Shown here: one piece after another, positions 1 through 64,000 of the stretch
How the letters are laid out: each line of letters starts with the position of its first letter
Position numbering within the stretch: position 1 is the first letter of the stretch
NCBI GenBank assembly: GCA_030603885.1
Contig: JAUVWW010000002.1
Span: 21,991 to 85,990 of the forward strand
Source of the DNA: a bacterium
GTDB taxonomy: Bacteria > Patescibacteriota > JABMPQ01 > JAUVWW01
DNA: 64,000 bases
Reading direction: 5' to 3'
Made by a program: the position numbers and the translations under genes
Notes under the pieces: generated by a model
What the model was told of the DNA's origin: nothing
The model's input: only the letters and a program-made list of their open reading frames with translations
Database searches by the model: none

Positions 1-144
1 TCACTAATACTACTAATAAATTACGAATAGCCTTTGTCTAAACAAGGGCTATTTTTTATCCACAGTCTCGCTTTGACTAAATATATAAGAATGTATATAC
101 TTTAGAATGAAATCTTAATTCCACACGAAGGGAGGTGAATACAA

Positions 145-528
145 ATGCAAGAAGAAGTAAAACCAACACCACCTACACCAGAAGCTCCAACCCCACCACC
201 AGCTGCACCTGCGCCAGACCAAAAAGATATCGAGGAAAACAAAGGAATAGCTGTTCTTAGTTATATTGGAATTCTATGTCTGGTCCCTCTATTGGCTAAG
301 AAAGAAAGCAAATTTGCCCAGTATCATGCCAAGCAAGGTCTAGTGCTCTTCATTGGTGAAGTAATAATAGTTGTTATTAATGTTATTCCCATCCTGGGTC
401 AAATTATCTGGCTTTTAGGTTGGTTGTTCCTAGTAATTTTGAGTATTATTGGAATTATCAATGTGGTTCAGGGACAATATAAGGAAGTCCCTGTCTTGGG
501 AAAATTTGGCACCAAGTTTAAGTTCTAA
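145..528 (+). CDS. DUF4870-like small membrane protein (Pro-rich N-terminus, 2-3 TM helices)
   Basis: Complete ORF with a GGGAGG RBS 8 nt upstream. The motif LSYIGILCLVPLL..KES.F..HAKQGL.LFI and the hydrophobic C-half match the DUF4870 pattern as I recall it. Confidence 0.55.
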   Translation: MQEEVKPTPPTPEAPTPPPAAPAPDQKDIEENKGIAVLSYIGILCLVPLLAKKESKFAQYHAKQGLVLFIGEVIIVVINVIPILGQIIWLLGWLFLVILSIIGIINVVQGQYKEVPVLGKFGTKFKF

Positions 529-610
529 AATCACTAATCAGCACTAATTTTAAACACCAATTACGCTAATTATTAGTGCTATTAGTGTTAATTTAGTGAT
601 CTTTAGTGTT

Positions 611-2038
611 ATGAAAAGGACAAAGATTGTTTGTACAATTGGTCCTGCATCAACTAAAAAAACTACTTTAGAGAAGATGATTAAAGCCGGAATGGATGTT
701 GCCCGGCTTAATTTTTCTCATGGGACATACAAACATCATTCTCTATTAATCAGAAATGTTCGGGCAATAGCTAAAAAGATAGATAGGCCAGTGGCTATAT
801 TAGCCGATCTTCAAGGTCCAAGAGTGCGAGTAGGAGAATTACCAGAAAAAGGGATTAAATTAAAGGAGAGAAAAGAGGCAGTCCTGACTACCCAAACTGA
901 GAAAATGATCGATGATCGTATTCCTGTAACTTATAGAAATTTACACAAAGATGTAAAGAAAGGGGATGTAATTTTGTTAGACGATGGTCTTTTAGATGTG
1001 CGAGTAGAGAAAGTTAAAGGAAAAGATATTTTTTGTCGAGTAAAAACAGGTGGTAAGTTAACCTCGCATAAAGGTATAAACGTTCCTACTGCCACTCTCT
1101 CTATCCCTTCCATTACAAAAAAAGACAAGCAAGATCTCGAATTTGCTATAAAACATGATGCCGACTGGGTAGCTATGTCTTTTGTTAAAACTAAAGAGGA
1201 TATTTTATATTTGAAAAGATTAATAAAAAGATTAGAGAATAAATATAATATTAAAGAGTCAGCCAGAACAGTTGCCAAGATAGAAAAACACGAGGCAGTT
1301 AAAAATTTTGATAGCATTTTAGAAGTGGTAGATGGGGTGATGGTGGCCAGGGGAGATCTGGGAATAGAAACTCCAATAGAAGATGTTCCTTTGGTTCAAA
1401 AGATGATCATTCAAAAATGTTTAGCTAGGGCTAAACCAGTAATTACTGCTACCCAGATGCTTTTATCCATGGTGGAAAAACCAAGACCAACTCGGGCCGA
1501 GGTTTCTGATGTAGCTAATGCTGTCATTGATCATACAGATTGTGTTATGTTATCCCAAGAATCGGCTGTAGGAAAATATCCAGTTGAGACAGTTCGGACT
1601 ATGAGTGAGATTATTCAAGGTACAGAAGAATCGCCTTTTGACGATCTGATATTACGAAACCTAATTGGTCAAATTTTACCCATAGATACAGCTGTGTCCT
1701 CAGCCGCTACTAGGTTGGCTCGAGGTACAGAGGCTAAAGCCATTGTAGTAGCCACTATCTCGGGCTACACAGCTAGGATTGTCTCGCGCTACAGGCCAGA
1801 ACTTCCTATCTTTGTAACTTGTGCCTCAGAGAAAGTAAGACGGCAGTTAGCTATGTCTTGGGGAGTAATTCCTTATGTTATTCCTAAGTGTAAGACTGTA
1901 GACGAACTTATAGCTAAAGCAGTAAGAAAGGCAATTCAGAAAAAAGTGATTAAGAAAGGAGATAAAATCATCGTTATTGGTGGCCAACCAGTCGGAAAAG
2001 CAGGCAATGTAAATTTAGTAAAGATTCATCAGGTATGA
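611..2038 (+). CDS. pyk: pyruvate kinase
   Basis: MKRTKIVCTIGPAS N-terminus, the ..MVARGDLG.E.. catalytic region and C-terminal allosteric-domain motifs. The ORF track starts at 596; I chose the internal Met matching the canonical Pyk N-terminus. Confidence 0.9.
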   Translation: MKRTKIVCTIGPASTKKTTLEKMIKAGMDVARLNFSHGTYKHHSLLIRNVRAIAKKIDRPVAILADLQGPRVRVGELPEKGIKLKERKEAVLTTQTEKMIDDRIPVTYRNLHKDVKKGDVILLDDGLLDVRVEKVKGKDIFCRVKTGGKLTSHKGINVPTATLSIPSITKKDKQDLEFAIKHDADWVAMSFVKTKEDILYLKRLIKRLENKYNIKESARTVAKIEKHEAVKNFDSILEVVDGVMVARGDLGIETPIEDVPLVQKMIIQKCLARAKPVITATQMLLSMVEKPRPTRAEVSDVANAVIDHTDCVMLSQESAVGKYPVETVRTMSEIIQGTEESPFDDLILRNLIGQILPIDTAVSSAATRLARGTEAKAIVVATISGYTARIVSRYRPELPIFVTCASEKVRRQLAMSWGVIPYVIPKCKTVDELIAKAVRKAIQKKVIKKGDKIIVIGGQPVGKAGNVNLVKIHQV

Positions 2039-2487
2039 TCATTCTCTTTTGTGGCCTTCCTGGATCAGGAAAATCTACCCTAGCTAAAAAATTAACTAAG
2101 AAACTTAAAAAACTAGGAAGTCTAAAACTTATTATTTCAGATCAAATCTCGGGCAGAGTTTATAGAAAGATATTTAAGCAAGTAAAAGAAAATATAGAAA
2201 AGGTGGATTATTTAATTTTAGATGCCACCTTTTATAAAAAGAAATGGAGAGATAAGATTTATGCTTTGGCCAAAGGTAAGGTGTTTACTATTTATTTGGA
2301 ATGTGCTTTGGAAACTTGTCTAAGGAGAAACAAAAAGAGAAGACCATCCATTCCTGAGAAGGCCATCTATATTCTAAGAGCTCAGTTTGAAAAACCAAGA
2401 AAGCCAGATCTATTGATAAATACAGACAAAGTTAGCCCTCACAAAGCAATTCAAAAAATTCTTTTTAAGATTAAAATATTAAGATGA
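2035..2487 (+). CDS. P-loop NTPase, predicted small kinase (AAA_33-like)
   Basis: Walker A GLPGSGKST and a D-ATF Walker B-like segment. It overlaps pyk by 4 nt (ATGA) and the next gene by 4 nt. Confidence 0.5.
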   Translation: MIILFCGLPGSGKSTLAKKLTKKLKKLGSLKLIISDQISGRVYRKIFKQVKENIEKVDYLILDATFYKKKWRDKIYALAKGKVFTIYLECALETCLRRNKKRRPSIPEKAIYILRAQFEKPRKPDLLINTDKVSPHKAIQKILFKIKILR

Positions 2488-2891
2488 AAGAATTGCCCAA
2501 GATCGGAATTGGAGTAATTGTTATCAAAGGTAATAAAGTGTTATTGGGGAGGAGATTAAATGCTCATGGTGAAGGTACTTGGTCTTTTCCGGGAGGGCAT
2601 TTAGAGTTTAATGAGCAATTAGAAGATTGTGCCAAAAGAGAAACCCTTGAAGAAACAGACATTAAAATTAAAAATGTAGAATTTGCCACTATTACCAATG
2701 ATATATTTAAGAAAGAAGGTAAACATTATATAACGATTTATATGAGATCTGAGTATGATTCTGGAGAATTGAAAATTAAAGAGCCTGATAAATTTCAAGA
2801 GATTAATTGGTTTACTTGGAATAATCTGCCTTCGCCTTTATTTCTTCCAGTTCAAAATTTACTAAAACAAGGATATAACCCATTTAAATGA
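2484..2891 (+). CDS. NUDIX hydrolase
   Basis: Nudix box GGHLEFNEQLEDCAKRETLEETDI (GX5EX7REUXEEXGU). Confidence 0.75.
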   Translation: MKELPKIGIGVIVIKGNKVLLGRRLNAHGEGTWSFPGGHLEFNEQLEDCAKRETLEETDIKIKNVEFATITNDIFKKEGKHYITIYMRSEYDSGELKIKEPDKFQEINWFTWNNLPSPLFLPVQNLLKQGYNPFK

Positions 2892-5281
2892 CTAAGCAGA
2901 AAAAATTTATCCTTTGGTTTAATCAGGTTGGAATAAAAGACACCCTTCGAGTAGGTGGAAAAAATGCTTCTTTAGGAGAAATGTACAGAAAGCTAGTACC
3001 TAAGGGTATTAATATTCCTAATGGTTTTTGTGTCACTGCCGAAGCTTATCGGTATTTTTTGAAGAAAGCAGGAGTCTTGCCGGAACTTAAGAAAATTATG
3101 GCCGGGTTAGATACTACCAAAATGAAGAATCTTCTTGATGTAGGAGCCAGGGCAAGAGAAACAGTTTTGAAAGCTAAGCTACCTAAAGAACTAGAAGAGG
3201 CTATCCTAAAGGCTTATCGAAAGCTATGCCAGGAATATAAGACAGAAAATGTAGATGTAGCAGTTCGTTCATCTGCTACGGCTGAAGATCTTCCCAAAGC
3301 CTCCTTTGCAGGACAGTTTGAATCTTATCTAAATATTAGAGGAGAAAAAGCTCTCCTCGATGCTTGCAAAAAATGCTTTGTCTCTTTTTTCACTAATCGA
3401 GCCATATCTTACCGAGTAGATCAGGGATTTGAACATTTTAATATCTATTTGTGCCTTGGTATCCAAAAGATGGTCAGATCAGACAAGGCTTCATCTGGAG
3501 TGATATTTACTTGTGATACAGAAACAGGATTTCCCGATGTTGCTTTAATTAATGCTGGATATGGACTTGGGGAAAATATAGTTAAAGGGAGAATAAATCC
3601 AGATCAATATATTGTCTTTGAGCCTACTTTGAAAAAGGGTTTTAGGCCTATCATTAGCAAAGCCTTGGGAACTAAGAAGAAAAAGCTAATCTATGCCAAG
3701 GGCACAAAGACTACGCAAAATATAACAGTCTCTAAAAAAGATCAGAGAAGATTTGTTCTTGACGATGAAGAAATTCTAGCTTTAGCTAGATGGACCTGTG
3801 CTATTGAAGATCTCTACCAAAGACCACAAGATATTGAATGGGCTAAGGATGGTCTAGACGGAAAGCTATATATTGTTCAATCAAGGCCAGAGACAGTTCA
3901 TGCCCCTAAAATTCTAAGATTCTTGGAAGAGTATATTTTGCAAAAAAGAGGTAAAATTTTGTGTACTGGGAATGCTATTGGGACTAAGATAGGCCAGGGC
4001 AGAGCTAACATTATTGCAAATGTTAAAGATATTGGTCGATTTAAAAAGGGTGAAGTCTTAGTTACAGAAATGACTGACCCAGACTGGGAGCCGGTAATGA
4101 AAATGGCTCAGGCTATTGTTACTAATTCTGGAGGTCGTACCAGTCATGCTGCTATTATTTCTCGAGAGCTAGGAATTCCTTGTATTGTAGGAACAGGCAA
4201 TGCTACCAAAGTTATAAAACAAGGACAGAACATTACTATTTCTTGTGCCGAAGGAGAGCAAGGCTTTGTCTATTCTGGACTTTTACTTTTCAAGATTAAA
4301 AGAACAAATATTGGAAAGATCAAGCGGCCAAAGACTAAGATGATGATGAATATTGGTGATCCAAGTCTAGCTTTTTCTTACTCCTTTATTCCTTCAGATG
4401 GAGTTGGTCTAACTCGGGAAGAATTCATTATTTCTAATTATATTAAAATTCATCCCCAAGCTTTACTCTATCCTAAGAAAGTAAAAGACAAAAGAATTAA
4501 AAGACAAATTGACCAAATAACTTTAGGGTACAAAAATAAATCCCAATTTTTTATAGATAAACTAGCCGAGGGAATAGCTAGGCTTGCTTCTGCTTTCTAT
4601 CCCAAAGATGTCATTGTTAGATTTTCTGATTTTAAAACCAATGAATATGCCAATTTGATTGGTGGAAAATATTTTGAACCTAATGAAGAGAATCCTATGC
4701 TTGGCTGGAGAGGAGCAGCCAGGTACTATGATCCAAACTATAAAGAGGCTTTCGGTCTAGAATGCAAGGCCATTAAGAAAGTTAGAGAGGAGATGGGCCT
4801 AGATAATGTGATTGTCATGATTCCTTTTTGTCGGACAGTGGAAGAAGGACAAAAGGTGTTGGAGGTGATGAAAGAATATAACCTAAAAAGAAAGAAAAAT
4901 GGGCTTCAAGTTTATGTCATGTGTGAAATCCCTTCCAATGTTATTTTAGCTGAGGAATTTGCTCAAATCTTTGATGGCTTTTCTATTGGTTCCAATGACT
5001 TAACCCAGCTTACTGTGGGAATAGACAGAGACTCGGAACTAGTGAGCCATGTTTTTTCTGAAAGAAACCAGGCAGTAAAGAATTTAATTAGGCAGGTTAT
5101 TAAAACAGCCCACAGATACAAGAAAAAAGTAGGCATCTGTGGTCAAGCTCCTAGTGACTATATGGACTTTGCTGAGTTTCTAGTCGAGGCTGGGATAGAT
5201 TCTATGTCGTTGAGTCCGGATACAGTATTAAAGACTACTTTGGATATAATAAAGGCAGAGAAAAGACTAAGAAAAAGATAA
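2888..5281 (+). CDS. ppsA: phosphoenolpyruvate synthase (pyruvate, water dikinase)
   Basis: 797 aa. The N-terminal ATP-grasp-like PEP-utilizer region (GGK.ASLGEM), the central phospho-His domain (..GGRTSHAAIISRELGIPCIVG..) and the C-terminal PEP-binding TIM barrel are all present. Confidence 0.85.
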   Translation: MTKQKKFILWFNQVGIKDTLRVGGKNASLGEMYRKLVPKGINIPNGFCVTAEAYRYFLKKAGVLPELKKIMAGLDTTKMKNLLDVGARARETVLKAKLPKELEEAILKAYRKLCQEYKTENVDVAVRSSATAEDLPKASFAGQFESYLNIRGEKALLDACKKCFVSFFTNRAISYRVDQGFEHFNIYLCLGIQKMVRSDKASSGVIFTCDTETGFPDVALINAGYGLGENIVKGRINPDQYIVFEPTLKKGFRPIISKALGTKKKKLIYAKGTKTTQNITVSKKDQRRFVLDDEEILALARWTCAIEDLYQRPQDIEWAKDGLDGKLYIVQSRPETVHAPKILRFLEEYILQKRGKILCTGNAIGTKIGQGRANIIANVKDIGRFKKGEVLVTEMTDPDWEPVMKMAQAIVTNSGGRTSHAAIISRELGIPCIVGTGNATKVIKQGQNITISCAEGEQGFVYSGLLLFKIKRTNIGKIKRPKTKMMMNIGDPSLAFSYSFIPSDGVGLTREEFIISNYIKIHPQALLYPKKVKDKRIKRQIDQITLGYKNKSQFFIDKLAEGIARLASAFYPKDVIVRFSDFKTNEYANLIGGKYFEPNEENPMLGWRGAARYYDPNYKEAFGLECKAIKKVREEMGLDNVIVMIPFCRTVEEGQKVLEVMKEYNLKRKKNGLQVYVMCEIPSNVILAEEFAQIFDGFSIGSNDLTQLTVGIDRDSELVSHVFSERNQAVKNLIRQVIKTAHRYKKKVGICGQAPSDYMDFAEFLVEAGIDSMSLSPDTVLKTTLDIIKAEKRLRKR

Positions 5282-5296
5282 AATTTTTAGAGAGTC

Positions 5297-5325
5297 TTGA
5301 CTTTTAAAAATAGATAAATTATACT
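5297..5325 (+). promoter_or_regulatory. sigma70-like promoter candidate (TTGACT-17-TATACT)
   Basis: Read directly from sequence. It lies upstream of a mini-ORF and a small ORF. Confidence 0.3.
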
Positions 5326-5456
5326 AATCATATACATTAAAGACTATAGCTCTAACTGGCGCACTTGTTTAACCTAGAAGGAGGTAATATGATAAGAGGA
5401 CCTTGAATAGTATCCTTTTGGTTTAACCATTAAAATGAAACCGAAAGGAGAATTCA

Positions 5457-5633
5457 GTGGTATATGAAATAAAGTGGAAAAGAAATAGACACGATAGAGG
5501 ACAGACAACGATAAATGGAGATTGGGAGAAGGCTTGCCAGATGGTAGAAGAGAAGCTTAAAGAAGGATACAAAGTATGGGTGAATGGCAAAAGAAGAAAA
5601 TTAGAATTTGGGTCTATTTGCCCACCCCTCTAA
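5457..5633 (+). CDS. hypothetical small basic protein (58 aa, GTG start)
   Basis: AAAGGAG RBS 7 nt upstream of GTG. The frame is open to TAA at 5631-5633 and is followed by a terminator hairpin. Absent from the ORF track (too short / non-ATG start). No homology recognised. Confidence 0.25.
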   Translation: MVYEIKWKRNRHDRGQTTINGDWEKACQMVEEKLKEGYKVWVNGKRRKLEFGSICPPL

Positions 5634-5671
5634 TTGCCCACCCTCCAATCTAATCGTGTCTAAAAAGACTT

Positions 5672-5712
5672 GGCCGTCAGCTTTCATTTTTAGTTGACGG
5701 CCTCAATTTTTT
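5672..5712 (+). terminator. rho-independent terminator (8-bp GC stem GGCCGTCA/TGACGGCC + T-run)
   Basis: Hairpin with a following T-tract, seen in sequence. Confidence 0.5.
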
Positions 5713-5766
5713 AAATAAAATTGCCTCTAATTTTAAATAGAGTTATAATATAAAAATCAGAAACAT

Positions 5767-5854
5767 GGTGAGATGGCCGAGTGGTTTAAGGCGCAAGCTT
5801 GGAGAGCGTGTATACCGAGAGGTATCGTGGGTTCGAATCCCACTCTCACCGCCA
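5767..5854 (+). tRNA. tRNA-Ser (anticodon GGA, class II with long variable arm, CCA encoded)
   Basis: Manual fold gives a 7-bp acceptor stem (GGTGAGA/TCTCACC), a 3-bp D-stem, anticodon loop TTGGAGA, a 16-nt variable arm, and the T-arm GTGGG-TTCGAAT-CCCAC. The anticodon stem has one A.G mismatch. Confidence 0.75.
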
Positions 5855-5878
5855 ATTTGTCTCTCAACTATCCTAATT

Positions 5879-6184
5879 ATGAAATACAATAAACTTATCC
5901 GAGATAGGATCCCTGAAATCATTAAACAAAAAGGAAAAGTTCCCCTTACTCATATTGCTGATAATGGTGAGTATTGGCAAAAATTGAAAGAAAAACTTAA
6001 AGAAGAAGTTGATGAATTTTTAAAAAATGCTAATGAAGAAGAACTGGCTGATATTCTTGAAGTAATCTATGCCATTTGCCATTTTAAAAAGATTGACAAG
6101 AAAGAATTGGAACTTCAAAGAGTTAAGAAAGCTAAAGAAAGAGGCGGATTTAAAGAAAAAATAATTCTTAATGAAACGAAATAG
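5879..6184 (+). CDS. MazG-like nucleotide pyrophosphohydrolase (small all-alpha NTP-PPase)
   Basis: KLIRDRIPEII...EE.ADILEVIYAI pattern typical of the MazG/HisE-like family. The ORF track start at 5765 overlaps the tRNA; I chose the internal Met at 5879. Confidence 0.5.
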   Translation: MKYNKLIRDRIPEIIKQKGKVPLTHIADNGEYWQKLKEKLKEEVDEFLKNANEEELADILEVIYAICHFKKIDKKELELQRVKKAKERGGFKEKIILNETK

Positions 6185-6269
6185 TTATCTGGCTGCTACG
6201 TTATATTTAAAGAGCAATAATCCATCCCTTGCAGAAAGGGATTTTTAGTCTTATAATTAAAAGAAGCAT

Positions 6270-8087
6270 ATGTTGAATTCACCTATTGACCAAATTAAAT
6301 CAAAGATAGATATTGTAGAGCTTATTCAGGAATATATCCCCCTTAAAAAAGCAGGGGTAAATTATAAAGCCCTTTGTCCTTTTCATTCAGAAAAAACTCC
6401 TTCCTTTTTTGTTTCCCAGGATAAACAGATTTGGCATTGCTTTGGCTGTGGAAAAGGAGGAGGAATTTTTGACTTTGTCATGGAGATAGAAGGTATAGAA
6501 TTTGGAGATGCCTTGAGACTCCTGGCTAAAAAGGCGGGAGTGACTTTGAAGAGACAGGACAAAGCACTTCAGACAAAAAGAGCTAGACTAATTGCTATAT
6601 TAAACCTAGCTTCGAAATATTATCACCAAGCTCTAAAAGAAAGTAAAGCAGGAAAGACAGCTCGAGATTATCTTAAGAAAAGAAAAATAGATGATTTAAC
6701 TCGAGATCAATTTAGACTTGGTTTTGCTCCTAATCTTTGGCATGCTCTATCTGAGTTTTTGGAGAAAAAAGGATATAAACCAGAAGAAATTAGTGAAGCA
6801 GGCTTAACTGTAAAAAAAGAAGGAGAGGATTTTTATGACCGATTTAGAAATCGTTTGATCTTTCCTATTTGGGATGTGCATGGAAATGTGGTTGGCCTGG
6901 GAGGTCGTACCTTATCCAAAGATGAAAGTGTAGCCAAGTACATTAATACTCCTCAGACCCTAGTCTATGATAAAAGCAGAGTTTTATATGGCCTAGACAA
7001 AGCTAAAGCAGAAATTAGAAGAAAAAATCAAGCTATTATTGTTGAGGGATATACTGATGTAATCTCTTCCCATAGAATAGACGTAAGCAATGTCATTTCT
7101 TCCTCTGGAACTGCTTTAACCGAAGGCCAAATTCAACTAATCAAACGTTATACTCCTAATGTTGTTTTAGCTTTTGATATGGATCTGGCTGGTGATGAAG
7201 CCACTAGAAGAGGTATAGATTTAGCTATCTCCATGGGACTTGGCGTCAAAGTAGCTTCATTGCCTCAAAGCAAAGACCCGGATGAGTGTATTAAAAAAGA
7301 TCCAAAAATCTGGCTAAAGACAATAAAAAAAGCAAAACCTATTTTAGATTATTATTTTGATAGTGCTTTTTCAGACAAGGATATAAATGAAGTAGAAGAC
7401 AGAAAAGCAATATCCGCTGTTCTTTTACCTGTGATAGGGAGAATTCCTGATAAAGTAGAGCAGGCTTTCTATATCCAAAAATTGGCTAAAAAACTTGGAG
7501 TCTCAGAGGATGTGCTATCCGATGCTCTAAAAACCCAGCCAAGGATCAAGGAGCCTAGGTATAGAAAGGAGGAAACTATATCTAAAACTGAAGAAGTTTC
7601 TGAGATAGATATAGTAGGAGAGAGACTATTAGCCCTAGTTTTAGTCTTTCCTCAATATTTAAAGATCCTGGATCAAGTTAAAGAGAGTTATTTTAGCCCT
7701 AAACTATCCCCTCTTTACAAAAACCTAAAAAATTACTATAATATGAACAAAGTGAATATTTCAAGGTTCTGCGAAGCAGGTTCTTATAATAATAAAGGAG
7801 GGCTAGAATTGAACCAGTTTAAGAAAGAGCTGGCTAAGATTAGCAAAGATTTAGTAAAGAAAGTGGATATTCTAATATTATCAGCAGAGAGAGATTTTTC
7901 TGATACCAAAGATCAAGATACTCAAGAGGCTGCATCATGTGAGATTCAGGATTGTATAATAAGATTAAAGAAATTAAATCTTGAGAATCAACGAAAGAAA
8001 ATAGAAGAAGAAATGGCTGAAGCAGAAGAGGAAGGTGACAAAGTTAAAGTAGAAGCCCTAAGTAAAAAATTTGCTCAGTTGTCATAA
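6270..8087 (+). CDS. dnaG: DNA primase
   Basis: CHC2 zinc finger (CPFHSEKTPSF..WHCFGCG), Toprim domain (EGYTDV.. DMDLAGDEA), and the conserved dnaG-rpoD order. Confidence 0.9.
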   Translation: MLNSPIDQIKSKIDIVELIQEYIPLKKAGVNYKALCPFHSEKTPSFFVSQDKQIWHCFGCGKGGGIFDFVMEIEGIEFGDALRLLAKKAGVTLKRQDKALQTKRARLIAILNLASKYYHQALKESKAGKTARDYLKKRKIDDLTRDQFRLGFAPNLWHALSEFLEKKGYKPEEISEAGLTVKKEGEDFYDRFRNRLIFPIWDVHGNVVGLGGRTLSKDESVAKYINTPQTLVYDKSRVLYGLDKAKAEIRRKNQAIIVEGYTDVISSHRIDVSNVISSSGTALTEGQIQLIKRYTPNVVLAFDMDLAGDEATRRGIDLAISMGLGVKVASLPQSKDPDECIKKDPKIWLKTIKKAKPILDYYFDSAFSDKDINEVEDRKAISAVLLPVIGRIPDKVEQAFYIQKLAKKLGVSEDVLSDALKTQPRIKEPRYRKEETISKTEEVSEIDIVGERLLALVLVFPQYLKILDQVKESYFSPKLSPLYKNLKNYYNMNKVNISRFCEAGSYNNKGGLELNQFKKELAKISKDLVKKVDILILSAERDFSDTKDQDTQEAASCEIQDCIIRLKKLNLENQRKKIEEEMAEAEEEGDKVKVEALSKKFAQLS

Positions 8088-8121
8088 AAATTATTACAAT
8101 TGACAAAACGGTAATGTAAAC

Positions 8122-9483
8122 ATGGTTAAAAAACGTAAAACCAAAAAGCCAAAAAAAGCAAAAAAACCAGCCAGAAAGAAAAAAGCTAAGAGAAAGATTG
8201 TAAAAAGAAAAAAGGTGGCCCGTAAGCCTAGAAAGAGAGTTAAGAAAATTAGAAAAGTTAAAAGACGAGTCAAAAGAAAACCGCCTAAAAAGGTTAAAAG
8301 GAAAGTTAGAAGAAAACCCAAAAAAGTTAGAAAGGTCCGAAGAAAGCCTAGGGTAAGGAGGAAACCCAAGCGTAAGCCTAGAAGAAAGAGAGTAGTAAGG
8401 CGCAGAGTTGTTCTGAGGGTTAAACCAGAGTTAGATAAAGCCAAAATAAAATACTTGATTACCAAAGGAAGAGATCAAGGTTTTGTGACTGAAAATGAAA
8501 TTCTTTATGCTATTCCAGAGATAGAAGAGTATAAGGAGGAACTTGAGGATTTTATTGCAAGGCTAGATTCGGAAGGGGTACAGATAGTCAAGGCTAGAGA
8601 GAAGTTGCCTCCAGTAGAAGAGGAGATTCCTCCAAAAGAAAAACTTGATACCTTAGCTTTAACTACTGGCTCTGTTCAGGCTTATCTAAAAGAGATTGGT
8701 AAGGTTCCTTTACTTTCTTCCGAGGAAGAAGTTGAGTTGTCTAAAAGAAGGGAGAAAGGAGACAAAGAGTCTTTTAGAAAGCTCGTTGAGGCTAACCTTA
8801 GATTGGTAGTCTCTATAGCTAAGAGATACACTGGTAGAAATCTTTCTTTTTTGGATTTAATCCAAGAAGGGAACTTAGGCTTATTTAGAGCAGTTGAAAA
8901 ATTTGATTATAGAAGAGGATATAAGTTTTCTACCTATGCTACTTGGTGGATCAGACAAGCAGTCACTCGAGCTTTAGCAGATCAGTCACGAACTATTAGA
9001 ATTCCAGTGCATATGGTAGAGACAATTAATAAATTTACTCAGGCAGCAAGAAGACTGGTCCAGCAATTGGGCAGAGAACCCCTAGCTGAAGAAATTGCCG
9101 CTGAGATGAGCTTAGACGTTAAAAAAGCTCGACATATTATCAAGATTAATCAGGATACAGTATCTTTAGAAACCTCGGTAGGAAAAGAGGAAGGAGATTC
9201 AGTTTTAGGAGATTTTATCGAAGATATAAAGTCTATTTCCCCCGACCGAGCTGCTGCCCTACGTCTTCTTAGAGATCAGATAAAAGAAGTTCTAAAATAT
9301 CTTACTCCAAGAGAACAGAAGATTTTAGAGATGAGATTTGGTCTAGTGGATGGGGTAACTCATACTCTGGAAGAAGTAGGACAGGAATTTGGAGTCACCA
9401 GAGAAAGAATTAGACAAATTGAAGCTAAGGCTTTGGAGAAAATTAGAGAACATAGGCAAATTGTCAAATTAAAGGAATTTTAA
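8122..9483 (+). CDS. rpoD: RNA polymerase sigma-70 factor RpoD with a ~115-aa Lys/Arg-rich N-terminal extension
   Basis: Regions 1.2-4.2 are recognisable (region 2.4 [13 protein letters not shown]; region 4 [21 protein letters not shown]). The N-terminus is KKRK-type low complexity. Confidence 0.9.
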
Positions 9484-9486
9484 CAT

Positions 9487-9558
9487 TCCCGGGTAGCTCA
9501 ATGGTAGAGCAACTGGCTGTTAACCAGTGGGTTGCCAGTTCGAGTCTGGCCCCGGGAG
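9487..9558 (+). tRNA. tRNA-Asn (anticodon GTT)
   Basis: Manual fold gives acceptor TCCCGGG/CCCGGGA, D-arm GCTC-AATGGTA-GAGC, anticodon stem ACTGG/CCAGT with loop CTGTTAA, and T-arm GCCAG-TTCGAGT-CTGGC. It starts 4 nt after the rpoD stop. Confidence 0.8.
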
Positions 9559-9605
9559 CTTTGCACGAAAGTCCGCACAAAAAGCGGGCTTTTGTGCTTT
9601 ATTTA
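9556..9605 (+). repeat. 50-bp element containing a terminator hairpin (GCACAAAA-loop-TTTTGTGC + TTTATTTA); copy 1 of 2
   Basis: 49/50 nt identical to 11566-11615. It begins in the last 3 nt of tRNA-Asn. Confidence 0.7.
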
Positions 9606-9683
9606 AAAGAAGTCCTTGTATTATTTTTTAGTGGCGGTATAATGAAAATGTGAAAATAACACTTGATTACTTGATTAAAAGAG

Positions 9684-10574
9684 ATGGGAACAATTATCGA
9701 AACAAAAAATTTAACCAAGTATTATGGAAAAACTCGAGGTGTTAAAAACCTCAACCTAGAAGTAAAGAAAGGGGAGATTTTTGGATTTTTGGGTCCTAAT
9801 GGATCCGGCAAGACAACTACCATAAGGGTCCTTTTACATCTTATAAATCCAACTTCTGGAGAAGCGTTTGTTTTTGGTAAAAATGTTAGTGAAAATTATC
9901 CAAGTATTCTTAAAAATATTGGATATCTTCCTGAAGATTTAAACCTTTATGAAAAGATGACCGGAGAGCAGCTTTTGAAATTTGCTTCTGCGTTTTACAA
10001 AAAAGATGACTTAGAAAACCTTAAAAGAAAAGTTATCAATAGATTAAAATGTGAGATGACTACCCGATATAGAAATCTCTCCAAAGGTAATAAACAAAAA
10101 ATAGGAATTTTGTTAGCAATATTTCATAAACCCAAACTCCTAATTTTAGATGAACCCACAGTTGGACTTGATCCATTAACAAAAAATGGATTTTATAGAA
10201 TTTTGTTTGATTTAAATAAGGAAGGCATAACTATTTTTTTCTCATCTCATAATTTGCCTGAGGTAGAAAGAGTCTGTGACAGAATAGGAATTATGAGAGA
10301 TGGAAATCTTGTAGACGTAGAAACGATAGAAGAATTAAGGGCTCATCGAAGAAAGATAGTTGAGATTCATTTTCAGGAATCTTGTAAAAAAGACGAATTT
10401 GAAAGTCTTGAGGGTGTGAAAATTATTGAAGCTAAAAAAGATTATCTATATCTTTATGCTACAAACGCTGCCATTAATCCACTTCTAAAACTTTTGGCTA
10501 GCTATAAAATTAAAGATATTGATTTTTCTTATCCTGACTTAGAAAAAGTCTTTTTGAAATATTACGAAAAATAA
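9684..10574 (+). CDS. ABC transporter ATP-binding protein
   Basis: Walker A GPNGSGKTT, ABC signature LSKGNKQK, Walker B LLILDEPTVGLD. Confidence 0.85.
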   Translation: MGTIIETKNLTKYYGKTRGVKNLNLEVKKGEIFGFLGPNGSGKTTTIRVLLHLINPTSGEAFVFGKNVSENYPSILKNIGYLPEDLNLYEKMTGEQLLKFASAFYKKDDLENLKRKVINRLKCEMTTRYRNLSKGNKQKIGILLAIFHKPKLLILDEPTVGLDPLTKNGFYRILFDLNKEGITIFFSSHNLPEVERVCDRIGIMRDGNLVDVETIEELRAHRRKIVEIHFQESCKKDEFESLEGVKIIEAKKDYLYLYATNAAINPLLKLLASYKIKDIDFSYPDLEKVFLKYYEK

Positions 10575-11378
10575 ATGACTTTCTCATTTTTTAAAAAAAC
10601 TTTTCGAGATTTTAAATGGAGCATTATTTTGTACAGTACGATTAGTTTATTGTTCGAAATAGTGCTTATAGGTTTTTATCCCAGTATTCGAGAGAGAGCT
10701 GAGGAATTTAGAAAAATAATAGAAATCTATCCAGAGAGTTTTGTCAAAGCATTTGGAGTAGAAGCTAGTAGTTTTCAAAGCGTTGAGGGATTTTTATCAG
10801 TTGAGCATTTTTCTTTAACATTTATAATTATCATTGGAATTTTGATTTTCTCTTTGGGGGCATCGATGGTAGCTTCTGAGAAAGATAAAGGTACTTCCGA
10901 GTTTTCATTTACCCTTCCCATTAGACGTTACAAAATAGTTTTAGGAAAATTTATATCAGCTTATTTGATATCTTTTATTGTTGTTTTGGTTTCTCTGATT
11001 GGGGTGATAGTTGGCATGTATGCTATTAATGAAACACCAAAAATTGCCGGTTTCTTAGCTTTTGGGATAGTTTCTTTAGCCATGAGTTTTTTCTTGCTAT
11101 CCTTAACCACTTTTATATCTGCGATTTTTAGCAGCAAAGGAAAAGTATATGGTGTTTGTGGCGTATTTTTTATCTTGTCTTACCTTATCCATATTCTTAA
11201 CGGCATGAGTGAGAAAGTTTCGGATTATTATTTCCTTTCGTTTTTAAAATATTATGGGATTCCGGGAGAGATTTTGACAAGTGGAACCGTTGAATTAAGA
11301 AATATATTGGTATTTTTAGGAGTGGGTGTGATCTTTTTAACACTAGGACTTGTTATTACAGAAAAGAGAGATCTATAA
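10575..11378 (+). CDS. ABC-2 family transporter permease
   Basis: Six predicted TM segments. Its start sits directly on the ATPase stop. Confidence 0.65.
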   Translation: MTFSFFKKTFRDFKWSIILYSTISLLFEIVLIGFYPSIRERAEEFRKIIEIYPESFVKAFGVEASSFQSVEGFLSVEHFSLTFIIIIGILIFSLGASMVASEKDKGTSEFSFTLPIRRYKIVLGKFISAYLISFIVVLVSLIGVIVGMYAINETPKIAGFLAFGIVSLAMSFFLLSLTTFISAIFSSKGKVYGVCGVFFILSYLIHILNGMSEKVSDYYFLSFLKYYGIPGEILTSGTVELRNILVFLGVGVIFLTLGLVITEKRDL

Positions 11379-11565
11379 ATAATGTCTGTAATTAGTTTTT
11401 TATAATTTGACCTTTTTTCCTTTAAGAAATAGAGGGTAGAGTGTGGATATACCCAAAATGTTGTTAGGGTGTAGCCGGTCGCAATAACTGTCTCATTTGT
11501 CCTAATACAACCTCAGGATCGTATATCTTCACCCAATCTAAAGTTCGAAAATCGTCCGTTAGGGC

Positions 11566-11615
11566 GAGCTTTGCACGAAAGTCCGTACAAAAAGCGGGCT
11601 TTTGTGCTTTATTTA
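11566..11615 (+). repeat. copy 2 of the 50-bp terminator-containing element
   Basis: Direct repeat of 9556-9605 with one C/T difference. It is preceded by a weak T-arm-like AGTTCGAAAATCG. Confidence 0.7.
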
Positions 11616-11672
11616 TCCCTAGTTCTAAAAATGTTATAATTAAAATAGATTTTAAGCATAGGATATAAAGAC

Positions 11673-12242
11673 ATGACAAAATTTATATTGCATGGAGGAG
11701 GAATTAGCCGGCCAACTCCGAATAATAAAAAATTTTTTTCTGAAATTGTAAAAGGACTTCCTGAGCCAGTTGAAGTATTGTGTGTATATTTTGCTCAGGA
11801 AAAAGAGAAATGGCCAGAATTATTTGAAATTAGAGGAAAAAAGATATTTTTTTCTTTTTTACCAAAGAAAGTTTTAAAATTTGTCCTGGGAGACACTAAT
11901 AAAGATAAGTTCATTCAACAAATAAAATCAGCAGATGTCATCTATATACACGGTGGAAATACTCTTTTATTAAACAAGCATTTAAGTAAAATCGAGAATT
12001 TTGATAAATTGATTCAGGGCAAAGTTATAGTTGGCTTATGTGCAGGTGCTAAGATTCTTGGTAAATATTCTTATTCGGAACACAGAGGTCATGTTGAAGA
12101 AAACTTAGGAATATTACCCATTAAAATTTTTTGTCATTATACAAAAGAAAAGGCCGAAAAATTTAAAGAACTAAAAGAGTATAAAGAAGATTTAAAAACT
12201 TACACTATACCAGAAGGAAAATATTATGTTATTAGTGTTTAA
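11673..12242 (+). CDS. class I glutamine amidotransferase-like / peptidase S51 (dipeptidase E)-like protein
   Basis: VIYIHGGNT and VGLCAGAKILG (nucleophile elbow with Cys) motifs. The assignment is weak. Confidence 0.35.
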   Translation: MTKFILHGGGISRPTPNNKKFFSEIVKGLPEPVEVLCVYFAQEKEKWPELFEIRGKKIFFSFLPKKVLKFVLGDTNKDKFIQQIKSADVIYIHGGNTLLLNKHLSKIENFDKLIQGKVIVGLCAGAKILGKYSYSEHRGHVEENLGILPIKIFCHYTKEKAEKFKELKEYKEDLKTYTIPEGKYYVISV

Positions 12243-12245
12243 GTT

Positions 12246-12743
12246 ATGAAAGAAATAATTATTCAAGAATTACTGAAAAAAGCAAAACAATTGCAAGAAC
12301 AAGGAAAAGATTGGCATTTTCATATGTTAACTCCTGATTGTATTTTTAATGTGAGAAGTGATAAACATGCTTTTGTTCTTGAAAATAGAACTGACAATGA
12401 GACTCATGTGGTTTATTCAGACGAAAGATATATGGAAGTAGGACAAAAACTTGTAAAAATGCTTCATGGGAATGAAATATTAGACGAAAACAAAGGAACG
12501 TCAAAGCTCAGAGATGAAAAAATACAAATTATTCTTCAAAAAGCTAAAGAATTAAACGAAAGAAATATCCCCTGGCATCATCACATGCTTTTTCCAGATT
12601 GTATATTTAACAAACATAAAGAAAAGTGGTGTATAGTTTTTGAAGATCCTGAAGAAGATAAGACAATAGAATTTGTTTCTGATAGAGAGCCTAAAGAAGT
12701 TTTAAGAAAAATTGAAATTCTATATTATAAACAGAAAAAGTAA
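12246..12743 (+). CDS. hypothetical protein with an internal tandem duplication (2 x ~80 aa, W-H-x-H-M-L-x-P-D-C-I-F-N motif)
   Basis: The two halves align (LLKKAKQLQEQGKDWHFHMLTPDCIFN vs ILQKAKELNERNIPWHHHMLFPDCIFN). No family recognised. Confidence 0.45.
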   Translation: MKEIIIQELLKKAKQLQEQGKDWHFHMLTPDCIFNVRSDKHAFVLENRTDNETHVVYSDERYMEVGQKLVKMLHGNEILDENKGTSKLRDEKIQIILQKAKELNERNIPWHHHMLFPDCIFNKHKEKWCIVFEDPEEDKTIEFVSDREPKEVLRKIEILYYKQKK

Positions 12744-12744
12744 T

Positions 12745-13269
12745 ATGAAAATATATTTTGCAACTCATGCTACTACAACAGATAATGAGAAGGACATAGC
12801 TTCGGGTTGGAAAGATGTTGGATTATCCCAACTTGGTATCCAGCAAGCCAAAGAGTTAGGAGAAAGGTTTAAAGATATAAAAATAGATTTAATTTGTTGC
12901 TCGGATTTTAAAAGAGCTGCAGAGACAGTAAAAATAGCCTTTGAAGATAAATTACCTGTTATTATTGATAGAAGGTTGAGAGAGCTTAACTACGGAGATT
13001 TTAATGGAAAGCCAAGCGAGATAGTGGAGCTAATGAAAAAAGAAAGGATAAAAGAACCCTTTCCTAATGGAGAAAGTTACGAGCAAGCAATGGTAAGAGT
13101 TCACGATTTCTATCTTGAGTTAAAGAAAAACCATCCAGAAAAGACAGTTTTGGTTGTTGGTCATCGTGCTACTCAATTTGGTTTAGATACGCTGGTTGGT
13201 GGTAAAACCCTTGAAGATTGTTTGAGTGTACCATTCAGATGGCAACCTTATTGGGAATATAATCTTTGA
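12745..13269 (+). CDS. histidine phosphatase superfamily (phosphoglycerate mutase-like) protein
   Basis: N-terminal FATHATTTDNE (His-nucleophile motif; the canonical R and G are replaced by T and A) and ..VVGHRAT.. near the C-terminus. I chose the internal Met at 12745. Confidence 0.6.
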   Translation: MKIYFATHATTTDNEKDIASGWKDVGLSQLGIQQAKELGERFKDIKIDLICCSDFKRAAETVKIAFEDKLPVIIDRRLRELNYGDFNGKPSEIVELMKKERIKEPFPNGESYEQAMVRVHDFYLELKKNHPEKTVLVVGHRATQFGLDTLVGGKTLEDCLSVPFRWQPYWEYNL

Positions 13270-13282
13270 TTAGGATGGATTT

Positions 13283-13909
13283 ATGAAAAAGAAAGCTAAA
13301 ATTTTAATTGCTACTACCAATCCCGCCAAAAAGAAATATTTAGAATGGGTGATAGAAGATTTGGATTTTAATATAGTCTATCTTGACCAATTAAAGAAAA
13401 AGATAAATTTTAAAGAAATAGGCAAAAACTTTAAAGAAAACGCTGAATTGAAAGCTTCCCAATATTCGAACTTGTTTGGCTATTTAACTATCTGTTCTGA
13501 TGGTGGCTTAATAATCCCTGCCCTAGGAAATAATTGGAATAGTTTGTTAACCCATCGCTTTGCCGGAGAGAAAGCCACTGACCTTGATCGGGTTAATGAA
13601 CTTTTGAAAATAATGCAGAAATACAAAGGGCATGAAAGAAAAATTTATTTTCAAGATGCAATTGCTCTGGCTCAGCAAGGCCGAGCACTCTTTTCTTATG
13701 AAGCAAGAAGTGGTCCAAGATATCTATCTCGTTCCTATAATCCCGAGAAATTTATTAAGGGTTTTTGGGTTGCTAATCTCATATATTATCCCGAGCTTAA
13801 AAAACATTATACTGAATTATCTAAAAAGGAAAAGTTAAAAATTCCCTCTAGCCACTGGCGGGAATTAAAGAAAAAAGTAGAAGAATTTATAAAAGAGAAG
13901 TTGAAATAA
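13283..13909 (+). CDS. Ham1/RdgB-like non-canonical purine NTP pyrophosphatase
   Basis: ATTNPAKK, FKENAELKA, ATDLDRVNELL and C-terminal SHWRE motifs line up with RdgB/ITPase as recalled. Confidence 0.55.
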   Translation: MKKKAKILIATTNPAKKKYLEWVIEDLDFNIVYLDQLKKKINFKEIGKNFKENAELKASQYSNLFGYLTICSDGGLIIPALGNNWNSLLTHRFAGEKATDLDRVNELLKIMQKYKGHERKIYFQDAIALAQQGRALFSYEARSGPRYLSRSYNPEKFIKGFWVANLIYYPELKKHYTELSKKEKLKIPSSHWRELKKKVEEFIKEKLK

Positions 13910-13956
13910 GCATTAAAAAGCCTCAGCCTCTCACGTATTTGTTATACTGAAAATGT

Positions 13957-15522
13957 ATGCCTCAAGAGAAAATGATCAAAGCCTTACTTTATCCTAAGGC
14001 TTATCCTTACAAAGTAAGAAAGATAAAGCTCATCCAGACCTATATTTCCTGGGTTCTTTTAACTGGTAAGTATGTTTATAAAATAAAAAAGCCAGTAAAA
14101 TATTCTCATTTGAATTTTTCCACTCTAAAAAGAAGGGAATTTTTTTGTAAAAGAGAGCTAAGGTTAAATAGAAGAATTTGTCCAGAGGTTTATTTGGATG
14201 TGGTCCCTATTACTAAAAAAGGGAAAAAGATTCAAATAGGAGGTCAAGGAAGAGTAATTGATTGGGCAATAAAGATGAAACAGCTTCAACCAAAATGGGC
14301 TCTTGATTACTTAGCTATTAAGAAAAAGGTCACTAAGCCAAAGATAGATAAAATAGCCAAGATCATTGCTCAATTTCATAGCCAAGCCAGAACATCCTCC
14401 TATATTAAAAGATTTGGTGCTTTAAAAGTTGTCAAGAAAAATTGGAGAGAGAATTTCTCCCAAACAAAGGACTTTGTAGACCAGACTATCTCAAAGCCTA
14501 TCTTCAATTTTATTAGAAATAAAGTAAATGAGTATTTTATAAAAAACAGAACTCTTTTTAAAAAAAGAATATCTCAGGGTAAAATAAAAGACTGTCATGG
14601 AGATCTTCTAGCTTCTGATATTTATGTTTTACCCAAAAAGATCTACATTACTGATTGCATCGAATTTAACCGTCGATTTCGATATCAAGATACAGCTTCA
14701 GATATTGCCTTTTTAGCCATGGATCTAGACTTTCTTGACCGAAGCGATCTTTCAGATTATTTAGTAAAAAGATATATAACTTATACCAAAGATAAAGAAT
14801 TGACCAAACTTCTTTCTTTTTATAAGTGCTACCGAGCTTATGTCAGAGGAAAAGTTTATAGTTTCAATACCAGAGATCTAAGTATTTCTAAAGAAGAGAG
14901 AGAAAAATTTGAGGAAAAAGCTCAGGCTCATTTTGCTCTAGCCTTTAGATATGCCCATCAGTTTTCTAAGAGCAAGCCCTTTTTGTTGATTATGTGTGGA
15001 CCAGTAGGTTCAGGCAAGAGCTGGTTGGCAACTCATCTTGCCAGGGTCGCTTTAGCCCAACATATCCGTTCGGATTTAGTAAGGAAGGAACTTTTAGGTA
15101 TCAAACCTTTTGAGTACAGAAAGAAAGGCCTTAGAAAAATTTATGCCAAACAAGTTACTGATCGAGTGTATAGAGAAATAATAAAGAGAGCTAGAAAGTT
15201 ACTTAAGGATGGACAGCCTGTCATTTTAGATGCCACTTTTGGAAAACAATACCACCGAGACCTAGCTTTCAAAATGGCTAAAAGCATGAAAATCCCTTAT
15301 TGGCTAATAGAGTGCTTTACGCCCGAGAAAACCATTTTGAAATTTTTAAGAAAAAGGAAAAAATTAAAAGAGATTTCTGATGCAGATATTAAAGTGTATT
15401 TAAAGACAAAGAAAGAGTTTGAGCCACCAAAAATTCCAAAAGAACATTATATAAAAGTAAACACTCCAAAAGGCATTATTTGGTGTGTGAATAAAGTGTT
15501 AGACAAAGTTTTAAAAATTTAA
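13957..15522 (+). CDS. bifunctional aminoglycoside-phosphotransferase-like kinase / P-loop ATPase protein
   Basis: N-terminal APH-type kinase motifs (HGDL..DI, D..F) and a C-terminal Walker A (MCGPVGSGKSWLA). Confidence 0.55.
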   Translation: MPQEKMIKALLYPKAYPYKVRKIKLIQTYISWVLLTGKYVYKIKKPVKYSHLNFSTLKRREFFCKRELRLNRRICPEVYLDVVPITKKGKKIQIGGQGRVIDWAIKMKQLQPKWALDYLAIKKKVTKPKIDKIAKIIAQFHSQARTSSYIKRFGALKVVKKNWRENFSQTKDFVDQTISKPIFNFIRNKVNEYFIKNRTLFKKRISQGKIKDCHGDLLASDIYVLPKKIYITDCIEFNRRFRYQDTASDIAFLAMDLDFLDRSDLSDYLVKRYITYTKDKELTKLLSFYKCYRAYVRGKVYSFNTRDLSISKEEREKFEEKAQAHFALAFRYAHQFSKSKPFLLIMCGPVGSGKSWLATHLARVALAQHIRSDLVRKELLGIKPFEYRKKGLRKIYAKQVTDRVYREIIKRARKLLKDGQPVILDATFGKQYHRDLAFKMAKSMKIPYWLIECFTPEKTILKFLRKRKKLKEISDADIKVYLKTKKEFEPPKIPKEHYIKVNTPKGIIWCVNKVLDKVLKI

Positions 15523-15573
15523 GATTTAATGTACAATGAATGAAGAATTATCTAAGAAAGGAGGTGATAAACT

Positions 15574-16074
15574 ATGCCAGTATCTCAAGCGCTTCTAAAT
15601 CTTTTAAACAAAAACAAAATCAAATACGAAGTCCTAAAACATAAAATGGTCTATACTGCTTTTGATTTAGCCAAGACCTTGCATGTTGATCCTAAACAAA
15701 TCGGCAAAGACCTGGCGATGAAGATAGACAGAGAATATGTGATTGCCATTGTTCCTGCTACCAGAAACTTAGATGTGCCTAAGTTAAAGAAAGTGATCAA
15801 TGCCCAAAGAAAAAAAGAAGACAAGAAAGCAGTCAAGAAGATGAGTTTTGCTCAAGAGACTTGGATGAAAAAGAATCTTAAAGGTAAAGTTGGAGCTAAT
15901 CCTCCATTTGGAACTTTACAGAAACTACCTGTCTATTTAGATAAAGCTTTGATGAAAGTATCAAAGATGATTGTCAATGGAGGAGATTATACTTATTCTG
16001 TAAGCCTAACTCCCAAGCAATTTGTAAAGTTAGAAAAACCAATTTTGGGAAGTTTTGGTAAGGCAAGAAAATAG
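15574..16074 (+). CDS. YbaK/ProX-like aminoacyl-tRNA deacylase domain protein
   Basis: Size and spaced motifs (..VPATRNLD..K.., VNGG) resemble the YbaK/EbsC family. Weak assignment. Confidence 0.4.
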   Translation: MPVSQALLNLLNKNKIKYEVLKHKMVYTAFDLAKTLHVDPKQIGKDLAMKIDREYVIAIVPATRNLDVPKLKKVINAQRKKEDKKAVKKMSFAQETWMKKNLKGKVGANPPFGTLQKLPVYLDKALMKVSKMIVNGGDYTYSVSLTPKQFVKLEKPILGSFGKARK

Positions 16075-16095
16075 TAATTACGCTAATTTACGCGA

Positions 16096-16464
16096 ATGAT
16101 TCATAAACAGTCTATTTTTAGATGGTTAGCCGTAGCTTTATGGTGTGGAATAATATTCTATTTCTCATCTATTCCTTCTCTAAGAATCACCTATGGAATT
16201 TGGGATCTGATTTTACGCAAGATGATCCATGCAGCTGAGTTTGGCATTCTCACTTTTTTAGTATACAAAGCTTTAAATCCTAAAAATAAACCTCAAACAA
16301 AAAAAGCCCTCATTTGGGCTTTTATTTTTTCTTTTTTCTATGCCATTTCAGATGAAATCCATCAAGGTTTTATTGAGGGAAGGCATGCTAATATTTTGGA
16401 TGTGGGAATTGATAGTCTAGGAATAGCACTTGTAGGATGGTATTTGGTCAAAAGAAATTACTGA
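16096..16464 (+). CDS. VanZ family membrane protein
   Basis: Four TM segments with conserved MIHAAEFGILTF and SDEIHQGFIEGR motifs. Confidence 0.6.
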   Translation: MIHKQSIFRWLAVALWCGIIFYFSSIPSLRITYGIWDLILRKMIHAAEFGILTFLVYKALNPKNKPQTKKALIWAFIFSFFYAISDEIHQGFIEGRHANILDVGIDSLGIALVGWYLVKRNY

Positions 16465-17421
16465 TTATCTTCTTTTGACTCTAATCAATCCTGAACAAGG
16501 GATTATTTTTATTCCTTTTTTTTCTAATCTATCCAAAAATAGATTCATTCCTAAAGAATCAGAAGCCATATGACCAGCAATAATAACATTAATGTGATGC
16601 TTTTCTGCTTCATTTTTCCATTCCTCTTGCATATGCATGCCAACAATAGTTCCTACCCCAGCCATACTTAATCTCTCATATATTTTTTTGTTTCCCGATG
16701 TTCCTCCAGTCACCTCAGATAAAGCAATTTTTCCTGTTCTTCTCTCAGGTTTTCCTACAAAAATAGAAGGACCAGCACCCATCTTGGCTGCTATTTTATA
16801 TTCAGGGATGGATTTTAAAAGTTTCATAATATCAGCTACAGTTTCTGGTTTAGCCCTATCTATTTTGTTCTTTAAAAATTTAGCTACCAAATTGTCACAG
16901 GCAGTATGAGAACAGAGTAGAGGGATTTTTAGGATTCTTGCTGCATCGACTGGTCGATTGTGATTTTGAGAAGAAACAGAACGGAAAACCTCACTCATTC
17001 TTTTTTCAATTAAATCCTCGGCTACATTAATGGGCACACCCAGTTTAGCCACTAAATCAGCTTGGAGTTCCATAACATCATCCAATCTAGCTAAAGCTTC
17101 TCCTAATGGATGATGACTGATTATTAAATCAATCTGTTTACCTTTTTCTGAAAGCCTATCAGCCATTAAAATTTCACTAACGCTAATATCGATACCAGCT
17201 AGAATTTGTTTTACTCTTTGATTTGGCTCACCAAATAAAATTCTAGTATCAGAGTAAGGATTGACCAATCTTTCTCGATCAAATTCTTTTTGTTCTTCTT
17301 TTGATAACTCTTTTAATTTCTCTCTTTCTCTTTTTAACTTTCTTTGGATACCAGATTTTCCTCTAAGATCAGCTTTTGAGCCTAGTTTAATAGCTAATTG
17401 GTAGATTTGTTTTATAGTCAT
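16465..17421 (-). CDS. Nif3-like dinuclear metal centre protein (DUF34)
   Basis: DLIISHHP and C-terminal [11 protein letters not shown] motifs. Confidence 0.45.
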
Positions 17422-17765
17422 GATTTTATGGTTTCAACTATCTTTTTAAAAGTTTTAGGATGGCTAACTGCTAAATCGGCTAGAATTTTTCTATCCAGTT
17501 CTATTTTAGCTTTTTTTAGGCCATTAATAAATTTACCATAGGTTAGACCATGCTGTCTACAAGCAGCATTGATTCTTTGGATCCAAAGTTTTCGAAACTC
17601 TCTCTTTTTTACTCTCCTATCTCGATAAGCATAAACCCCAGCTTTAAGTAAAGCCTCTTTAGCTGCTCTGTATTTTTTGTGTCGGGCAGCCAGATAACCT
17701 TTAGCTCTTTTTATTATTTTCTTTTTTCTTTTTCTTTTAGCTACTCCTCTTTTTACTCTAACCAT
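17418..17765 (-). CDS. rplT: 50S ribosomal protein L20
   Basis: [16 protein letters not shown]-terminus and ...AYRDRR..KR.FR.LWI.RINAA. The ORF track extends to 17780; I chose the Met matching L20. Confidence 0.9.
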
Positions 17766-17793
17766 AATAACAATTAACAATTAGCAATTTGGT

Positions 17794-17997
17794 TTATCCA
17801 TATGGTAATAATCGTTTTATCTGCTGTCTAGAAGTTATATGAACTCTTTTTAGTCTTCTTTTAGCTCTTGTTTTCTTTCCGGGATCTCTAGCATTAAAAT
17901 GATCCTGATGAGTTTTCCTATGCAGGTATTTTTTTCTTTTAGTTATCTTAATTCTTTTAGCTGTTGCTTTGTGAGTTTTTAGTTTCATGACTTTCAA
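17794..17997 (-). CDS. rpmI: 50S ribosomal protein L35
   Basis: MKLKTHKATAKRIKIT... is typical of L35 and sits in an infC-rpmI-rplT operon. Confidence 0.85.
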   Translation of the reverse strand: MKVMKLKTHKATAKRIKITKRKKYLHRKTHQDHFNARDPGKKTRAKRRLKRVHITSRQQIKRLLPYG

Positions 17998-18482
17998 CTT
18001 ACTTTTGTGATAATCATAGCTAGCCCTAGCCTTTGTCTTTTGGGCTCTTGTTCAATTTTTACCTTTTCCTTCATTATCTCAATAAATTCATCAAACCTCT
18101 TTTTAGCCAAGTCTCGGTGAGTCCACTCTCTCCCTTTTAAGACTAGCTCAATTCTTACTTTATGTCCTTGTTTAACAAATTTATCTGCTTGTCTAGCTTT
18201 AAAGGCAAGATCATGCTTTGAGGTTCTTAAAGAGATTCGGATTCCTTTAACGGCCACCTTTTTTTGCTTTTTCTTTAGTTTCTGTTCCTTCTTCATTAGC
18301 TGATATTTATATTTTCCATAATCTAGGATTTTACATACCGGAGGCTGAGCTTTCGGAGATACCTCTATTAAATCAAGCCCTTTTTCTTTGGCTAAGGTAA
18401 GGGCTTTTTCTGTTGCTAGGATACCCAAATTTTTTCCAGTTTCATCAACGACTCGAACTTTAGGTACTCCAATCTGATAGTT
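17994..18482 (-). CDS. infC: translation initiation factor IF-3 (start uncertain, probably a non-AUG AUU/AUC codon)
   Basis: The ORF track starts at a TTG (18428), but the frame stays open upstream and encodes IYQIGVPKVRVVDETGKNLGI, matching the IF-3 N-domain. Downstream motifs (LDLIEVSP.A.PPVCKI.DYGKYKY) are present. IF-3 commonly initiates at AUU. Confidence 0.75.
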   Translation of the reverse strand, partial: NYQIGVPKVRVVDETGKNLGILATEKALTLAKEKGLDLIEVSPKAQPPVCKILDYGKYKYQLMKKEQKLKKKQKKVAVKGIRISLRTSKHDLAFKARQADKFVKQGHKVRIELVLKGREWTHRDLAKKRFDEFIEIMKEKVKIEQEPKRQRLGLAMIITKVS

Positions 18483-18537
18483 GATTCTGATTTTTTGGGA
18501 AGTTTGGATAGGTTTAAAAAATTAAAAATTATTAAGT

Positions 18538-18886
18538 GGAGATGGGGGGAGTTGAACCCCCGTCTAGAGAATCAATCTAAAAATTTCTACAGGCTTAGTT
18601 TATTTTTATTTTTCTGGCTTTTAGTCGAAAATAAACAAAATCCAAAAGCCAAAAGCTTGGAAAAATTCGACAACCCTGTCAAGCTAAAGAGCTGTTATAC
18701 CCTGAGTTTATGACACCTTACTTTGTCTTTCAGGGAAGACAAAGTAGGCGGAAGAAGCTGCCTTAGCAGACTTCTACAGTTTGAGGTTGTAAGTTTGCAC
18801 TTACTATTTTGGAACAGTTTTGCGAGTTATTCCAGCTCGGCCTGCTATCTTCAAATTGAAGTTTCTATCGAAGCCTGTCATCCCCT
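18538..18886 (-). ncRNA. ssrA: tmRNA (ssrA)
   Basis: On the minus strand the 5' end is GGGGATGACAGGCTTCGATAG, close to the tmRNA consensus GGGGnUGnnnGGnUUCGAC. The 3' end is ..GACGGGGGTTCAACTCCCCCCATCTCC with a T-arm and acceptor strand, giving a 7-bp acceptor with a G3.U70 alanine identity pair. smpB lies immediately upstream on the same strand. I could not read the tag ORF with confidence. Confidence 0.8.
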
Positions 18887-18898
18887 TATTAAAACCCC

Positions 18899-19348
18899 TT
18901 ACTCTAGCTTTCCTCGCAAAGCACGCCTAATTTTTCTTTCAGCCTCTCTTTTTTTAATGAGCTCCCTTTTTTCATACTTTCTTTTTCCTCGGCATAAACC
19001 AAATTCTACCTTTATCAACCCTCTTTTAGTATATACTCCAAGGGGTATCAGTGTCAAGCCTCTTTGCTTCAATTTGCCTAAAATAGAATCTATTTCCTTT
19101 TTATGAAGTAATAGCTTACGGGTTCTAGTTGGATCATAACCTTCAAGCCTTGCTTTTTTATATGGCGAGATATGGCAATTCAAAAGCCAGCCTTGCCCAT
19201 CTTTTATAGTGACATGGCTTCCTTTAAGACTGATTTGCTTTAGTTTAGCTGATTTTACCTCTGGGCCGGTAAGTTCAATTCCGGCTTCATACTTCTTTAG
19301 AATTTCGTAGTCGTACTTTGCGCGTTTGTTAAAAGCTAGGTTAGTCAT
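18899..19348 (-). CDS. smpB: SsrA-binding protein SmpB
   Basis: NKRAKYDYEILKKYEAGIELTGPEVKS ... C-terminal basic tail; classic SmpB. Confidence 0.9.
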   Translation of the reverse strand: MTNLAFNKRAKYDYEILKKYEAGIELTGPEVKSAKLKQISLKGSHVTIKDGQGWLLNCHISPYKKARLEGYDPTRTRKLLLHKKEIDSILGKLKQRGLTLIPLGVYTKRGLIKVEFGLCRGKRKYEKRELIKKREAERKIRRALRGKLE

Positions 19349-19431
19349 GATTAAAGTGTAGCATAAAGATAGAATTACGAGAATTTTTCTTTTATTAATA
19401 ATCTGCTAAGATAGGAATATAATATTTTGCT

Positions 19432-20559
19432 ATGCGCATCTGCTATGTTGCTACAACTGTTCATATCTCTCGTGGTTTAAAAGAGGCCATTGGGGCTACC
19501 ACCCATACCTATGCCGTAGCCAAAGAATTAGCCAAACTGGGGCATGAGGTTCATATTGTTTCAGAGAGATTTGAAGGAGATTTAGAATATGAAAAAATTG
19601 GTAAATTACATATCCATAGGCTTTTGCGAGGTATTGTTAGATCGTCAAGGCAAGTCAAAAAATCTAGATGGCGCAAGTTTTTAAAGATTTTAAAATTTAT
19701 CCCCAATTTTCTTTTGGGAATCAAAGTTTCTAGATTAGTTAGAAAATATAATTGTGATTTGATTTTAGAGAGAGCCCATTCTCTAGGAGTGGGAGCCGTA
19801 GCCTCTTTTTTATCTGCCAAGCCTTTGATTTTGGAGGTAATTGATTATATTTATTCCAAGTTTTCTGCATTGAGGGCTAAAAGCATTATTGCCTACACTA
19901 AAATCTTTTTTAGTCCTTGGATAAGAAAGAAAGTTTTTATTGTTGAAGCAGGATTTGATCCTGAAATATTCTATGCCAATGACTTGCCTTTAAAATACGA
20001 TGTTTGCTATGCAGGGTCTTTTAAAGAATGGGATGGATTAGAGGATCTAGTCAGGGCGGCTAGAAAGATATTAGCCAGATTTCCTGGGACAAAATTTATA
20101 CTGTTAGGCGGAGGAGTAAGAGAGAAGAAGGTTAAAGAGCTGATTCGATTTTATGGTTTGGAAAAAAGTTTTATTTTGACAGGACGCAAGCCATTAAAAA
20201 AGGTGGTGGATTATATTAATCAGTCAAAAATATGCATTGCTCCTTTTAATGTTACAAGGTCAAAAAAGGGAAGGTTTGCTAAATACGGCTATTATTTTTC
20301 ACCTTTAAAGATTTTTGAATATATGGCTTGTGGAAAGCCCATTGTAGCTACTAATTATCCCAAGATTAGATCATTAGTTTCTAAAAAATCAGGTTTGTTA
20401 TTTAAAGAAGGAAGTATTCCAGACTTGGCTTCCAAAATTTGCTGGCTTTTATCTAGACCGAAAAAAATAAAAGAGAAAGGAGAATATAATAAAAAATTAG
20501 CCCAAAAATACACTTGGGCGAGTGTGGTTAGGAAAATAAATGAGTTGATAGAGGAGTAG
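19432..20559 (+). CDS. glycosyltransferase family 4 (GT-B, group 1)
   Basis: C-terminal E..K.F.EYMACGKPIVATN is the GT4 donor-binding motif. Confidence 0.7.
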   Translation: MRICYVATTVHISRGLKEAIGATTHTYAVAKELAKLGHEVHIVSERFEGDLEYEKIGKLHIHRLLRGIVRSSRQVKKSRWRKFLKILKFIPNFLLGIKVSRLVRKYNCDLILERAHSLGVGAVASFLSAKPLILEVIDYIYSKFSALRAKSIIAYTKIFFSPWIRKKVFIVEAGFDPEIFYANDLPLKYDVCYAGSFKEWDGLEDLVRAARKILARFPGTKFILLGGGVREKKVKELIRFYGLEKSFILTGRKPLKKVVDYINQSKICIAPFNVTRSKKGRFAKYGYYFSPLKIFEYMACGKPIVATNYPKIRSLVSKKSGLLFKEGSIPDLASKICWLLSRPKKIKEKGEYNKKLAQKYTWASVVRKINELIEE

Positions 20560-20581
20560 ATTGTTTTGATTAAATTGTAGG

Positions 20582-20632
20582 TCAGGCAAAGCGCCTGATT
20601 TTTAATAAAAAAGTGCAGATTATTTCTGCACT
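20582..20632. terminator. two tandem hairpins (TCAGGC-aaagc-GCCTGA; GTGCAGA-ttattt-TCTGCAC) with flanking T/A runs; likely bidirectional terminator
   Basis: Seen in sequence after the GT4 stop. Confidence 0.45.
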
Positions 20633-20746
20633 TGTGACTTTAGTCTGGGGTTGCTGAACCGTTAAGTGATACCAAGCAAAGAATACAAGGAAACTAACCA
20701 CAGCTATTATTATAAAAATTAATGCCCATTTTTCATATTTGTCCAT
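20582..20746 (-). CDS. hypothetical small membrane protein (54 aa, one TM helix)
   Basis: A GGGAGG RBS 6 nt upstream of ATG at 20746. Translation MDKYEKWALIFIIIAVVSFLVFFAWYHLTVQQ... Its 3' end runs through the terminator hairpins, so it may be spurious. Confidence 0.25.
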   Translation of the reverse strand: MDKYEKWALIFIIIAVVSFLVFFAWYHLTVQQPQTKVTSAEIICTFLLKIRRFA

Positions 20747-20904
20747 TTTTGCCTCCCAAATCTAAATTTTGATAATGTGCAAGACTTTTTTAACCTTCAT
20801 TTTATTACATTCCTGTATATTTCTGCTGTCAATATAATTTGGGATAAAAAACCTTTAAATAAGCCAAAAAATTAAAAGAATTTCTAGAAAATTTTAGAAA
20901 ACCC

Positions 20905-20932
20905 TTGACAAGATTTTATAATTTGGTAATCT
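20905..20932 (+). promoter_or_regulatory. sigma70-like promoter (TTGACA-16-TAATCT), copy 1 of a duplicated promoter module
   Basis: Shares TTTAAATAAGCCAAAA and AAAACCCTTGACAA boxes with 22494-22574. Confidence 0.4.
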
Positions 20933-21156
20933 AAAGATAAGATTATGAATAGTCTTCCAATGCAAACTTGGTACAGATATGTTTATCCTCTCTAGGAGAG
21001 GTTGGTTTGGATTAGAAGATTATTTTTAAAGTTTTGTAAAACAATAAGACCGTCCAAAATCGACCTCTCAAATGAGAGGTTTTTGATTTAAGGACGGTTT
21101 TTATTTTAAACATGAAGAAAAAATTTAGGTATAGAGAAAAGCATTCTTTGAACAAT

Positions 21157-21235
21157 GGGCTTGTAGGCTAATGTTAAACTATCTCTTTCTAAAGAGTATT
21201 GGAGGTTCGAATCCTCCCGAGCCCTCTCATTAAAA
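21157..21235 (+). pseudogene. tRNA-like relic (intact 7-bp acceptor GGGCTTG/CGAGCCC and perfect T-arm GGAGG-TTCGAAT-CCTCC; D and anticodon arms do not fold)
   Basis: Manual folding. T-loop consensus present. I could not define an anticodon. Confidence 0.3.
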
Positions 21236-21255
21236 AATCAAAAAGGAGGTGTATT

Positions 21256-21633
21256 ATGTTGAAGAAAATGGTGCTTTGCTGCGGATTATTGATCATGGTT
21301 CTCATCTCTTGTAGTGATAGTGGTAATATCAATATCAACGGGATAAGGTGTATAAAAGGGGCAAACTCATTCTATAAAAATGGAAAACTAAAATATGCCA
21401 TCTTGTCAAAAGAGGACCAAGAAATTCAGGGAGTTATATGCAAGGGAAGAACTGAGGTTACTTTTTATAAAAACGGAAGATTGAAGATGGCCTATTTGGC
21501 AAGAAATCAAGAGATTCAAGGGATTTACTGTCATGGTTACGCTTGGGTTACTTTCTACAAAAATGGAAAACTAAAAACAAAAGATCAAAGATTCCAAGGA
21601 TTTTACTTTGTTCTAGGAACCTGGTGTTTTTAA
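21256..21633 (+). CDS. lipoprotein with MORN-variant (YwqK-like) repeats
   Basis: AGGAGG RBS. Signal peptide with lipobox (LIMVLISC|SDS). Three FYKNGKLK/FYKNGRLK repeats typical of MORN-variant repeat proteins. The ORF track start at 21199 overlaps the tRNA-like relic. Confidence 0.55.
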   Translation: MLKKMVLCCGLLIMVLISCSDSGNININGIRCIKGANSFYKNGKLKYAILSKEDQEIQGVICKGRTEVTFYKNGRLKMAYLARNQEIQGIYCHGYAWVTFYKNGKLKTKDQRFQGFYFVLGTWCF

Positions 21634-21822
21634 GGATGGCGCTTTAGATCTGGCGGAGATCAAGAAATTCGGGTAGCCTATGTGCGTTATTGTGTATTAT
21701 TTTCGTCGTGAATGTTTTTAGAAATCCTGGTTCCGGCTGCTGAAGCAGTTGGACATAGGGGCACAGTGCCGCCAGGAGAGAAATTCAAATTCCGTCAAAA
21801 AAAGACGGGAAAAGGAGGTATT

Positions 21823-22242
21823 ATGACTTTAGAAATTGCCTTAATGATGGCAGCAAGCACGGAAGGAGGTTGTGGGCCTTGTGCTGGTAGTGGTATAGCA
21901 AAAACAGAGAAGTTTGCATCAGAGGTTGAAGGGAAAGTTCGACATCTTCCACATATTATAGGAGTTCGACGAAATTGGAGATGTTTTACTGAGTACGGTA
22001 ACATTGAAATTTTTGTCTGGATAATTAACACAGACATTACGCGCTCTATGGATAAAGAAGAGACCGAAAAAATAATTGAAATGGTAGAGAAAATTTTGGA
22101 GGATTATGCTGATAGTAAGAATTATTTTATTAAAGGAATATGGGGTAACACAACAAGAGAAGATTTATGTAACATGAGAAGGGTATTATCTAGCCGTTTG
22201 TACCGTAGGCACGGAGATCCCCTTACACATGGCATATTCTGA
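21823..22242 (+). CDS. hypothetical protein with CGPC motif (GC-rich gene)
   Basis: AAAGGAGG RBS. MTLEIALMMAASTEGGCGPCAGSG... No family recognised. Its GC content is clearly above the surroundings. Confidence 0.45.
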   Translation: MTLEIALMMAASTEGGCGPCAGSGIAKTEKFASEVEGKVRHLPHIIGVRRNWRCFTEYGNIEIFVWIINTDITRSMDKEETEKIIEMVEKILEDYADSKNYFIKGIWGNTTREDLCNMRRVLSSRLYRRHGDPLTHGIF

Positions 22243-22251
22243 TTATTGGTA

Positions 22252-22291
22252 GCCGCAGATCCAGGGATGGATCTGCGGCTCATTTTAATTC
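22252..22291 (+). terminator. strong rho-independent terminator (12-bp perfect stem GCCGCAGATCCA/TGGATCTGCGGC, GGGA loop, T-run)
   Basis: Seen in sequence. Confidence 0.7.
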
Positions 22292-22545
22292 TAAATAACA
22301 AAAAACAGAAAGGAATTTATGAAAGAATTTTAGTACTGGTTTTGAGTGTACTTCTACTTAGTTGGAACTAGTTGTCAGTATTTCAGTATCCAGTAGGAGA
22401 AAAAATTAGAGTAGTTGTTTTAGTTGTTGATTTTGGTATTGGAGATTTATAAAGTGTTGCCTATACACCTTATCTTAGACAAGTAGTATAATGGTTTAAA
22501 TAAGCCAAAATTGTTTGACTTTTTTCAAAAATTGTATAAAAACCC

Positions 22546-22574
22546 TTGACAAAGGAATCTATCTGTATTAATAT
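22546..22574 (+). promoter_or_regulatory. sigma70-like promoter (TTGACA-17-TAATAT), copy 2 of the duplicated module
   Basis: Read directly. It lies 30 nt upstream of the yerC-like gene. Confidence 0.45.
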
Positions 22575-22604
22575 GTTAATGTGCTAATACAGTAATATAA
22601 ACTT

Positions 22605-22901
22605 ATGGTACAAGATTATAGATGGACTAGTCCAAAGACTACAGAGTTATTTAAAGCTATTTTGACCCTAAAAACAGTCAAAGAATGTGAAAGATTTTTT
22701 AGAGATCTTTTAACTCTGGAAGAGATCCGTGAATTCGTTGTTCGTTGGCAGATGGCACAAATGTTAGATAAGGGTATGTCGTATAGAGAAATAGCAGAAA
22801 AGATAAAGACATCGACCACTACAGTAGCTCGGGTAGCCCACTGGCTTCATTATGGCATGGGAGGGTATAGACTAGTTTTAGACAGATTAAAAAAGAAATA
22901 A
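22605..22901 (+). CDS. YerC/YecD family Trp-repressor-like DNA-binding protein
   Basis: ..ELFKAILTLKTVKECERFFRDLLT..E...QMAQML..GMSYREIAE....STTTVARVAHWL.YG..GYRLVLDRL matches the YerC/YecD family closely. Confidence 0.75.
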   Translation: MVQDYRWTSPKTTELFKAILTLKTVKECERFFRDLLTLEEIREFVVRWQMAQMLDKGMSYREIAEKIKTSTTTVARVAHWLHYGMGGYRLVLDRLKKK

Positions 22902-23144
22902 TCAATATGAACACATTACCCAAAAACATAGTTTCTCATCACCAAGTTAACTCTTCTTAGCGAGGGGTTAGTTTGGTTTGTATTTATATAAAAATAAACT
23001 AGCTCCTCGTTATGAGGAGTTTTTGGTTTGTTCTTTATATCCAAAAATTAAACAAGGAGGTGAATATGTAAAGAGAGATAATAGGTGGAGTTGTTTAGAG
23101 GTCTAAACTTTAGAATTCCTGCTTAGCAGGAAGGGGAGGTAAAA

Positions 23145-24287
23145 ATGAGAAGAGTTACCAATAATAAGGTTGTAAAAAAGATTTGTGGAGTAACAGGAGC
23201 TGGTAGAAAGGTTGGCGGTAATTTTCAGGGTGAGCTCTCTGAGGCATTTGTAGAGTACAAGCTGAGAAACAAAAAATTAGGAGAGAGGGAAAGGATTATA
23301 AAAGATTGGGAAAATATTTTCCAACCATGGCGGAAGATTGAACAAATCATCGTGCCTCATGTATCTGAGCTTTTTGATATAGTTTCGGAAGGAACGCCGC
23401 GCATATACAAAGGGGTGAGCTATAATCCCCTAATCCCAACTTTCGGCGAGAATACGAACATTTTAGATTTCTTTGCCTGGCTTGCTGGGGCCGATTTCAA
23501 AGGTGTAGTGTTGGATGCATCTCTCTATGCCGTTGTAAATGCAGCGCAGAAGATATTGGTTAACGAGTACAGCGAGAAAGCAGCGGTCCAAGCAGTGGAG
23601 TTTCTTTTATCCAGTATAAAAGAATACCCAGAAATCATATGTTCTGCGGAAACACGCGGGAAGTACCTGCGTGCCGTGGCTATTTCGCTTTTTAGTCCGA
23701 ACAGTCAGCCACTGGTAATCGACGCAGAGACAATGTGGCAAAGTAAACGCTATTTGGATTGCTTACAAGAAGCCATTTTATTCTGTGCAGGAAATCCAAA
23801 GATTGGAGACTCTCTTGAGATAAGGCGATACGCAAATTACACCCATTATAATACATCTTTCCAACGATGGTATAGCGTACTTGTGTTGGCAGAAGTGTAC
23901 TACCTCTACAAAGTCTATGGTGTAAAAGTAAAGCTTGGACCGACGACCGAATCCAACTTTGACAATTTGATTAGGGATTTTATGAAAAAGCTTGGAATTC
24001 GCTATGGCTTTATCTGGTATGACCGTGGCATCGAAAAACAAATTCCCTATTCTGAGATTGTTTTCTTTAGCGATGATAAAGACGCGGTAAAGAAAAAGAT
24101 GGAAAATAAAAAATTGAGAGAGTGGGTAAAAGAGATGCTTAGACCTTTTTCTTGTGGTATACAGTCAACTATAGAGAAACTATTTGACACCATACGCAAA
24201 GTAAACGAAACTGCTGAAAAAAATCCGCCGAAATTAAGTGTTGAGGGAGAATGGTTTCTTACTTTTCCTCCAGGTGCTTGTGACTAA
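23145..24287 (+). CDS. hypothetical protein (380 aa, GC-rich)
   Basis: GGGAGGT RBS. No recognisable domain. GC content higher than the genome background. Confidence 0.55.
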   Translation: MRRVTNNKVVKKICGVTGAGRKVGGNFQGELSEAFVEYKLRNKKLGERERIIKDWENIFQPWRKIEQIIVPHVSELFDIVSEGTPRIYKGVSYNPLIPTFGENTNILDFFAWLAGADFKGVVLDASLYAVVNAAQKILVNEYSEKAAVQAVEFLLSSIKEYPEIICSAETRGKYLRAVAISLFSPNSQPLVIDAETMWQSKRYLDCLQEAILFCAGNPKIGDSLEIRRYANYTHYNTSFQRWYSVLVLAEVYYLYKVYGVKVKLGPTTESNFDNLIRDFMKKLGIRYGFIWYDRGIEKQIPYSEIVFFSDDKDAVKKKMENKKLREWVKEMLRPFSCGIQSTIEKLFDTIRKVNETAEKNPPKLSVEGEWFLTFPPGACD

Positions 24288-24305
24288 AGATATTACTTCT
24301 GGATT

Positions 24306-24344
24306 CCTGCAAGTTTTAACAAGACTTGCAGGATTTTTATTTTG
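24306..24344 (+). terminator. rho-independent terminator (CCTGCAAG/CTTGCAGG stem + T-run)
   Basis: Seen in sequence. Confidence 0.5.
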
Positions 24345-24376
24345 CCAAAATGGTTAAATTGTTATATTGTTAAATT

Positions 24377-25999
24377 ATGATGATCAAAGATCAGATCGAA
24401 AAATTAGTCAAAAAAGCTATTCAATCAGCTCAGAGGAAGAAAGAACTGCCTAAATTTGAAATTCCAGAAATTGTGATTGAATACCCAAGAGAAAAGGCTT
24501 TTGGAGATTATTCAACAAACATTGCTATGCAGTTGGTTAAGAAAGCCAAAAAAAGTCCTTTAGGTATAGCCAATTTATTAGTTACAAAGTTGGTAAGTTA
24601 TAAAGTTACTAAGGAATTATTTGATAAGGTTGAAGCAGTCAAACCAGGTTTTATTAATTTCGTTCTTAGTCCAAAGTTTTTAGTTGAGCAAACCAAAGAG
24701 ATTATTAAGCAAGAAGAAAAATTCGGTAAAAGCAAAATTGGTAAAGGCAAAAAAGTCCAAGTCGAATTTATTTCTGCCAATCCCACTGGGCCCCTAACCA
24801 TAGGTAATGGCAGAGGAGCCTTTTTTGGAGATACTTTAACTTCAGTTTTAGAAAAATCAGGCTATAAAGTAGAGCGAGAATTTTATTGGAATGATGCTAA
24901 AGCTTCGACTCAAATTAGGCAATTAGGAGAATCAGTTAAGGGTTTAGCCCAAGTTTACGGTGGTGACTACATCAAAGAATTGCCAAAAAAGATAAAGAAA
25001 AAATACAAAAAGGATGTCAAAAGTTTATCCGCTGAAGAAGCTGGTTTTTATGCTGCTAAAATTATAGAAAAGGAGGTTGAGGATTTCATCAAGAAAAAGC
25101 TCAAAATTAAATTTGATGTCTGGTTTTCCGAACAATCACTTTATGATAAAAATAAGATAGACAAAGTTATAGCCGTTCTCAAAAGAAAGAAGTTAGCCTA
25201 TTACAAAGAAGGAGCTTTATGGTTTAAGTCTACCAAATTTAAAGATGACAAAGATAGGGTTATAGTTCGATCAGATGGAACCCCTACTTATTGTCTACCA
25301 GACATGGCCTATCACAAAGATAAATTTGAACGAGGGTTTGATAAGGTAATTGATATCTGGGGAGCAGATCATGCTGGAGATGTAAAAAGAGTTCTTGGCG
25401 GTATTGAGGCTTTAGGTTACGGTAATAAATTAAAAATACTAATTCACCAGATGGTTCGGCTAATAAAGGGCGGCAAAGAAGTAAGAATGTCTAAACGGGC
25501 TGGAATTTATGTGACTTTAGAAGAGTTAGTAGATGAGGTTGGCCTGGATGTAGCTAGATTTTTCTTTTTGATGAATAGCTTAGATACCCACATGGATTTT
25601 GATTTAGATCTGGCTAAAGAAAGATCGGAAAAAAATCCAGTGTTTTATGTTCAATATGCACACGCTCGTATTTCTAGTATTTTAAGAAAAGCCAAGAGCC
25701 TCAAACCACAAGCCAAGAACTTAGAATTATTGAATCATCAGGCAGAGTTGAATTTAATCCGTCAGCTAATTAAATTCCCAGAAATTATCGAGGATACAGC
25801 TAGAGATTATGAAGTGCATAGACTTCCATATTATGCTATGCAATTGGCTACAACTTTTCATGACTTTTATGAAAAATGTAGGGTAATTTCGGATGACAAA
25901 GAGCTGAGCCAGGCTCGCTTAGCTTTAGTTAATGCCACAAAGATAGTTTTAGAGAATGTTTTGGGAGTGATGGGAATAAGTGCTCCAGAGAGAATGTAG
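24377..25999 (+). CDS. argS: arginine--tRNA ligase
   Basis: The ArgRS N-terminal add-1 domain, ..FISANPTGPL.IG.GRGA.. and C-terminal DALR anticodon-binding domain ending ..ERM. The HIGH motif reads TIGN and the KMSKS region reads RMSKRAG. Confidence 0.85.
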   Translation: MMIKDQIEKLVKKAIQSAQRKKELPKFEIPEIVIEYPREKAFGDYSTNIAMQLVKKAKKSPLGIANLLVTKLVSYKVTKELFDKVEAVKPGFINFVLSPKFLVEQTKEIIKQEEKFGKSKIGKGKKVQVEFISANPTGPLTIGNGRGAFFGDTLTSVLEKSGYKVEREFYWNDAKASTQIRQLGESVKGLAQVYGGDYIKELPKKIKKKYKKDVKSLSAEEAGFYAAKIIEKEVEDFIKKKLKIKFDVWFSEQSLYDKNKIDKVIAVLKRKKLAYYKEGALWFKSTKFKDDKDRVIVRSDGTPTYCLPDMAYHKDKFERGFDKVIDIWGADHAGDVKRVLGGIEALGYGNKLKILIHQMVRLIKGGKEVRMSKRAGIYVTLEELVDEVGLDVARFFFLMNSLDTHMDFDLDLAKERSEKNPVFYVQYAHARISSILRKAKSLKPQAKNLELLNHQAELNLIRQLIKFPEIIEDTARDYEVHRLPYYAMQLATTFHDFYEKCRVISDDKELSQARLALVNATKIVLENVLGVMGISAPERM

Positions 26000-26076
26000 G
26001 CAGCATCTTGCTTTATTTAAGCCAAAATTTGGCTAGAATTTTTCTGTAAACTCTCCTAGAAGCTCACGCGAGTGAG

Positions 26077-26109
26077 GGCGGCCAATTATCGGCCGCTCTT
26101 TTCTTTTTG
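26077..26109 (+). terminator. rho-independent terminator (GGCGGCC/GGCCGCT stem + T-run)
   Basis: Seen in sequence after argS. Confidence 0.45.
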
Positions 26110-26142
26110 GTTGACAGATTAAAATTATGTTACAATAGAAAT

Positions 26143-26826
26143 ATGAAGAGAAAGCCAAAAATTATTGTCTGGAATGTTACCTCTAAATGTAATCTGGCCT
26201 GTGAATATTGCTTTAGACCTACTAGAATTAAAGAACCTTCTACTCAAAAAGCTCTGGATAAGATTGAGCAATTTAGAAAACAAGGGGGTACCTCTTTAGT
26301 TTTCACTGGCGGGGAGCCGCTTTTAAGACAAGATATTGTTAAATTGATTGAATTTGCTAAAGAGCAAGGACTTTATACTATTCTTCATACCAATGGACTC
26401 TTGCTTAGAGAAGATTTATTTGATAAAATGGAGAGAAACTTAGATCAGATTAATTTGCCTTTGGATGGCTATAATGAAGAAACTAATCGAATTTTTAGAG
26501 GCAAAGGGCACTTTAGACAAGTCATGCAATCTCTTTCCTGGTTGAAAAATAAAGATATTCGCGTTATAATATCTACGTGCCTAACTAGTATAAATAAGGA
26601 TTATATAACCAAGATAGCTAGAGTAATTCCTCAATTTATCTATAAATGGCGTATCTTCCAGTTTTCACCTCAAGGAAAGGCAAAAGAATTTATAGACAAA
26701 TTTTACCTTTCTGATAAAGAATTTGCTATAATAAGAGAGAAGATAGAAAAAATGGATTTACCTTTTAAAATGCAAGTGATAGGAATTAAAGATAGAAAAT
26801 TTCATGAATCATACTATGTTGTTTAA
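26143..26826 (+). CDS. radical SAM domain protein
   Basis: CNLACEYC (CxxxCxxC) near the N-terminus and the glycine-rich SAM motif FTGGEPLL. Specific function not assignable. Confidence 0.6.
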   Translation: MKRKPKIIVWNVTSKCNLACEYCFRPTRIKEPSTQKALDKIEQFRKQGGTSLVFTGGEPLLRQDIVKLIEFAKEQGLYTILHTNGLLLREDLFDKMERNLDQINLPLDGYNEETNRIFRGKGHFRQVMQSLSWLKNKDIRVIISTCLTSINKDYITKIARVIPQFIYKWRIFQFSPQGKAKEFIDKFYLSDKEFAIIREKIEKMDLPFKMQVIGIKDRKFHESYYVV

Positions 26827-26840
26827 TAAGTTCTAAATCT

Positions 26841-28010
26841 ATGCGCATAGGTATTGATTGTCGAACAATTTTAGATCCAGCAAAACCAGAGGCAAGAGCT
26901 GGGGTGGCTCATTATACTTATCATTTGGTAGATAATTTGCTTAAACTAGATAACAAAAACGAATATTATTTGTTTTTTGATAAAAAGGCAAAGGATATTG
27001 ACTATTTTAGAAGAGATAATTCTACCATTAAATATTTCCCCTTTTTACAATATAAGAAATTTCTTCCCTTTGCTTACTCCCATCTCTTGGTGGCTGCTTT
27101 TTTAGGAAGACAATGGCTGGATGTTTATCACTCACCCGCTTACACTATTCCTTTAGCTTACTCAAAATCAGCCGTGGTTACTGTTCATGATTTGGCTATC
27201 TATCATCAAGCAGAGTGGTTTCCTAGAAGACAAAAATTCGCCACTAAAGTTTCTGTTCCTACTAGTGTCAAAAAGGCAAAAAAAATTATAGCCGTCTCAA
27301 AATCTACAAAGAAAGATATAACCAAGTTTTTAAAAATCCCTGCCTCTAAAGTTGAAGTAATTTATGAAGGAGTGGATAAAAGAGTAAAAAAGAATCTAAA
27401 GGTGAGAAAGAAATATAATATTAAGAAAAAGTTCATCTTATTTATTGGAACTTTGGAGCCTAGAAAAAACATCATTGGATTAGTTAAAGCCTTTAACAAG
27501 CTAAGGAAGACTAGTGTATACAAAAATTATCAGTTAGTCATTGCCGGAGCCAAAGGATGGTTATTTAAAGATATATTTAAGACAGTCAAAGATTTAAAAC
27601 TCTCAAGAAAAGTGATATTTTGTGACTACGTACCCCAGGAAGATAAGATAGGACTTTTAGACGCGGCTGATCTATTTATTCTTCCTTCGTATTATGAGGG
27701 ATTTGGTTTACCTATTCTAGAAGCCATGCGTCAAGGAACACCGGTGATCTGCTCTAACATTACCTCAATGCCTGAGGTAGCAGGTCAAGCCGCAGTCTTA
27801 ATTGATCCACATAAAATAAAGGATCTCAGTCAAGCAATACGCAAGATATTGACAGATAAAAAATTATATAACGAGCTCATTACAGTGGGATTTAAGCAGG
27901 CTGAGAAATTTTCTTGGGAGAAATGTGCTAGGGAAACTCTAGAAGTTTATGAGAGGGTAGCCAAGATGAGTCCCAAGCCTCGAAAGCGCCGAGCTAGGAA
28001 AAAGGTATAA
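26841..28010 (+). CDS. glycosyltransferase family 4
   Basis: GT-B fold motifs: E.G.G...A..G..A.L.DPHK, EGFGLPILEAM. Confidence 0.75.
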   Translation: MRIGIDCRTILDPAKPEARAGVAHYTYHLVDNLLKLDNKNEYYLFFDKKAKDIDYFRRDNSTIKYFPFLQYKKFLPFAYSHLLVAAFLGRQWLDVYHSPAYTIPLAYSKSAVVTVHDLAIYHQAEWFPRRQKFATKVSVPTSVKKAKKIIAVSKSTKKDITKFLKIPASKVEVIYEGVDKRVKKNLKVRKKYNIKKKFILFIGTLEPRKNIIGLVKAFNKLRKTSVYKNYQLVIAGAKGWLFKDIFKTVKDLKLSRKVIFCDYVPQEDKIGLLDAADLFILPSYYEGFGLPILEAMRQGTPVICSNITSMPEVAGQAAVLIDPHKIKDLSQAIRKILTDKKLYNELITVGFKQAEKFSWEKCARETLEVYERVAKMSPKPRKRRARKKV

Positions 28011-28116
28011 GATAATAAGCTACGAGTTTACTCTTGTCTAAACCCCATTATATGGGAGTAGACAAGAGTGTTTTTTATTAGTAGAATAGAATTATGTAAT
28101 TAACTTTAATTAAACT

Positions 28117-31041
28117 ATGTTTAAGAAAGTAGACGCAAGACCAGGCTTTCCGAAATTAGAACATAAGATTTTGGATTTTTGGGAAAAGAATAAGTGTTTT
28201 GAGAAACTGCAAAAGAAACTCAAAGGCAAAAAGCATTGGTCGTTTATTGATGGACCGATGACAGCCAATAATCCTATGGGTGTTCACCATGCCTGGGGAA
28301 GGACTTATAAAGATGTTTTTCAGCGATATAAGGCCATGCAAGGATTTGATCAGCGTTGGCAAAATGGATTTGACTGTCAAGGACTTTGGGTTGAAGTGGA
28401 GGTGGAGAAAGAATTAGGTTTTAAATCCAAGAAAGACATTATAAATTACGGATTAGAAAATTTTTCCAAAGCTTGTAGAGCCAGGGTTGATAAATATTCT
28501 AAGATCCAAACTGAACAATCAAAAAGATTGGGTCAGTGGATGGATTGGGAAAATTCTTATTATACTATGTCCGATACCAATATTGAGTATATCTGGTATT
28601 TTTTGAGGAAATGTTACCAAAAAGGATGGCTCTATCGAGGAACTAATGTTATGCCTTGGTGTACTCGTTGTGGAACTTCTCTTTCTCAACACGAGTTAGC
28701 TGACGTTTATAAAGAAGTGATACATGATGCTGTTTATATACAGTTGCCCATAAAAGACAGAAAGAACGAGTACCTTTTAGTTTGGACTACTACTCCCTGG
28801 ACTTTAACTTCCAATACAGCTTGTGCGGTTAATCCTAATTTGACTTATGTAAAGGTTAAACTCGCGAGCCATCCTGCCTCACAATACCTGATTCTAGCCA
28901 AAGCTAGATTAGAAGTTTTAGAAGGGATGGATTATGAAGTAGTAGAGGAATTTAAGGGTCAAGACTTGGTTGGGCTTGAATATATCGGTCCTTTTGATGA
29001 ACTGGAAGCTCAAAAAGATGTAGTTCATAAAATTATACCTTGGAAAGAGGTATCAGAAATTGAAGGAACAGGCATTGTTCATATTGCTCCCGGTTGTGGT
29101 CAGGAAGATCATCAATTAGGAAAAGAGCATAAATTAGCTGAGATTGCTCCTCTAGATGAATTTGGAATTTATAAAGAAGGTTTTGCTTGGCTAACGGGCC
29201 GGGATGTACATGAAGTTAGAGACGATATTTACAAAGATTTAAAAAAGAAAGGTTATTTCTTTAAGTCAGAAAAATATAAACATAGATATCCTCACTGTTG
29301 GCGTTGTGGAAAAGAACTAGTTTTTCGGCTAGTTGAAGAATGGTTTATTAAATCACGGGAAATCCGAGAGCCAATGATGAAAGAAGCAAAAAAAGTAAAA
29401 TGGCTGCCTAGCCATGTAGGTAAATTAATGCAAGATTGGTTGATCAATATGCAAGATTGGTGTATTTCTCGTAAGAGATTTTGGGGATTGCCTCTGCCTT
29501 TTTATCCTTGCAAATGTGGTGAGATAGTTATTATTGAATCTAAAGAAGAATTAAAGAAGAAAGCATTGGATCCTAAAAAAGTCGATGATCTTTTAGAACT
29601 TCATCGGCCTTGGATAGATGAAATAAAAATTAAATGCCCAAAATGTGGAAAACCAGTCTCTAGAATTCCAGAAGTAGGTGACTGCTGGCTTGATGCTGGC
29701 ATTGTGCCTTTTTCAACATTGAAATATTTAAAAGAACCTAGCTATTGGCAAAAATGGTTTCCAGCCAAATTAGTTTGTGAAATGAGAGAGCAAGTAAGAC
29801 TTTGGTTTTACTCTTTACTTTTTATGTCTGTTACCTTGGAAAACAAAGCCTCTTATGAAACGGCCTTTACTTATGAAAAACTTTTGGATGAAAAAGGTCA
29901 AGCCATGCATAAATCTCTTGGTAATGTTATTTGGTTTGATGAAGCAGCAGAAAAGATGGGGGCTGATGTTATGCGTTGGCTTTACTGTGCTCAAAATCCA
30001 GCTTATAACGTCCTTTTTGGCTATAAGATGGCTGGTGTAGCTAGAAGAAAGTTGCTTTTGCTTTGGAATGTATATTTGTTTTTTGTTAATTATGCCATTA
30101 TTGATAAATTTAAGCCCAGCCATAAGCTACCAGCTATAAGCCACAGGCTAGATAAATGGATTCTTTCCTCTCTAAATACTCTCATTTTAGAAGCAACAAA
30201 TAGACTAGAAAAATATGATCTGGCTGAAGTTATGAGGTTGTTAGAAAAGTTTTTGGATGACCTTTCCACTTGGTATGTACGTCGTTCAAGAAGAAGATTC
30301 TGGAAGGCAGAGAATAAAGAAGATAAAAGACAAGCTTATGAAACCCTATATGAAGTGTTGACAAAATACATTCGGTTGTTGGCTCCCATTTTACCATTTG
30401 TAACTGAAGAGATATATCAGAATCTAGTAACAGGGGTCATGAAGGGTGTTCCAGAGTCTGTTCATCTCTGCAGTTGGCCAAAAGCTAATGAAAAGGTAAT
30501 TGATAAAAAACTGAACGAAAAAATGCAGTTAGTTCGAGATGTTGTAGCTTTGGGACTGAGCTTAAGGGTAGAAAATAAAATTAAGGTGAAGCAGCCCCTC
30601 GAGAAGTTAGAAGTTAAGACTAAGAAGTTAAAAGTTAAAGAAGATCAAGATCTCCTAGATTTAATAAAAGACGAGCTTAATGTTAAAGAAGTCTCAATAG
30701 TCGAAAAAATAGGAAAGGATCTAAAAACCAAAGAAGAAAAAGATTTAGAAGTTGGCCTTGATATTAAAATTACTCCAGAACTAAAACAAGAAGGAATAGC
30801 TCGTGAGCTAATTCGACATATTCAAAATATGCGCAAGCGGGCTGAATATAGTGTTAATGATCAAATTACTAGTTATTTTCAGACTGATGATGAGGAGATT
30901 CTAGAAATGATTAGCAATTTTGGTGATTATATCAAACAAGAGACTATATCTTTGGAACTCGAGAAAGAAAAGGAAAAAGTGGACGTGGAAAAAGAAGTCG
31001 AAATAAATGGACTGAGGGTTTGGCTAGGAGTGAAAAAATGA
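28117..31041 (+). CDS. ileS: isoleucine--tRNA ligase (type 2-like)
   Basis: CP1 editing motif WTTTPWTLTSNTACAVNP, WCISRKRFWGLPLP, and a C-terminal Zn-finger (CPKCGK). The HIGH region reads GVHH and the KMSKS region reads AMHKS. Confidence 0.85.
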   Translation: MFKKVDARPGFPKLEHKILDFWEKNKCFEKLQKKLKGKKHWSFIDGPMTANNPMGVHHAWGRTYKDVFQRYKAMQGFDQRWQNGFDCQGLWVEVEVEKELGFKSKKDIINYGLENFSKACRARVDKYSKIQTEQSKRLGQWMDWENSYYTMSDTNIEYIWYFLRKCYQKGWLYRGTNVMPWCTRCGTSLSQHELADVYKEVIHDAVYIQLPIKDRKNEYLLVWTTTPWTLTSNTACAVNPNLTYVKVKLASHPASQYLILAKARLEVLEGMDYEVVEEFKGQDLVGLEYIGPFDELEAQKDVVHKIIPWKEVSEIEGTGIVHIAPGCGQEDHQLGKEHKLAEIAPLDEFGIYKEGFAWLTGRDVHEVRDDIYKDLKKKGYFFKSEKYKHRYPHCWRCGKELVFRLVEEWFIKSREIREPMMKEAKKVKWLPSHVGKLMQDWLINMQDWCISRKRFWGLPLPFYPCKCGEIVIIESKEELKKKALDPKKVDDLLELHRPWIDEIKIKCPKCGKPVSRIPEVGDCWLDAGIVPFSTLKYLKEPSYWQKWFPAKLVCEMREQVRLWFYSLLFMSVTLENKASYETAFTYEKLLDEKGQAMHKSLGNVIWFDEAAEKMGADVMRWLYCAQNPAYNVLFGYKMAGVARRKLLLLWNVYLFFVNYAIIDKFKPSHKLPAISHRLDKWILSSLNTLILEATNRLEKYDLAEVMRLLEKFLDDLSTWYVRRSRRRFWKAENKEDKRQAYETLYEVLTKYIRLLAPILPFVTEEIYQNLVTGVMKGVPESVHLCSWPKANEKVIDKKLNEKMQLVRDVVALGLSLRVENKIKVKQPLEKLEVKTKKLKVKEDQDLLDLIKDELNVKEVSIVEKIGKDLKTKEEKDLEVGLDIKITPELKQEGIARELIRHIQNMRKRAEYSVNDQITSYFQTDDEEILEMISNFGDYIKQETISLELEKEKEKVDVEKEVEINGLRVWLGVKK

Positions 31042-31814
31042 AAATTTACAAAACAAAAGGAATAGTCTTAAGACGACAAGATTTGGGTGAAGCAGATCGG
31101 ATTTTGACTATTTATACTTCTAAGTATGGGAAAGTTAGAGCTAAAGCCTTGGGTGTAAGAAAAGTCTTAAGCAAACTTGGAGGACATCTTGAGCTATTTA
31201 ATATAGTTGATTTATCACTAGTCGAAGGAAAAGGTCTGGATACTATCACTGCTTGCAGGGCTCAAGAGAGTTTTCGTAATCTAAGAGCTGATCTAAAGAA
31301 GACCAGTCTAGCCTACTATGTAGTAGAACTTTTAGATAAGCTTACCCCAGAGAAACAAAAAGATTATCGGATTTTCAAATTACTTAAGGAGATCTTGGCA
31401 ACTTTAAATCAAAAAACAATCATAGGCACTGATAAGCTTTATCTAGTTATACGCTCATTTGAATTGAGGTTTCTGTCTCTTTTAGGTTATGCTCCTCAAT
31501 TAAAAAAATGTCTGACTTGTGGAAAATTAATTAAACCTAATTTAAATTATTTTAGTCTTAAACTGGGGGGACTTTTATGTGCTAGATGCAGAAAGCAGGA
31601 TATAAGAAGTACAAAGATAACCCCTAATGCTATAAAAACAATAAGATATCTTTTAGAAAAAGATTTTAGCCTCACCGTTAGACTGAAATTAGACAAGCCG
31701 TTATTTAAAGAAGCAAGAAACATTGTAAGCAATTTTGTTAAGTATATTTTACAAAGAGAACTTAAAGCAAGGGATTTTGTAAAGAAGATAGAGAAATTAG
31801 AGAGGTTTGCTTGA
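31038..31814 (+). CDS. recO: DNA repair protein RecO
   Basis: N-terminal OB-fold (KTKGIVLRRQDLGEADRILTIYT) and Zn-finger CLTCGK...CARC. I chose the Met at 31038, giving a 4-nt overlap with ileS. Confidence 0.75.
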   Translation: MKIYKTKGIVLRRQDLGEADRILTIYTSKYGKVRAKALGVRKVLSKLGGHLELFNIVDLSLVEGKGLDTITACRAQESFRNLRADLKKTSLAYYVVELLDKLTPEKQKDYRIFKLLKEILATLNQKTIIGTDKLYLVIRSFELRFLSLLGYAPQLKKCLTCGKLIKPNLNYFSLKLGGLLCARCRKQDIRSTKITPNAIKTIRYLLEKDFSLTVRLKLDKPLFKEARNIVSNFVKYILQRELKARDFVKKIEKLERFA

Positions 31815-31868
31815 CTTTAGATTTAAAAAATACTAGAATTTTAATAGATAAATAATCATTTAGCTGTT

Positions 31869-33752
31869 ATGGTAGACTTTTCTAAAAAACATAACATAGA
31901 TGGGTTAACTGTTTACAGTAAGCCTGGCACCAAAGTTCCAGGTTTGACGCCAGTTAAGACTTCTAGAGAAGAGGTTGAGAAGGAAACAGTTAATATAGAA
32001 GAAATTAATAGAAGGCTTCAAAAAGCCTCTCCAACCAGTAAGAGAAAAGTGAGTAAGAAAAAAGTCTTGATTACAATCGGAATAATTGTGGCTATTTTAG
32101 CATTAGGTGGACTGGGTGTTTGGTTTACCATCAGAAAGCCTACTTTTTTAGGATCCAAAGTAGATTTTGAAGTCCGGGGACCTGAAACAATCGCTTCAGG
32201 AGAAACTTTTTCTTATGAATTCCTTTGTAATAATAAAGAAGAAGTGGCTATAGAAAATATAGAGATTGAGGTAATTTACCCCGAAGGATTTATTTTTATA
32301 TCTTCTGATCCCGAGGTATCAAGTGAACATACCTGGGTTATAGATAAAATTGAAGCTCATTCAGAGAAAAAAATAGTCGCCTCGGGACAGTTAATTGGTG
32401 AGCCGGATCAAGACAAAGAAATCAGGGTTAATTTCTCGTATAAGCCCCAAAATGTCAGTTCTCGTTTTAGTCAAGAAAAGAAACTGATTACTAAGATCTC
32501 TACTTATGGTATTACCCTAGCTGGTGATTTAGCAGAGAATATTCCTCAAGACTCAGAAATAGAATGGATAATAAAGTATGGTAACATCACAAGAAATGCT
32601 ATTTCTGGAATAATGATCGAAGTTCAGTACCCAGATGGTTTTGAATTTTCATCTTCAGATACAGAACCCTCTGATGATAATAATGTTTGGAGTGATCTAA
32701 GTTTGGAATCTAACCAAGAACAAGAGATAAGAATAAAAGGCACTTTGTCTGGTGAACCAGATGAAAGTAAGATTTTTAAAGCTAACCTTAGTCTTGTTGC
32801 AGGTGGCCAGACTTTTCCTCAGCAAAAAATCGAAAGTAAGGTTAAACTAATTAAGACAGAAATAGAAATCAGCCATTCGGTTAATAAAAAAGTTGCTAGT
32901 CCAAGTGAGGAAGTAGAATTTACGACTAAAATTAAAAACATAAGCAATGTAACATTTGAGAATGTTATTATTAATAATAATCTAGATTTAGATATCGTAG
33001 ATGGTGGGTCTATCGAAGCTGTAGATGGGAAGATCACATCTGAAAAAATATTTTGGTCTAAAGATACCTTGGAGAGCCTTGCTTCCCTAAAGCCAGATCA
33101 AGAAATAACTGTTAGTTTGAAGGCTAGGATAAAAGAGACTATTGAAGTAAGTAAGGCAGAGGATAAGAATTTTGTTTTAAAGAATAAAGTCATGACAGAA
33201 GCTGACGTAGAAGAGATTCACCAGGTACTTGATGAAAGTAGTGAGACTGAAACCAAAATTGCTACCAGCCTCAGTCTCAGGTCTGAAGGACATTATGTGG
33301 ATTATGAAGGAAGAAAGGTTGGTTCAGGACCAATACCTCCCAAGGCAGGCAAAATCACCTCTTACGTAATTTATTGGTATGTTAGTAATAAGACTAACGA
33401 TGCAGAAAAGGTCAAGGTGACTGCTGTTTTACCAAAAGGTGTAAAATGGACTGGAAAAACTACAATATCTGATGGCACCATTTCTTTTGATTCTAAAACG
33501 AGAAAGATTACTTGGAATATTGGAGATATTCCTGCAAATAGTGGCAGCCTACTTCCTGGCCTTGAAGCTACTTTTGAAATTTCAATTGCTCCTAAAGCGT
33601 CAGATGTGGGAAAAATTCTTCCACTTTTAGGTGAGACTACTATCTTAGGTACTGATAGTTTCTGTAATATTGAAGTTTTAGATTCAGCTGAGGCTATTAC
33701 CACAGATCTGGAATACGATGTCAAAGCAAAGGGTAAAGGGAAAGTGGTCTAG
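31869..33752 (+). CDS. membrane-anchored surface protein with repeated beta-sandwich (DUF11-like) domains
   Basis: N-terminal TM anchor (ITIGIIVAILALGGLGVWF) followed by repeated ~100-aa units (EVIYPEGFIFISSDPE / EVQYPDGFEFSSSDTEP ...). Confidence 0.5.
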   Translation: MVDFSKKHNIDGLTVYSKPGTKVPGLTPVKTSREEVEKETVNIEEINRRLQKASPTSKRKVSKKKVLITIGIIVAILALGGLGVWFTIRKPTFLGSKVDFEVRGPETIASGETFSYEFLCNNKEEVAIENIEIEVIYPEGFIFISSDPEVSSEHTWVIDKIEAHSEKKIVASGQLIGEPDQDKEIRVNFSYKPQNVSSRFSQEKKLITKISTYGITLAGDLAENIPQDSEIEWIIKYGNITRNAISGIMIEVQYPDGFEFSSSDTEPSDDNNVWSDLSLESNQEQEIRIKGTLSGEPDESKIFKANLSLVAGGQTFPQQKIESKVKLIKTEIEISHSVNKKVASPSEEVEFTTKIKNISNVTFENVIINNNLDLDIVDGGSIEAVDGKITSEKIFWSKDTLESLASLKPDQEITVSLKARIKETIEVSKAEDKNFVLKNKVMTEADVEEIHQVLDESSETETKIATSLSLRSEGHYVDYEGRKVGSGPIPPKAGKITSYVIYWYVSNKTNDAEKVKVTAVLPKGVKWTGKTTISDGTISFDSKTRKITWNIGDIPANSGSLLPGLEATFEISIAPKASDVGKILPLLGETTILGTDSFCNIEVLDSAEAITTDLEYDVKAKGKGKVV

Positions 33753-33766
33753 GAGAAGGGGTAAAT

Positions 33767-34930
33767 ATGCAATTTAAAATTTTAAAAAAAGATAGGCAAT
33801 CCAAGGCACGCATTGGTCTACTTAAGACTACTCACGGGGAAATCAGAACCCCGTTTTTTATGCCCATTGCTACTAAAGGTTCGATAAAAGGAGTTGCACC
33901 TGGAGAATTGAAAGATCTCGAAGCTCAGATTATTTTAGCCAATACTTATCATTTATATTTGAGGCCTGGGCATAAGCTGATAGAGAAGTTGGGTGGTTTG
34001 CATAAATTTATGAATTGGTCAGGACCTGTCTTAACAGACTCTGGTGGATTTCAAGTTTTTAGTCTGGCTAAGATAAATAAAGTTTTAGATCAAGGGGTTG
34101 ATTTTCAGTGCGACATTGATGGTGGGCACTGTTTTTTATCTCCAGAAAAATCAATTGAGATACAGATGAGCCTAGGTTCTGATATTATGATGGTCTTAGA
34201 TGATGTGGTACCTTATCCCTGTGATCACAGACGGGCTAAAGAAGCAGTAGAAAGAACTACAAATTGGGCTCAAAGAAGCAAGGATTATTGGGCTCACCAT
34301 CCTGCCTCGTCGCTCAGGAAGGAATCCCCCCACCTTCGGTGGGTCCCTCCTTATTCGCACTCGGCAGGAAGAGCTCGCCCTATGCTTTTTGGCATAGTTC
34401 AGGGCTCAACCTACAAAGACCTGCGTCTAAAAAGCGCCAAAGATATAGTTAAATTGAATTTCGATGGTTATGCTATTGGAGGACTGGCCGTAGGTGAACC
34501 TAAAGAAGAAATGTGGGAGGTATTAGATTATTTAATACCAGAGCTACCCGAGGATAGACCAAGATATTTAATGGGTTTAGGCAAGCCGGAGGATATTGTG
34601 GAGGCGGTGAAACGAGGGATTGATATGTTTGACTGTGTGATTCCTACTAGGAATGCTAGGCATGGAGCTTTATTTGTCTGGACAAAAAGTAATGCTATCA
34701 GAGGAAAATTTTACCATATTCTTAAAATTAAGAATCAAGAATTTGCCGAGGATAAAGAATCTATTGATAAAACCTGCGATTGTTATACTTGTCAAAACTT
34801 CTCTCGAGCCTATCTTCGTCATCTGTTCATGACTGAAGATCCTTTAGGCCAAAGATTGGCTACCATACATAATCTAAGATTTTATCTTAGACTAATGGAG
34901 AAAATAAGGAAAGAAATTGAAAAATCTTAA
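33767..34930 (+). CDS. tgt: queuine tRNA-ribosyltransferase
   Basis: TTHGEIRTPFFMPIATKG, LANTYHLYLRPG, DSGGFQV, LFGIVQG, and Zn-site CxCxxC...H near the C-terminus. Contains an in-frame GC-rich insertion (see repeat feature). Confidence 0.85.
   Translation: MQFKILKKDRQSKARIGLLKTTHGEIRTPFFMPIATKGSIKGVAPGELKDLEAQIILANTYHLYLRPGHKLIEKLGGLHKFMNWSGPVLTDSGGFQVFSLAKINKVLDQGVDFQCDIDGGHCFLSPEKSIEIQMSLGSDIMMVLDDVVPYPCDHRRAKEAVERTTNWAQRSKDYWAHHPASSLRKESPHLRWVPPYSHSAGRARPMLFGIVQGSTYKDLRLKSAKDIVKLNFDGYAIGGLAVGEPKEEMWEVLDYLIPELPEDRPRYLMGLGKPEDIVEAVKRGIDMFDCVIPTRNARHGALFVWTKSNAIRGKFYHILKIKNQEFAEDKESIDKTCDCYTCQNFSRAYLRHLFMTEDPLGQRLATIHNLRFYLRLMEKIRKEIEKS
34296..34382. repeat. GC-rich palindromic element inserted in-frame in tgt
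   Basis: Outer stem CCTGCC/GGCAGG and inner CCCACC-TTCG-GTGGG (UUCG tetraloop). About 65% GC against a ~35% background. Confidence 0.5.
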
Positions 34931-34962
34931 TTCTTTGGTAATTAGTTCTATTTCTTGGAATT

Positions 34963-35000
34963 AAAAAAAACAGAAGTGAAAGTAAAGCTTCTGCTTTTTT
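34963..35000. terminator. bidirectional terminator (A-run, CAGAAG/CTTCTG hairpin, T-run) between convergent genes
   Basis: Seen in sequence. Confidence 0.5.
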
Positions 35001-35009
35001 AAATTTTGA

Positions 35010-35801
35010 TTATTTTATTTCAATGACTTTGATTTTTGGTGGGGACTCGAGTGATATTCGTAAGCCCTGTTCTTGTAAATTTTTTAGCATCTTTTCTTGT
35101 GATCGGAACTCTTCCAATGTTAGATGTAAAACTTCTGCTTTGGCAATATCTTTTGCTTCTTGGGTAATGGCCATATTCTTAGGTAGTTTTTCATTCCTAC
35201 CAATAAAGAAAACTTCATATTGGATAGGAGATTTTACTTCTTCTCCACTTTCTTCAGTGACCAGAGTTCCGCTTTTACTCTTTATAGCTTCACGGAGTTT
35301 ATTATCACCTTTTGCCTCACTATAATCAGTTACTTCTAATTGGGCAAAGTTACGTTTGTCAAAGCCAGTGATTTTATACGCTTCTACTCTTCCCTCTTCT
35401 AAAGCCTTATCAAATTCTGCTTGTTCTTTTTTAGCCTCTTCTAATCTTAGCTCTTCTTCTTCAGGTGCTAAAGTGATTGCTGCGGCTGTTTCAGTAGGAC
35501 CACTAATATTATCTTTTTTTATGTCAGCTGCTTTTGCAGATTCACCTGGTTCTTCGAAAATTGTTAATTTTTCTGCTGCGGCTGCACTAATACCACTTGC
35601 TAAAAAAGTAGTGATCAAGAATGCTGCCCTCATCTTAGGTGATGTTTCTAAACTAAGGAATTTTTTTTCTTTTTCTATCATTCCCTTTTGAATCCCTTTG
35701 ATTTTTTCTTTTTCTATTTCTAGTGAAGGTTCTTTGTACATTATTTTTCCTTTTCTAATTTTTTTAAAATTGATTCTTCTGCATTTAATAAACGATCCCA
35801 A
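35010..35801 (-). CDS. hypothetical secreted/acidic protein (start uncertain)
   Basis: Internal signal-peptide-like MRAAFLITTFLASGISAAAA, so the true start may be at ~35633. No family recognised. Confidence 0.4.
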   Translation of the reverse strand: MGSFIKCRRINFKKIRKGKIMYKEPSLEIEKEKIKGIQKGMIEKEKKFLSLETSPKMRAAFLITTFLASGISAAAAEKLTIFEEPGESAKAADIKKDNISGPTETAAAITLAPEEEELRLEEAKKEQAEFDKALEEGRVEAYKITGFDKRNFAQLEVTDYSEAKGDNKLREAIKSKSGTLVTEESGEEVKSPIQYEVFFIGRNEKLPKNMAITQEAKDIAKAEVLHLTLEEFRSQEKMLKNLQEQGLRISLESPPKIKVIEIK

Positions 35802-36016
35802 GCTTTTTCATCTCCTTTTTGTAATAAATCAATTTTATACTTGAGAATTCTATTCAAAATCAATAATTGATAAGGTTTTTTCTTAATTACCAATATTAAG
35901 TTATTCAACTGCTGATCATCTAAATTGGAAACCAGCTTGGTCCATAGAAACTTATCAGCTGGAGAAAGAATAGAATTTCTAATTTGTAGATCAAATTCTT
36001 TTTTGAATTTAGACAT
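35741..36016 (-). CDS. hypothetical protein (91 aa)
   Basis: ORF only. It overlaps the downstream gene by 60 nt if that gene uses the long start. Confidence 0.3.
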   Translation of the reverse strand: MSKFKKEFDLQIRNSILSPADKFLWTKLVSNLDDQQLNNLILVIKKKPYQLLILNRILKYKIDLLQKGDEKAWDRLLNAEESILKKLEKEK

Positions 36017-36428
36017 AGGATTAAGTTATCTACTTTTATTTTAGCACTTTTTATATTTTATGTAAAATGTCTGATTAGAAATTAATATAATTTATGTTTA
36101 AAAAAGGAAAAAAGCGGCAGGAAGGGACTTTTAGGTGTATAGACAATGCTATTTGATACCTGTCCTATCCAGAACCATTTTAGACCAACTAGGAAGCAGT
36201 TCTTTGTTGGGTCTAAAATATTATAGGTCTGGATACCTTTTTAGTTTAGAGCCCAAGGGGGATTCTTTTTGTTGCTTTATTTGGGCCTAAAAAGGTCTTC
36301 TCCCGCCTAGTCGGCGGGGCCGCTTTTCCATATATATTATAAGCATAAAAAAAACTTTTTGTCAAGTTTTTCTTACTATGCTATAATTTAACTACTATAA
36401 GTATGTTAATAACTTTTAAGAGTATTCT

Positions 36429-37742
36429 ATGCCAGTGATCATGGATAAAATTGTCTCTTTATGCAAACGCCGTGGGTTTATTTATCAATCTTCAGAAATT
36501 TATGGTGGCTTTGGTAGTTGCTATGATTATGGTCCCATAGGAGTAGAGCTGAAAAACAATATTAAACGAGTTTGGTGGAAGGCCATGGTTCAAGACAGAG
36601 CAGATGTGGTTGGTTTAGATTCGGCTGTTATTATGTCTCCCAAGGTTTGGGAGGCCTCGGGACACCTTACCGCCGGATTTGCTGATGAATTAGTCGAGTG
36701 TAAAAAATGTCATCATCGTTTTAAGGCTGATGAGCTGAAAGATAAGACTAAATGTCCAGACTGTGGAGGAAAGTTAACCATTCCCAAAAAGTTCAATCTA
36801 ATGATGCAGACTTATGTTGGTCCAGTACAAGATGAAGCAGCCAAGACCTATCTTCGAGCAGAAACTTGTCAGGGAATTTATGTCAATTTTGAAAATGTTT
36901 TAGATACCATGAGAATGAAAATTCCCTTTGGCATTGCCCAGATTGGAAAGGCATTTCGTAATGAGATTACCCCGGGGAATTTTACTTTTCGTACCAGAGA
37001 ATTTGAACAGATGGAGATGCAATACTTTATTAAGCCAGGGGATAATGATAAATATTTTGATGAGTGGAAAAAACAAAGAATGGATTGGTATCTCAATAAT
37101 TTAGGTATAAAAAAAGAGAATCTGCGTTTTCGAGAACATTCTAAAGAAGAATTGCCACACTATGCCAGAAAGGCAGTTGATATAGAATATAATTATCCTT
37201 TTGGATTTAAAGAATTTGAAGGCATCCATGATCGAGGAGATTGGGATTTATCTAACCATGCCAAACATTCAGGTAAGGATTTTTCTTATTTTGATGAGAA
37301 GACAAAAAAGAAATATATTCCTAATGTAGTAGAAACCTCAGGCGGTGTAGATCGTTCTGCCTTAGTCGTCTTACTTGATGCTTATCATGAAGAAAAGGTT
37401 CGAAAAGAAACCAGGGTAGTTTTAAAACTGGACAAAGATCTAGCTCCAATCAAGGTAGCTGTTCTGCCTTTAGTTCGCAATAAAGAAGAAATAGTCAAGA
37501 AAGCAAAAGAGGTCTATGAAATACTCAAACCTCATTTTATGTCTATGTATGATGATACCGGCTCAATTGGAAGACTTTACAGAAGACAAGACGAAATTGG
37601 AACACCTTTTTGTATAACTATTGATTTTGATACTTTAGAAGATAAAAAAGTTACCGTAAGAGATCGAGATACCATGAAACAAGATAGGGTAGCTATTGAT
37701 AAATTAATAGATTTTTTGCAGGACAAGTTAGCTAAAAGATAA
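36429..37742 (+). CDS. glyQS: glycine--tRNA ligase (alpha2 dimeric type)
   Basis: Class II motifs. RGFIYQSSEIYGGFGSCYDYGPIGVELKNN at the N-terminus and ..FRNEITPG.. motif 2. Confidence 0.9.
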   Translation: MPVIMDKIVSLCKRRGFIYQSSEIYGGFGSCYDYGPIGVELKNNIKRVWWKAMVQDRADVVGLDSAVIMSPKVWEASGHLTAGFADELVECKKCHHRFKADELKDKTKCPDCGGKLTIPKKFNLMMQTYVGPVQDEAAKTYLRAETCQGIYVNFENVLDTMRMKIPFGIAQIGKAFRNEITPGNFTFRTREFEQMEMQYFIKPGDNDKYFDEWKKQRMDWYLNNLGIKKENLRFREHSKEELPHYARKAVDIEYNYPFGFKEFEGIHDRGDWDLSNHAKHSGKDFSYFDEKTKKKYIPNVVETSGGVDRSALVVLLDAYHEEKVRKETRVVLKLDKDLAPIKVAVLPLVRNKEEIVKKAKEVYEILKPHFMSMYDDTGSIGRLYRRQDEIGTPFCITIDFDTLEDKKVTVRDRDTMKQDRVAIDKLIDFLQDKLAKR

Positions 37743-37794
37743 AAGCTTTAAATGGATGTAGAAGTTGTTATTTTAGTGCGGGCTGCGAAGGGAG

Positions 37795-38004
37795 GTGAGT
37801 ATCATGCCAGTGGTAAAAGTAATTGAGCTTTTGGGAACATCAACCGAAAGCTTTGATGATGCCCTAAAACAAGCGGTGGAGCGAGCTTGCAAGACTATCC
37901 GAGGAGTGAGGGGTTTAGATGTGGTTAGTCAAAATGTGGTGGTTAAAGATGGAAAAATTACAGAATATAGAGTAAATGTAAAAGTGGCCTTTGGCCTTGA
38001 GTAG
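37795..38004 (+). CDS. dodecin family flavin-binding protein
   Basis: 68-69 aa. The VVKVIELLGTSTESFDDALKQAVERA ... VKVAFGLE pattern is typical of dodecin. Confidence 0.6.
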   Translation: MSIMPVVKVIELLGTSTESFDDALKQAVERACKTIRGVRGLDVVSQNVVVKDGKITEYRVNVKVAFGLE

Positions 38005-38009
38005 AATTT

Positions 38010-39275
38010 ATGTTTTATAAAACAAAACTAAAAAATAATCTACGTCTTATTGTCTCTCCCATATCCAAGACTAAGACAGTGACCTTGTTAGTTATGATAG
38101 AGACAGGATCTAAATATGAGACAAAAGCTATCTCAGGGCTTTCTCATTTTTTAGAACATATGTTCTTTAAAGGGACTACAAGACGGCCTTCGACCTTGGC
38201 TATTTCAACTGCCCTAGATGAGGTAGGAGGAATATACAACGCTTTTACTTCTAAAGAGTATACTGGATTTTATGTTAAAGTAGCTTCTAGGCACATAAGA
38301 CGTGCCTTTGATGTTATCTCTGATATTTTGCAAAATTCTAAATTTGAATCAGGGGAGATAAAGCGAGAAAAGAAAGTAATTATAGAAGAAATAAACATGT
38401 ATCAGGATACTCCTATGCATTATGTGGGAGAGTTGTTTGAACAGCTACTTTATGGAGATCAGCCAGCAGGCAGAATGGTTATTGGAACTAAAAAGACAGT
38501 CTCAAGTCTTAGGCAAAAGGATTTTCTGGATTACTTGCAAAAAATGTATAAAGCTTCTAATATGATAGTATGCATGGCTGGAAATATTTCATCTTCACGA
38601 GCCAAAAAACTGACAGAGAAGTACTTTACTAGATTATATAAAGGAAAGCCCAAGCCCAAGCCGAAAGTAAAAGAAAAACAAACCAAACCTCAAGTTTTGG
38701 TTCATTGGAAAAAAACAGATCAAACTCATCTCTGTCTTGGTGTTCGAACCTATAACATTAGTCATCCAGATCGATATATTCTAGCTTTGCTAGGGATTAT
38801 TCTAGGAGGAGGTATGTCTTCAAGACTTTTTATCTCTGTCAGAGAGAGATTAGGATTAGCTTATTATATTAAAGCCTCACCGGAATTTTATACTGATTCA
38901 GGCTATCTAGTAATTCAAGCAGGAACAGATACTAAAAGAGTGAAGAAGGCCTGTCAGGTTATTTTAGATGAGTTAAGAAAAATAAAAAAAGAAAGTGTGG
39001 GCAAAAAAGAACTAACAAAAGCCAAAGAATTTATAAAAGGTGCTACTTCTATTGAGCTTGAAACATCAGATGCCCAAGCTGCTTGGTTAGCTAAACAAGA
39101 GATACTAACCAAAAAGCTAAGAACTCTAAAACAAGTTTTTGCTGATATAGACAAGGTCAACTCAAGAGATATTAGGCGGGTAGCTGGTAATATTTTTACA
39201 AACAAAAAATTAAATCTAGCCTTAATTGGACCACATAAAAATAAAGAAGCCTTTAGGCGGATATTGAGAATATAA
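38010..39275 (+). CDS. M16 family zinc metallopeptidase (insulinase-like)
   Basis: HFLEHMFFKGT (inverted zincin HxxEH) and ...E.....Y... motifs. Confidence 0.8.
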   Translation: MFYKTKLKNNLRLIVSPISKTKTVTLLVMIETGSKYETKAISGLSHFLEHMFFKGTTRRPSTLAISTALDEVGGIYNAFTSKEYTGFYVKVASRHIRRAFDVISDILQNSKFESGEIKREKKVIIEEINMYQDTPMHYVGELFEQLLYGDQPAGRMVIGTKKTVSSLRQKDFLDYLQKMYKASNMIVCMAGNISSSRAKKLTEKYFTRLYKGKPKPKPKVKEKQTKPQVLVHWKKTDQTHLCLGVRTYNISHPDRYILALLGIILGGGMSSRLFISVRERLGLAYYIKASPEFYTDSGYLVIQAGTDTKRVKKACQVILDELRKIKKESVGKKELTKAKEFIKGATSIELETSDAQAAWLAKQEILTKKLRTLKQVFADIDKVNSRDIRRVAGNIFTNKKLNLALIGPHKNKEAFRRILRI

Positions 39276-39304
39276 ATTTTAAATTTTTATTTGGAGTAAC
39301 TATC

Positions 39305-40381
39305 ATGTCTAACGACAAACCCAACGAAAAAAAAGTAACCTTTGACATTTCCTATACTACTTTTATCAGGATTATCGTTGTTTTAGTTGTTTTATTTTTA
39401 GTTTATTTACTTCGAGAAGTTATACTGATCTTATTTTTGGCTGTCATCTTGGCAGCTGCTATTAGTCCAATAGTCAAGTGGCTAGAGAATAAGAAAATTC
39501 CTCGGGTGGCTGGCATTATTTTGATTTATGCTGCCATGGCAGGGATAGTAGCTTTGGCTATTGGGGTTCTAGTTCCTCCCATTGCTAATCAGATTGCTCA
39601 ACTCCAAAGAAATCTTCCTCAATATTTTGAAGCTTTGACTAGATATCTTGAGCGGATACAAGCTCCTCAGGTAAGAGAAGAAGTCCTGGGTGGACTAAGG
39701 AGTGGGCTAGAGACCTTAGGGACGCAGATAGGACAGGCAGCAGGAGGACTTTATCAAGCAGTAGCTAATATATTCACAGCTATCTTAACAGCTATAATTG
39801 TCTTAGTTCTTTCTTTCTATTTTACTTTACAAGAAGGAGCTCTGGGAAAGTTTGTCAAGTCAGTAACCCCAAGAAGATTTCAGGCTTATGTAACTGGTCT
39901 GGTTATTCGGGTTCAAGGAAAAATGGGAGATTGGCTGAGGGGGCAAGCGGCTTTGTGTGTTGTGGTTGGAATGGTATGTTTTTTGGGTCTTTGGCTTTTG
40001 GGAGTAGAATACTCTTTGGCTTTAGGTGCCTTTGCTGGCATCACAGAAATAATCCCTTATATCGGTCCCATTATTGGAGCTATTCCAGCTGTAATTTTGG
40101 CTTTTGCCCAAGCTCCTTGGCTAGGGGTAGCAGTGGTAGTTCTCTATGTAGTAGTACAACAGCTAGAGAATCATTTTTTGGTGCCTAACATTATGGGTAA
40201 AGCAGTTGGTCTTAATCCCATTGTCATTATTTTGGTGGTGCTAATTGGGGCAAGGCTGGCTGGAGTTATAGGTGCTATTATTGCTGTTCCCATTGCCACG
40301 GCAGTTAGTATATTTTTAAGGGATCTTTTGGAGCGAGGAAAATTTAGTTTTCCAGGTGAGAAACCAGATGGAATAGCCTAA
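39305..40381 (+). CDS. AI-2E family transporter (PerM-like permease)
   Basis: Eight predicted TM segments and conserved AI-2E boxes (..ILAAAISPIVKWLE.., ..EIIPYIGPIIGAIPAV..). Confidence 0.75.
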   Translation: MSNDKPNEKKVTFDISYTTFIRIIVVLVVLFLVYLLREVILILFLAVILAAAISPIVKWLENKKIPRVAGIILIYAAMAGIVALAIGVLVPPIANQIAQLQRNLPQYFEALTRYLERIQAPQVREEVLGGLRSGLETLGTQIGQAAGGLYQAVANIFTAILTAIIVLVLSFYFTLQEGALGKFVKSVTPRRFQAYVTGLVIRVQGKMGDWLRGQAALCVVVGMVCFLGLWLLGVEYSLALGAFAGITEIIPYIGPIIGAIPAVILAFAQAPWLGVAVVVLYVVVQQLENHFLVPNIMGKAVGLNPIVIILVVLIGARLAGVIGAIIAVPIATAVSIFLRDLLERGKFSFPGEKPDGIA

Positions 40382-40429
40382 TTAGCTAAACAGCCATAGA
40401 GCTATAGAGTTATAAACCTTTATGGCTAT

Positions 40430-41113
40430 ATGGCTATTAAAATAATGGGTATTTTATATGTTGTTGCCACTCCTATTGGTAATCTAAAAGATATTACTTT
40501 AAGAGCTTTAGAAATATTAAAAGAAGTAGACTTTATTGCTTGTGAGGATACAAGACAAACTAAAAAATTACTTGATCGTTATAAAATAAAAAAGCCTCAG
40601 GTTAGTTATCATCAGCATACTCGGATTCAAAAAATTGATTATATTGTAAATCAAATAGCACAAGGAAAATCTTGTGCTTTAGTTTCTGATGCCGGGACCC
40701 CCTGTATTTCTGATCCAGGGAGAGTACTGGTAACCAGGGCTTATGATGCGGGGGTAAAGGTTGTACCTATCCCTGGTCCCTCTGCTTTAATTAGTGCTGC
40801 TTCAATTTCTGGCCTTCCAGTTGATAAATTTATTTTTTTAGGTTTTCCTCCACACAAAAAAGGACGTCGAAAATTCTTTGAACAAATAAGAGATAATAAA
40901 TATACAGTTATTCTTTACGAATCACCCTATCGGATTTTAAAAACCCTAGGCCAGTTGAGAGATGTTGTGGGTGATAGACGAATAGTGGTCTGTCGAGAAC
41001 TAACCAAAATGTTTGAGATTGTCTATAGAGGTTCTTTAAATGAAGTGATTAATCAATTAGAGAAAGAAAAGATTAAAGGAGAATTTGTCGTTGTGGTTGA
41101 GGGTAAAAAATGA
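40430..41113 (+). CDS. rsmI: 16S rRNA (cytidine1402-2'-O)-methyltransferase
   Basis: LYVVATPIGNLKDITLRALEIL..DFIACEDTR.T.KLL. Confidence 0.8.
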   Translation: MAIKIMGILYVVATPIGNLKDITLRALEILKEVDFIACEDTRQTKKLLDRYKIKKPQVSYHQHTRIQKIDYIVNQIAQGKSCALVSDAGTPCISDPGRVLVTRAYDAGVKVVPIPGPSALISAASISGLPVDKFIFLGFPPHKKGRRKFFEQIRDNKYTVILYESPYRILKTLGQLRDVVGDRRIVVCRELTKMFEIVYRGSLNEVINQLEKEKIKGEFVVVVEGKK

Positions 41114-41150
41114 AAGACCCACGAATTCATTATGATTGAATTACGCGGGT

Positions 41151-41498
41151 CTAAGAAATTCCATTGCTTTTCTCGTCGATTTTTTTGGCGATGTTTAGTA
41201 GTGCTGTTTCAATTCCCATATACAGAAGGTTTGTAACAGGCATAGGAGCATTAAAATGTACTTCGAATTTCCCGGTCTTGATCTGGAGAATTTCGTATAG
41301 TGCATCTTTATTAATGAGATATTCACCGTTGTAGAACTGTGCAAAAAGAATAAGTCCGTCCCTAAAATATACCTTAGCTCTGGTTTCGCCGCTATCATCC
41401 TTAATCATCAGCTTTGCCGGCATTGTGTTGATTCTCATTACTTGAAAGACATCCTCTATTGCCAGTTCTTTAATATCTCCCTGTAACATCTTTTTCAC
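41151..41498 (-). CDS. hypothetical protein (115 aa)
   Basis: Isolated minus-strand ORF between + strand genes, with a GGAGGTGAAAAAG RBS region upstream. No family recognised. Confidence 0.4.
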   Translation of the reverse strand: MKKMLQGDIKELAIEDVFQVMRINTMPAKLMIKDDSGETRAKVYFRDGLILFAQFYNGEYLINKDALYEILQIKTGKFEVHFNAPMPVTNLLYMGIETALLNIAKKIDEKSNGIS

Positions 41499-41554
41499 CT
41501 CCTTTCAAATTTTCATCTTACCTTAGCACATTTTAATAAAAAAGTCAAGTTTTT

Positions 41555-41983
41555 ATGGTAGAAATCATTATTTTTCTTTTAATTCTTTTAGCTTTTGTTT
41601 CTATGGCTTTTTGGGAGGCTTATGCTGAGGGAGAAGCTGGAGGAGCAGCTAGAGCTGTAGGACCTCAATTTAAATTATTCGGATTGAGATTTAAAGCCTA
41701 TCATTTGATTCTTTTTTGTGTATTTATTCCTTTATTACTTTCTTTAACCTTGATTGGTCGGTTCAGCTGGCATCTATTTAAATTTGTAGCAGCTGGATAT
41801 TTCTTTGGCCTGGTAATCGAAGACTTTCTCTGGTTTGTGGTCAATCCCAAATGGCCATTTTCCCATTGGAACTCAAGACATGTTGATTGGTATTCCTGGT
41901 GGAAGATAGGAAAGTTTGAGATACCTTCCTTTTATATCCCCGCTATTATAATTGGTATTCTATTATTAACTCTGATAAAATAA
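41555..41983 (+). CDS. hypothetical membrane protein (4 TM)
   Basis: Hydrophobic profile. Its stop abuts the metG start. Confidence 0.45.
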   Translation: MVEIIIFLLILLAFVSMAFWEAYAEGEAGGAARAVGPQFKLFGLRFKAYHLILFCVFIPLLLSLTLIGRFSWHLFKFVAAGYFFGLVIEDFLWFVVNPKWPFSHWNSRHVDWYSWWKIGKFEIPSFYIPAIIIGILLLTLIK

Positions 41984-41984
41984 T

Positions 41985-43508
41985 ATGCCTAGGTTTTATG
42001 TGACTACCCCTATTTACTATGTCAATGACAAACCTCACATTGGCCACACTTATACTACTATTGTTGCTGATATTCTGGCTCGATGGCACAGGCTAATCGG
42101 AGAGGATGTTTTCTTTTTGACGGGAACAGATGAAAATAGCCAAAAAACAGTTCAAGCAGCTCATCAAAAAAAGGAGAAAGATATTCAGAAATACACTGAT
42201 CAAATGAGCAGCATGTGGCAGATGACTTGGGATTCATTAGGATTTAGCCACAATGATTTTATTCGGACTACAGAGGAACGTCATAAAAAAGGAGTAATAA
42301 AACTTTTTGAGAAAATTCAGAAAAAGGGAGATATCTATAAAGGAAAATATAAAGGATTTTATTGTTCAGGGTGTGAAGCTTTTATTAAAGAATCTGATTT
42401 AGCTCGAGGAAAATGTCCACTTCATAAGACTAAGCCAGATTTTATTGAGGAAGAAAATTTATTCTTCAAACTAACCAATTACAAAGATAAACTTTTAGAC
42501 CATATCAAAAAACACCCCGAGTTTATTCAACCAGAGACCAGAAGAAATGAAGTAGTAAGTTATATTGAGACTGCTTTGGAAGACGTTTCCATCTCTCGGC
42601 CTAACAAAGGCTGGGGAATTCCCTTACCCCAAGATCCGAAACAAGTATTTTATGTCTGGTTTGATGCTTTGATAAATTATTTGACTGGTATTGGCTATGG
42701 TCAAGATGAGACTAAGTTTTCTAAATGGTGGGCCAAGGATTGCCCAATTGTTCATCTGATGGCTAAAGATATTATCAAATTTCACTGTGTTATTTGGCCA
42801 GCCATGTTAATGTCTAGTGGGCTAAAACTTCCCGATGTCATTTTTGCTCATGGATTCTTTACTATTGATGAAGAAAAGATTTCAAAATCTTTAGGAAATG
42901 TTATTGATCCCATCTTTCTTTCTCAAAAATATGGTATTGATCCAGTTCGCTATTTTGTCCTCAGAGAGATTCCTTTTGGTCAAGATGGGGATTTTTCTAC
43001 AAAAAAGCTAGAAGAAAGATACAATGGAGATCTGGCTAATGATTTGGGGAATTTAGTTTCAAGAACTCTGACTATGATAGAAAAGTATTTTGAAAGTAAA
43101 GTTCCAGCCGCTGGTCGACCCACAAAAGAGGAAATAGAGACTTTAGTCTCTTCTACTTGGAAAAAAGCAGAACAAGGTCTGGATAAGTTTCAATTTGACA
43201 AAGTTCTAGTTGCCATTTGGCAACTGATTGATTTTGCTAATACATATATTGAAAAAAATAAGCCTTGGGAGCTAGCTAAGAAAGATGAGAAAAAATTGGC
43301 TCAAGTTTTGTATAATTTAACAGAAAGCCTACGCCACATTGCCTGGATGATCTATGCCTTTATGCCAGAGACAGCAGAGAAAATTCTATCTCAGCTCAAT
43401 GTTTTAGAAAGCGAAAGAAAGTTATCTTTTGACCAGATCAAAAAATGGGGTGGGCTTAAGCCAGGTACTAAGATTAAAAAAGGCAAACCCTTGTTTCCGA
43501 GGATTTAA
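41985..43508 (+). CDS. metG: methionine--tRNA ligase
   Basis: PIYYVNDKPHIGHTYTTIVADILARW (HIGH), KISKSLGN (KMSKS), Zn knuckle CSGCEAF..CPLH. Confidence 0.9.
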   Translation: MPRFYVTTPIYYVNDKPHIGHTYTTIVADILARWHRLIGEDVFFLTGTDENSQKTVQAAHQKKEKDIQKYTDQMSSMWQMTWDSLGFSHNDFIRTTEERHKKGVIKLFEKIQKKGDIYKGKYKGFYCSGCEAFIKESDLARGKCPLHKTKPDFIEEENLFFKLTNYKDKLLDHIKKHPEFIQPETRRNEVVSYIETALEDVSISRPNKGWGIPLPQDPKQVFYVWFDALINYLTGIGYGQDETKFSKWWAKDCPIVHLMAKDIIKFHCVIWPAMLMSSGLKLPDVIFAHGFFTIDEEKISKSLGNVIDPIFLSQKYGIDPVRYFVLREIPFGQDGDFSTKKLEERYNGDLANDLGNLVSRTLTMIEKYFESKVPAAGRPTKEEIETLVSSTWKKAEQGLDKFQFDKVLVAIWQLIDFANTYIEKNKPWELAKKDEKKLAQVLYNLTESLRHIAWMIYAFMPETAEKILSQLNVLESERKLSFDQIKKWGGLKPGTKIKKGKPLFPRI

Positions 43509-43573
43509 GATTGCTGATCTTCACACCAACCTTTGACAATTGGCTATTTATCGTGTCCTACTTAGAAATAAAG

Positions 43574-43598
43574 TCAAGCGTCAGGCTTGATTTTTTTA
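43574..43598 (+). terminator. rho-independent terminator (TCAAGC/GCTTGA + T7)
   Basis: Seen in sequence after metG. Confidence 0.5.
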
Positions 43599-43635
43599 TT
43601 ATCTTTGCTAAGATAAAGGAAAATTAAGTAAATTT

Positions 43636-43977
43636 ATGATTGAAAGCTATTCTTTTGGTTTCATCACTATCAATGGAAAAACCTATAATTCAGATGTCAT
43701 TGTTATTCCCAAAAAAGTTGATGATTCTTGGTGGAGAAAGGAAGGTCATAAAGTTTATAGAGAGGATATTGAGGAAATAGTAAAGCAAAATCCTAAGATT
43801 ATGGTTTTTGGAACTGGAGAGCCTGGACTAATGAAAGTTCTTCCTGAAACTGAAGAGTATATAAAGTCAAAAGGAATTGAGATAATTACTAAACCTTCGG
43901 CTCAGGCTTTAGAGGAATACAATAGACTAGAAAAGGAAGGAAAGAAGGTGGTGGGATTATTTCATTTAACTTGCTAA
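43636..43977 (+). CDS. Mth938-like domain protein (DUF498)
   Basis: 113 aa. ..W.R.EGHKV..EDIEEIV...PKIMVFGTG..G pattern. Confidence 0.4.
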   Translation: MIESYSFGFITINGKTYNSDVIVIPKKVDDSWWRKEGHKVYREDIEEIVKQNPKIMVFGTGEPGLMKVLPETEEYIKSKGIEIITKPSAQALEEYNRLEKEGKKVVGLFHLTC

Positions 43978-43986
43978 TTAATACGA

Positions 43987-44760
43987 ATGTTAATCGATAC
44001 GCACACTCATTTAGATTTTAAGGAATTTGATCCGGATCAAGATCAGGTGATCAAGCGAGCTTTTTCATCTGGGATAGAAAAAATTATTAATGTTAGCTGC
44101 AATCTTGAGCGCAGCAAAAACTCAATTGAGTTAGCTAAGAAATATGGTGATATATATGCTACGGTGGGTGTTCATCCGCATGATCTAGGGAAGTATGAAG
44201 TAGAAAGTCTGAAGTCTGAATTGGGAAAGTTAGCAAAAGAGGACAAGGTAGTGGCCATAGGAGAAATAGGTTTAGATTACTATCGGATAGAAAAAGAAGA
44301 GGATAAGCAAAGACAAATTGAAGGATTTAAAATACAATTTGATCTAGCCCAGAAACTCAATCTTCCTGTTATTATCCACTGCCGTAATGCTTTTGAAGAT
44401 TTACTTGAAATATTAAAAGGAGTAAGTGATTTACCAAGAGGTGTGACCCATTGTTTTTCAGGCACCTTGCATTATGCCAAGCAATTTCTTGATCTAGGAT
44501 TTCTTATTTCTTTCACAGGTTCGATCACCTATGCCAGGCCCCAAGGAGAAATTTTAAAGGTAGTTAAAGAAATTCCCTTGGATAAAATAATGGTGGAGAC
44601 AGATTGTCCCTATTTAGCACCAGTGCCTCATCGAGGAGAAAGAAATGAACCAGCTTATGTTAGGCATATGGCAGAAAAAATTGCTGAGATAAAAGGAATT
44701 GATTTTGAAGAAGTAGCTAAAAAAACCACAGAAAATGCAATAAAACTATTTAATTTATGA
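43987..44760 (+). CDS. tatD: TatD family metal-dependent DNase/hydrolase
   Basis: MLIDTHTHLDF ... GEIGLDY ... HCR.A ... HCFSG ... D.PY. Confidence 0.85.
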   Translation: MLIDTHTHLDFKEFDPDQDQVIKRAFSSGIEKIINVSCNLERSKNSIELAKKYGDIYATVGVHPHDLGKYEVESLKSELGKLAKEDKVVAIGEIGLDYYRIEKEEDKQRQIEGFKIQFDLAQKLNLPVIIHCRNAFEDLLEILKGVSDLPRGVTHCFSGTLHYAKQFLDLGFLISFTGSITYARPQGEILKVVKEIPLDKIMVETDCPYLAPVPHRGERNEPAYVRHMAEKIAEIKGIDFEEVAKKTTENAIKLFNL

Positions 44761-45518
44761 AACAATTTACTATCAAAACAGCTAAGGAGGCAGGAAAGAT
44801 TTTGCTTAGATATTTTCATAAAGCATTAAAAGTTAAACAAAAGGGAGCTAAGGGTAATATTGTTACCAATGCTGATTTAGCAGCTGAAAAATATATCATT
44901 GGCGCTATCAGAAAGAAATTTCCAAATCATGATATTTTATCTGAGGAGATGGGAGAGAAGAAGATAGGAAAATCAGAATATAAGTGGATTATTGATCCTT
45001 TAGATGGAACCAGGAATTTTGCTTCAGGTATTCCTTTTTTCTCTGTGTTGATAGCTTTGACAAAGAAAGGAAAGATTATTTTAGGTGTAGTCTATGATCC
45101 AGTACATGATGAGTTGTTTTTTGCGGAAGAAGGCAAAGGAGCCTATTTGAATAATAAAAAAATTAAAGTTTCAAGAGAAAAAAGCCTAACCGGAGCAGTG
45201 GTTAAGCTAGGATGGGTTTGGTCAAGAAAAAGATTTAAGAAAGTGGGTAGATATTATGTTAGATTTTCCAAATATACTTCTTGGATTAGAAGATATGGAT
45301 CTGTTTCTAGTTTGGCTTATCTAGCTTGTGGCAGGCTGGATGTAGCCATGCACATAGGAGCCAACCCTTGGGATTATGCTGCTCCAGCTATTGTTATTAA
45401 AGAAGCCGGAGGCAAAACAACAGATCTCAAAGGAAATCCTTATGATATTACCAAAAGAGAAATTTTAGCTGCCAACTCAAGATTGCATAAATTTGTTTTG
45501 AGGAATATAATTAAATAA
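44757..45518 (+). CDS. inositol monophosphatase family protein
   Basis: ..SEE.. ... WIIDPLDGTRNF ... WD.AA motifs. Confidence 0.8.
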   Translation: MKQFTIKTAKEAGKILLRYFHKALKVKQKGAKGNIVTNADLAAEKYIIGAIRKKFPNHDILSEEMGEKKIGKSEYKWIIDPLDGTRNFASGIPFFSVLIALTKKGKIILGVVYDPVHDELFFAEEGKGAYLNNKKIKVSREKSLTGAVVKLGWVWSRKRFKKVGRYYVRFSKYTSWIRRYGSVSSLAYLACGRLDVAMHIGANPWDYAAPAIVIKEAGGKTTDLKGNPYDITKREILAANSRLHKFVLRNIIK

Positions 45519-45519
45519 T

Positions 45520-47985
45520 ATGCGACAATACAGTCCTCAAAAAATAGAACAGAAATGGCAAAAAATCTGGAGAAAGACCAGGGCTCACCAGACTAATTTA
45601 GAGTCTAAAAAGCCTTATTATTGCCTAGATATGTTTCCCTATCCTTCCGGAGAAGGCCTGCATGTTGGTCATTGGAAAGGCTATGTTTTATCTGATGTTT
45701 GGGTCAGGTACAAAAGAATGCAAGGCTATGACGTACTTCATCCCATGGGCTGGGATGCTTTTGGTCTGCCCGCAGAGAATGCTGCTATAGAAAAAGGCAT
45801 TCATCCAAAGAAGTTTACCCAAGCCAATCTTAAAATGTTTAAAAAACAGCTTAATGATATTGGAGCTATGTATGACTGGAGCCTAGAGATCAATACTTCA
45901 AGACCTGAATATTATAAATGGACCCAATGGATCTTTCTGCAACTTTATAAAAATGATCTTGCCTACAGAAAAAAAGCACCGGTTAATTGGTGTCCTTCTT
46001 GCAAAACTGTTTTAGCTAATGAGCAAATCATAGCTGGAAAATGTGAAAGATGTGGCCAGGATGTGACGACTAAATATCTTAAACAATGGTTTTTTAGAAT
46101 TACCAAATATGCAGATCCTTTAATTGATGATTTAGAGAAGATCGATTGGCCCGAAAAAGTAAAAACTATGCAGAAAAATTGGATTGGAAGATCAGGAGGA
46201 GTTGAAGTTGAGTTTAAAGCCAAAGTTCCAGAAAAAAGAGCCTTCCTAACTGCTAGAAGAAGAGTCCTTTATTGGACAAAACCTAAAGAGCTGACTATTC
46301 CCGTCTTTACCACCAGGCCGGATACTTTGTTTGGAACTACCTATTTAGTTTTGGCTCCAGAACATCCCCTAGTCAAGGTCTTGACTACCAAAGACAAAAA
46401 AGAAGAAGTTTCTTCTTATATAGAAAAGACTAAAAAAGAAAGAGAGATAGAAAGAATCTCAGAAGAAAAAGAAAAAACGGGGGTCTTTATTAGTGCTTAT
46501 GCTTTAAATCCAGTCAATAACCAAAAAATCCCTATTTGGATTTCTGATTATGTTCTGCCAACTTATGGAACGGGAGCTATTATGTGCGTTCCAGCTCATG
46601 ATAAGCGAGACTTTGCTTTTGCCAAAAAGTTTAAGCTGCCTATCGTTCAAGTAATTTCTCCCACAGGAAAAGAGACAAAGCTAAAGGAAGCTTATGTTGA
46701 AGAAGGAAAAATGATTAATTCAGGTGAGTTTGATGGAATAAAATCAGAACAAGCTGAAGATAAAATCACTGACTGGCTAAAGAAGAAAAACTTAGCCAGG
46801 CAAACTGTCAATTATAGATTTCGAGACTGGCTTATCTCAAGGCAAAGATATTGGGGCTGTCCTATTCCTATTATTTTTTGTGAGAAGTGTGGTGAGGTTC
46901 CGGTGGATGAAAAAGATCTACCAGTCAGGCTGCCAAAAATAAAAGATTATAAGCCTTTGGAAGGAGAGTCGCCCTTAGCTCGCTCATCTAAATTTGTCGA
47001 TGTAGTCTGTCCTGGCTGTGGAGGCATGGCTCAAAGAGAAATAGACACCATGGATACTTTTGTTGATTCAGCTTGGTATTTTCTAAGATATCCCTCAGCT
47101 CATATCAGAGACAAAGCTTTTGATGAGGAGCTGACCAAAAGATGGCTTCCTATTGATGCTTATATTGGTGGTATTGAACATGCCACAGGCCATTTGATAT
47201 TCTTTCGCTTTATGGCCAAGGCTTTGAAAGACTTAAAATTGATAGACTTTGATGAGCCGGCCCAGCGTCTCTTTAATCAGGGAATGATTTATTATAAGGG
47301 AGCCAAGATGTCAAAGTCCAAGGGAAATGTCATCTCACCTGATCCTTTGATTAAAAAATATGGAAGAGATTCTATTCGAGGCTATGAACTTTTTATGGGA
47401 CCACCAGAGCAGGATATTGAGTGGTCTGATCAGGGAGTGCCTGGTGTTTATCGATTTTTACAAAAGGTATGGAATCTAGTAACCAGCTATCAGTCAGCTA
47501 CCAGCCAACAGCCAAATAAAGAATTGGAACAGTTGATGCATGGGACAATTAAGAAAGTAACCGAAGATCTTGAGAGATTTCATCTTAATACCGTGGTCAG
47601 TGCTTTGATGGAATATACTAATCAATTGACAGCTAATAATCAACAACTTTCAACCGAACATTTAGAGACCTTGCTTTTACTTCTTGCTCCTATTGCTCCT
47701 CATCTATCATGCGAACTTTGGCAAAAATTAGGACACAAAGAAAGTATCTTTAAAGAAAAATGGCCAAAATATAAAGAAGAGTTAGCTAAAGCAGAGAAAA
47801 TAGAATTAGTTATTCAAGTTAATGGAAAGGTAAGAGACAAAATAGAAGTAGAAGCTGAGATTCAAGAAGAAAAGGCAAAAGAGATAGCTTTAGCTAGCCA
47901 AAAGGTACAGAAATTTACCGAAGGTAAGAAAATAATCAAGACCATTTTTGTGCCAGGAAAGTTGATTAATATCGTCGTTGACTAA
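45520..47985 (+). CDS. leuS: leucine--tRNA ligase
   Basis: PYPSGEGLHVGHWKGY (HIGH), TTRPDTLFG editing motif, KMSKSKGN. Confidence 0.9.
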   Translation: MRQYSPQKIEQKWQKIWRKTRAHQTNLESKKPYYCLDMFPYPSGEGLHVGHWKGYVLSDVWVRYKRMQGYDVLHPMGWDAFGLPAENAAIEKGIHPKKFTQANLKMFKKQLNDIGAMYDWSLEINTSRPEYYKWTQWIFLQLYKNDLAYRKKAPVNWCPSCKTVLANEQIIAGKCERCGQDVTTKYLKQWFFRITKYADPLIDDLEKIDWPEKVKTMQKNWIGRSGGVEVEFKAKVPEKRAFLTARRRVLYWTKPKELTIPVFTTRPDTLFGTTYLVLAPEHPLVKVLTTKDKKEEVSSYIEKTKKEREIERISEEKEKTGVFISAYALNPVNNQKIPIWISDYVLPTYGTGAIMCVPAHDKRDFAFAKKFKLPIVQVISPTGKETKLKEAYVEEGKMINSGEFDGIKSEQAEDKITDWLKKKNLARQTVNYRFRDWLISRQRYWGCPIPIIFCEKCGEVPVDEKDLPVRLPKIKDYKPLEGESPLARSSKFVDVVCPGCGGMAQREIDTMDTFVDSAWYFLRYPSAHIRDKAFDEELTKRWLPIDAYIGGIEHATGHLIFFRFMAKALKDLKLIDFDEPAQRLFNQGMIYYKGAKMSKSKGNVISPDPLIKKYGRDSIRGYELFMGPPEQDIEWSDQGVPGVYRFLQKVWNLVTSYQSATSQQPNKELEQLMHGTIKKVTEDLERFHLNTVVSALMEYTNQLTANNQQLSTEHLETLLLLLAPIAPHLSCELWQKLGHKESIFKEKWPKYKEELAKAEKIELVIQVNGKVRDKIEVEAEIQEEKAKEIALASQKVQKFTEGKKIIKTIFVPGKLINIVVD

Positions 47986-48004
47986 TTGGCTAATCTAATA
48001 GTAT

Positions 48005-49837
48005 ATGTGTGGTATTATTGGTTACATTGGAAAAAGAGATGCTACCCCGATTATTGTTGAGGGATTAAGACGTTTAGAATACCGTGGTTATGATTCGGCA
48101 GGTATTTGTGTTGCAGGAAAAAAGGAAATAGACTGTCTTAAAGTTCAGGGAAAGATCAAAGACCTTGAAAAGAAGGTTCGAAAGGCAAGTCTTCTAAGAG
48201 GAAAACTGGCTTTAGGTCATACCCGCTGGGCAACCCATGGAGAACCGTCTGAATTGAATGCTCACCCCCATTGGGATTGTAAAAAGGAGATTATGGTAGT
48301 GCACAATGGCATTGTTGAAAATTATCGATCTTTAAAGAAGAAATTAGAAGCTGAAGGTCATAAATTTATTTCAGAGACTGATACTGAGGTTTTAGCTCAT
48401 TTAATTGAAAAATATTACCAAGGTGATTTAAAAGAAGCAGTGCGTTTGGCTCTTTTGCAGGTAGAAGGTACCTATGGTATTGGGGTTTTGTCTTCTTTGG
48501 AGCCAGATAAAATTATAGCGGCTAGAATGGGAAGTCCTTTGGTTGTTGGGGTGGGCAAGGATGAGTATTTTATTGCCTCAGACGTGTCCCCCTTGCTAGC
48601 CCATACTAAAAAAGTTATTTATCTTGATGATGGAGATATGGTGGTTTTGAGTAAAAAAGGTTACCAGACTCTAGATATAAAGAATCATACAATTAAAAAG
48701 AAAGTTGAAGAAATTTCTTGGACTCAAGATCAGGCAGAAAAATCAGGATTTCCTCATTTTATGTTAAAAGAGATTTTCCAGCAGCCAGAATCGACAAGGA
48801 ATGCGATGCGGGGCCGTCTACTTCTAAAGGAAGCAACGGCTAAGTTAGGCGGTCTTAATATCTCAGAAAAAGAGCTGGATAATATTAAAAAGATCATTAT
48901 TATTGCTTGTGGCACTTCTTATTATGCTGGTTTGATTGGAGAATATCTCTTAGAAGATCTAGCCCGCATTGCCTGTGAAGTGGAATATGCTTCAGAATTT
49001 AGATATAGAAAGCCAGTTTTAGATAAAAATACTCTAGTCATTGCCATTTCTCAATCTGGGGAAACAGCTGATACCCTAGCCGCCGTCAAAGAGGCAAAGA
49101 AAAAGAAAGCCAAAACTTTGGGAATTGTTAATGTGGTAGGTTCAAGCATTGCCCGAGAAGTTTTGGGAGGAGTCTATATTCATGCTGGGCCAGAAATTGG
49201 AGTAGCTTCCACCAAAGCTTTTACTGGACAAGTGACCACCCTAGCTCTATTGGCTATTCTTTTGGGGGGGAGAAGGAAGACTATTTCAGAAGAAAGGGCC
49301 AGAGAACTTACCTCTAGCTTGGATCGTATTCCCCTGCAGATTCAAAATATCCTAGATCAATCAGATAAGATTAAAGAGATTGCCAAGATTTACAAAGATC
49401 ATAAAAATTTCTTGTTTTTGGGTCGAGGTTATAATTTACCAGTGGCTTTGGAAGGGGCTTTAAAATTAAAAGAGATATCCTATATTCATGCTGAGGGTTA
49501 TCCGGCGGCAGAGATGAAACACGGTCCTATTGCTTTAATAGACAAAAACATGCCCGTAGTTTTCATTGCTACTAAAGATGATGTTTATAATAAAGTAATG
49601 TCCAATATTGAAGAGGTTAAGGCAAGAGGAGGAAGAGTTTTAGCTTTAGCTACAGAAGGAGATAAAGAGATTAAAAAGAAAGCCAATCATGTTATTTATC
49701 TACCCAAGACTTTACAAGCTCTAACTCCGCTTTTAGCGGTTGTACCTTTGCAACTTTTGGCTTATTATATTGCCGTTTTAAGAGGCTGTTCGGTCGACCA
49801 GCCGAGGCATTTGGCTAAGTCAGTGACTGTGGAGTAA
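48005..49837 (+). CDS. glmS: glutamine--fructose-6-phosphate aminotransferase
   Basis: MCGIIGYIG N-terminal nucleophile, two SIS domains, C-terminal ..SVTVE. Confidence 0.9.
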   Translation: MCGIIGYIGKRDATPIIVEGLRRLEYRGYDSAGICVAGKKEIDCLKVQGKIKDLEKKVRKASLLRGKLALGHTRWATHGEPSELNAHPHWDCKKEIMVVHNGIVENYRSLKKKLEAEGHKFISETDTEVLAHLIEKYYQGDLKEAVRLALLQVEGTYGIGVLSSLEPDKIIAARMGSPLVVGVGKDEYFIASDVSPLLAHTKKVIYLDDGDMVVLSKKGYQTLDIKNHTIKKKVEEISWTQDQAEKSGFPHFMLKEIFQQPESTRNAMRGRLLLKEATAKLGGLNISEKELDNIKKIIIIACGTSYYAGLIGEYLLEDLARIACEVEYASEFRYRKPVLDKNTLVIAISQSGETADTLAAVKEAKKKKAKTLGIVNVVGSSIAREVLGGVYIHAGPEIGVASTKAFTGQVTTLALLAILLGGRRKTISEERARELTSSLDRIPLQIQNILDQSDKIKEIAKIYKDHKNFLFLGRGYNLPVALEGALKLKEISYIHAEGYPAAEMKHGPIALIDKNMPVVFIATKDDVYNKVMSNIEEVKARGGRVLALATEGDKEIKKKANHVIYLPKTLQALTPLLAVVPLQLLAYYIAVLRGCSVDQPRHLAKSVTVE

Positions 49838-49889
49838 TTAGGTTTGGCTAATCAAGGATATATTTCTAATACTTATAAATAAAAAGAGA

Positions 49890-50315
49890 ATGAAAATAAG
49901 AAGAATTAAAGAAGAAGATTTCAAAAAAGGATTTTTAGAAACCCTTTCCAATTTAAGTTCAGTTAGTCTAACTTCCAAAAAGGCAGAAAGAATTTACAAA
50001 AAGCAGATTAAAGATAACCCGGTCTATAATATGTTTGTGGCCGAATTAGAAAATGAGGTTGTGGGAGTGATAACTTTATTGATGGAACAGAAATTTATCC
50101 ATTCAGGAGGAAAAGTTGGCCATATAGAAGATGTAGTGGCAAGAAAAGGTTTTCAAGGAAAGGGAATTGGTAGTGCTTTGGTTAAGAGAGCTATAGCCGA
50201 GGCCAAAAAACAAGACTGCTATAAAGTAATTTTAGACTGCAGCCAGGAAAATATTCCCTTTTATAAAAAATTCGGATTTAAGGTAAGGGAGACCGAGATG
50301 AGATTGGACTTGTAG
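49890..50315 (+). CDS. GNAT family N-acetyltransferase (glucosamine-6-phosphate N-acetyltransferase-like)
   Basis: R/Q-x-x-G-x-G/A motif (FQGKGIGSALV). It is adjacent to glmS. Confidence 0.6.
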   Translation: MKIRRIKEEDFKKGFLETLSNLSSVSLTSKKAERIYKKQIKDNPVYNMFVAELENEVVGVITLLMEQKFIHSGGKVGHIEDVVARKGFQGKGIGSALVKRAIAEAKKQDCYKVILDCSQENIPFYKKFGFKVRETEMRLDL

Positions 50316-50331
50316 TTTTTAAGCAAACGCT

Positions 50332-51063
50332 ATGGCAAAAATAAGATACGAAGAATTGTTAACTTCTGATTTTAAAAAGATCAGAAATAGAAAACCCATT
50401 ATCTTTCTTCCTTTAGGTACTTTAGAATGGCATAGTGATCATTTGCCTTTGGGTATGGATGCCATGGCAGCCCATGAGATATGTCAAAGATTAGCTAAGA
50501 AAATAGGAGGGATGGTTATTCCACCTCTATATTTTGGAACTGACCGGGCTCACAGAGTAAAAGGTAAGATTTTTTATGGCATGGATCGTAGGGCAGGCTA
50601 TCACTTGCCAGGCAGTATTTATTATCTTAAGCCGAATCTTCTTTATAGATTGCTTTTGAATATTTTTTCGCAGATAGAAAGACAGGATTTTAAGCTTTTA
50701 GTAGTCATTACTGGCCACTATGGTCGTAAACAAATAGAAATTTTAGAAAAAGCAGCAAAAAATTATAAAGGTAAGATAAAGATTTATGCTGCCAATATGC
50801 GCCAGTTATTCAAGAAGACACTTAGCCAAGACCAAACTGGTCATGCTGGAACAGGTGAAACCTCGTTGTTTTTGGCTCTAAGACCCGAACTAGTACATAT
50901 GGAGAAATTAAAAAAAGATTTAAGCAAACCTATTGAAATTCTGAGAGATGATCCGCGAGGTAGAGCCTCAAAGAAATTAGGAAAGAAAATATTAAAATCT
51001 ATTATGAATAAGGTTTCGACTGATATATTAAAAATAACTAAAAAATTTCCATGTTCTACGTAA
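50332..51063 (+). CDS. creatininase family amidohydrolase
   Basis: ..IIFLPLGTLEWHSDHLPLGMDA.. ...ITGHYG.. motifs. Confidence 0.55.
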   Translation: MAKIRYEELLTSDFKKIRNRKPIIFLPLGTLEWHSDHLPLGMDAMAAHEICQRLAKKIGGMVIPPLYFGTDRAHRVKGKIFYGMDRRAGYHLPGSIYYLKPNLLYRLLLNIFSQIERQDFKLLVVITGHYGRKQIEILEKAAKNYKGKIKIYAANMRQLFKKTLSQDQTGHAGTGETSLFLALRPELVHMEKLKKDLSKPIEILRDDPRGRASKKLGKKILKSIMNKVSTDILKITKKFPCST

Positions 51064-51881
51064 TCAAAACCACAGGAAAAAGAGAGCCGTTTCAGCCAGA
51101 GAAAATTGAGAGGACTTGTATTAGAGCTGGAGCATCTAAGGCTTTGGCTAAGAAGATTATTCGAGAAGTAGAAAAGAAGGCTTTTGATGGCATTACCACA
51201 AGAGAGATTTTAAAGCTGACTACTTCACTTTTAGAAAAAGAAGCAGTTCACTTGGCAGCTCGATATAATCTAAAGAAAGCTGTTTTTATGCTTGGTCTAG
51301 CCGGCTATGCCTTTGAGGAATTCATGGCTGAGATTTTTAAAGCTCATGGCTATAAAGTCGAAGTTTCTCAGATGATTTCTGGAGCTTGTGTTGATCATGA
51401 AATAGACATTGTAGCTGAAAAAGGAGGAAAGAGATATATGGTGGAATGTAAATATCATTGGCATCCAGGTGTTTTTACTGGACTCAAAGAAGCCATGTAT
51501 ACTCAAGCTAGATTTGAAGATATTCAAGAAGGACATAAGCTAGGCAAATGTCAGAAATTTGATCAACCTTACTTGATAAACAATTTTTTGTTTTCCTCAC
51601 ATGCTATTCAATATGCTCGATGCAAAAAAATGAAACTTTTGGGTTGGGCTTATCCGCCAGATAAGGGCATTGAGATATTAATTGAGGATAAGAGGTTATA
51701 TCCCATAACTATTCTAAGAGGCATAGATACTTATACTCGAAGAAGGCTGACTGTAGCTGGGTTGATGATGTGTAAGGATTTAGTGGAAATGGATCTAGCC
51801 AAGCTTAAGCAGTTTACTGGTCTAGATGTTCCCAGGCTAAAGAAACTAGTTGCTCAGGTAAAGAGGATTTTGCATGATTGA
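51051..51881 (+). CDS. ATP-cone domain + Mrr-like restriction-endonuclease-fold domain protein
   Basis: N-terminal ATP-cone (MFYVIKTTGKREPFQPEKIERTCIRAG). Central Mrr_cat-like segment (FEEFMAEIFKAHGYKVEVSQ...DHEIDIVAEKGGKRYMVECKYH). Confidence 0.5.
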   Translation: MFYVIKTTGKREPFQPEKIERTCIRAGASKALAKKIIREVEKKAFDGITTREILKLTTSLLEKEAVHLAARYNLKKAVFMLGLAGYAFEEFMAEIFKAHGYKVEVSQMISGACVDHEIDIVAEKGGKRYMVECKYHWHPGVFTGLKEAMYTQARFEDIQEGHKLGKCQKFDQPYLINNFLFSSHAIQYARCKKMKLLGWAYPPDKGIEILIEDKRLYPITILRGIDTYTRRRLTVAGLMMCKDLVEMDLAKLKQFTGLDVPRLKKLVAQVKRILHD

Positions 51882-51928
51882 GTAGCTGATAACTGGCAAT
51901 GAGATATTAAAAATAAAAAGGAGGCCGT

Positions 51929-52303
51929 ATGAAAAAGGATAATCTTGCTTGGATGGGCCCTGTTGTGGCAGTAGTGGTGTTGTCGTTGGTCTTCATTTTT
52001 TCTGTTCTTGTTGTTTGTCAGAAAATGGAAAAAATGGCTAAGCACCTGGTCTATGTTGTCGAAGTTGAAAAGGGAGATCTTCTTTCAGAAAATGAGGCTC
52101 TAAAAGAACAAGTGGCAGGGCTTAAAGAACTGAAAAAAGAAAAACCAGAAAAGGTAAAGTCATCTAGTCCCTGGGTAACCGTTCTAACCATTTTTTCAAT
52201 TGTTATTGTTGTTTTGCTTATCTATGGTGTGATAGTCACTGATAAAAAACAACAGCTACAAGGGGAAATAAACACGATACGCGAAAAGTACAGAACACCC
52301 TAA
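51929..52303 (+). CDS. hypothetical membrane protein with coiled-coil segment
   Basis: GGAGG RBS. N-terminal and C-terminal TM helices flank a heptad-like LKEQVAGLKELKKEK. Confidence 0.45.
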   Translation: MKKDNLAWMGPVVAVVVLSLVFIFSVLVVCQKMEKMAKHLVYVVEVEKGDLLSENEALKEQVAGLKELKKEKPEKVKSSSPWVTVLTIFSIVIVVLLIYGVIVTDKKQQLQGEINTIREKYRTP

Positions 52304-52321
52304 GATGCAAATTTAACCCTA

Positions 52322-52351
52322 AAAGCCGGTGCTCCACCGGCTTTATTTTTT
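52322..52351 (+). terminator. rho-independent terminator (AAAGCCGGTG/CACCGGCTTT + T-run)
   Basis: Seen in sequence. Confidence 0.65.
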
Positions 52352-52424
52352 GATTACTTATTATAGTCAAAATAAAAAAAGGACTTTCAGAGAAAGCCCC
52401 ATCAAAGAACAAAATCTATTTTTA

Positions 52425-52508
52425 GGGTTAGTAAGGTGTAAAGAGTTTTGAGACGAAAGGAGGTGAAAAGGTGAGATCGCCCCACCTCCTGTTTGACCTT
52501 ACTAACCC
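52425..52508. repeat. long imperfect palindrome / candidate structured RNA (13-bp outer stem GGGTTAGTAAGGT/ACCTTACTAACCC enclosing AGGAGGT/ACCTCCT)
   Basis: Seen in sequence. It lies inside a 430-bp ORF-free, comparatively GC-rich spacer. Confidence 0.4.
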
Positions 52509-52750
52509 TTTTTTCTTTTCCCCAGGAACTTCTTGCCCTCCTTGATTTTCTTCTGGGGACCCCTCAGACAAAACAAAATCTCTCATATTCCCAATATCTT
52601 CTTTAAAAAAGGTCTAAGGGGCCCCTCTATATGAAGGATGTGAAATGAGTTGGGGGTCAAAACCCACCAACGATTTTAGTATATACCCATTAAAAAATAT
52701 GTCAAGTTAAGCTTGCAAAAAAGAGTGTTTTATTTTAGTGCAACTGTAAC

Positions 52751-52779
52751 TTGACAAGAATAAATACTTTTTGTAAGAT
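52751..52779 (+). promoter_or_regulatory. sigma70-like promoter (TTGACA-17-TAAGAT)
   Basis: Read directly. It is followed by an AAGGAGG RBS and ATG at 52811. Confidence 0.45.
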
Positions 52780-52810
52780 GTATTGTTCAGAATTTTATAA
52801 AGGAGGTTTT

Positions 52811-53095
52811 ATGAAAAAGTTGATTTTACCTAGGGAATTACTCTTGGGAGATATAATATATTTGACACTTGCAGATACTATCTGGCTTAGGCAAGGTGAT
52901 AAAGATACCCATTGTCTTGACCATTACTATGAAGAAGATTTTTCTGACTTTGCAAGATTTGTAGCCCAGACCCACAAATTCGGTATAAAGGAAATAGAGA
53001 CTCCCGGGGCAGAGGAAGCTTATCAGTTTGTGCAAATGGAGGAAGAAGAGGACGAAACTAAGGCTAAGGCAGAGGCTGAAGCTACTTTAGTATAA
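52811..53095 (+). CDS. hypothetical protein (94 aa, acidic C-terminus)
   Basis: Strong RBS. The ORF track start at 52751 coincides with the promoter -35 box, so I chose the internal Met. Confidence 0.45.
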   Translation: MKKLILPRELLLGDIIYLTLADTIWLRQGDKDTHCLDHYYEEDFSDFARFVAQTHKFGIKEIETPGAEEAYQFVQMEEEEDETKAKAEAEATLV

Positions 53096-53222
53096 AAACG
53101 GATTATAGGTTTAGGAGTCACATACCAAGTGGCTCCTTTTTAAATCCCACCAATACATGGTGAGGGTTGGAATGAGACACCTTAAAGTGTTATCTTAAAA
53201 TAAGAGCTGTGGGTAACTTTCC

Positions 53223-53251
53223 TTGACTTGTATATACAAATTGCATACAAT
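53223..53251 (+). promoter_or_regulatory. sigma70-like promoter (TTGACT-17-TACAAT)
   Basis: Read directly. The ORF-track start at 53223 is the TTG of the -35 box. Confidence 0.45.
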
Positions 53252-53267
53252 TATATGCAAAAGATAT

Positions 53268-53843
53268 ATGAAAATCCTCTTGTCTAAAAATAAAGCCTTA
53301 CTTCTTAGACTATTTTTTACTCATCCCGGACGAGCTTATTATATTCAGGAAATTGGTCGTATTTTAAAGAAAAAACCTGGTGTTTTTCAGCGTGATTTAA
53401 ATAACCTAGCCAAAGAGGGAATTCTTGAGAGTTTTTATAAAGTCAATGCTCGATATTTTAAAATTAATAAAGAATATCCTCTTTATAAACAATTGAAAGA
53501 GATTATTTCTAAAACAATAGGGATAGAGGGAAGTCTAAAAGAGGCACTTTCTAAGATAGAAGGTATTGAGAGTGCTTTTATTTTTGGATCCTATGCTAAA
53601 GGAGAAGAAAGAGCCATCTCAGATATTGATCTATTTATTATTGGTCATCCAGACGAAAATAAAGTTATTGAAAGTATAAGTAAACTAGAAAAGAAACTGG
53701 ATCGGGAAATCAATTATCATATTTATTCTGAAAAAGATCTAGAAAAAAAGATAAAAGAAAAAGATTCTTTTATAAAAAGAGTGCTTAAGGGACCAAAGAT
53801 AATGTTAATTGGAAAAGAAGATGAATTATCAAGATTTAATTGA
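53268..53843 (+). CDS. winged-HTH + minimal nucleotidyltransferase (MNT) domain protein
   Basis: N-terminal wHTH-like LLLRLFFTHPGRAYYIQEIGRIL. Pol-beta-type NTase motif GSYAKGEERAISDIDLFII. Confidence 0.6.
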   Translation: MKILLSKNKALLLRLFFTHPGRAYYIQEIGRILKKKPGVFQRDLNNLAKEGILESFYKVNARYFKINKEYPLYKQLKEIISKTIGIEGSLKEALSKIEGIESAFIFGSYAKGEERAISDIDLFIIGHPDENKVIESISKLEKKLDREINYHIYSEKDLEKKIKEKDSFIKRVLKGPKIMLIGKEDELSRFN

Positions 53844-53894
53844 GAAAAAATTCAGAAAGTTTTAGATAAAGTGAATAATTTATTAAAATGAATT

Positions 53895-54836
53895 TTGTAT
53901 AGGTTTGTTTCTATGAATACTAAAATAAATACAATCTATAAATCAATAATAAGTAATAAATTTAAAACAAAAATAATTAGAAAAAGGAATAGTAAACATG
54001 TGTTTGTTAATGCTGACTGCGAAGAGGTAATGAAGACTATTCCAGATAATAGTATTGATTTGATTATTACTGATCCACCCTATAATAAGTCTTTAGACTA
54101 TGGAAAGAGATTTAACGATCGGAAAACTAAAGAAGAATACTATAATTGGCTGAGGGCTAAATTAGTTGAGATACCGAGGATACTCAGCCCACGTGGAAGT
54201 CTTTATTTAATAGGTTACCCAGAAAAAAATGCTCGTCTTCTTCCATATTTAGAAGATGAACTAAAGTTGAAGTTTTGCAGATGGATTACTTGGCACTATC
54301 CTACTAATATTGGTCATTCAAGAAGAAATTTTACCCGTAGTCAAAGGTCTATACTTTTTTTTAGTAAAACTAATCGATATATTTTTAATCGGAAAAATTT
54401 AATCCAATCTTATAAAAATCCTACCGCAACAGTGATTCGCAAAAGATTAGCTAAGGGATATAGAGGAAGAACATCCTATGACTTATTACGATTTCTTGAT
54501 CTCATAGAACTACAGAAGGGATTAATTAATGTATTAGATATTAATCTTTTAAAAAATAATTCGAGGGACCGACTAAGAAATTTAAATAAAAAATTCCACC
54601 CACTTTCTAAAAAGGAATTAAAGAAAAAGGATCATCCTTGTCAATTACCACCAGCTTTAATAGAAATATTAATTAAGGTTAGTAGTAATAAAAATTATAT
54701 TGTCCTAGACCCGTTTGCAGGAACTTTTACTACTTCTGCTGCTGCCGAAAGATTAAAAAGAAATTCAGTAGGCGTTGAAATAAATAAGAAATTTTTAAAT
54801 TTCGGATTAAAAAGATTAAAAAATGAGAAAGTATAA
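53895..54836 (+). CDS. site-specific DNA methyltransferase, beta-class (N6-adenine or N4-cytosine)
   Basis: Motif IV DLIITDPPYN precedes motif I VLDPFAGTFTT (the beta-class order). A DHPCQLPPAL target-recognition/catalytic segment is present. Confidence 0.8.
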   Translation: MYRFVSMNTKINTIYKSIISNKFKTKIIRKRNSKHVFVNADCEEVMKTIPDNSIDLIITDPPYNKSLDYGKRFNDRKTKEEYYNWLRAKLVEIPRILSPRGSLYLIGYPEKNARLLPYLEDELKLKFCRWITWHYPTNIGHSRRNFTRSQRSILFFSKTNRYIFNRKNLIQSYKNPTATVIRKRLAKGYRGRTSYDLLRFLDLIELQKGLINVLDINLLKNNSRDRLRNLNKKFHPLSKKELKKKDHPCQLPPALIEILIKVSSNKNYIVLDPFAGTFTTSAAAERLKRNSVGVEINKKFLNFGLKRLKNEKV

Positions 54837-56562
54837 AATATCAGACCTAAAAGAAATATTTGAATTTGCTGGATTTTCAACATTTCACATAGAATTTCTT
54901 CTTTTTGACATTGTCAATAAGGAAAAACTATCCTATAAGGGCAAAAGAAAGAAAAAAGTGGCGACGGAGGGAGAATTAGATTTATTTGCATATTATGGGG
55001 ACGTAATATGGTTAATTGAATGGACAACAGAAAAAGGATTTAATACAAAAGACTTTGATAATTTTAAAACTAAAATAGAAAAATTAAATAGTGACAGAGA
55101 ACTACTTCGAAAATTAATTAATAAGCTAGAAGGAAAATTTAAAACAAAAATAGGATTAAACGCAGAAGAAGTAAAAGTGATTGGTCTTTATGTTAACCCC
55201 ACTTTTAATGAGGTTCAGGCGGAAACTCTTAAGGCAAGATTATTATCTACCCATAAGGATTTGATATATTTATGGGACTGTGAAACATTTGAATATTTTA
55301 AAATTGTATGTACTACCATTAGGGAATTTTCTAAATATGAACTTTTTACTCATTTTAATATTCTTCCAGAACTTGTATTTAATAAAATAGAACTAGAAGG
55401 AAGAAGGGGAGCTTCTCCTTACGAGGCTATTAAAATAAAAAAAGGTGTTTTTGGGTATCCCACCTATACCTTTAAAATATCACCTTTAATGCTTTTAGAA
55501 AGATGTTATGTGCTTAGGAATGAGAGTTGGAGAAGCGATAGTTTTCAAAGAATGGTTATTCCGCAAAAATTAGCCAATATAAGAGAGTATATAATCAAAA
55601 CTAAGAATACGTCGTTTGCAAACAACATTATTATTAGCCCTTCACCGGAAATTAATCCAAATGAGATAATTGAGGAAACAAAGAATGGAAAAATTCTAAT
55701 TCACTTACCATTTAGATTTAGTAGTTTTTGCATAATTGATGGACAACATAGATTATTAGCTTTTACTCAAGATTTTTATAGTAATTATAATAAAGAAGAA
55801 AAAGAAGAAGACAAAATATTAACAAGGCTGGCGCAAAAATCTGAAATTATAGTAACTCTTGTTAAGTTTTCTGGAAATAGAGATGAAATTTTACGGAAAC
55901 AAGCTATTCTTTTTAAGGATATAAACTCTACACAAACAAGAGTCAAAACCGATTTTATTTACAATTTACAAGAAATTATCGAACCCCTTCATTCAGAGTC
56001 TATTGCGAATAAGACAACAAAATATTTGAATAATTTAGAAGATGGAGTATTAAAAGATAAATTTGAGATAAAGTCCTTACCTTCTTATAAAGGAAGAATA
56101 AAAAGATCCTCTGTTGTTAGATGGGGGTTAAGTGAATTAGTAAATACAGAAAATACATTCTTCTTTTCAATTTATAAAAAGAAAGTGAGAAACTCTAAAG
56201 ATATTCCTATTTATGTTAAATTTTGTGGTGATAAATTAAATAAATATTTCTTTTGTATAAAAGAAGTATTTGAAAAAAAATACAAAAAAGAAATATGGGA
56301 TAATTGGAGAAAAACTGATTTCATGCTGTTATCTTCATCTAGTATTGTTGGTTTTCTCAGATTATACAGGCATTTTATTAAAACCAAATTAGTAAATGAT
56401 AAAAGTAAAATAAAAAGATATTTGAAAGCTATTAAAGTAAACTTCAAGAAAGATAAATATATCTATACTTCCAGCCAATGGGCAAAACTTGAAGAAAAAA
56501 TGTTTTGGAACATAAGGAAAAAATACTCTGATTTTGGAGATGAAGATTTAATAAAAAGATAA
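54823..56562 (+). CDS. DGQHR-domain (DndB-like, ParB/Srx-fold) protein with ~250-aa N-terminal extension
   Basis: FCIIDGQHRLLAF motif preceded by FQRMVIPQKLANIREYI (DndB-like core). The start overlaps the methyltransferase stop by 14 nt. Confidence 0.7.
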   Translation: MRKYKISDLKEIFEFAGFSTFHIEFLLFDIVNKEKLSYKGKRKKKVATEGELDLFAYYGDVIWLIEWTTEKGFNTKDFDNFKTKIEKLNSDRELLRKLINKLEGKFKTKIGLNAEEVKVIGLYVNPTFNEVQAETLKARLLSTHKDLIYLWDCETFEYFKIVCTTIREFSKYELFTHFNILPELVFNKIELEGRRGASPYEAIKIKKGVFGYPTYTFKISPLMLLERCYVLRNESWRSDSFQRMVIPQKLANIREYIIKTKNTSFANNIIISPSPEINPNEIIEETKNGKILIHLPFRFSSFCIIDGQHRLLAFTQDFYSNYNKEEKEEDKILTRLAQKSEIIVTLVKFSGNRDEILRKQAILFKDINSTQTRVKTDFIYNLQEIIEPLHSESIANKTTKYLNNLEDGVLKDKFEIKSLPSYKGRIKRSSVVRWGLSELVNTENTFFFSIYKKKVRNSKDIPIYVKFCGDKLNKYFFCIKEVFEKKYKKEIWDNWRKTDFMLLSSSSIVGFLRLYRHFIKTKLVNDKSKIKRYLKAIKVNFKKDKYIYTSSQWAKLEEKMFWNIRKKYSDFGDEDLIKR

Positions 56563-56598
56563 GGTCATGAAATAGTTCTAAATTGATCTAACAAAAGA

Positions 56599-56620
56599 CT
56601 AGAAAATTTAATTGAGTAAA
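56599..56620 (+). promoter_or_regulatory. recurrent intergenic motif CTAGAAAATTTAATTGAG (copy A)
   Basis: One of six or more near-identical copies lying 10-60 nt upstream of consecutive genes between 56.6 and 60.4 kb. Confidence 0.5.
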
Positions 56621-56628
56621 TAAAATTT

Positions 56629-57606
56629 ATGGCAAAAATAATTCAAGAGCAAAAAATTTATGAGTCTTTTGAATATGATAGCGAATCGGAATTTGAGAAA
56701 GATATTATAAGATATGCAAAACATATATTTGGTAGTAATGCAGTTTATTTCGACGTCAAAAAAAGAATTAGTAAAGGAAGTGTCATTACTATACCCGATG
56801 GTTATTTAATTGATTTTTCTTTTGCGCATGATCCGAAGTTATACATTATAGAAAACGAGTTAGTAATACACGATCCCTATAAACATATCGGGCAGCAATT
56901 ATTAAGATTCGCAGTTTCTTATAGAAGTGCCGGTCACGAAATTAAAAATTTTTTACTGGAAAAAATTTCAGAGGATGGAGATAAAAAGAAAAATTTAGAT
57001 AGATACCTACAACAGTCTAAATATAGAAACATCGATGACTTATTAGAAGATATTATTTTTAATAAGCCTATTGGAATTATAGTGATAATTGACGAAATCA
57101 CCGATGACCTTTCCAATGTTCTTAGTCAATTAACTGTAAAAACTGATATTATTGAATTTAAAAAATATATTAGCCAAGGTGATCCTTTGGATAGTATTTA
57201 CCAATTTACCCCCTTTCAACAAGACGTTAGAGCTCCAGGCAAAAAAATTGATTTAGAAAAACTCGATACGATAGTAGTTCCTGCCAATGAAGAAGGCTTT
57301 AAAAATGTGTTTTTAGGCAAGAATTGCTGGTATGCTATAAGAATTTCAAGTGTGATGTTAGACAAAATTAAGTATATAGCGGGTTATCAAACAGCCCCTG
57401 TCTCTGCTATTACTCATGTTGCTGAAGTAGAAAAAATAGAAAAATACAAAAATACAGATAAATATATAGTTTACTTTAGGGATAAAGCAAAAAAGATTAA
57501 ACCGATAAAACTTGTTTCGAAAAGTCTAATAAAAGCACCTCAGTCAGCAAGATATGCTAATTATGAACAGTTGATAAAAGCAAAGAATCTTGATGAGGTT
57601 TTTTAG
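56629..57606 (+). CDS. hypothetical protein (325 aa), part of the MTase-DGQHR locus
   Basis: Complete ORF preceded by the recurrent CTAGAAAATTTAATTGAG motif. IPDGYLIDF...IIENELV hints weakly at a nuclease-like core. Confidence 0.5.
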   Translation: MAKIIQEQKIYESFEYDSESEFEKDIIRYAKHIFGSNAVYFDVKKRISKGSVITIPDGYLIDFSFAHDPKLYIIENELVIHDPYKHIGQQLLRFAVSYRSAGHEIKNFLLEKISEDGDKKKNLDRYLQQSKYRNIDDLLEDIIFNKPIGIIVIIDEITDDLSNVLSQLTVKTDIIEFKKYISQGDPLDSIYQFTPFQQDVRAPGKKIDLEKLDTIVVPANEEGFKNVFLGKNCWYAIRISSVMLDKIKYIAGYQTAPVSAITHVAEVEKIEKYKNTDKYIVYFRDKAKKIKPIKLVSKSLIKAPQSARYANYEQLIKAKNLDEVF

Positions 57607-57657
57607 TGTCAAACGGAATTAAGGCCGAATATGAATAAAGAAAAACAACTGCAAAAA

Positions 57658-57680
57658 CTAGAAAATTTAATTGAGAAAAA
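57658..57680 (+). promoter_or_regulatory. recurrent motif CTAGAAAATTTAATTGAGAAAAA (copy B)
   Basis: As copy A. It lies inside a 17-codon mini-ORF MNKEKQLQKLENLIEKN. Confidence 0.5.
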
Positions 57681-57717
57681 TTAATAGATAAAATTTAGAG
57701 ACAATTGCTTAATAATT

Positions 57718-58593
57718 ATGGCTTTATTAAATAGATTACATCTTAATGCTTTAGCTTCTGTAGAGATAGAAAATGGCAATAGATTCGACTCAATTGCCAC
57801 TGGTTTTCTTATTGGATTTATATTAAAGAATAATAAAGATCCTAAGAAAAGATTATACAATATTTTCTTAATCACCAATAGACATGTTTTTAGTGGTCGG
57901 CAGAAGATATTTTTACGATTTAATAAAAAAGATGGTAAAGCTGTCAGATTCCCGGTCAACTTGATAGTTAATAAGCAGACAACATGGCTTGCACATAAAA
58001 ATAAGAAAGTAGATCTAGCTTTATTAACAATTTCCCCACAAGTTTTGAATACTCATAATGTTGAATGGCTATTTTTCAATGAAGAGATGCTTGCTTATCC
58101 TAAAAAATTTCAAGAGATTGGAATTGAATTAGGTGACGAGGTATTCATTTTGGGATTTCCTCTTGGCCTTTCGGGTAAGCTACAAAATTTTCCTGTTGTA
58201 AGATCAGGAATTATTGCCAGGTGCGACAGAGAAATCTTGAGGGATAAAAAAGCATTTGTCATCGATGCCTCTATTTTTCCTGGTAATAGTGGGGGACCCA
58301 TCCTGCTTAAGCCAGAACTGGCAAGTTTAAAAGGAACTAAAGCAGTAAATTCAATATATCTGCTCGGAGTTGTGTCTGGATATTTACCATATAAAGAGAT
58401 TCTTTACAGTCATCAATCTAAACCACCATCTTATGCTGGTGTTTCCATTGAAAACTCTGGCTTAGCTTTTGCTGTTTCTATGAATTTTGCTAAGCAGATT
58501 TATAACAAATGGATAGCAATCAAAAAGCAACTTGCTAAAGTTCAAAAGGGTACTGAAAGAATAGTTCAGAAACAAGTGCAAACATTAGATTAA
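57718..58593 (+). CDS. trypsin-like (chymotrypsin-fold) serine peptidase domain protein
   Basis: Catalytic-triad candidates TNRHVF (His), KKVDLALL (Asp) and FPGNSGGPIL (Ser, in the GDSGGP-like box). Confidence 0.6.
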   Translation: MALLNRLHLNALASVEIENGNRFDSIATGFLIGFILKNNKDPKKRLYNIFLITNRHVFSGRQKIFLRFNKKDGKAVRFPVNLIVNKQTTWLAHKNKKVDLALLTISPQVLNTHNVEWLFFNEEMLAYPKKFQEIGIELGDEVFILGFPLGLSGKLQNFPVVRSGIIARCDREILRDKKAFVIDASIFPGNSGGPILLKPELASLKGTKAVNSIYLLGVVSGYLPYKEILYSHQSKPPSYAGVSIENSGLAFAVSMNFAKQIYNKWIAIKKQLAKVQKGTERIVQKQVQTLD

Positions 58594-58679
58594 TGAAATC
58601 TAATCGCTCAACAAAAAATCTCCACTTTAATTCGAGAATCTTTTAAACTTCACAAAAATCAAGAGAATTAATTGAGGAA

Positions 58680-58705
58680 GCGAAGAGGGAAGTAGAAAAT
58701 TTAAT
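58680..58705 (+). promoter_or_regulatory. recurrent motif GCGAAGAGGGAAGTAGAAAATTTAAT (copy C, extended 5' box shared with copy E)
   Basis: 26-nt identity with 59560-59585. Confidence 0.5.
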
Positions 58706-58785
58706 CCTGCACCACATAGGGTGTAGAGCAGTTTGAGAAAGGAGGCAGAAGAAAATTCAAAATTAAAAAGTAAAAATGTAAAATT

Positions 58786-59013
58786 ATGTGTAAAGAAAAG
58801 ACTCAAGAAGAATTAAAGAAAGAAGTTAATAAAATTGTTAATGAACCAGACAGAGCCAGAGCAGAGCTTACATATCAACAAATTTTAGCTATTAGAAAAT
58901 TCAACAAACAGACTTTGCGTTATTCTAGAATACTGATTTGGCTTACAGGAATTATGACTGTAGCTGTATTAATTCAGATTGTAATAATGATGGTTTTATA
59001 CAAATGTGAGTAG
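58786..59013 (+). CDS. hypothetical small membrane protein (75 aa, C-terminal TM)
   Basis: ORF with TM helix ILIWLTGIMTVAVLIQIVIMMVL. Confidence 0.4.
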   Translation: MCKEKTQEELKKEVNKIVNEPDRARAELTYQQILAIRKFNKQTLRYSRILIWLTGIMTVAVLIQIVIMMVLYKCE

Positions 59014-59033
59014 AAAATTTAATTGAGAAAAAT
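59010..59033 (+). promoter_or_regulatory. recurrent motif GTAGAAAATTTAATTGAGAAAAA (copy D; the stop codon of the upstream ORF is the TAG inside the motif)
   Basis: As above. Confidence 0.5.
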
Positions 59034-59068
59034 TACTAAAATTTAGCCAGAGGTTAAGAGAAGTTAAT

Positions 59069-59473
59069 ATGAACAATAAAGATTTTGAAATTATAGATAT
59101 AAGGAATAAAATTATTTTTTCTCATAGAAAATTACTATTAACCATTTTGACTATTACTAATACAATAGCCCTTATAGGCGTTCCTAATATTAAAGAATCC
59201 TGGATAAGATATGAAATTCTTTTAAGGTTCACTTTTATTCTTTTCGTTATAGATACCATTATTGTTATTTGGTATTTATTAATGCTAATCAAGAAAGATT
59301 TAGAATATACAGATGAAATGAGAAATGCTTTAAGGCTAGGAAAATTGCAAGAGAAATACAGTGAAATAGATAAAAAACAAGAAAGAAATGAACATTATAC
59401 AGAAATAATTCTCTCTGTATTTTCCCTGGCAATGGTTTTACTTATTATTGCAATTTTTCCAAAATGTTATTAA
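59069..59473 (+). CDS. hypothetical membrane protein (134 aa, 3 TM)
   Basis: ORF and hydrophobicity. Confidence 0.4.
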   Translation: MNNKDFEIIDIRNKIIFSHRKLLLTILTITNTIALIGVPNIKESWIRYEILLRFTFILFVIDTIIVIWYLLMLIKKDLEYTDEMRNALRLGKLQEKYSEIDKKQERNEHYTEIILSVFSLAMVLLIIAIFPKCY

Positions 59474-59559
59474 AGAATGTTTAGTTTGAGCTAAAATCGC
59501 TAATTTAATTCGCCAATCCCACCATGCTCGCAAAAAAAGCAAAGGGATTATTGGAAGAG

Positions 59560-59593
59560 GCGAAGAGGGAAGTAGAAAATTTAATTGAGAAAT
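59560..59593 (+). promoter_or_regulatory. recurrent motif, extended copy E
   Basis: As above. Confidence 0.5.
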
Positions 59594-59635
59594 AATAATC
59601 TCTAAAATTTATAATCAAAAAATAATTTAAATATT

Positions 59636-59797
59636 ATGTCTAATACAAAAAAGAGAAAAAAGAAAGAACCAGCACCTTGGAAGCCTGTTAATCTAGAAGA
59701 ATTTAACAAGAATACCAAGGTTATTTCAGAAATGTTTAAGTCGGATCCTAAAAGACTGAACGAGTCTCAGAATAATAATGACGATAATACTGAATAA
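59636..59797 (+). CDS. hypothetical small protein (53 aa; basic N-terminus, acidic C-terminus)
   Basis: Open frame found by hand, preceded by the motif GTAGAAAATTTAATTGAG and TAAAATTTA. Not in the ORF track (<60 aa). Confidence 0.3.
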   Translation: MSNTKKRKKKEPAPWKPVNLEEFNKNTKVISEMFKSDPKRLNESQNNNDDNTE

Positions 59798-59802
59798 TTA
59801 AT

Positions 59803-60363
59803 ATGTCTCAAGCTATTTCTATTGAGAAAAACTGGATTATATTTGATACATGCACTGTTTCTAAAATATCAATTATTGGTAATGCTACTTCAATAATAGA
59901 ATCTATCTCAAATCAAATTGGTCCATTTACAGCAGTTATTACCCCATTGGTTCGTTTTGAATTTTTGAGAAAAGCAAATTCTAAGAGTGAGTTCGAGAAA
60001 TTTCGAGATTACCTAACCAAAACTTACACAGAAATAGATCTAGTTTCAAAAGAAGATCGTTATGATATCCATCGTTTATCTTCTGAACTCGCGTGTGTTT
60101 GTAGGTATGCAATCCCCAATCATTATAAACATATTGACATGACAGACTTCATACATGGTGGATTATTACGAAGATATCCTAGAAATCTTTTTTTATTAAC
60201 GTTTGATATAAATGATTTTCCTGATCCAATATTTGAACTATTACATCACGAAAGTATCAAGATAAATAAAAATTTAGAAATATGGGCATTATATAAATTT
60301 AACAAAGGAGGATTTGATAATTTATACAATAAATTCAAAAAGAGAAGTAGAAAATTTAATTGA
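59803..60363 (+). CDS. hypothetical protein (186 aa; N-terminal IIFDTCTV could be PIN-like)
   Basis: ORF. Weak motif resemblance only. Confidence 0.4.
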   Translation: MSQAISIEKNWIIFDTCTVSKISIIGNATSIIESISNQIGPFTAVITPLVRFEFLRKANSKSEFEKFRDYLTKTYTEIDLVSKEDRYDIHRLSSELACVCRYAIPNHYKHIDMTDFIHGGLLRRYPRNLFLLTFDINDFPDPIFELLHHESIKINKNLEIWALYKFNKGGFDNLYNKFKKRSRKFN

Positions 60364-60369
60364 GAAAAA
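60347..60369 (+). promoter_or_regulatory. recurrent motif GTAGAAAATTTAATTGAGAAAAAA (copy F; encodes the C-terminal ..SRKFN* of the upstream ORF)
   Basis: As above. Confidence 0.5.
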
Positions 60370-60909
60370 ATGACAGAAGCTGAATTTACTAAAAAGGTTT
60401 TAAATTTCTTTCAGAAAAAACTTAAAAGGAGTGGTCTCCCTATTAAAGTTGAGAGCTGCAACTATATTCTCCGCGATTTTACATTCTCTAGAGATAAAAA
60501 GGGTAAATGGCAGCTTCTTTGTGGAACCCAGGAGCAAGATATAATCTTCTATAAGGATATTATTTCAAGAAAGGATTTTCTCGGGGAGATTGGGAAAACA
60601 AGTGGTGCTGGACTTAGAAAGGATTTAATTATTCCACTCGCATTGTGCGAGCTTAAGGTCGGGACTTTAAATACTCATGGTATGATCGTGGCTGACAAGA
60701 TTGCCCAGGATGTAAAATCTATTTTTCCCCATTGCATTTCTCTTTTTATTGTTTTATCAGATATAAAAAGAAAACTTGGACCAGAGACAGTTCTAAGACA
60801 AGCAAAGAGCTTTAACGGAGTTTATCTTGAGTGGGAGAAGGAAAAGGAGGCAATCTGGAAAGAGTTAAGAAAACATTTTGAATATTGTAAAAAGAGAAAA
60901 GTTATTTAA
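60370..60909 (+). CDS. hypothetical protein (179 aa; possible PD-(D/E)xK-like D..ELK core)
   Basis: ORF. QDIIFYKD ... LALCELKVG is suggestive, not diagnostic. Confidence 0.4.
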   Translation: MTEAEFTKKVLNFFQKKLKRSGLPIKVESCNYILRDFTFSRDKKGKWQLLCGTQEQDIIFYKDIISRKDFLGEIGKTSGAGLRKDLIIPLALCELKVGTLNTHGMIVADKIAQDVKSIFPHCISLFIVLSDIKRKLGPETVLRQAKSFNGVYLEWEKEKEAIWKELRKHFEYCKKRKVI

Positions 60910-61020
60910 ACTTTAAAAGATAGTAAATAAAATCATCTTTAAAAGAGACTGTCCCCTTTTTCTCTTAAACAAATTAAAACAATCAATTTTAGCTAAGGCA
61001 TTTAAAGGAGAATTAGTAAA

Positions 61021-61533
61021 ATGAAAAATTTTACTCAACAACAAATTTTAGAATTAGCTAAAAAATATTCTCACGAAACTAAAGATGAGCCGATAGAGAG
61101 AGAAATTAAAAAATGGTTAAAAAGTCATAGATACTTAGATAAGGATAGATTTATTAGATTGTGTTTGTGGAAATCTGCTAGACAGCGAAAAAATTACGAA
61201 AAAAATGATGATTTAACAATAAGAGAGATAACAAGATTTTCGTTCTTGACTAAAAGTGAAAGGGCAAGGATAGAATCATTACAGATTTTAGATGGTGTTT
61301 CTTATCCTGTGGCCTCGACTATTTTACATTTTGCTTTTCCAGACAAATATCCAATTATGGACTTTAGAGTAATTTGGTCGTTGGGATGGAAGCAACCAAA
61401 ATATTATAATTTTGATTTTTGGCAGAAATACGTTAATAAATTAAGAAAACTTGCAAAAAAATACAAAGTTTCTTTAAGAGAATTAGATAAAGCCCTTTGG
61501 TATTATTCAAAAGAGAATCAAAAAAATAATTAA
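61021..61533 (+). CDS. hypothetical protein (170 aa; possible helix-hairpin-helix segment)
   Basis: ORF. LQILDGVSYPVASTILHFAFPDKYPIMD resembles an HhH motif. Confidence 0.4.
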   Translation: MKNFTQQQILELAKKYSHETKDEPIEREIKKWLKSHRYLDKDRFIRLCLWKSARQRKNYEKNDDLTIREITRFSFLTKSERARIESLQILDGVSYPVASTILHFAFPDKYPIMDFRVIWSLGWKQPKYYNFDFWQKYVNKLRKLAKKYKVSLRELDKALWYYSKENQKNN

Positions 61534-61584
61534 AATTTAACCCTAAGTTGAGAGATAACCCACGCCCACCATCCGAAAGAAAAT

Positions 61585-62133
61585 TTGGCCAAACCGAAAA
61601 TCAAGATCAAACAAACTAACCCCATGAAATACATTGCCATCAGCGGAAGCTGGAGAAAAATGAATAGTCAGTTAGAAAAAGATGTCAGAGATCATGTTCG
61701 AGAAATTATTTCTCGTGGAGATGGTATTGTTTCTGGCGGAGCTTTGAATGTTGATTATATTGCTACTGATGAAGCATTAAAACTAGATCCATCTGCCAAA
61801 AGAATAAAAATCTTTCTTCCAGCCACTTTAGAAATTTTTTCTGCTCATTATCGAAAACGGGCTCGAGAAGGAGTGATTACCAAAGAACAAGCTGAAAGCC
61901 TTATTGCTCAACTAAATAAAGTAGGTCAATTAAATCCCTCCTCGATTATTGAGAATAAAAATAATAAAGTTTTAGACAAAGAGACATATTATGAAAGAAA
62001 TTCAGCTGTTATAGAAGCAGCCGATGAATTAATAGCCTTTCATGTTAATAAAAGCCTTGGTACTAAAGATGCCATTGAAAAGGCTCATAAAAAAGGCATT
62101 CCAGTAAAAACTTTTAGTTATACTATTGAATAA
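61585..62133 (+). CDS. hypothetical Rossmann-like protein (possible SLOG/DprA-LOG-like)
   Basis: YIAISGSW ... GDGIVSGGALNVDYIATDEAL ... IAFHVNKSLGTKDAIEKAHKKGIPV pattern. Weak. Confidence 0.35.
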   Translation: MAKPKIKIKQTNPMKYIAISGSWRKMNSQLEKDVRDHVREIISRGDGIVSGGALNVDYIATDEALKLDPSAKRIKIFLPATLEIFSAHYRKRAREGVITKEQAESLIAQLNKVGQLNPSSIIENKNNKVLDKETYYERNSAVIEAADELIAFHVNKSLGTKDAIEKAHKKGIPVKTFSYTIE

Positions 62134-62183
62134 GCAAGATTTAGCCTGAGGTTGAGGAAAATTTAATAATTAATTAAAAAAAC

Positions 62184-62381
62184 ATGGAAGAGCAAAAAGA
62201 AGAAAATTTAATTAAGAAAAGAAGTAAATTAGTTATTTTTGGCCTTATTCTTATTGGTATTATTTTTATTATGCTTTGCTTAAAAGCTTTAAGTAATGAA
62301 GACGATTGGATTTGCCAAGATGGCCAGTGGGTAAAACATGGCTATCCCAGCGCCCCAAAACCCACCACCCCTTGTAAATAG
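62184..62381 (+). CDS. hypothetical small membrane protein (65 aa)
   Basis: ORF with one TM helix and a C-terminal Cys pair. Confidence 0.35.
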   Translation: MEEQKEENLIKKRSKLVIFGLILIGIIFIMLCLKALSNEDDWICQDGQWVKHGYPSAPKPTTPCK

Positions 62382-62479
62382 ATTTAACTACAGTTGGGTT
62401 ATTCTTAAATTCTTGAGAATATTGGAATAGTTAGAAACTTTAGATAAAGAGATTATAGCTTACCTAATGAAATTAAATT

Positions 62480-63103
62480 ATGAAAGACAAAAGCACATTA
62501 GGTTGCTTAATTGGGCTAATTATTATTGTTTTAATCATAGCTGGCTTAATTGGGCTTTATGTTTGGAAAGGACCACCAGCTAGTTTAACAGCTAAACAAG
62601 CTTACCAAAAAGCCTTAGAATATATTAAAACTCAAGATGAAACTTTTTTAGCCTCTTTAGCTGAAGGCTATATACCAGAAAGTGTTGGTCGAGTTTCTGA
62701 TCTTGAAAAAACAGGAAAAGGAATAGGCTGGTATCTTTGTTTTTATTCAAAAAAAGAAGATAAGTGGATTAAACTTTCTACAAGCTGGAAAGGAGAAATA
62801 GAAGAGACAGATACTTCTTTATATTCCTGTACTAGCAAAGATAAAATAGATTCTGAAAAATGGAAGATTGACAGTGAGCAGGCAATTGACATCGCCAAAA
62901 ACAAGGCTGAAGAAGAAGGCAAAAAAAGATTTGTTCCTATTAAGATAGAACTTTATCAATCAGAAGAAAAGCCAACTTGGTCGGTTATATTTTTCCCTCC
63001 CAATGTAGGCAAAGACACAGTTGGTTTTAGTGTCACTATTAATGGAGAAACAGGGGAGGTTATAAGGACAGGGGAGCCTGGCTACCATTATTTAGTTATT
63101 TGA
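62480..63103 (+). CDS. membrane-anchored protein with PepSY-like C-terminal domain
   Basis: N-terminal TM helix. C-terminal ...SEQAIDIAKNKAEEEG...FSVTINGETGEVI resembles a PepSY domain. Confidence 0.4.
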   Translation: MKDKSTLGCLIGLIIIVLIIAGLIGLYVWKGPPASLTAKQAYQKALEYIKTQDETFLASLAEGYIPESVGRVSDLEKTGKGIGWYLCFYSKKEDKWIKLSTSWKGEIEETDTSLYSCTSKDKIDSEKWKIDSEQAIDIAKNKAEEEGKKRFVPIKIELYQSEEKPTWSVIFFPPNVGKDTVGFSVTINGETGEVIRTGEPGYHYLVI

Positions 63104-63113
63104 TTATAATTCT

Positions 63114-64000
63114 ATGAAGAAATTTTTTGTTGTATTGATCATCGTTATTATTCTAGGCAGCCTAATTTTTGTGGCCTGGAAATTTTGGTTTAAAAAAGAA
63201 AGTATCTCAACCGGGAAAGTTCTATCTATACCCCAAGAAATTCTTAAAAATAAGTTTGGCTTTCTTTCTGGAGCTCCTGATGATGTTAAAATGATAAAAG
63301 GTTCTGGGGCTCTTTGGGCCAGGCCTCATGTTGGACCTTTTTTGTGGGATGCTATGCAAAGTAAAAAAACAGAAGAGATTTTTTTTAATAAGACTGACTG
63401 GGCAGTAAAAAGATATCAAAAAGGAAAAATTGGCATCTTGGCTACTTTATGGCCCTTTGCTGATTGGGACCAGAAGATGAGAACTGACTATTCAGAGTGC
63501 GAAGTGAGTAGCCTTGATGAATTTTTACCAGAACCCCGCCTAGAGAAAAAAGGAGATTATTTGCCTAAATATCGATGCAATCCTCATGATTGGCCAGCTT
63601 ATAAAAAATGGGTTATGGCCGTGGTTGAGCGTTATGATGGAGATGGTAAATTGGATATGCCAGGTCTAGAAATTCCCATCAAGTATTGGGAAGTGATGAA
63701 TGAACCAGATTTAGTTGGGCCAGAAGATTTTGAAGAAAGTAGGCTAGAGTTTTATAGGGAAGATCCTCAGGCTTATGCCAAGCTTCTTATTCAGACTTAT
63801 CAAGCTATCAAAGAGGCTGACCCAGAAGCTTTTGTTCTTATTGCTGGAGCAGCTGGTGGAGGCGGTTGGTCTCTAGACTTTTACCGAGAGGTCTTTAAAA
63901 ATTCAGACACTCAAGATGCCTTTGACATTGCCAATGTTCATTGTATCTCCAATGACGATTATCAGTCTTTTAATGTGGAGCCATATCAAGAAATGCTTGA
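63114..64000 (+). CDS. membrane-anchored glycoside-hydrolase-like protein (partial, continues beyond window)
   Basis: ATG at 63114 with the frame open to the window end. N-terminal TM helix. ..YWEVMNEPDL.. resembles the GH5-type NEP catalytic acid box. Not in the ORF track because it has no stop in the window. Confidence 0.45.
   Translation, partial: MKKFFVVLIIVIILGSLIFVAWKFWFKKESISTGKVLSIPQEILKNKFGFLSGAPDDVKMIKGSGALWARPHVGPFLWDAMQSKKTEEIFFNKTDWAVKRYQKGKIGILATLWPFADWDQKMRTDYSECEVSSLDEFLPEPRLEKKGDYLPKYRCNPHDWPAYKKWVMAVVERYDGDGKLDMPGLEIPIKYWEVMNEPDLVGPEDFEESRLEFYREDPQAYAKLLIQTYQAIKEADPEAFVLIAGAAGGGGWSLDFYREVFKNSDTQDAFDIANVHCISNDDYQSFNVEPYQEML

Follow-up and report, generated by a model that had tools for sequence, protein, structure and literature searches.

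ParB-like domains of the COG1479/DUF262/DGQHR group are frequently joined to HNH, PD-(D/E)xK-like and HEPN nucleases and linked to restriction-modification (R-M) genes, as surveys have noted in one-line remarks that give no family definition, strict two-gene architecture, conserved residues or distribution (Makarova 2013 and Anantharaman 2013; PMC3632139, PMC3710099). The homologous domain of DndB, GmrSD, SspE and NsnA acts as an NTPase or sensor, with control over either a linked nuclease or DNA binding (PMC12065111, PMC4619093), and in vitro binding of ATP and GTP has been seen for a DndB-like protein (bioRxiv 10.1101/2025.10.10.680097). The original prediction, that no described system is built on a DNA methyltransferase (MTase) and an extended DGQHR protein, holds for the searchable literature, in which we found no paper on such a pair. 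Here we analyse a pair of this kind in a bacterial window (the whole stretch of DNA studied, 64,000 nucleotides) and propose, with moderate confidence, that the two genes form a self-contained, horizontally mobile R-M cassette with a FokI-like/DndB-like, probably NTP-gated endonuclease.

The five open reading frames of the original prediction were all recovered on one strand (Table 1). The start of the DGQHR gene (54823) lies inside the end of the MTase gene (stop at 54836), which bears out the predicted 14-nt overlap. The surroundings are low in GC (0.25–0.33 inside the island, about 53.2–62.8 kb; 0.36–0.39 in both flanks) and resemble a defence island, as had been proposed. The further proposal that each gene has its own promoter-like element, with a shared upstream motif, had to be abandoned: a scan of 52300–59200 gives 29 sigma-70-like matches versus 32.7 ± 6.1 in shuffled sequence, which is chance level. 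The mechanically assigned TTG starts of the nucleotidyltransferase (NTase; 53223) and MTase (53895) genes are probably too far upstream. Alternative ATG codons stand at 53268 and 53913, respectively, and the exact TTG-start products of both genes are absent from the protein collection, where the other three products are present. RpoD, DnaG and tmRNA mark the source as bacterial.

Table 1. Features of the locus (positions in the window).
Feature	Position	Strand	Basis or remark
wHTH + MNT-type nucleotidyltransferase	53223..53843	+	PADLOC candidate PDC-M05A; pair-independent neighbour
Beta-class (N6A/N4C) DNA methyltransferase	53895..54836	+	N6_N4_Mtase; modification half of pair
579-aa DGQHR protein, predicted three-domain restriction endonuclease	54823..56562	+	ORF, homologs, AF2 model
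N-terminal PD-(D/E)xK restriction-endonuclease-fold domain (predicted), residues 1-190	54823..55392	+	
ParB/Srx-fold DGQHR domain, residues about 200-375, putative NTP-binding switch	55420..55947	+	
C-terminal helical domain, residues about 376-579, candidate DNA-recognition module	55948..56562	+	
325-aa protein: N-terminal PD-(D/E)xK nuclease + C-terminal PUA-like reader domain (ASCH/YTH/EVE-like), candidate	56629..57606	+	independent gene
Trypsin-like serine protease	57718..58593	+	PADLOC single-gene candidate PDC-S45; independent neighbour
Low-GC island: all five genes + further small genes without assigned function	53200..62800	.	GC

Co-localisation of the MTase and DGQHR genes in relatives had been set beforehand as a test. 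We collected 80 species-representative genome loci from different bacterial and archaeal species, 4 of which end at a contig edge, leaving 76 informative. The MTase gene lies immediately upstream on the same strand in 72 of the 80 and adjacent in another orientation in 3, so that the two genes are neighbours in 75 of the 76 informative loci; a single genome (L075) carries the DGQHR gene without an adjacent MTase gene. The MTase stop overlaps the DGQHR start or lies within 20 nt of it in 52 of 70 loci, with start calls being approximate. In six independent metagenomic or MAG contexts, an N6_N4 MTase gene abutting the DGQHR gene is the sole common neighbour, and two further contexts agree, the MTase gene being convergent in one. 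The two proteins also diverge together. Specifically, MTases adjoining close DGQHR relatives (46–55% identity) are 54–57% identical to the window MTase, while those adjoining distant relatives (24–27% identity) are 26–33% identical and have SPPY instead of DPPY. Adjacency and co-varying identity are what is expected of modification and restriction genes inherited as a unit across unrelated hosts, and the coupled unit proposed originally is real.

The pair is mobile and stands on its own. Its neighbours in the metagenomic and MAG contexts include integrases, a relaxase, a recombinase, Type I R-M, HEPN and Fic genes, and, among six distant matches on plasmids, the same MTase–DGQHR layout occurs on a Phyllobacterium plasmid. 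The relative on Novosphingobium pNL1 (H6; 769 aa) has a different architecture and no adjacent MTase; it is probably the ParB-HEPN protein Saro_3948 (PMC3710099). A phage origin was considered and set aside: 50,697 phage records gave one weak match, and IMG/VR gave 12, most of them near contig ends, which is not the pattern of a typical phage gene. No third gene, whether for a controller protein, a helicase or otherwise, is conserved, the largest flanking-ORF family being present in 4 of 88 related loci.

The same 88 loci bear on the original suggestion that all five genes form one novel multi-gene modification/defence system. Their common strand, close spacing and shared low-GC island speak for it. 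In none of these loci, however, does a homolog of the 325-aa protein or the protease lie within about 6 kb of the pair, and the NTase has a single marginal match (E 1e-3) in L003, at a distance of 4 kb. In addition, the family of the 325-aa protein (>1500 clusters) also occurs without an MTase or DGQHR gene, and PADLOC assigns the NTase and the protease to two different candidate systems. We therefore regard a five-gene system as highly improbable; the three genes are independent residents of the same defence island.

The individual calls for these residents were largely correct. The wHTH-NTase matches Polbeta/NTP_transf_2 (7e-12 and 1e-10) and PDC-M05A (3e-54). PDC-M05 comprises an NTase and a HEPN protein (PMC12988326), and neither neighbour of the NTase gene matches M05B or HEPN, so the locus does not have the PDC-M05 composition. 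The protease matches Trypsin_2 (5e-12), phrog_7688 (7e-31) and PDC-S45 (4.3e-33, residues 15–223 against profile positions 27–238 of 293), the defence role of PDC-S45 being that of a candidate only. The 325-aa protein matches no family in profile or sequence searches, in line with its description as unknown by sequence. It is a candidate modification-dependent nuclease, separate from the pair, with a PUA-like reader.

The MTase half of the pair is of the beta class, as predicted (Pfam N6_N4_Mtase, 1e-45; PADLOC MTase_II, 1e-49). Its catalytic and AdoMet-binding motifs are intact, with DPPY at residues 60–63 followed by DPFAGT at 272–277, and P61, P62, Y63, D272, P273, F274 and G276 are invariant across nine cognate MTases (alignment A2). 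An intact DPPY or SPPY motif together with an AdoMet-binding motif is a feature of the modification half of R-M systems, and the marks made would be m6A or m4C.

The DGQHR partner belongs to a family of near-constant length (76 homologs, 546–634 aa), and its AF2 model has a pLDDT of 87 and a pTM of 0.84. Among DGQHR-family models, only the generic DGQHR domain model passes (TIGR03187, 63.9 bits, cutoff 58.85), with an alignment reaching residue 468. About 200 residues stand ahead of the point where the DndB and DpdB models begin, which agrees with the N-terminal extension described originally. The DGQHR domain carries QR, DGQHR and FxxxN motifs, and these ParB-type motifs are 100% conserved in the family. 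The C-terminal domain that follows is mostly helical in the model, with high pLDDT, is partly covered by the DGQHR/DndB model, and has conserved residues Y464, W492 and F541. By analogy with DndB (PMC4507180), this domain is a candidate for DNA recognition. An active HEPN RNase, suggested for DndB (PMC3632139), was rejected for the C-terminal domain, as Rx4-6H is absent from its conserved columns.

The N-terminal domain is predicted to have a FokI/BspD6I-like PD-(D/E)xK restriction-endonuclease (REase) fold. It contains the motif (E/D)51-x-D53 ... E66-x-T68 ... K84, in which D53 and E66 are 100% conserved in the family. In the AF2 model, D53 opens strand 54–58 and E66 closes strand 61–67, the canonical positions of the PD...(D/E)xK acidic residues. 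In 96% of the members, threonine stands in place of the canonical Lys of (D/E)xK, and nuclease activity would thus probably depend on K84, a putative relocated lysine. By secondary-structure position alone, these residues would map onto FokI D450, D467 and K469. The original prediction had found no recognisable restriction endonuclease and had argued on that ground that Type II R-M does not fit. At the fold level, PD-(D/E)xK domains are predicted both here and in the N-terminal half of the 325-aa protein, and a REase-fold domain with invariant acidic residues undercuts that argument.

No sequence similarity to FokI or BspD6I is detectable. Searches of the PDB with the 579-aa protein (phmmer) and with the family profile return zero matches even at E 10, and no signal emerges when the N-terminal part of the family alignment is compared with the FokI cleavage domain by hhalign. 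No profile library gives the protein an endonuclease name; on the pair, PADLOC reports the MTase and weak DpdB and DndB matches, with no endonuclease model matching the 579-aa protein. In RefSeq, the MTase is an orphan 'site-specific DNA-methyltransferase' and its neighbour a 'DGQHR domain-containing protein'. A phmmer search with residues 1–190 as query, covering 1.84 billion representatives, yields six matches, comprising five family members of 546–600 aa and one 286-aa protein, and no other architecture.

As originally stated, the pair does not belong to the Dnd, Ssp or Dpd systems. The 579-aa protein misses the DndB models (TIGR03233, 16.5 bits versus a cutoff of 328; PF14072, 23.9 versus 29.1) and the DpdB equivalog (NF041060, 43.4 versus 300). 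No dndC, dndD or dndE is present among the window ORFs scanned, no flanking family recurs in the 88 related loci, and no dpd gene linked to the pair was found in either set. The claim that the window has no TGT-like partner is literally wrong, as a Tgt gene lies at 33767–34930, 20 kb from the pair; this gene, the window's only TGT, encodes a housekeeping tRNA enzyme (TIGR00430, 498 bits, cutoff 307; no DpdA match), and the absence of DpdA stands.

Taken as R-M, which is the best-fitting reading of the pair, the beta-class MTase would mark host DNA at a target sequence, and the 579-aa partner would act as the endonuclease. Its DndB-like module, formed by the ParB-fold DGQHR domain and the helical C-terminal domain, would find unmethylated target DNA, and its N-terminal FokI/BspD6I-like domain would cut by means of D53, E66 and probably the relocated K84, methylation protecting the host. 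By binding or hydrolysing NTP, the DndB-like module may control whether the cleavage domain dimerises or becomes active. The invariance of the ParB-type NTP-site motifs suggests that Mg2+-only cleavage may not hold, which would put the enzyme outside classical Type II. Counting against R-M are the L075 gene without an adjacent MTase, the Lys-to-Thr replacement and the lack of a sequence link to characterised endonucleases.

The replaced lysine also favours a different role, in which the DGQHR protein regulates or helps the MTase in an NTP-dependent way, as a DndB-like repressor or controller or a DpdB-like ATPase, and the nuclease fold serves only for DNA binding or nicking. ParB-fold proteins can indeed be regulators or modification helpers: DndB regulates the transcription of its own operon in a sequence-specific manner (PMC4507180), and DpdB is an ATPase required for DpdA-mediated base insertion (PMC10164549, PMC12839542). 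However, D53 and E66 are invariant across clades of only about 25% identity, which argues for catalysis, and the protein scores far under the DndB and DpdB equivalog cutoffs. Furthermore, beta-class MTases act alone, and a 579-aa helper would have no known precedent. The DGQHR gene almost never occurs without the MTase, yet MTases of the same class abound without the DGQHR gene, an asymmetry expected of a toxic endonuclease. We consider a regulator or helper quite unlikely.

An arrangement like SspABCD-SspE, in which the MTase writes a mark and the DGQHR NTPase senses the mark itself, licensing nicking or cutting of an unmarked invader or an abortive action, also seems unlikely, while deserving somewhat more weight. 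The nearest functional analogues that combine a ParB/DUF262 NTPase with a nuclease, SspE and GmrSD, sense modification (PMC12065111, PMC4619093), and pairing with a modification enzyme suits mark-sensing as well as it suits classical R-M. On the other hand, SspE and GmrSD join a DGQQR DUF262 domain to a C-terminal HNH/DUF1524 domain, unlike the N-terminal REase-fold domain and DGQHR motif here, and a tight operon of overlapping M-then-R genes is the classical R-M layout. Sequence alone would not separate the two accounts.

If the R-M reading is correct, an R-M system overlooked by annotation would be present in several hundred or more species of bacteria and archaea, and methylome motifs of such 'orphan' MTases would need reassignment to R-M systems. 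The endonuclease would have a new architecture, in which a DndB-like ParB-fold module drives a REase-fold cleavage domain, showing that the DGQHR module can be reused and serves methylation in addition to phosphorothioation and 7-deazaguanine. The pair would also bear on ParB-fold NTP switches outside chromosome segregation and might yield new nucleases that are sequence-specific or controllable by NTP. A bolder version, which we regard as possible and rather doubtful, has the pair found a new R-M class in which a ParB-type NTP clamp switches the endonuclease, distinct from Types I–IV, GmrSD and SspE. NTP would then drive the DGQHR domains to engage, in the manner of ParB-CTP, and so dimerise two FokI-like domains on unmethylated DNA, and restriction would be NTP-gated without a helicase or AAA+ motor.

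Compared with known systems, the pair resembles the Type IIS and Type II R-M systems with a FokI-like cleavage domain (FokI, R.BspD6I/Nt.BspD6I) in being a mobile two-gene cassette and in the position of a separate beta-class MTase gene, which immediately precedes and overlaps one gene for the (here predicted) endonuclease. In contrast to FokI and BspD6I, the predicted cleavage domain is N-terminal rather than C-terminal and has D...ExT with a conserved K on the next helix rather than D...DxK. The remainder of the 579-aa protein is a ParB-fold DGQHR module whose NTP-site motifs are invariant; we know of no characterised Type II enzyme with such a module. As in DndB and DpdB, a DGQHR domain precedes a helical domain and the gene lies beside that of a DNA-modification enzyme, whereas here about 200 extra N-terminal residues form a predicted nuclease-fold domain and the modification partner is a methyltransferase in place of DndCDE or DpdA. 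With GmrSD, SspE and Menshen NsnA, the protein shares residence in defence islands and the union of a ParB-fold NTPase-type domain, a helical middle and a DNase domain (predicted here) in one polypeptide, and these systems offer a precedent for NTP-controlled nuclease activation (PMC12065111, PMC4619093). Those proteins have DGQQR/DUF262 and a C-terminal HNH (DUF1524), for none of which (DUF262, DUF1524, HNH) does the 579-aa protein have a match in profile searches, setting it apart from the GmrSD/SspE type. They either need no cognate methyltransferase (Type IV) or work together with Ssp phosphorothioation genes, whereas the DGQHR protein, with its predicted N-terminal REase fold, has an obligatory MTase partner.

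An ORF check recovered all five plus-strand genes of the original prediction at the positions it gave, together with the 14-nt overlap of the methyltransferase (MTase) stop with the start of the gene encoding the 579-aa DGQHR protein. Two other elements of the prediction did not hold. The promoters proposed for each gene do not exceed background, with 29 sigma-70-like matches compared with 32.7 ± 6.1 in shuffled sequences, and a TGT-like gene, thought to be absent from the window, is present, though as a housekeeping tRNA enzyme. This gene, tRNA-guanine transglycosylase Tgt, is surrounded by aminoacyl-tRNA synthetase genes, lies 20 kb from the locus and is not DpdA-like. The five genes occupy the start of a low-GC island, and the remaining window is bacterial housekeeping sequence, including RpoD, DnaG, tmRNA and aminoacyl-tRNA synthetases.

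Positions of features in the window and the matches or properties that identify them
Feature	Position	Strand	Evidence
wHTH + MNT-type nucleotidyltransferase (NTase)	53223-53843	+	Polbeta 7e-12, NTP_transf_2 1e-10, PADLOC PDC-M05A 3e-54
Beta-class DNA MTase	53895-54836	+	N6_N4_Mtase 1e-45; DPPY before DPFAGT
579-aa DGQHR protein	54823-56562	+	TIGR03187 63.9 bits (cutoff 58.85)
325-aa protein	56629-57606	+	no match to any sequence family
Trypsin-like protease	57718-58593	+	Trypsin_2 5e-12, PDC-S45 4e-33
Low-GC island	~53.2-62.8 kb (53200-62800)		GC 0.25-0.33 inside, 0.36-0.39 outside
Strong terminator-like hairpin	53113-53137	+	
Strong terminator-like hairpin	52322-52344	+	
114-aa ORF	52751-53095		
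Mrr_cat-domain protein	51051-51881		ATP-cone, Mrr_cat restriction-endonuclease and AF1548-like C-terminal domains
VapC/PIN-like ORF	59803-60363		weak match
DprA/Smf-like 182-aa protein	61585-62133		weak PsyrA and ShosA matches
Tgt	33767-34930		TIGR00430, 498 bits
tRNA-like gene	21157-21226		ARAGORN; undetermined, 2-base "anticodon"

Searches detect 76 homologs of the 579-aa protein in bacteria and archaea, almost all of 546-634 aa. In eight independent contexts of the DGQHR gene, including Bathyarchaeia, Rhodopseudomonas, Bacteroidota and several metagenomes, an abutting N6_N4 MTase gene, convergent in one of them, is the sole common neighbour, and the other neighbours vary among integrases, Type I restriction-modification (R-M) genes, HEPN, Fic, relaxase, transposase or ordinary housekeeping genes. 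Scanning a single genome for each species yielded at least 337 relatives, from which 80 loci were kept and their six-frame ORFs searched with HMMs built from our alignments. Loci from cultured organisms include those of Alistipes timonensis DSM 25383 (L028), Salegentibacter salinarum DSM 23400 (L039), Brevundimonas nasdae JCM 11415 (L043), Butyricicoccus pullicaecorum (L055) and Belliella marina (L056). The MTase gene lies directly upstream of the DGQHR gene on the same strand in 72 of the 80 loci and adjoins it in another orientation in three; its position is indeterminable in four, where a contig end cuts the DGQHR gene, and in one no MTase adjoins the DGQHR gene. In 52 of 70 loci the two genes either overlap or leave no more than 20 nt between the MTase stop and the DGQHR start, start calls being approximate. 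In addition, the MTases diverge in step with their DGQHR partners, with 54-57% identity in the close clade and 26-33% in the distant one, whose MTases carry SPPY in place of DPPY. No third flanking family recurs, the commonest being found in only 4 of 88 loci, and none of the related loci searched has a homolog of the NTase, the 325-aa protein or the protease found in the window. On this adjacency, the co-varying identities, the lack of another recurring flank and the absence of the three neighbours, the MTase and DGQHR genes are a strict two-gene cassette and not the five-gene locus of the original prediction. That all five genes form one system is thus highly improbable, the more so as the 325-aa family is found elsewhere with neither an MTase nor a DGQHR gene close by.

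A few loci depart from this arrangement. The sole member without an adjacent MTase among 76 informative loci, in Sabulibacter ruber (positions 5899-7638 of locus L075), has a beta-class MTase paired with a BglII-like endonuclease 4.5 kb away, beside SNF2 helicase and NOV_C genes; this MTase may serve both nucleases, or the DGQHR copy may be inactive. In three metagenome-assembled genomes (loci L037, L049 and L053) the DGQHR reading frame is broken up or shortened (370-433 aa) beside an intact MTase, which could mean that the endonuclease has decayed and the MTase has been kept, or that the assembly is wrong. A distant DGQHR relative on Novosphingobium aromaticivorans pNL1 (positions 3683-5992 of locus L101) has 769 aa and a different architecture, adjoins ATP-binding and radical SAM genes rather than an MTase, and is probably the ParB-HEPN fusion Saro_3948 listed in PMC3710099.

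A confident AlphaFold2 model of the 579-aa protein, computed from a 24-sequence alignment (pLDDT 87, pTM 0.84), together with positions conserved among 79 family members, indicates a predicted architecture of an REase-fold nuclease, a DGQHR ParB-fold domain and a helical C-terminal domain. AF1548 is the top structural match for the nuclease domain; Foldseek gave the same set of structural matches with weak E-values, and no solved structure matches the full-length protein, nor does any by sequence. In the nuclease domain, position 51 is D or E in all members, D53 and E66 are invariant (100%), and T68 (96%), K84 (92%) and H80 (89%; N in the window's clade) are conserved. Specifically, D53 at the start of strand 54-58 and E66 at the end of strand 61-67 of the model occupy the canonical PD...(D/E)xK positions, with threonine two residues past E66, where lysine is usual; K84, conserved on the next helix, is a plausible relocated lysine. 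In the ParB-type domain, R232, Q242-R243, N267, D306-G-Q-H-R310, F364, I367 and N368 are all 100% conserved.

The obligate, co-diverging and operonic pairing with an MTase, the mobility, the defence-island contexts and a nuclease fold with two invariant acidic residues together suggest, at the level of genetic architecture, a restriction role, and we consider the pair probably an R-M system. In such a system, the MTase would protect host DNA and the DndB-like module would find unmethylated targets, while the DGQHR site, by binding or hydrolysing a nucleotide, would govern engagement of two protomers and thereby control the nuclease. The modified base is expected to be m6A for the DPPY clade, and may be m4C for the SPPY clade. 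A double-strand break by FokI-type cleavage domains needs dimerisation. Among related modules, DndB binds DNA in a sequence-specific manner (PMC4507180), and a study cited in PMC10853773 (Xia et al. 2019) reports that ATP modulates it. DpdB is an ATPase of the ParB-like kind (PMC10164549, PMC12839542), and in vitro binding of both ATP and GTP was observed for a DndB-like protein (bioRxiv 10.1101/2025.10.10.680097). The ParB/DUF262 NTPase of GmrSD and SspE reads the DNA modification state and switches on a fused nuclease (PMC12065111, PMC4619093); an SspE-like, mark-sensing variant of the pair is unlikely. That the DGQHR protein instead regulates or assists the MTase, in the manner of DndB or DpdB, is quite unlikely, and the protein scores far under the DndB and DpdB equivalog cutoffs.

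The 325-aa protein was originally listed as unknown, and indeed its family lies outside all Pfam, NCBIfam and PADLOC models (>1500 clusters, ~58% identity, constant length of ~326 aa). Its predicted structure combines a PD-(D/E)xK nuclease with a PUA-like (ASCH/YTH/EVE-like) reader, which makes the protein a candidate for an uncharacterised modification-dependent restriction enzyme; the family's invariant motif, PDGYLxD...ExNEL, has Glu in place of the canonical Lys. The NTase is of the PDC-M05A type, but the HEPN partner that defines the candidate system of PDC-M05A (PMC12988326) is missing here. PDC-S45, matched by the protease, is a single-gene candidate in PADLOC. With the NTase, the protease and the putative R-M pair, the region is a typical defence island.

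The hairpin between the 114-aa ORF and the NTase gene sits at the GC drop, a position in keeping with the edge of the island; neither a tRNA or integrase gene nor a flanking repeat was identified for the island. It also holds many small genes without a family match, besides the VapC/PIN-like and DprA/Smf-like genes. Directly upstream of it, the start of the Mrr_cat-domain gene overlaps the end of a creatininase gene; AF1548, which the C-terminal domain of its product resembles, is the top structural match for the DGQHR protein's nuclease domain as well.

The general idea of a ParB-like/nuclease/methylase association is not new, since surveys remark in passing on ParB-like (COG1479/DGQHR) domains that occur as fusions with PD-(D/E)xK nucleases and in association with R-M systems, and record operons of ParB nuclease and methylase (PMC3632139, PMC3710099). 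A literature search of partial coverage, without REBASE, found no publication defining or testing the MTase-DGQHR family. None of the annotation libraries searched labels the 579-aa protein an endonuclease; its RefSeq label is "DGQHR domain-containing protein", and PADLOC gives weak DpdB and DndB matches only. The protein is neither DndB nor DpdB, since both the equivalog models, which begin aligning only at about its residue 200, and the linkage criteria exclude it. Nor is it GmrSD or SspE, from which it differs in nuclease type and orientation, in ParB subfamily and in having an obligatory MTase. Read from sequence as an R-M system, the pair is nearest in layout to Type IIS systems with a FokI-like cleavage domain, but differs from every characterised Type II enzyme in three respects: a DGQHR ParB-fold module forms the half predicted to bind DNA and exert control, the predicted cleavage domain is N-terminal and the catalytic motif is non-canonical.

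Follow-up and report, generated by a model that had tools for sequence, protein, structure and literature searches.

Organization of the locus and layout of the protein

Two co-oriented genes adjoin each other in the window, the whole stretch of 64,000 nucleotides that was analysed: a gene of a DNA methyltransferase and a gene of a DGQHR protein of 579 amino acids (Table 1). The two reading frames share 14 nt, the end of the methyltransferase gene running into the DGQHR gene. The locus is situated in a stretch of low GC content, 0.27-0.31 compared to about 0.36, and PADLOC located other defence-type genes in the same stretch. At the 27-30% GC of this DNA, an open reading frame of 1740 nt is far beyond chance.

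Table 1. Positions of the two genes and of the domains and motifs of the DGQHR protein. Nucleotide numbers refer to the window.
Feature	Position	Strand	Details
DNA methyltransferase, beta-class N6/N4, proposed modification subunit	53895..54836	+	Start TTG 53895 or ATG 53913
DGQHR gene (whole), proposed restriction subunit	54823..56562	+	ATG start, 579 aa and stop codon
N-terminal domain, PD-(D/E)xK (restriction-endonuclease-like) fold	54823..55407	+	Residues 1-195; AlphaFold model, Foldseek
Predicted active-site signature E51-x-D53...E66-x-T68...N80-x-K82-x-K84	54973..55074	+	Alignment of 150 distinct relatives
Codon of D53	54979..54981	+
Codon of E66	55018..55020	+
Codon of T68	55024..55026	+
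Codon of K84	55072..55074	+
DGQHR (ParB/Srx-fold) core	55420..55932	+	Residues about 200-370; TIGR03187, invariant motifs, weak Foldseek matches
Q242-R243	55546..55551	+	QR motif
D306-G-Q-H-R310	55738..55752	+	DGQHR pentapeptide
F364-x3-N368	55912..55926	+	FxxxN motif
C-terminal alpha-helical region	55933..56559	+	Residues 371-579; helices 376-567 at high pLDDT, TIGR03187 reaching residue 468

The borders, strand and length of the reading frame had been given exactly in an earlier note made from the sequence, and the pentapeptide placed there near residue 305 occupies residues 306-310, preceded by FQRMVIPQKLANIREYI at residues 241-257. A protein search resulted in 75 homologues and one identical protein, most of them 560-600 aa long with full-length matches; the closest relatives of the gene originated from CPR and archaeal MAGs. 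A tmRNA identifies the source organism as a bacterium. When PDB chains were searched by sequence, whether with the protein itself or with profiles of the full family and of the N-domain, no match of value emerged, only a spurious one to Mex67 (E 0.01) and coiled-coil noise.

The AlphaFold model of the full-length protein had a pLDDT of 90 and a pTM of 0.87. The earlier note had described a fusion of an extra N-terminal module of about 250 residues with a DndB-like core, and the model bears out the two modules: residues 1-195 form a folded domain (pLDDT 91) separate from the DGQHR domain, and neither a single DndB-like domain throughout the protein nor a disordered N-terminus was seen. The length of the extension had been overestimated, however, as the DGQHR domain starts at about residue 200-211 and the modelled N-domain ends at about residue 195, which leaves about 195-200 aa.

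N-terminal nuclease-like domain

The N-domain was modelled as a compact alpha/beta domain. In the Foldseek search against the PDB almost all of its matches were PD-(D/E)xK nucleases, with the best E value of 7e-4 and a probability of 0.99, and they included Can2, the R2 restriction-like endonuclease (RLE), Nt.BspD6I/R.BspD6I, BstEII, Shedu, McrC and AF1548. The full-length model gave the same themes. By its modelled fold, the domain is thus placed in the PD-(D/E)xK nuclease superfamily. The best structural matches were the restriction-like endonuclease of the R2 retrotransposon and the nuclease domains of Can2/Card1, from which the N-domain differs by the lack of a detectable sequence relationship and by entirely different fusion partners and biology. 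Among 53 members, no family of Pfam, NCBIfam or PADLOC covered residues 1-200. A search with the N-domain profile in 1.84 billion representatives resulted in 471 matches, and among the best 150 of these every entry was either a protein of about 560-600 aa or a fragment from the N-terminus; mobility of the N-domain by itself is thus not indicated.

The alignment of 150 distinct relatives revealed the family-wide signature (E/D)51-x-D53...E66-x-T68...K84. D53 was found in 145/145 non-gap sequences and E66 in 143/146, while T68 was present in 135, K84 in 131/146 and an acidic residue at position 51 in 140. A degenerate PD-(D/E)xK core had been suspected in GELDLFAYYGDVIWLIEWTTEKG (residues 50-72). 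The fold matches agree with this, and D53 and E66, which fall where the superfamily is expected to have its acids at the start of beta-2 and on beta-3, are both located in that segment. The lysine proposed there, K71, was not conserved; instead, the canonical Lys position is held by T68, and a conserved lysine, K84, lies on the following helix. Judged by the alignment, helix 2 thus seems to be the new site of the putative catalytic Lys. The same arrangement has an experimental precedent in the R2Bm endonuclease, in which the catalytic Lys is on helix 2 and not on beta-strand 3 (PMC4838377).

A canonical D-x12-E-C-K is found in distant cousins, whose N-domains proved homologous in a profile comparison (E 1e-5 to 1e-10, database of 13 sequences). 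K68 was found in five sequences, all without K at the aligned column 84, where the alignment of the helix is uncertain, and some of the K68-bearing cousins have a Lys two or three residues off that column. A swap between K68 and K84 from the family to its distant cousins is therefore suggestive only.

DGQHR module and C-terminal region

Residues 211-468 matched the DGQHR domain profile TIGR03187 with 63.9 bits, above the cutoff of 58.85 (E 2e-17), which assigns the protein to the DGQHR family. This family is defined by a QR pair, the DGQHR pentapeptide and an FxxxN motif (PMC4619093), each of which was invariant in 149/149 aligned relatives. The DGQHR core matched ParB-N and Noc weakly in Foldseek. 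R310 within the pentapeptide is invariant in the relatives, and the Arg of Box II (GxxR-type) is the NTP-binding residue of ParB-CTPase-fold switches. In vitro binding of both ATP and GTP is on record for a DndB-like protein (PMC12704722), and the ParB/Srx-fold DGQHR module may bind NTP.

In the C-terminal region, K427, S430, Y464, C468, W492 and S550-S551 were conserved in the alignment of relatives. The helical region belongs to the body of the DGQHR family; that it recognises DNA or mediates dimerisation is no more than a guess.

The DndB-like core of the earlier note is better called a DGQHR-domain core. DndB and DpdB, which are the DGQHR proteins of phosphorothioation and 7-deazaguanine systems, respectively, share the domain with its three motifs, and the C-terminal 380 aa of the window protein equal the size of a whole DndB (about 350-380 aa). 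The DndB size given in the earlier note agrees with the profile lengths of 355 for DndB, 352 for DpdB and 381 for DGQHR_dnd_1. The DpdB profile alignment begins at residue 202, and profile positions 5-126 correspond to residues 202-316. However, the equivalog scores were far below the cutoffs (for DndB, 16.5 bits against 328 with TIGR03233; for DpdB, 43.4 bits against 300 with NF041060), and the DndB profile PF14072 also scored below its cutoff, with 23.9 against 29.1. Identity with either protein was rejected on score and on context. In contrast to DndB and DpdB, the protein possesses an additional nuclease-fold domain of 195 aa and has a methyltransferase as the conserved partner. PADLOC detected no Dnd components among nine neighbouring proteins, and the only traces of dpd neighbours there were insignificant matches to DpdC on an unrelated ORF (E 0.003). 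Neither DUF262 (PF03235) nor DUF1524 (PF07510) matched the 579-aa protein, which sets it outside the GmrSD family.

Methyltransferase partner and gene neighbourhood

The strongest functional clue, which had not been used in the earlier note, is the conserved methyltransferase immediately upstream. The methyltransferase domain was recognised with PF01555 (N6_N4_Mtase, E 1e-45) and with PADLOC MTase_II (E 1e-49), and direct reading of the sequence gave the motif order IV (DPPY), then I (DPFAGTFTT). An N6_N4 methyltransferase gene was found directly upstream on the same strand in 71/80 genome loci, or 71/76 when the four loci ending at a contig edge are left aside, and in three further loci of the 80 it adjoined in another arrangement. 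All five metagenomic homologues with the N-domain likewise had a co-oriented N6_N4 methyltransferase directly upstream. A cognate methyltransferase gene is thus found beside the gene of the proposed nuclease, as in a restriction-modification locus.

The loci come from Bacteroidota, Bacillota, Pseudomonadota, Planctomycetota, CPR bacteria and archaea, and the pair is carried by chromosomes and plasmids in unrelated surroundings, several loci being near integrases, relaxases or transposases. No third conserved flanking gene was detected. As the largest flanking cluster covered only 7/76 loci, a controller protein or other third partner was rejected. Apart from the methyltransferase, none of the neighbours in the window recurred beside the homologues, and the downstream ORF of 325 aa was for this reason rejected as a component of the system. 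The surroundings vary by locus, as is expected of a mobile cassette.

One distant cousin, P0070, showed the overlapping pairing with a different methyltransferase class, a Dam-like enzyme (PF02086), which favours a nuclease combined with any methylase over a cofactor of one methylase. Some distant cousins had no adjoining methylase. At two loci (L029 and L041) the DGQHR gene contained an in-frame TAA, while the methylase was intact; toxic restriction genes often decay to pseudogenes. The divergence of the methyltransferase (M) and the DGQHR protein (R) was not correlated (Spearman 0.10), and for that reason co-divergence is uninformative, or unexplained, as a test of their coupling.

Discussion

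In all likelihood the 579-aa protein does the cutting in a restriction-modification system that is widespread but uncharacterised, a role which is read from its position almost always directly behind a methylase gene. The two genes would form a self-contained restriction-modification cassette with the DGQHR protein as the endonuclease; the probability of this reading is estimated to be about 0.68. In the proposed mechanism the methyltransferase would mark the host DNA, and DNA that lacks the methylation would be cut by the N-terminal PD-(D/E)xK domain, using D53, E66 and, on helix 2, K84. Binding of DNA, and probably of a nucleotide triphosphate, would fall to the DGQHR module and the helical C-terminal region. 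As in SspE, DndI and GmrSD, the module would gate the nuclease, e.g. by NTP-driven dimerisation or by release from modified DNA. The domain architecture, fold class, conserved residues and conserved gene pairing are results of the analysis; that the DGQHR protein cuts DNA, that methylation blocks it, that it needs NTP and how it finds its target are inferred.

The cassette resembles those Type II restriction-modification systems in which a PD-(D/E)xK restriction enzyme is accompanied by a separate beta-class N6/N4 methyltransferase in having two adjacent co-oriented genes, here with overlapping frames, in the conserved D and E of the fold, in mobility and varied contexts, and in the occasional R pseudogene. 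It differs from these in the large size of R, in the DGQHR module with its invariant NTP-site-like motifs and, as far as sequences tell, in a catalytic Lys that appears on helix 2. We know of no characterised Type II enzyme with a ParB/Srx-fold DGQHR module, and PGAP does not annotate the family as a restriction enzyme.

A ParB/Srx-fold DGQ(H/Q)R domain fused to a nuclease is shared with SspE, DndI and GmrSD, in which a DUF262 ParB-like NTPase is joined to a DUF1524 HNH nuclease and which serve as the restriction arm of a DNA-modification system or work in relation to one. SspE and DndI are ParB-like NTPase-nuclease fusions which act as modification-sensing restriction components (PMC11662687), and in fusions of the SspE/DndI/GmrSD type nicking is regulated by NTP hydrolysis and modification sensing (PMC11662687, PMC4619093). 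Compared to them, the domain order is reversed, with the nuclease at the N-terminus; the nuclease is PD-(D/E)xK and not HNH; the ParB-like part belongs to the DGQHR/DndB branch (TIGR03187) and not to DUF262; and a base methyltransferase stands in the place of the phosphorothioation machinery or of no partner at all. It is a tentative possibility that in the DGQHR protein a ParB-CTPase-fold nucleotide switch, and not a classical sequence-reading domain alone, licenses a PD-(D/E)xK nuclease by the base-methylation state. The family would then do for methylation what SspE and DndI do in sensing phosphorothioates, and the weak coupling of M and R divergence would reflect that R responds to the mark more than to the sequence.

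Other functions of the pair were also considered. DndB acts on the promoter of the dnd operon and DpdB assists DpdA. The protein could similarly be a DndB-like regulator or accessory of the methyltransferase, binding the promoter or DNA or assisting the modification, with the N-domain as a catalytically dead DNA-binding module. The only recognisable family of the protein, DGQHR/DndB/DpdB, and the Thr at the canonical Lys position are in line with this, and DndB is described as an ATP-modulated repressor of the modification operon (PMC12704722; PMC11662687). Such a role is nevertheless unlikely: the DndB and DpdB scores remain far below the cutoffs (16.5 against 328 and 43.4 against 300, respectively), no dnd or dpd genes are kept nearby, and D53, E66 and K84, none of which a dead domain would need, are kept over hundreds of divergent sequences. 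The cousin paired with an unrelated class of methylase and the nonsense alleles beside intact methylases argue in the same direction.

Somewhat less probable still is a defence nuclease for which the mark of the neighbouring methylase is not the sign of self, being either modification-dependent (Type IV-like, as GmrSD) or acting by abortive infection, while the methylase has another use or merely shares its mobility. Related ParB-like fusions to nucleases (GmrSD, BrxU-type) are modification-dependent (PMC4619093), which is consistent with this explanation, as are the similarities of M and R that do not co-vary and the distant cousins without an adjoining methylase. However, the same-strand overlapping order of M and then R in 71/76 assessable loci across phyla is hard to explain for uncoupled genes, and an enzyme attacking the mark of its own neighbour would be self-destructive. 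A non-defence module for maintenance or partition of mobile elements, with the ParB-fold protein acting on the DNA of the element (e.g. as a nickase in transfer or integration) and the methylase protecting or marking it, would suit the classical role of the ParB fold in DNA segregation and the mobility genes near several loci, but is very improbable, as neither a ParA partner, an HTH/parS-type architecture nor a conserved element gene accompanies the pair, which occurs in chromosomes and plasmids alike and in unrelated surroundings.

Fusions of DGQHR/COG1479 domains to PD-(D/E)xK nucleases and their ties to restriction-modification loci were already noticed in comparative genomics (PMC3632139). 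As the idea of the fusion is known, the restriction-modification reading contributes not a new principle but the definition of a family and a mechanism that can be tested. If it is true, hundreds of genes annotated only as DGQHR domain-containing protein beside a site-specific DNA-methyltransferase would be nuclease halves of restriction-modification systems, both in archaea and in bacteria, CPR lineages among them. A member linked to base methylation would join GmrSD, SspE and DndI in the growing set of nucleases with a ParB-fold NTP switch, and the cassette would offer a tractable two-gene system for the control of DNA cleavage by a ParB-type switch, with possible new enzyme specificities.

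The DGQHR protein and its domain limits

The DGQHR protein (R) is a single ORF in the ORF listing, and at a local GC of 27-30% chance is no explanation for its 1740-nt open frame. Its extent and the position of its pentapeptide (Table) were as claimed in the earlier note. Homology searching gave 75 proteins and one identical to R, most of them 560-600 aa long and aligned end to end. The NCBIfam model TIGR03187 ("DGQHR domain") matched residues 211-468 with 63.9 bits against a cutoff of 58.85, and all three motifs of the domain are present, so that R is by sequence a member of the DGQHR-domain family. The scores with DpdB, DGQHR_dnd_1 and DndB were far under the cutoffs (43.4 vs 300, 31.1 vs 450 and 16.5 vs 328, respectively), and Pfam DndB gave a sub-threshold match to residues 240-374. 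An assignment as DndB or DpdB was ruled out by the scores and the genomic context, and R is not a GmrSD/DUF262-DUF1524 protein.

The first ~125 positions of the three latter NCBIfam models (352-381 positions) were aligned to R residues 202-316, which agrees with the location of DGQHR about 100 residues into DndB given in the earlier note. The DGQHR body therefore begins at about residue 200 and not at 250-260, and the C-terminal ~380 residues are as long as an entire DndB-type protein. An extra N-terminal domain does exist, as was proposed, but its length is ~195-200 aa instead of 250. With R and 52 relatives, no match to residues 1 to ~195-200 was found in Pfam, NCBIfam or PADLOC.

Table. Features of the window, of R and of related loci
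Feature	Position	Strand	Basis or remark
tmRNA gene	18534-18885	-	tag peptide SGYNSSLA (ARAGORN); Rfam score 156.6 bits; marks the source as a bacterium
tRNA	21157-21226	+	Rfam tRNA 42.7 bits; two-base anticodon undetermined by ARAGORN
glmS	48005-49837		housekeeping; adjoins low-GC stretch
Low-GC stretch	~53000-62000		contains M + R pair
HTH-nucleotidyltransferase	53223-53843		PADLOC PDC-M05A, E 3e-54
Methyltransferase gene (M)	53895-54836		overlaps R
R	54823..56562	+	ATG start; 579 aa
N-domain helix	residues 6-15		model
N-domain strands	residues 19-22, 27-29		model
N-domain basic loop	residues ~33-48		model, lower confidence
N-domain strands	residues 49-51, 54-58, 61-67		model
GELDLFAYYGDVIWLIEWTTEKG	residues 50-72		
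N-domain helices	residues 75-106		model
N-domain strand	residues 118-124		model
N-domain helix	residues 130-137		model
N-domain strand	residues 148-151		model
N-domain helix	residues 153-177		model
FQRMVIPQKLANIREYI	residues 241-257		
DGQHR pentapeptide	residues 306-310 (55738-55752)		
325-aa ORF	56629-57606	+	66 nt downstream of R
Trypsin-like protease	57718-58593		PDC-S45, E 4e-33
DprA/Smf-like fragment protein	61585-62133		weak PsyrA/ShosA similarity
In-frame TAA, L029	4901-4903		Gemmobacter MAG
In-frame TAA, L041	4922-4924		Eubacteriaceae MAG, unrelated to the former
Methyltransferase-P0070 pair	L098 4172-7307		

Fold of the N-terminal domain

The full-length AlphaFold2 model of R, built from a 53-sequence alignment, had a mean pLDDT of 90.0 and a pTM of 0.87; residues 1-203 modelled separately gave a pLDDT of 91.2. 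The N-domain (residues ~1-195) was modelled as a compact alpha/beta domain. Neither a disordered N-terminus nor a single DndB-like domain was seen, in line with the two modules suggested previously.

The nuclease-like fold suspected for the extension was supported by Foldseek, as the N-domain model matched almost exclusively PD-(D/E)xK nucleases in the PDB: Can2 (8q3z, E 7e-4, probability 0.99), the R2 retrotransposon restriction-like endonuclease (8gh6 and 8iby, E 3e-3 and 5.8e-3), Nt.BspD6I (5liq and 5lhc, E ~4e-3) and the R.BspD6I small subunit (2p14, E 6.2e-3). The weaker matches included BstEII, OkrAI, Shedu, VC1899, McrC, AF1548, the AddAB nuclease, Bax1, EcoT38I and bunyaviral cap-snatching endonucleases. 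The TM-scores were modest (0.3-0.4) and single E-values weak, with a thematically uniform match list. According to the model, the N-domain has a PD-(D/E)xK fold with a non-canonical lysine position.

In the subfamily of the window protein, the D53 strand is preceded by the Lys/Arg-rich loop KEKLSYKGKRKKKVAT (residues 33-48, window 54919-54966, pLDDT 70-82). In a larger, more distant subfamily this loop is absent and a Lys/Arg-rich N-terminal tail of ~25-45 residues is found instead. The basic segment, probably DNA-contacting, seems to have been relocated between the subfamilies.

Conserved residues

Conservation was counted in 150 distinct relatives aligned to the R family profile. Position 51 was acidic in 140 of them, and D53 (145/145 non-gap), E66 (143/146), T68 (135 sequences) and K84 (131 sequences) were conserved. 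Position 80 was H or N, position 82 was K or R, and Y123, Y158-F159 and E173 were also conserved in the N-domain. D53 opens the second core strand, E66-x-T68 lies on the third and K84 on the helix after it; the layout D53...E66-x-T68 is the canonical D...(D/E)-x-K with Thr at the Lys position. Of the D...E..K-like motif noticed earlier, the two acidic residues hold, whereas K71 is not conserved, with a gap in 74 sequences and Lys in no more than 22. The catalytic lysine of the R2Bm endonuclease was experimentally shown to lie on helix 2 and not on strand 3 (PMC4838377), a location similar to that of K84. R2 structures also rank high among the fold matches.

The distant relatives P0070 and P0073-P0076 (563-768 aa), in which the N-domain was found full length by the family N-domain profile (E ~1e-5 to 1e-10, 13-sequence database), carry the canonical D-x12-E-C-K. 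On this basis, the main family seems to be derived from an orthodox PD-(D/E)xK domain. The apparent K68/K84 swap between the two groups is suggestive only, with an uncertain helix alignment in the distant relatives.

In the DGQHR module, Q242-R243, D306-G-Q-H-R310 and F364-x3-N368 were each invariant (149/149 sequences). These are the QR, DGQHR and FxxxN motifs which define DGQHR domains (PMC4619093).

Pairing with a methyltransferase

R and M overlap by 14 nt, the ATG of R falling within the end of M, and the cassette is translationally coupled. M is a beta-class N6/N4 DNA methyltransferase (PF01555, E 1e-45; PADLOC MTase_II, E 1e-49) with motif IV (DPPY) before motif I (DPFAGTFTT). Each of five metagenomic homologues of R (25-52% identity) was directly preceded by a co-oriented N6_N4 methyltransferase. 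Scanning one genome per species gave at least 337 relatives, and the contexts were scored for the best 80 loci. At 71 of these, a same-strand methyltransferase ORF abutted or overlapped the 5' end of R; at 3 it adjoined on the other side or strand, 4 genes were cut at a contig end, and one truncated gene (L045) had the methyltransferase 473 nt upstream. Only L067, which was checked separately against Pfam, had no adjoining methyltransferase.

The hosts include Bacteroidota, Bacillota, Alpha- and Betaproteobacteria, Campylobacter, Planctomycetota, Kiritimatiellia, several CPR phyla, Methanosarcinales, Hadesarchaea and Woesearchaeota. The pair is present also on RefSeq plasmids, annotated as "site-specific DNA-methyltransferase" and, after it, "DGQHR domain-containing protein". 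Apart from the methyltransferase, the loci had no flanking gene family in common (top cluster 7/76), and none of the window's other neighbours recurred beside R homologues. With a profile of the N-domain alone, 471 representatives were found in a set of 1.84 billion proteins; no other architecture appeared among the best 150, all being ~560-600 aa or N-terminal fragments.

P0070 (768 aa) is paired with a methyltransferase of a different class, Dam-like PF02086, whose gene it likewise overlaps at the end, and L098 appears to contain a second, related architecture of M + R type. P0070 has a DndB/DGQHR domain, the D...ECK nuclease motif and ~190 further, unassigned residues; the pair is adjoined by PLD-nuclease, helicase and HIRAN genes.

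Genomic surroundings

The low-GC stretch (0.27-0.31 vs ~0.35-0.38 elsewhere) holds several defence-type genes and looks like a defence island beside housekeeping genes. Searches of Pfam, NCBIfam, PADLOC and the PDB gave no match for the 325-aa ORF downstream of R, and it was not found accompanying R homologues elsewhere. At least 1561 homologues exist; nearly all of the 120 listed are 319-353 aa long, 54-74% identical and at least 98% query-covered, which on sequence grounds makes this uncharacterised family large and unusually well conserved. The ORF contains a PD...ExE-like string (ITIPDGYLIDF...YIIENEL), and one homologue lies in a defence-type island, flanked by helicase and GmrSD genes.

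Discussion

With a probability of about two in three, M and R constitute a restriction-modification system in which R is the predicted endonuclease, since a protein of PD-(D/E)xK fold whose acidic and lysine residues are conserved is coupled to a methyltransferase and the two-gene cassette is scattered over phyla in unrelated surroundings. Less well supported is the view of R as a regulator or modification helper of DndB type whose nuclease-like domain would be dead; the Thr at the Lys position speaks for it, the conserved D53 and E66 against it. At L029 and L041 the methyltransferase ORF is intact and the DGQHR gene is interrupted by an in-frame TAA, 4-6 codons ahead of FxxxN. In both cases a toxic gene was probably knocked out independently, and the near-identical position may be a coincidence.

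The similarities of M and R to the window proteins did not co-vary (Spearman 0.10): at L022, L040, L043, L051 and L063, methylases 50-63% identical to the window's adjoin R proteins of only 25-28% identity. Either the modules are shuffled, or R relies less on sequence reading than orthodox Type II enzymes do. In view of the pairing, a defence nuclease that acts independently of the adjoining methylase is less well supported. A mobile-element function of the pair is also less well supported.

The fusion principle is not new, as frequent fusion of the COG1479/DUF262/DGQHR ParB-like domain to HNH, PD-(D/E)xK or HEPN nucleases, and its link with R-M loci, were pointed out by Makarova and colleagues in 2013 (PMC3632139). 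The papers searched contained no description of the R family, of its strict methyltransferase pairing or of any biochemistry, and the family was not recognised by PADLOC and PGAP.

The ParB/Srx fold binds and hydrolyses NTP via the Box II arginine. A DndB-like protein binds ATP and GTP (PMC12704722), and in SspE and DndI, ParB-like NTPase-nuclease fusions serving as restriction components, the NTPase and nickase respond to DNA modification (PMC11662687). By analogy, the invariant QR, DGQHR and FxxxN site of R may gate the nuclease. In a hypothetical mechanism, NTP-driven dimerisation of R would juxtapose two single-site nuclease domains; alternatively, gating could occur by the release of R from methylated DNA.

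What the first reader, a model, noticed from the sequence alone, without database searches (positions are those of the whole stretch)
56599..60370. About 23-nt motif (C/G)TAGAAAATTTAATTGAGAAAAA repeated upstream of at least six consecutive genes, sometimes overlapping stop codons or mini-ORFs
Seen in sequence: near-identical copies at 56599, 57658, 58692, 59010, 59571 and 60347. Partial copies lie at 62150 and 62205, and a CTAGAAAATTTTAGAAAA variant at 20885. Copies C and E share a longer 26-nt box, GCGAAGAGGGAAGTAGAAAATTTAAT. Copies B, D and E are followed about 10 nt later by a second box, TAAAATTTA(G). Copy D supplies the TAG stop of the upstream ORF, copy F encodes the last residues of the upstream ORF, and copy B sits inside a 17-codon mini-ORF (MNKEKQLQKLENLIEKN). 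The motif is absent from the 45 kb of core genes. Inference: a shared operator or promoter for one regulator (the upstream wHTH-NTase and the YerC-like protein are candidates). Alternatively, a cassette-boundary sequence marking modular acquisition of these genes.
Basis: seen in the sequence. Interest (0 to 1): 0.6.

Follow-up and report, generated by a model that had tools for sequence, protein, structure and literature searches.

The report
Repeated junction motif between defence-gene cassettes
A 23-base sequence repeated in front of nearly every gene of a small, probably anti-phage gene island marks where single-gene cassettes have been joined, and a close variant flanks the same cassette in other uncultured bacteria, so it may be a new, hairpin-free way of stacking genes that resembles an integron.

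Summary
Six near-identical copies lie on the + strand (expected by chance 0.03). There are also half copies and degenerate copies at 53831, 58661, 58692, 62139 and 62199. Together they bound almost every gene of a low-GC island at 53.8-62.2 kb.

The promoter/operator reading is not supported. The motif has no fixed promoter geometry and no dyad symmetry. It is absent from the NTase's own promoter. Its distance to the next ATG ranges from 0 to 67 nt.

- The leftmost copy is a half site lying exactly where synteny with two close relatives stops. Those relatives carry an intact NTase-HEPN pair there.
- The motif has overwritten the native 3' ends of upstream genes.
- One two-gene cassette recurs in three other contig sets. 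In two of them it is flanked by the same motif family and has different neighbours.
- Between those two sets the motif is 21/21 identical while the cassette DNA is 72% identical.

The motif forms no hairpin, matches no Rfam family, and no recombinase was recognised in the window. Best reading: it is a conserved junction element within which cassettes recombine, and it probably also resets translation for the next gene. The enzyme is unknown.

The parts
53268..53843 (+). wHTH-nucleotidyltransferase (MNT; PADLOC PDC-M05A). It is the last gene syntenic with relatives. Its final codons and TGA stop come from motif copy 0, and its HEPN partner is missing.
   Evidence: The own promoter at 53223-53251 appears.
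53831..53851 (+). Copy 0: right half only (AAGATTTAATTGAGAAAAAAT). Left edge of the array. Homology to L045 ends at 53837, inside it.
   Evidence: (family D3)
53913..56562 (+). Cassette 0: N6/N4 DNA methyltransferase plus a DGQHR/DndB-DpdB-like protein, with overlapping genes.
56599..56629 (+). Copy A (2 mismatches) plus a degenerate second copy (TAAAATTTA). The ATG of the next gene lies 11 nt after TTGAG.
56629..57606 (+). Cassette A: a widespread 325-aa protein of unknown function, with more than 1500 homologues and no Pfam match.
57631..57698 (+). Copy B (57658-80, exact) inside the mini-ORF MNKEKQLQKLENLIEKN*, plus a degenerate second copy at 57689.
57718..58593 (+). Cassette B: trypsin-like serine protease (PADLOC PDC-S45).
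58615..58705 (+). Long unit C. It holds a variant copy at 58661-80 (AAGAGAATTAATTGAGGAAG, the L057 type) and a left-half copy at 58692-58705. Similarity breaks after TTTAAT.
   Evidence: (D6, D18)
58786..59013 (+). Cassette C: 75-aa membrane ORF whose TAG stop lies inside copy D.
59010..59058 (+). Copy D (exact) plus the right arm TAAAATTTAGCCAGAGGTTAAG.
59069..59473 (+). Cassette D: 134-aa membrane protein, GC 0.24.
59493..59611 (+). Long unit E. Its left flank is homologous to that of C. It holds the mini-ORF 59524-59595, the core at 59572-94 and a degenerate second copy at 59603.
59636..60363 (+). Cassette E: 53-aa ORF plus a 186-aa protein of unknown function (PIN-like by eye only). The same pair occurs in L057, L058 and L061-64. 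Its last six residues, RSRKFN, and its stop are supplied by copy F.
60347..60369 (+). Copy F (exact). The ATG of the next gene follows directly.
60370..60909 (+). Cassette F: 179-aa protein, possibly a PD-(D/E)xK-type nuclease (judged by eye, no family match).
60953..61024 (+). Stub of a type I specificity gene (hsdS) 3' end: PLFLLNKLKQSILAKAFKGELVK*. Its stop overlaps the ATG of the next gene (ATGA), with AGGAG upstream. A homologous stub in L057 is fused to the motif.
61021..61533 (+). Cassette G: 170-aa protein with no family match.
61522..61555 (+). Weak right-arm copy, 79% identical to the right arm of D. Uncertain.
   Evidence: D8
61585..62133 (+). Cassette H: DprA/SLOG-like protein. Matches are weak and below the Pfam threshold.
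62139..62221 (+). Right edge of the array. It holds a right-arm copy ATTTAGCCTGAGGTTGAG (62139-56) and a near-full copy at 62199-62221, which encodes residues 6-13 of the small membrane ORF 62184-62381.

Best explanation
The motif is the conserved junction element of a gene-cassette array. The island at 53.8-62.2 kb is a stack of one- or two-gene cassettes, all on one strand and mostly of defence or toxin type. Each cassette begins with a copy of a roughly 25-30-nt unstructured direct repeat.

New cassettes are joined, lost or exchanged by recombination inside the repeat, around its A/T-rich centre TTTAAT. This leaves full copies between cassettes and half copies where a copy recombined with an unrelated sequence.

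The repeat carries stop codons in all three frames, followed by a purine tract (GAGA/GAGG) a few bases before the next ATG. It therefore probably also ends translation of whatever lies upstream and restarts it for the next cassette in a co-transcribed array.

Shown: the repeats sit at cassette boundaries, recombination breakpoints fall inside them, the same cassette sits between family members in other genomes, and the repeat is more conserved than coding DNA.

Inferred: recombination is the reason the repeat is kept, and it has a role in translation.

Unknown: the enzyme. It could be a dedicated recombinase encoded outside the window, or host homologous or short-homology recombination after DNA uptake.
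For: 1. Distribution. There are 6 full copies and at least 4 partial copies, all on the + strand. All lie within 8.4 kb of lower-GC DNA (0.28-0.31 against 0.35-0.37). No full copy lies in the other 55 kb. All 13 island genes are on the + strand, and no terminator-like site lies in a junction. Cassette GC ranges from 0.24 to 0.35, which points to separate origins.

2. Breakpoint inside the motif. Homology to the closest relative L045 runs from 51051 to 53837 at 90-96% identity and stops inside copy 0. Every relative examined continues there with an overlapping HEPN gene: L045 and L046 (95% NTase identity), L050 (89%), and L047-L049 (about 60%). The window has no HEPN.

3. Half sites. Window copy 0 has the right half only. 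Window copy C has the left half only. L057 b3 and L061 up1 have the right half only. Left and right flank types assort independently among the copies, as read from the sequences printed.

3a. Flank types: left type 1 occurs in A, B and I2; left type 2 in C, E and F; right type 1 in B and D.

4. Overwritten 3' ends. Nine homologues of the 186-aa protein end 0-4 residues after FKK. The window copy ends FKK-RSRKFN*, with the extra residues read from copy F. The NTase ends ...RFN*, against ...RFG* and ...RFD* in its relatives.

5. Same cassette, same motif family, other neighbours. Window 59629-60341 matches L057 20-744 at 78.7% nucleotide identity. L057 has four family copies at its gene boundaries. 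L061-L064 have copies on both sides of the cassette. No other cassette is shared between these loci and the window.

6. Constraint. L061 2310-2330 matches L057 779-799 at 21/21, and 25/26 matches the L057 tail copy. The cassette DNA between the same two loci is 72% identical. Within the window the core is 92% identical, and it differs from the L057 type at 4 of 23 positions. That is an array-specific variant (and my reading).

7. Translation context. The distance from the motif to the next ATG is 0-13 nt in seven copies (window A, F and the hsdS stub; L057 b1-b3; the L061 downstream copy). GAGG or GAGA lies at Shine-Dalgarno-like spacing in these. Stop-start overlaps (ATGA) occur at copy F and at the stub.
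Against: - No recombinase was recognised in the window. ORFs in 1-53 kb were read by eye, and ten uncertain ones plus the island genes were scanned against Pfam.
- The motif lacks the inverted symmetry that tyrosine and serine recombinase sites normally have.
- No cassette presence/absence polymorphism bounded by the motif, and no circular junction, has been seen.
- Only three motif-bearing genomes are known, and two of them are contigs of about 2 kb.
- Exact-match scans of the large collections with the window variant found no other array.
- L058 carries the cassette without clear copies.
- The strong conservation would be explained equally well by a purely regulatory or translational element. 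Homologous recombination through any conserved element would also put breakpoints inside it.
- In copies 0, B, D and E the next ATG is 40-67 nt away, so the translational role cannot hold for all copies as they stand.
Confidence: 0.55

Rival explanations
1. The motif is a shared 5' leader or translation-initiation element and has no dedicated role in recombination. Each cassette gene needs the same A/U-rich, purine-flanked leader, which may be bound by a protein or a small RNA. That need keeps it conserved. Cassette exchange through it is a by-product of ordinary homologous recombination between conserved stretches.
For: - The motif lies 0-13 nt from the next ATG in seven copies, with GAGG or GAGA at Shine-Dalgarno-like distance, and there are ATGA stop-start overlaps.
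- Its distance to the downstream start is tight, while its distance to the upstream stop varies from -5 to +190 nt.
- Only 11 of 37 core genes have a Shine-Dalgarno-like motif, so an added initiation signal could matter in this genome.
- Its conservation exceeds that of coding DNA.
Against: - In copies 0, B, D and E the ATG is 40-67 nt away.
- Copy C is broken, and copy I2 lies inside an ORF.
- The conserved part extends 15-20 nt upstream of the purine tract.
- This reading does not by itself explain the half sites, the overwritten 3' ends, or why only genes of this island carry the motif.
Confidence: 0.25
2. The motif is an operator or promoter recognised by one transcription factor, such as the wHTH-NTase.
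For: The copies lie upstream of consecutive genes. A wHTH protein is encoded at the head of the island. Defence islands controlled by one repressor are known, for example RptR (PMC12255303).
Against: - No sigma-70-like geometry is present on any copy.
- Spacings to the second box and to the ATG are variable.
- The motif has no dyad symmetry.
- It is absent from the NTase promoter, which has its own palindromes.
- It is absent from the NTase loci of relatives.
- Copy F leaves no room for a promoter before its ATG.
- Copies overlap the ends of upstream ORFs.
Confidence: 0.08
3. The copies are neutral scars with no present function. They would be remnants of the 3' end of a displaced gene, such as an hsdS gene or the NTase/HEPN overlap, left behind by successive replacements.
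For: - A real hsdS 3' stub sits at one junction, and a homologous stub is fused to the motif in L057.
- In one frame the motif reads (R/K)EVENLIEK followed by a stop within 0-3 codons in five copies.
- Copy 0 overlaps the NTase stop.
Against: - The motif is 21/21 identical between two genomes whose cassette DNA is 72% identical. A neutral scar would have diverged at least as much.
- The similarity of the flanks to the NTase 3' end, to HEPN 5' ends, or to HsdS (for unit E) is not significant.
Confidence: 0.07
4. The motif is a small dispersed repeat of the REP or MITE type that spreads into intergenic DNA.
For: It is short, intergenic and present in multiple copies.
Against: All copies share one orientation and sit in one 8.4-kb island. 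No full copy lies in the other 55 kb. There is no hairpin: z-scores run from -1.3 to +0.25. Copies are fused to ORF ends.
Confidence: 0.03

Closest known systems
Integron cassette arrays, especially sedentary chromosomal integrons and integrase-less attC clusters (CALINs)
   Same: Both are arrays of short cassettes, mostly of one gene, all in one orientation and largely without promoters or terminators. A recognisable repeat sits at every junction. Repeats are homogenised within an array and differ between genomes. Cassette ORFs start just after the junction. Toxin-antitoxin-like and defence-type genes occur among the cassettes. This picture of integrons rests on my own knowledge plus the attC papers listed.
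   Different: attC sites are 57-141-nt imperfect inverted repeats that fold as single-stranded hairpins and end in GTTRRRY. Here the repeat is about 23-30 nt, has no inverted symmetry, gives no significant fold and has no GTT core. No IntI-type integrase was recognised in the window.
Insertion with long target duplication of restriction-modification units (Nobusato et al. 2000; Furuta et al. 2010, PMC2853133)
   Same: Defence genes without any mobility gene are flanked by direct repeats of tens of base pairs. Fusions with neighbouring ORFs occur at the junction.
   Different: In those cases each insertion duplicates a unique local target, which is single-copy in the empty genome. Here one and the same repeat recurs at nine or more successive junctions and in other genomes. 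The 'empty' site in relatives resembles it only in part (14 of 20 positions by my own alignment of the sequences).
Modules flanked by Xer/dif-like sites (pdif modules of Acinetobacter plasmids, IMEX elements)
   Same: Small gene modules, including toxin-antitoxin pairs, are bounded by copies of a short site of about 28 bp and are moved by a recombinase encoded elsewhere in the genome (own knowledge; a review appears in the list).
   Different: dif-like sites are 11-6-11 imperfect palindromes, and in pdif modules they alternate in orientation. This motif is not palindromic, and all copies are direct.
Defence-island repressors with repeated operators (RptR, PMC12255303)
   Same: A short repeated motif is associated with a defence island that has a small DNA-binding protein encoded at its head.
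   Different: RptR sites are 6-bp palindromes clustered in one promoter and overlapping its -10 box. Here single copies lie at every gene junction, with no promoter geometry.
Translation signals supplied by a recombination platform (attI-borne ORF-11 initiation region of class 1 integrons)
   Different: In integrons this applies only to the first cassette, next to attI. Here every junction would carry the signal.

Membership tests
Integron attC site / CALIN | Imperfect inverted repeats (R''-L''...L'-R') that fold into a single-stranded hairpin | tested here: not met
   Junctions were folded as DNA on both strands. z-scores run from -1.34 to +0.25 and no conserved stem appears. No inverted repeat is centred on the motif.
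Integron attC site / CALIN | Conserved GTTRRRY core at the recombination point | tested here: not met
   The motif and its flanks contain no GTTRRRY (sequences).
Integron attC site / CALIN | IntI-type tyrosine recombinase next to the array (absent in CALINs) | tested here: inconclusive
   No integrase was recognised. ORFs in 1-53 kb were read by eye. Pfam scans covered the island genes and ten uncertain ORFs. The rest of the 117-kb contig and of the genome is not available.
Integron attC site / CALIN | Array of co-oriented short cassettes separated by the repeat | tested here: met
   Nine to ten junctions carry a copy. All genes are on the + strand. Cassettes measure 0.3-2.8 kb.
Xer/dif-type site (IMEX, pdif module) | 28-bp site with two 11-bp inverted arms around a 6-bp spacer | tested here: not met
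   Reverse-complement comparison of the arms, done by reading, gives 3 of 11 matches. The arms are direct repeats of a purine tract (TAGAAAA / TGAGAAAA) (sequences).
Insertion with long target duplication | Direct repeats longer than 30 bp flanking the insert, with one copy at the empty site of a related genome | tested here: inconclusive
   The repeats have a 23-nt core and extend to about 50-90 nt in some pairs. The corresponding site in L045 and L050 is the NTase/HEPN overlap, which matches the core at 14 of 20 positions only (own alignment).
Sigma-70 promoter or operator shared by one regulator | Fixed position relative to -35/-10 hexamers and the transcription start; usually dyad symmetry | tested here: not met
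   No promoter-like pair is anchored on any copy, and the count in the region equals that of shuffles. Spacings are variable. Transcription itself was not measured.
REP/MITE-type dispersed repeat | Many copies scattered through the genome in both orientations, usually with a hairpin | tested here: not met
   All copies are on one strand within 8.4 kb, and no full copy lies in the other 55 kb. No hairpin was found.
CRISPR array | 23-47-nt repeats separated by non-coding spacers of 26-72 nt | tested here: not met
   Spacing between copies is 318-2765 nt and is filled with genes.
Known RNA family (Rfam 15) | Match to a curated covariance model | tested here: not met
   There was no relevant hit at E <= 1 in 52.5-63.5 kb. 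At gathering score there was none in the window, L057, L058 or L061.
Type I R-M specificity gene (hsdS) 3' end as origin of the motif | Distal conserved region ...QSILAKAF(K/R)GEL... directly preceding or forming the motif | tested here: inconclusive
   The stub at 60953-61024 matches EcoKI HsdS residues 405-423 (E 0.0045, the only PDB hit). L057 has NQSILAKA fused to the motif. The peptide of unit E gives no HsdS hit, and short peptides give no Pfam hit.

The most novel reading that the evidence does not exclude
These genomes are probably of the candidate phyla radiation. One cassette homologue is named from a Parcubacteria MAG. On the most novel reading, they carry a gene-cassette system that works like an integron but is built differently. 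It would use an unstructured direct repeat of about 25-30 nt instead of a folded attC hairpin. A recombinase not yet identified, or the host's own machinery after DNA uptake, would recombine cassettes at this repeat. The repeat would double as a stop-and-restart signal for translation. Promoterless defence and toxin genes could then be stacked, shuffled and expressed from one upstream promoter.
Probability: 0.3. Interest if true: 0.85.

Novelty: new variant of a known kind. Interest (0 to 1): 0.68.

Why it matters
How defence islands gain and lose genes is largely unexplained when they carry no mobility genes. The small genomes of uncultured bacteria are a clear case. This locus shows gene turnover with its joints still readable: the same short sequence at every junction, half sites where it met foreign DNA, neighbouring genes whose ends it replaced, and the same cassette in different company elsewhere.

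If the repeat is a true recombination site, it defines a cassette system outside the integron paradigm. It also gives a search key for finding more cassettes, many of them unknown small proteins likely to act in defence.

If the repeat is only a translation signal, it is still an unusually conserved one shared by unrelated genes. That would bear on how genes are expressed in genomes where most genes lack a Shine-Dalgarno sequence.

Tried and rejected
1. I first thought the motif was a relic of the NTase 3' end overlapping the HEPN 5' end. In one frame it reads S-R-K-F-N-stop, like the NTase's ...SRFN*. This failed three tests.
- The left flank of copy 0 is not significantly similar to those of E or F.
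- The peptide of unit E does not match NTase C-termini (z = 1.4).
- The right arms do not match HEPN 5' ends (p mostly above 0.05).
- The 'FN*' of the NTase itself comes from the motif, not the reverse.

2. An origin from hsdS for all copies is supported only for the stub at 60953-61024 and for the L057 tail.

3. An attC-like hairpin or an RNA structure was not found.

4. A promoter was not found.

5. Exact scans for the window variant gave only single, coding-type chance matches. These covered genome contigs, metagenome contigs and viral contigs. The same held for the L057 variant in viral contigs. Because the variants differ between genomes, exact scans were a poor tool, and I spent the capped scans before knowing the family consensus.

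6. Looking up the window's own proteins gave nothing, because the source contig is not in the contig index.

7. The contexts of the homologues of the cassette-A protein carry no copy of this motif. Similarity of the upstream region is not significant (p = 0.27).

8. A viral-contig search with the alignment of the 186-aa protein found no relatives.

9. The repeat at 20885 is unrelated.

Full report
**The observation**

The motif is real. STAGAAAATTTAATTGAGAAAAA with up to three mismatches occurs six times, always on the + strand, at 56599, 57658, 59010, 59572, 60347 and 62199. Shuffled sequence gives 0.03.

The left half TAGAAAATTTAAT occurs exactly in six places, including 58693.

- the 26-nt box shared by C and E;
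- the second box TAAAATTTA;
- the TAG of copy D as a stop codon;
- copy F encoding the end of an ORF;
- the 17-codon mini-ORF around copy B.

Among copies A, B, D, E and F the 23-nt core is 92% identical. The 25 nt to its left are at chance level (34% against 30%). The right side decays through insertions and deletions.

The 'second box' is best read as a degenerate tandem copy of the motif's own centre, AAAATTTA. The sequence at 20885 is an unrelated A/T tract before a strong promoter.

**The setting**

The copies lie in an island from about 53.8 to 62.2 kb. Its G+C is 0.28-0.31, against 0.35-0.37 around it. The surrounding genes are housekeeping genes.

All island genes are on the + strand. 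In order they are:
- a wHTH-nucleotidyltransferase (PADLOC PDC-M05A);
- a DNA methyltransferase with a DndB/DpdB-like partner;
- a widespread 325-aa protein of unknown function;
- a trypsin-like protease (PDC-S45);
- two small membrane proteins;
- a 53-aa plus 186-aa gene pair;
- a 179-aa protein;
- a 170-aa protein;
- a DprA/SLOG-like protein.

A full or partial copy of the motif sits at almost every boundary between these units. The G+C of individual units ranges from 0.24 to 0.35.

No terminator-like site lies in any junction. Promoter-like sites are no more frequent than in shuffles, and none is anchored on the motif.

**The left edge**

PDC-M05 is a nucleotidyltransferase-HEPN pair of the toxin-antitoxin type (PMC12988326). 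In every relative of the window's NTase whose contig I could read, the NTase is followed by a 150-aa HEPN gene overlapping it by 23 nt (an end-truncated HEPN-position ORF on the short contigs L049 and L050). These are L045/L046 (95% identity), L050 (89%) and L047-L049 (about 60%).

The window is 90-96% identical in DNA to L045 from 51051 to 53837, and there the match stops. Position 53837 lies inside the right-half copy of the motif. From that base on, the window has AATTGAGAAAAAA where the relatives begin HEPN.

HEPN and the type IIG enzyme that follows it in L045 are absent from the window. The NTase therefore ends ...RFN*, using the motif's TGA, where its relatives end ...RFG* or ...RFD*. 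A recombination breakpoint lies inside the motif.

**Other junctions**

Copy C keeps only the left half and breaks after TTTAAT. Copy D has the full core but an unrelated left flank. The 318 nt between them read like an insertion into a single unit.

Copies A, B and 62199 share one left flank type (CAAAARAC). Copies C, E and F share another (AAGAGGGAAG). Copies B and D share a right flank. Left and right flanks therefore occur in different combinations (my reading).

Nine homologues of the 186-aa protein end within four residues of a conserved FKK. The window's protein continues RSRKFN*, read from copy F. The motif has thus replaced the native end of that gene.

At the right edge, copy 62199 encodes residues 6-13 of a small membrane protein. 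Family members of that protein align only from about residue 11-15 onward. This is suggestive only, because N-termini in that family vary.

**The same cassette elsewhere**

The 53-aa plus 186-aa pair recurs in three other contig sets.

*L057.* In this 1.7-kb contig the DNA match to the window runs from just before the first ATG to just before copy F: window 59629-60341 against L057 20-744, at 78.7% identity.

L057 carries four copies of a closely related motif, (CCAAAAGTC)GAAGAATTAATTGAGRAATRAAAAT. One lies at each gene boundary, 10-12 nt from the end of TTGAG to the next ATG for the three copies whose downstream gene is on the contig. This variant matches the window motif at 19 of 23 positions. 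It also occurs once in the window itself, at 58661-58680.

*L061-L064.* These contigs come from four samples. The pair is again flanked by family members, and some of them are half sites.

*Neighbours.* The neighbouring genes differ in all cases. No other cassette is shared with the window.

*Constraint.* Between L061 and L057 the motif is 21/21 identical, and 25/26 against a second copy, while the cassette DNA is 72% identical. That excludes a neutral scar. It shows constraint stronger than on protein-coding sequence.

*L058.* This locus has the pair without clear copies.

**What the motif is not**

- It forms no hairpin (z-scores -1.3 to +0.25).
- It matches no Rfam family.
- It has no GTTRRRY core and none of the inverted arms of a dif-type site.
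- It has no promoter geometry.
- It is absent from the NTase promoter, which has its own palindromes.
- It is absent from the NTase loci of relatives.
- No recombinase was recognised in the window.

**What the motif may also do**

The motif has stop codons in two frames (TAG/TAA and TGA). The third frame closes within 0-3 codons in five copies.

In seven copies the next ATG lies 0-13 nt after TTGAG, with GAGG or GAGA at Shine-Dalgarno-like distance. These are window A, F and the hsdS stub; L057 b1-b3; and the L061 downstream copy. At copy F and at the stub the stop overlaps the start (ATGA).

The distance to the upstream stop, in contrast, varies from -5 to +190 nt. The motif therefore belongs with the start of the following gene.

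Only 11 of 37 core genes have a Shine-Dalgarno-like motif. A stop-and-restart function is plausible but unproven. It cannot apply as such to copies 0, B, D and E, where the ATG is 40-67 nt away.

**Origin**

I first read the motif as a relic of the NTase/HEPN overlap. The tests did not bear that out.

One junction, 60953-61024, is a genuine stub of a type I specificity gene. PLFLLNKLKQSILAKAFKGELVK* matches EcoKI HsdS residues 405-423, the only PDB hit, at E = 0.0045. In L057 a homologous stub, NQSILAKA, runs straight into the motif.

The motif may therefore descend from the end of an hsdS gene. Alternatively, hsdS may be one more truncated neighbour. Unit E gives no such signal. I leave the origin open.

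**Verdict**

The promoter/operator interpretation is not supported. The cassette-boundary alternative is supported.

The best explanation is a conserved junction element at which cassettes recombine, probably doubling as a translational reset. I give this a confidence of 0.55. The main rival is a purely translational or regulatory leader (0.25).

The closest known systems are chromosomal integron arrays and the 'insertion with long target duplication' of restriction-modification units (PMC2853133). The locus fails the structural tests for attC and dif sites. It differs from the second system in reusing a single repeat at every junction and across genomes.

I rate it a new variant of a known kind, interest 0.68.

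The main weaknesses are that only three motif-bearing genomes are known, two of them short contigs, that no enzyme is known, and that no polymorphism data are available.

Noticed in passing
window 60953-61024: Stub of the 3' end of a type I restriction specificity gene (hsdS). It reads PLFLLNKLKQSILAKAFKGELVK* and matches EcoKI HsdS residues 405-423. Its stop overlaps the ATG of ORF 61021 (ATGA), with AGGAG upstream. The window has no hsdM or hsdR.
   Followed up: partly
window 53268-53843: Orphan wHTH-nucleotidyltransferase (PDC-M05A). Its HEPN partner is present and overlaps by 23 nt in every relative examined, but it has been replaced here by the cassette array.
   Followed up: yes
window, starts of core genes (e.g. 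13957, 19432, 24377, 45520): Only 11 of 37 core genes have a Shine-Dalgarno-like motif. Many have a TATAAT-like box ending 7-9 nt before the ATG, which suggests frequent leaderless or very short-leader mRNAs.
   Followed up: no
window 20883-20930 and 21157-21226: The near-palindrome TTCTAGAAAATTTTAGAAAA lies directly upstream of a strong TTGACA/TATAAT promoter. About 230 nt further on is a tRNA-like gene whose anticodon ARAGORN cannot assign (Rfam tRNA, 42.7 bits). ORFs of unknown function follow, up to 24.3 kb.
   Followed up: no
L052 about 3400-3620 (also the tails of L051, L054 and L055): Downstream of the module that holds the homologue of the cassette-A protein there are three tandem hairpin units. 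They share one architecture but have different, mutually compensating stem sequences (for example ACTTGTCGTCCCAGAACGACAAGTCAACGACAACTT). They are unexplained.
   Followed up: no
L051-L055: The homologue of the 325-aa cassette-A protein travels with a 151-aa gene as a two-gene module. Different samples show alternative upstream neighbours. The module is bounded on both sides by the hairpin GCCCATCGCTGGGC plus a T-run. This looks like a different boundary element doing a similar job.
   Followed up: partly
L058 7179-10546 and 10547-10929: The 186-aa protein's gene pair sits at the end of a run of seven small unknown ORFs inserted between pyrimidine and arginine biosynthesis genes. Only very degenerate motif-like sequences are present. 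A 383-nt G+C-richer intergenic region follows, with no Rfam match.
   Followed up: partly
L045 5960-6018: The type IIG restriction-modification gene of the closest relative ends ...LTEEEIKIIEKNEH*. Its DNA contains ATTGAGAAAAAT, identical to 12 nt of the motif's right half. This may be chance in A/T-rich coding sequence.
   Followed up: no
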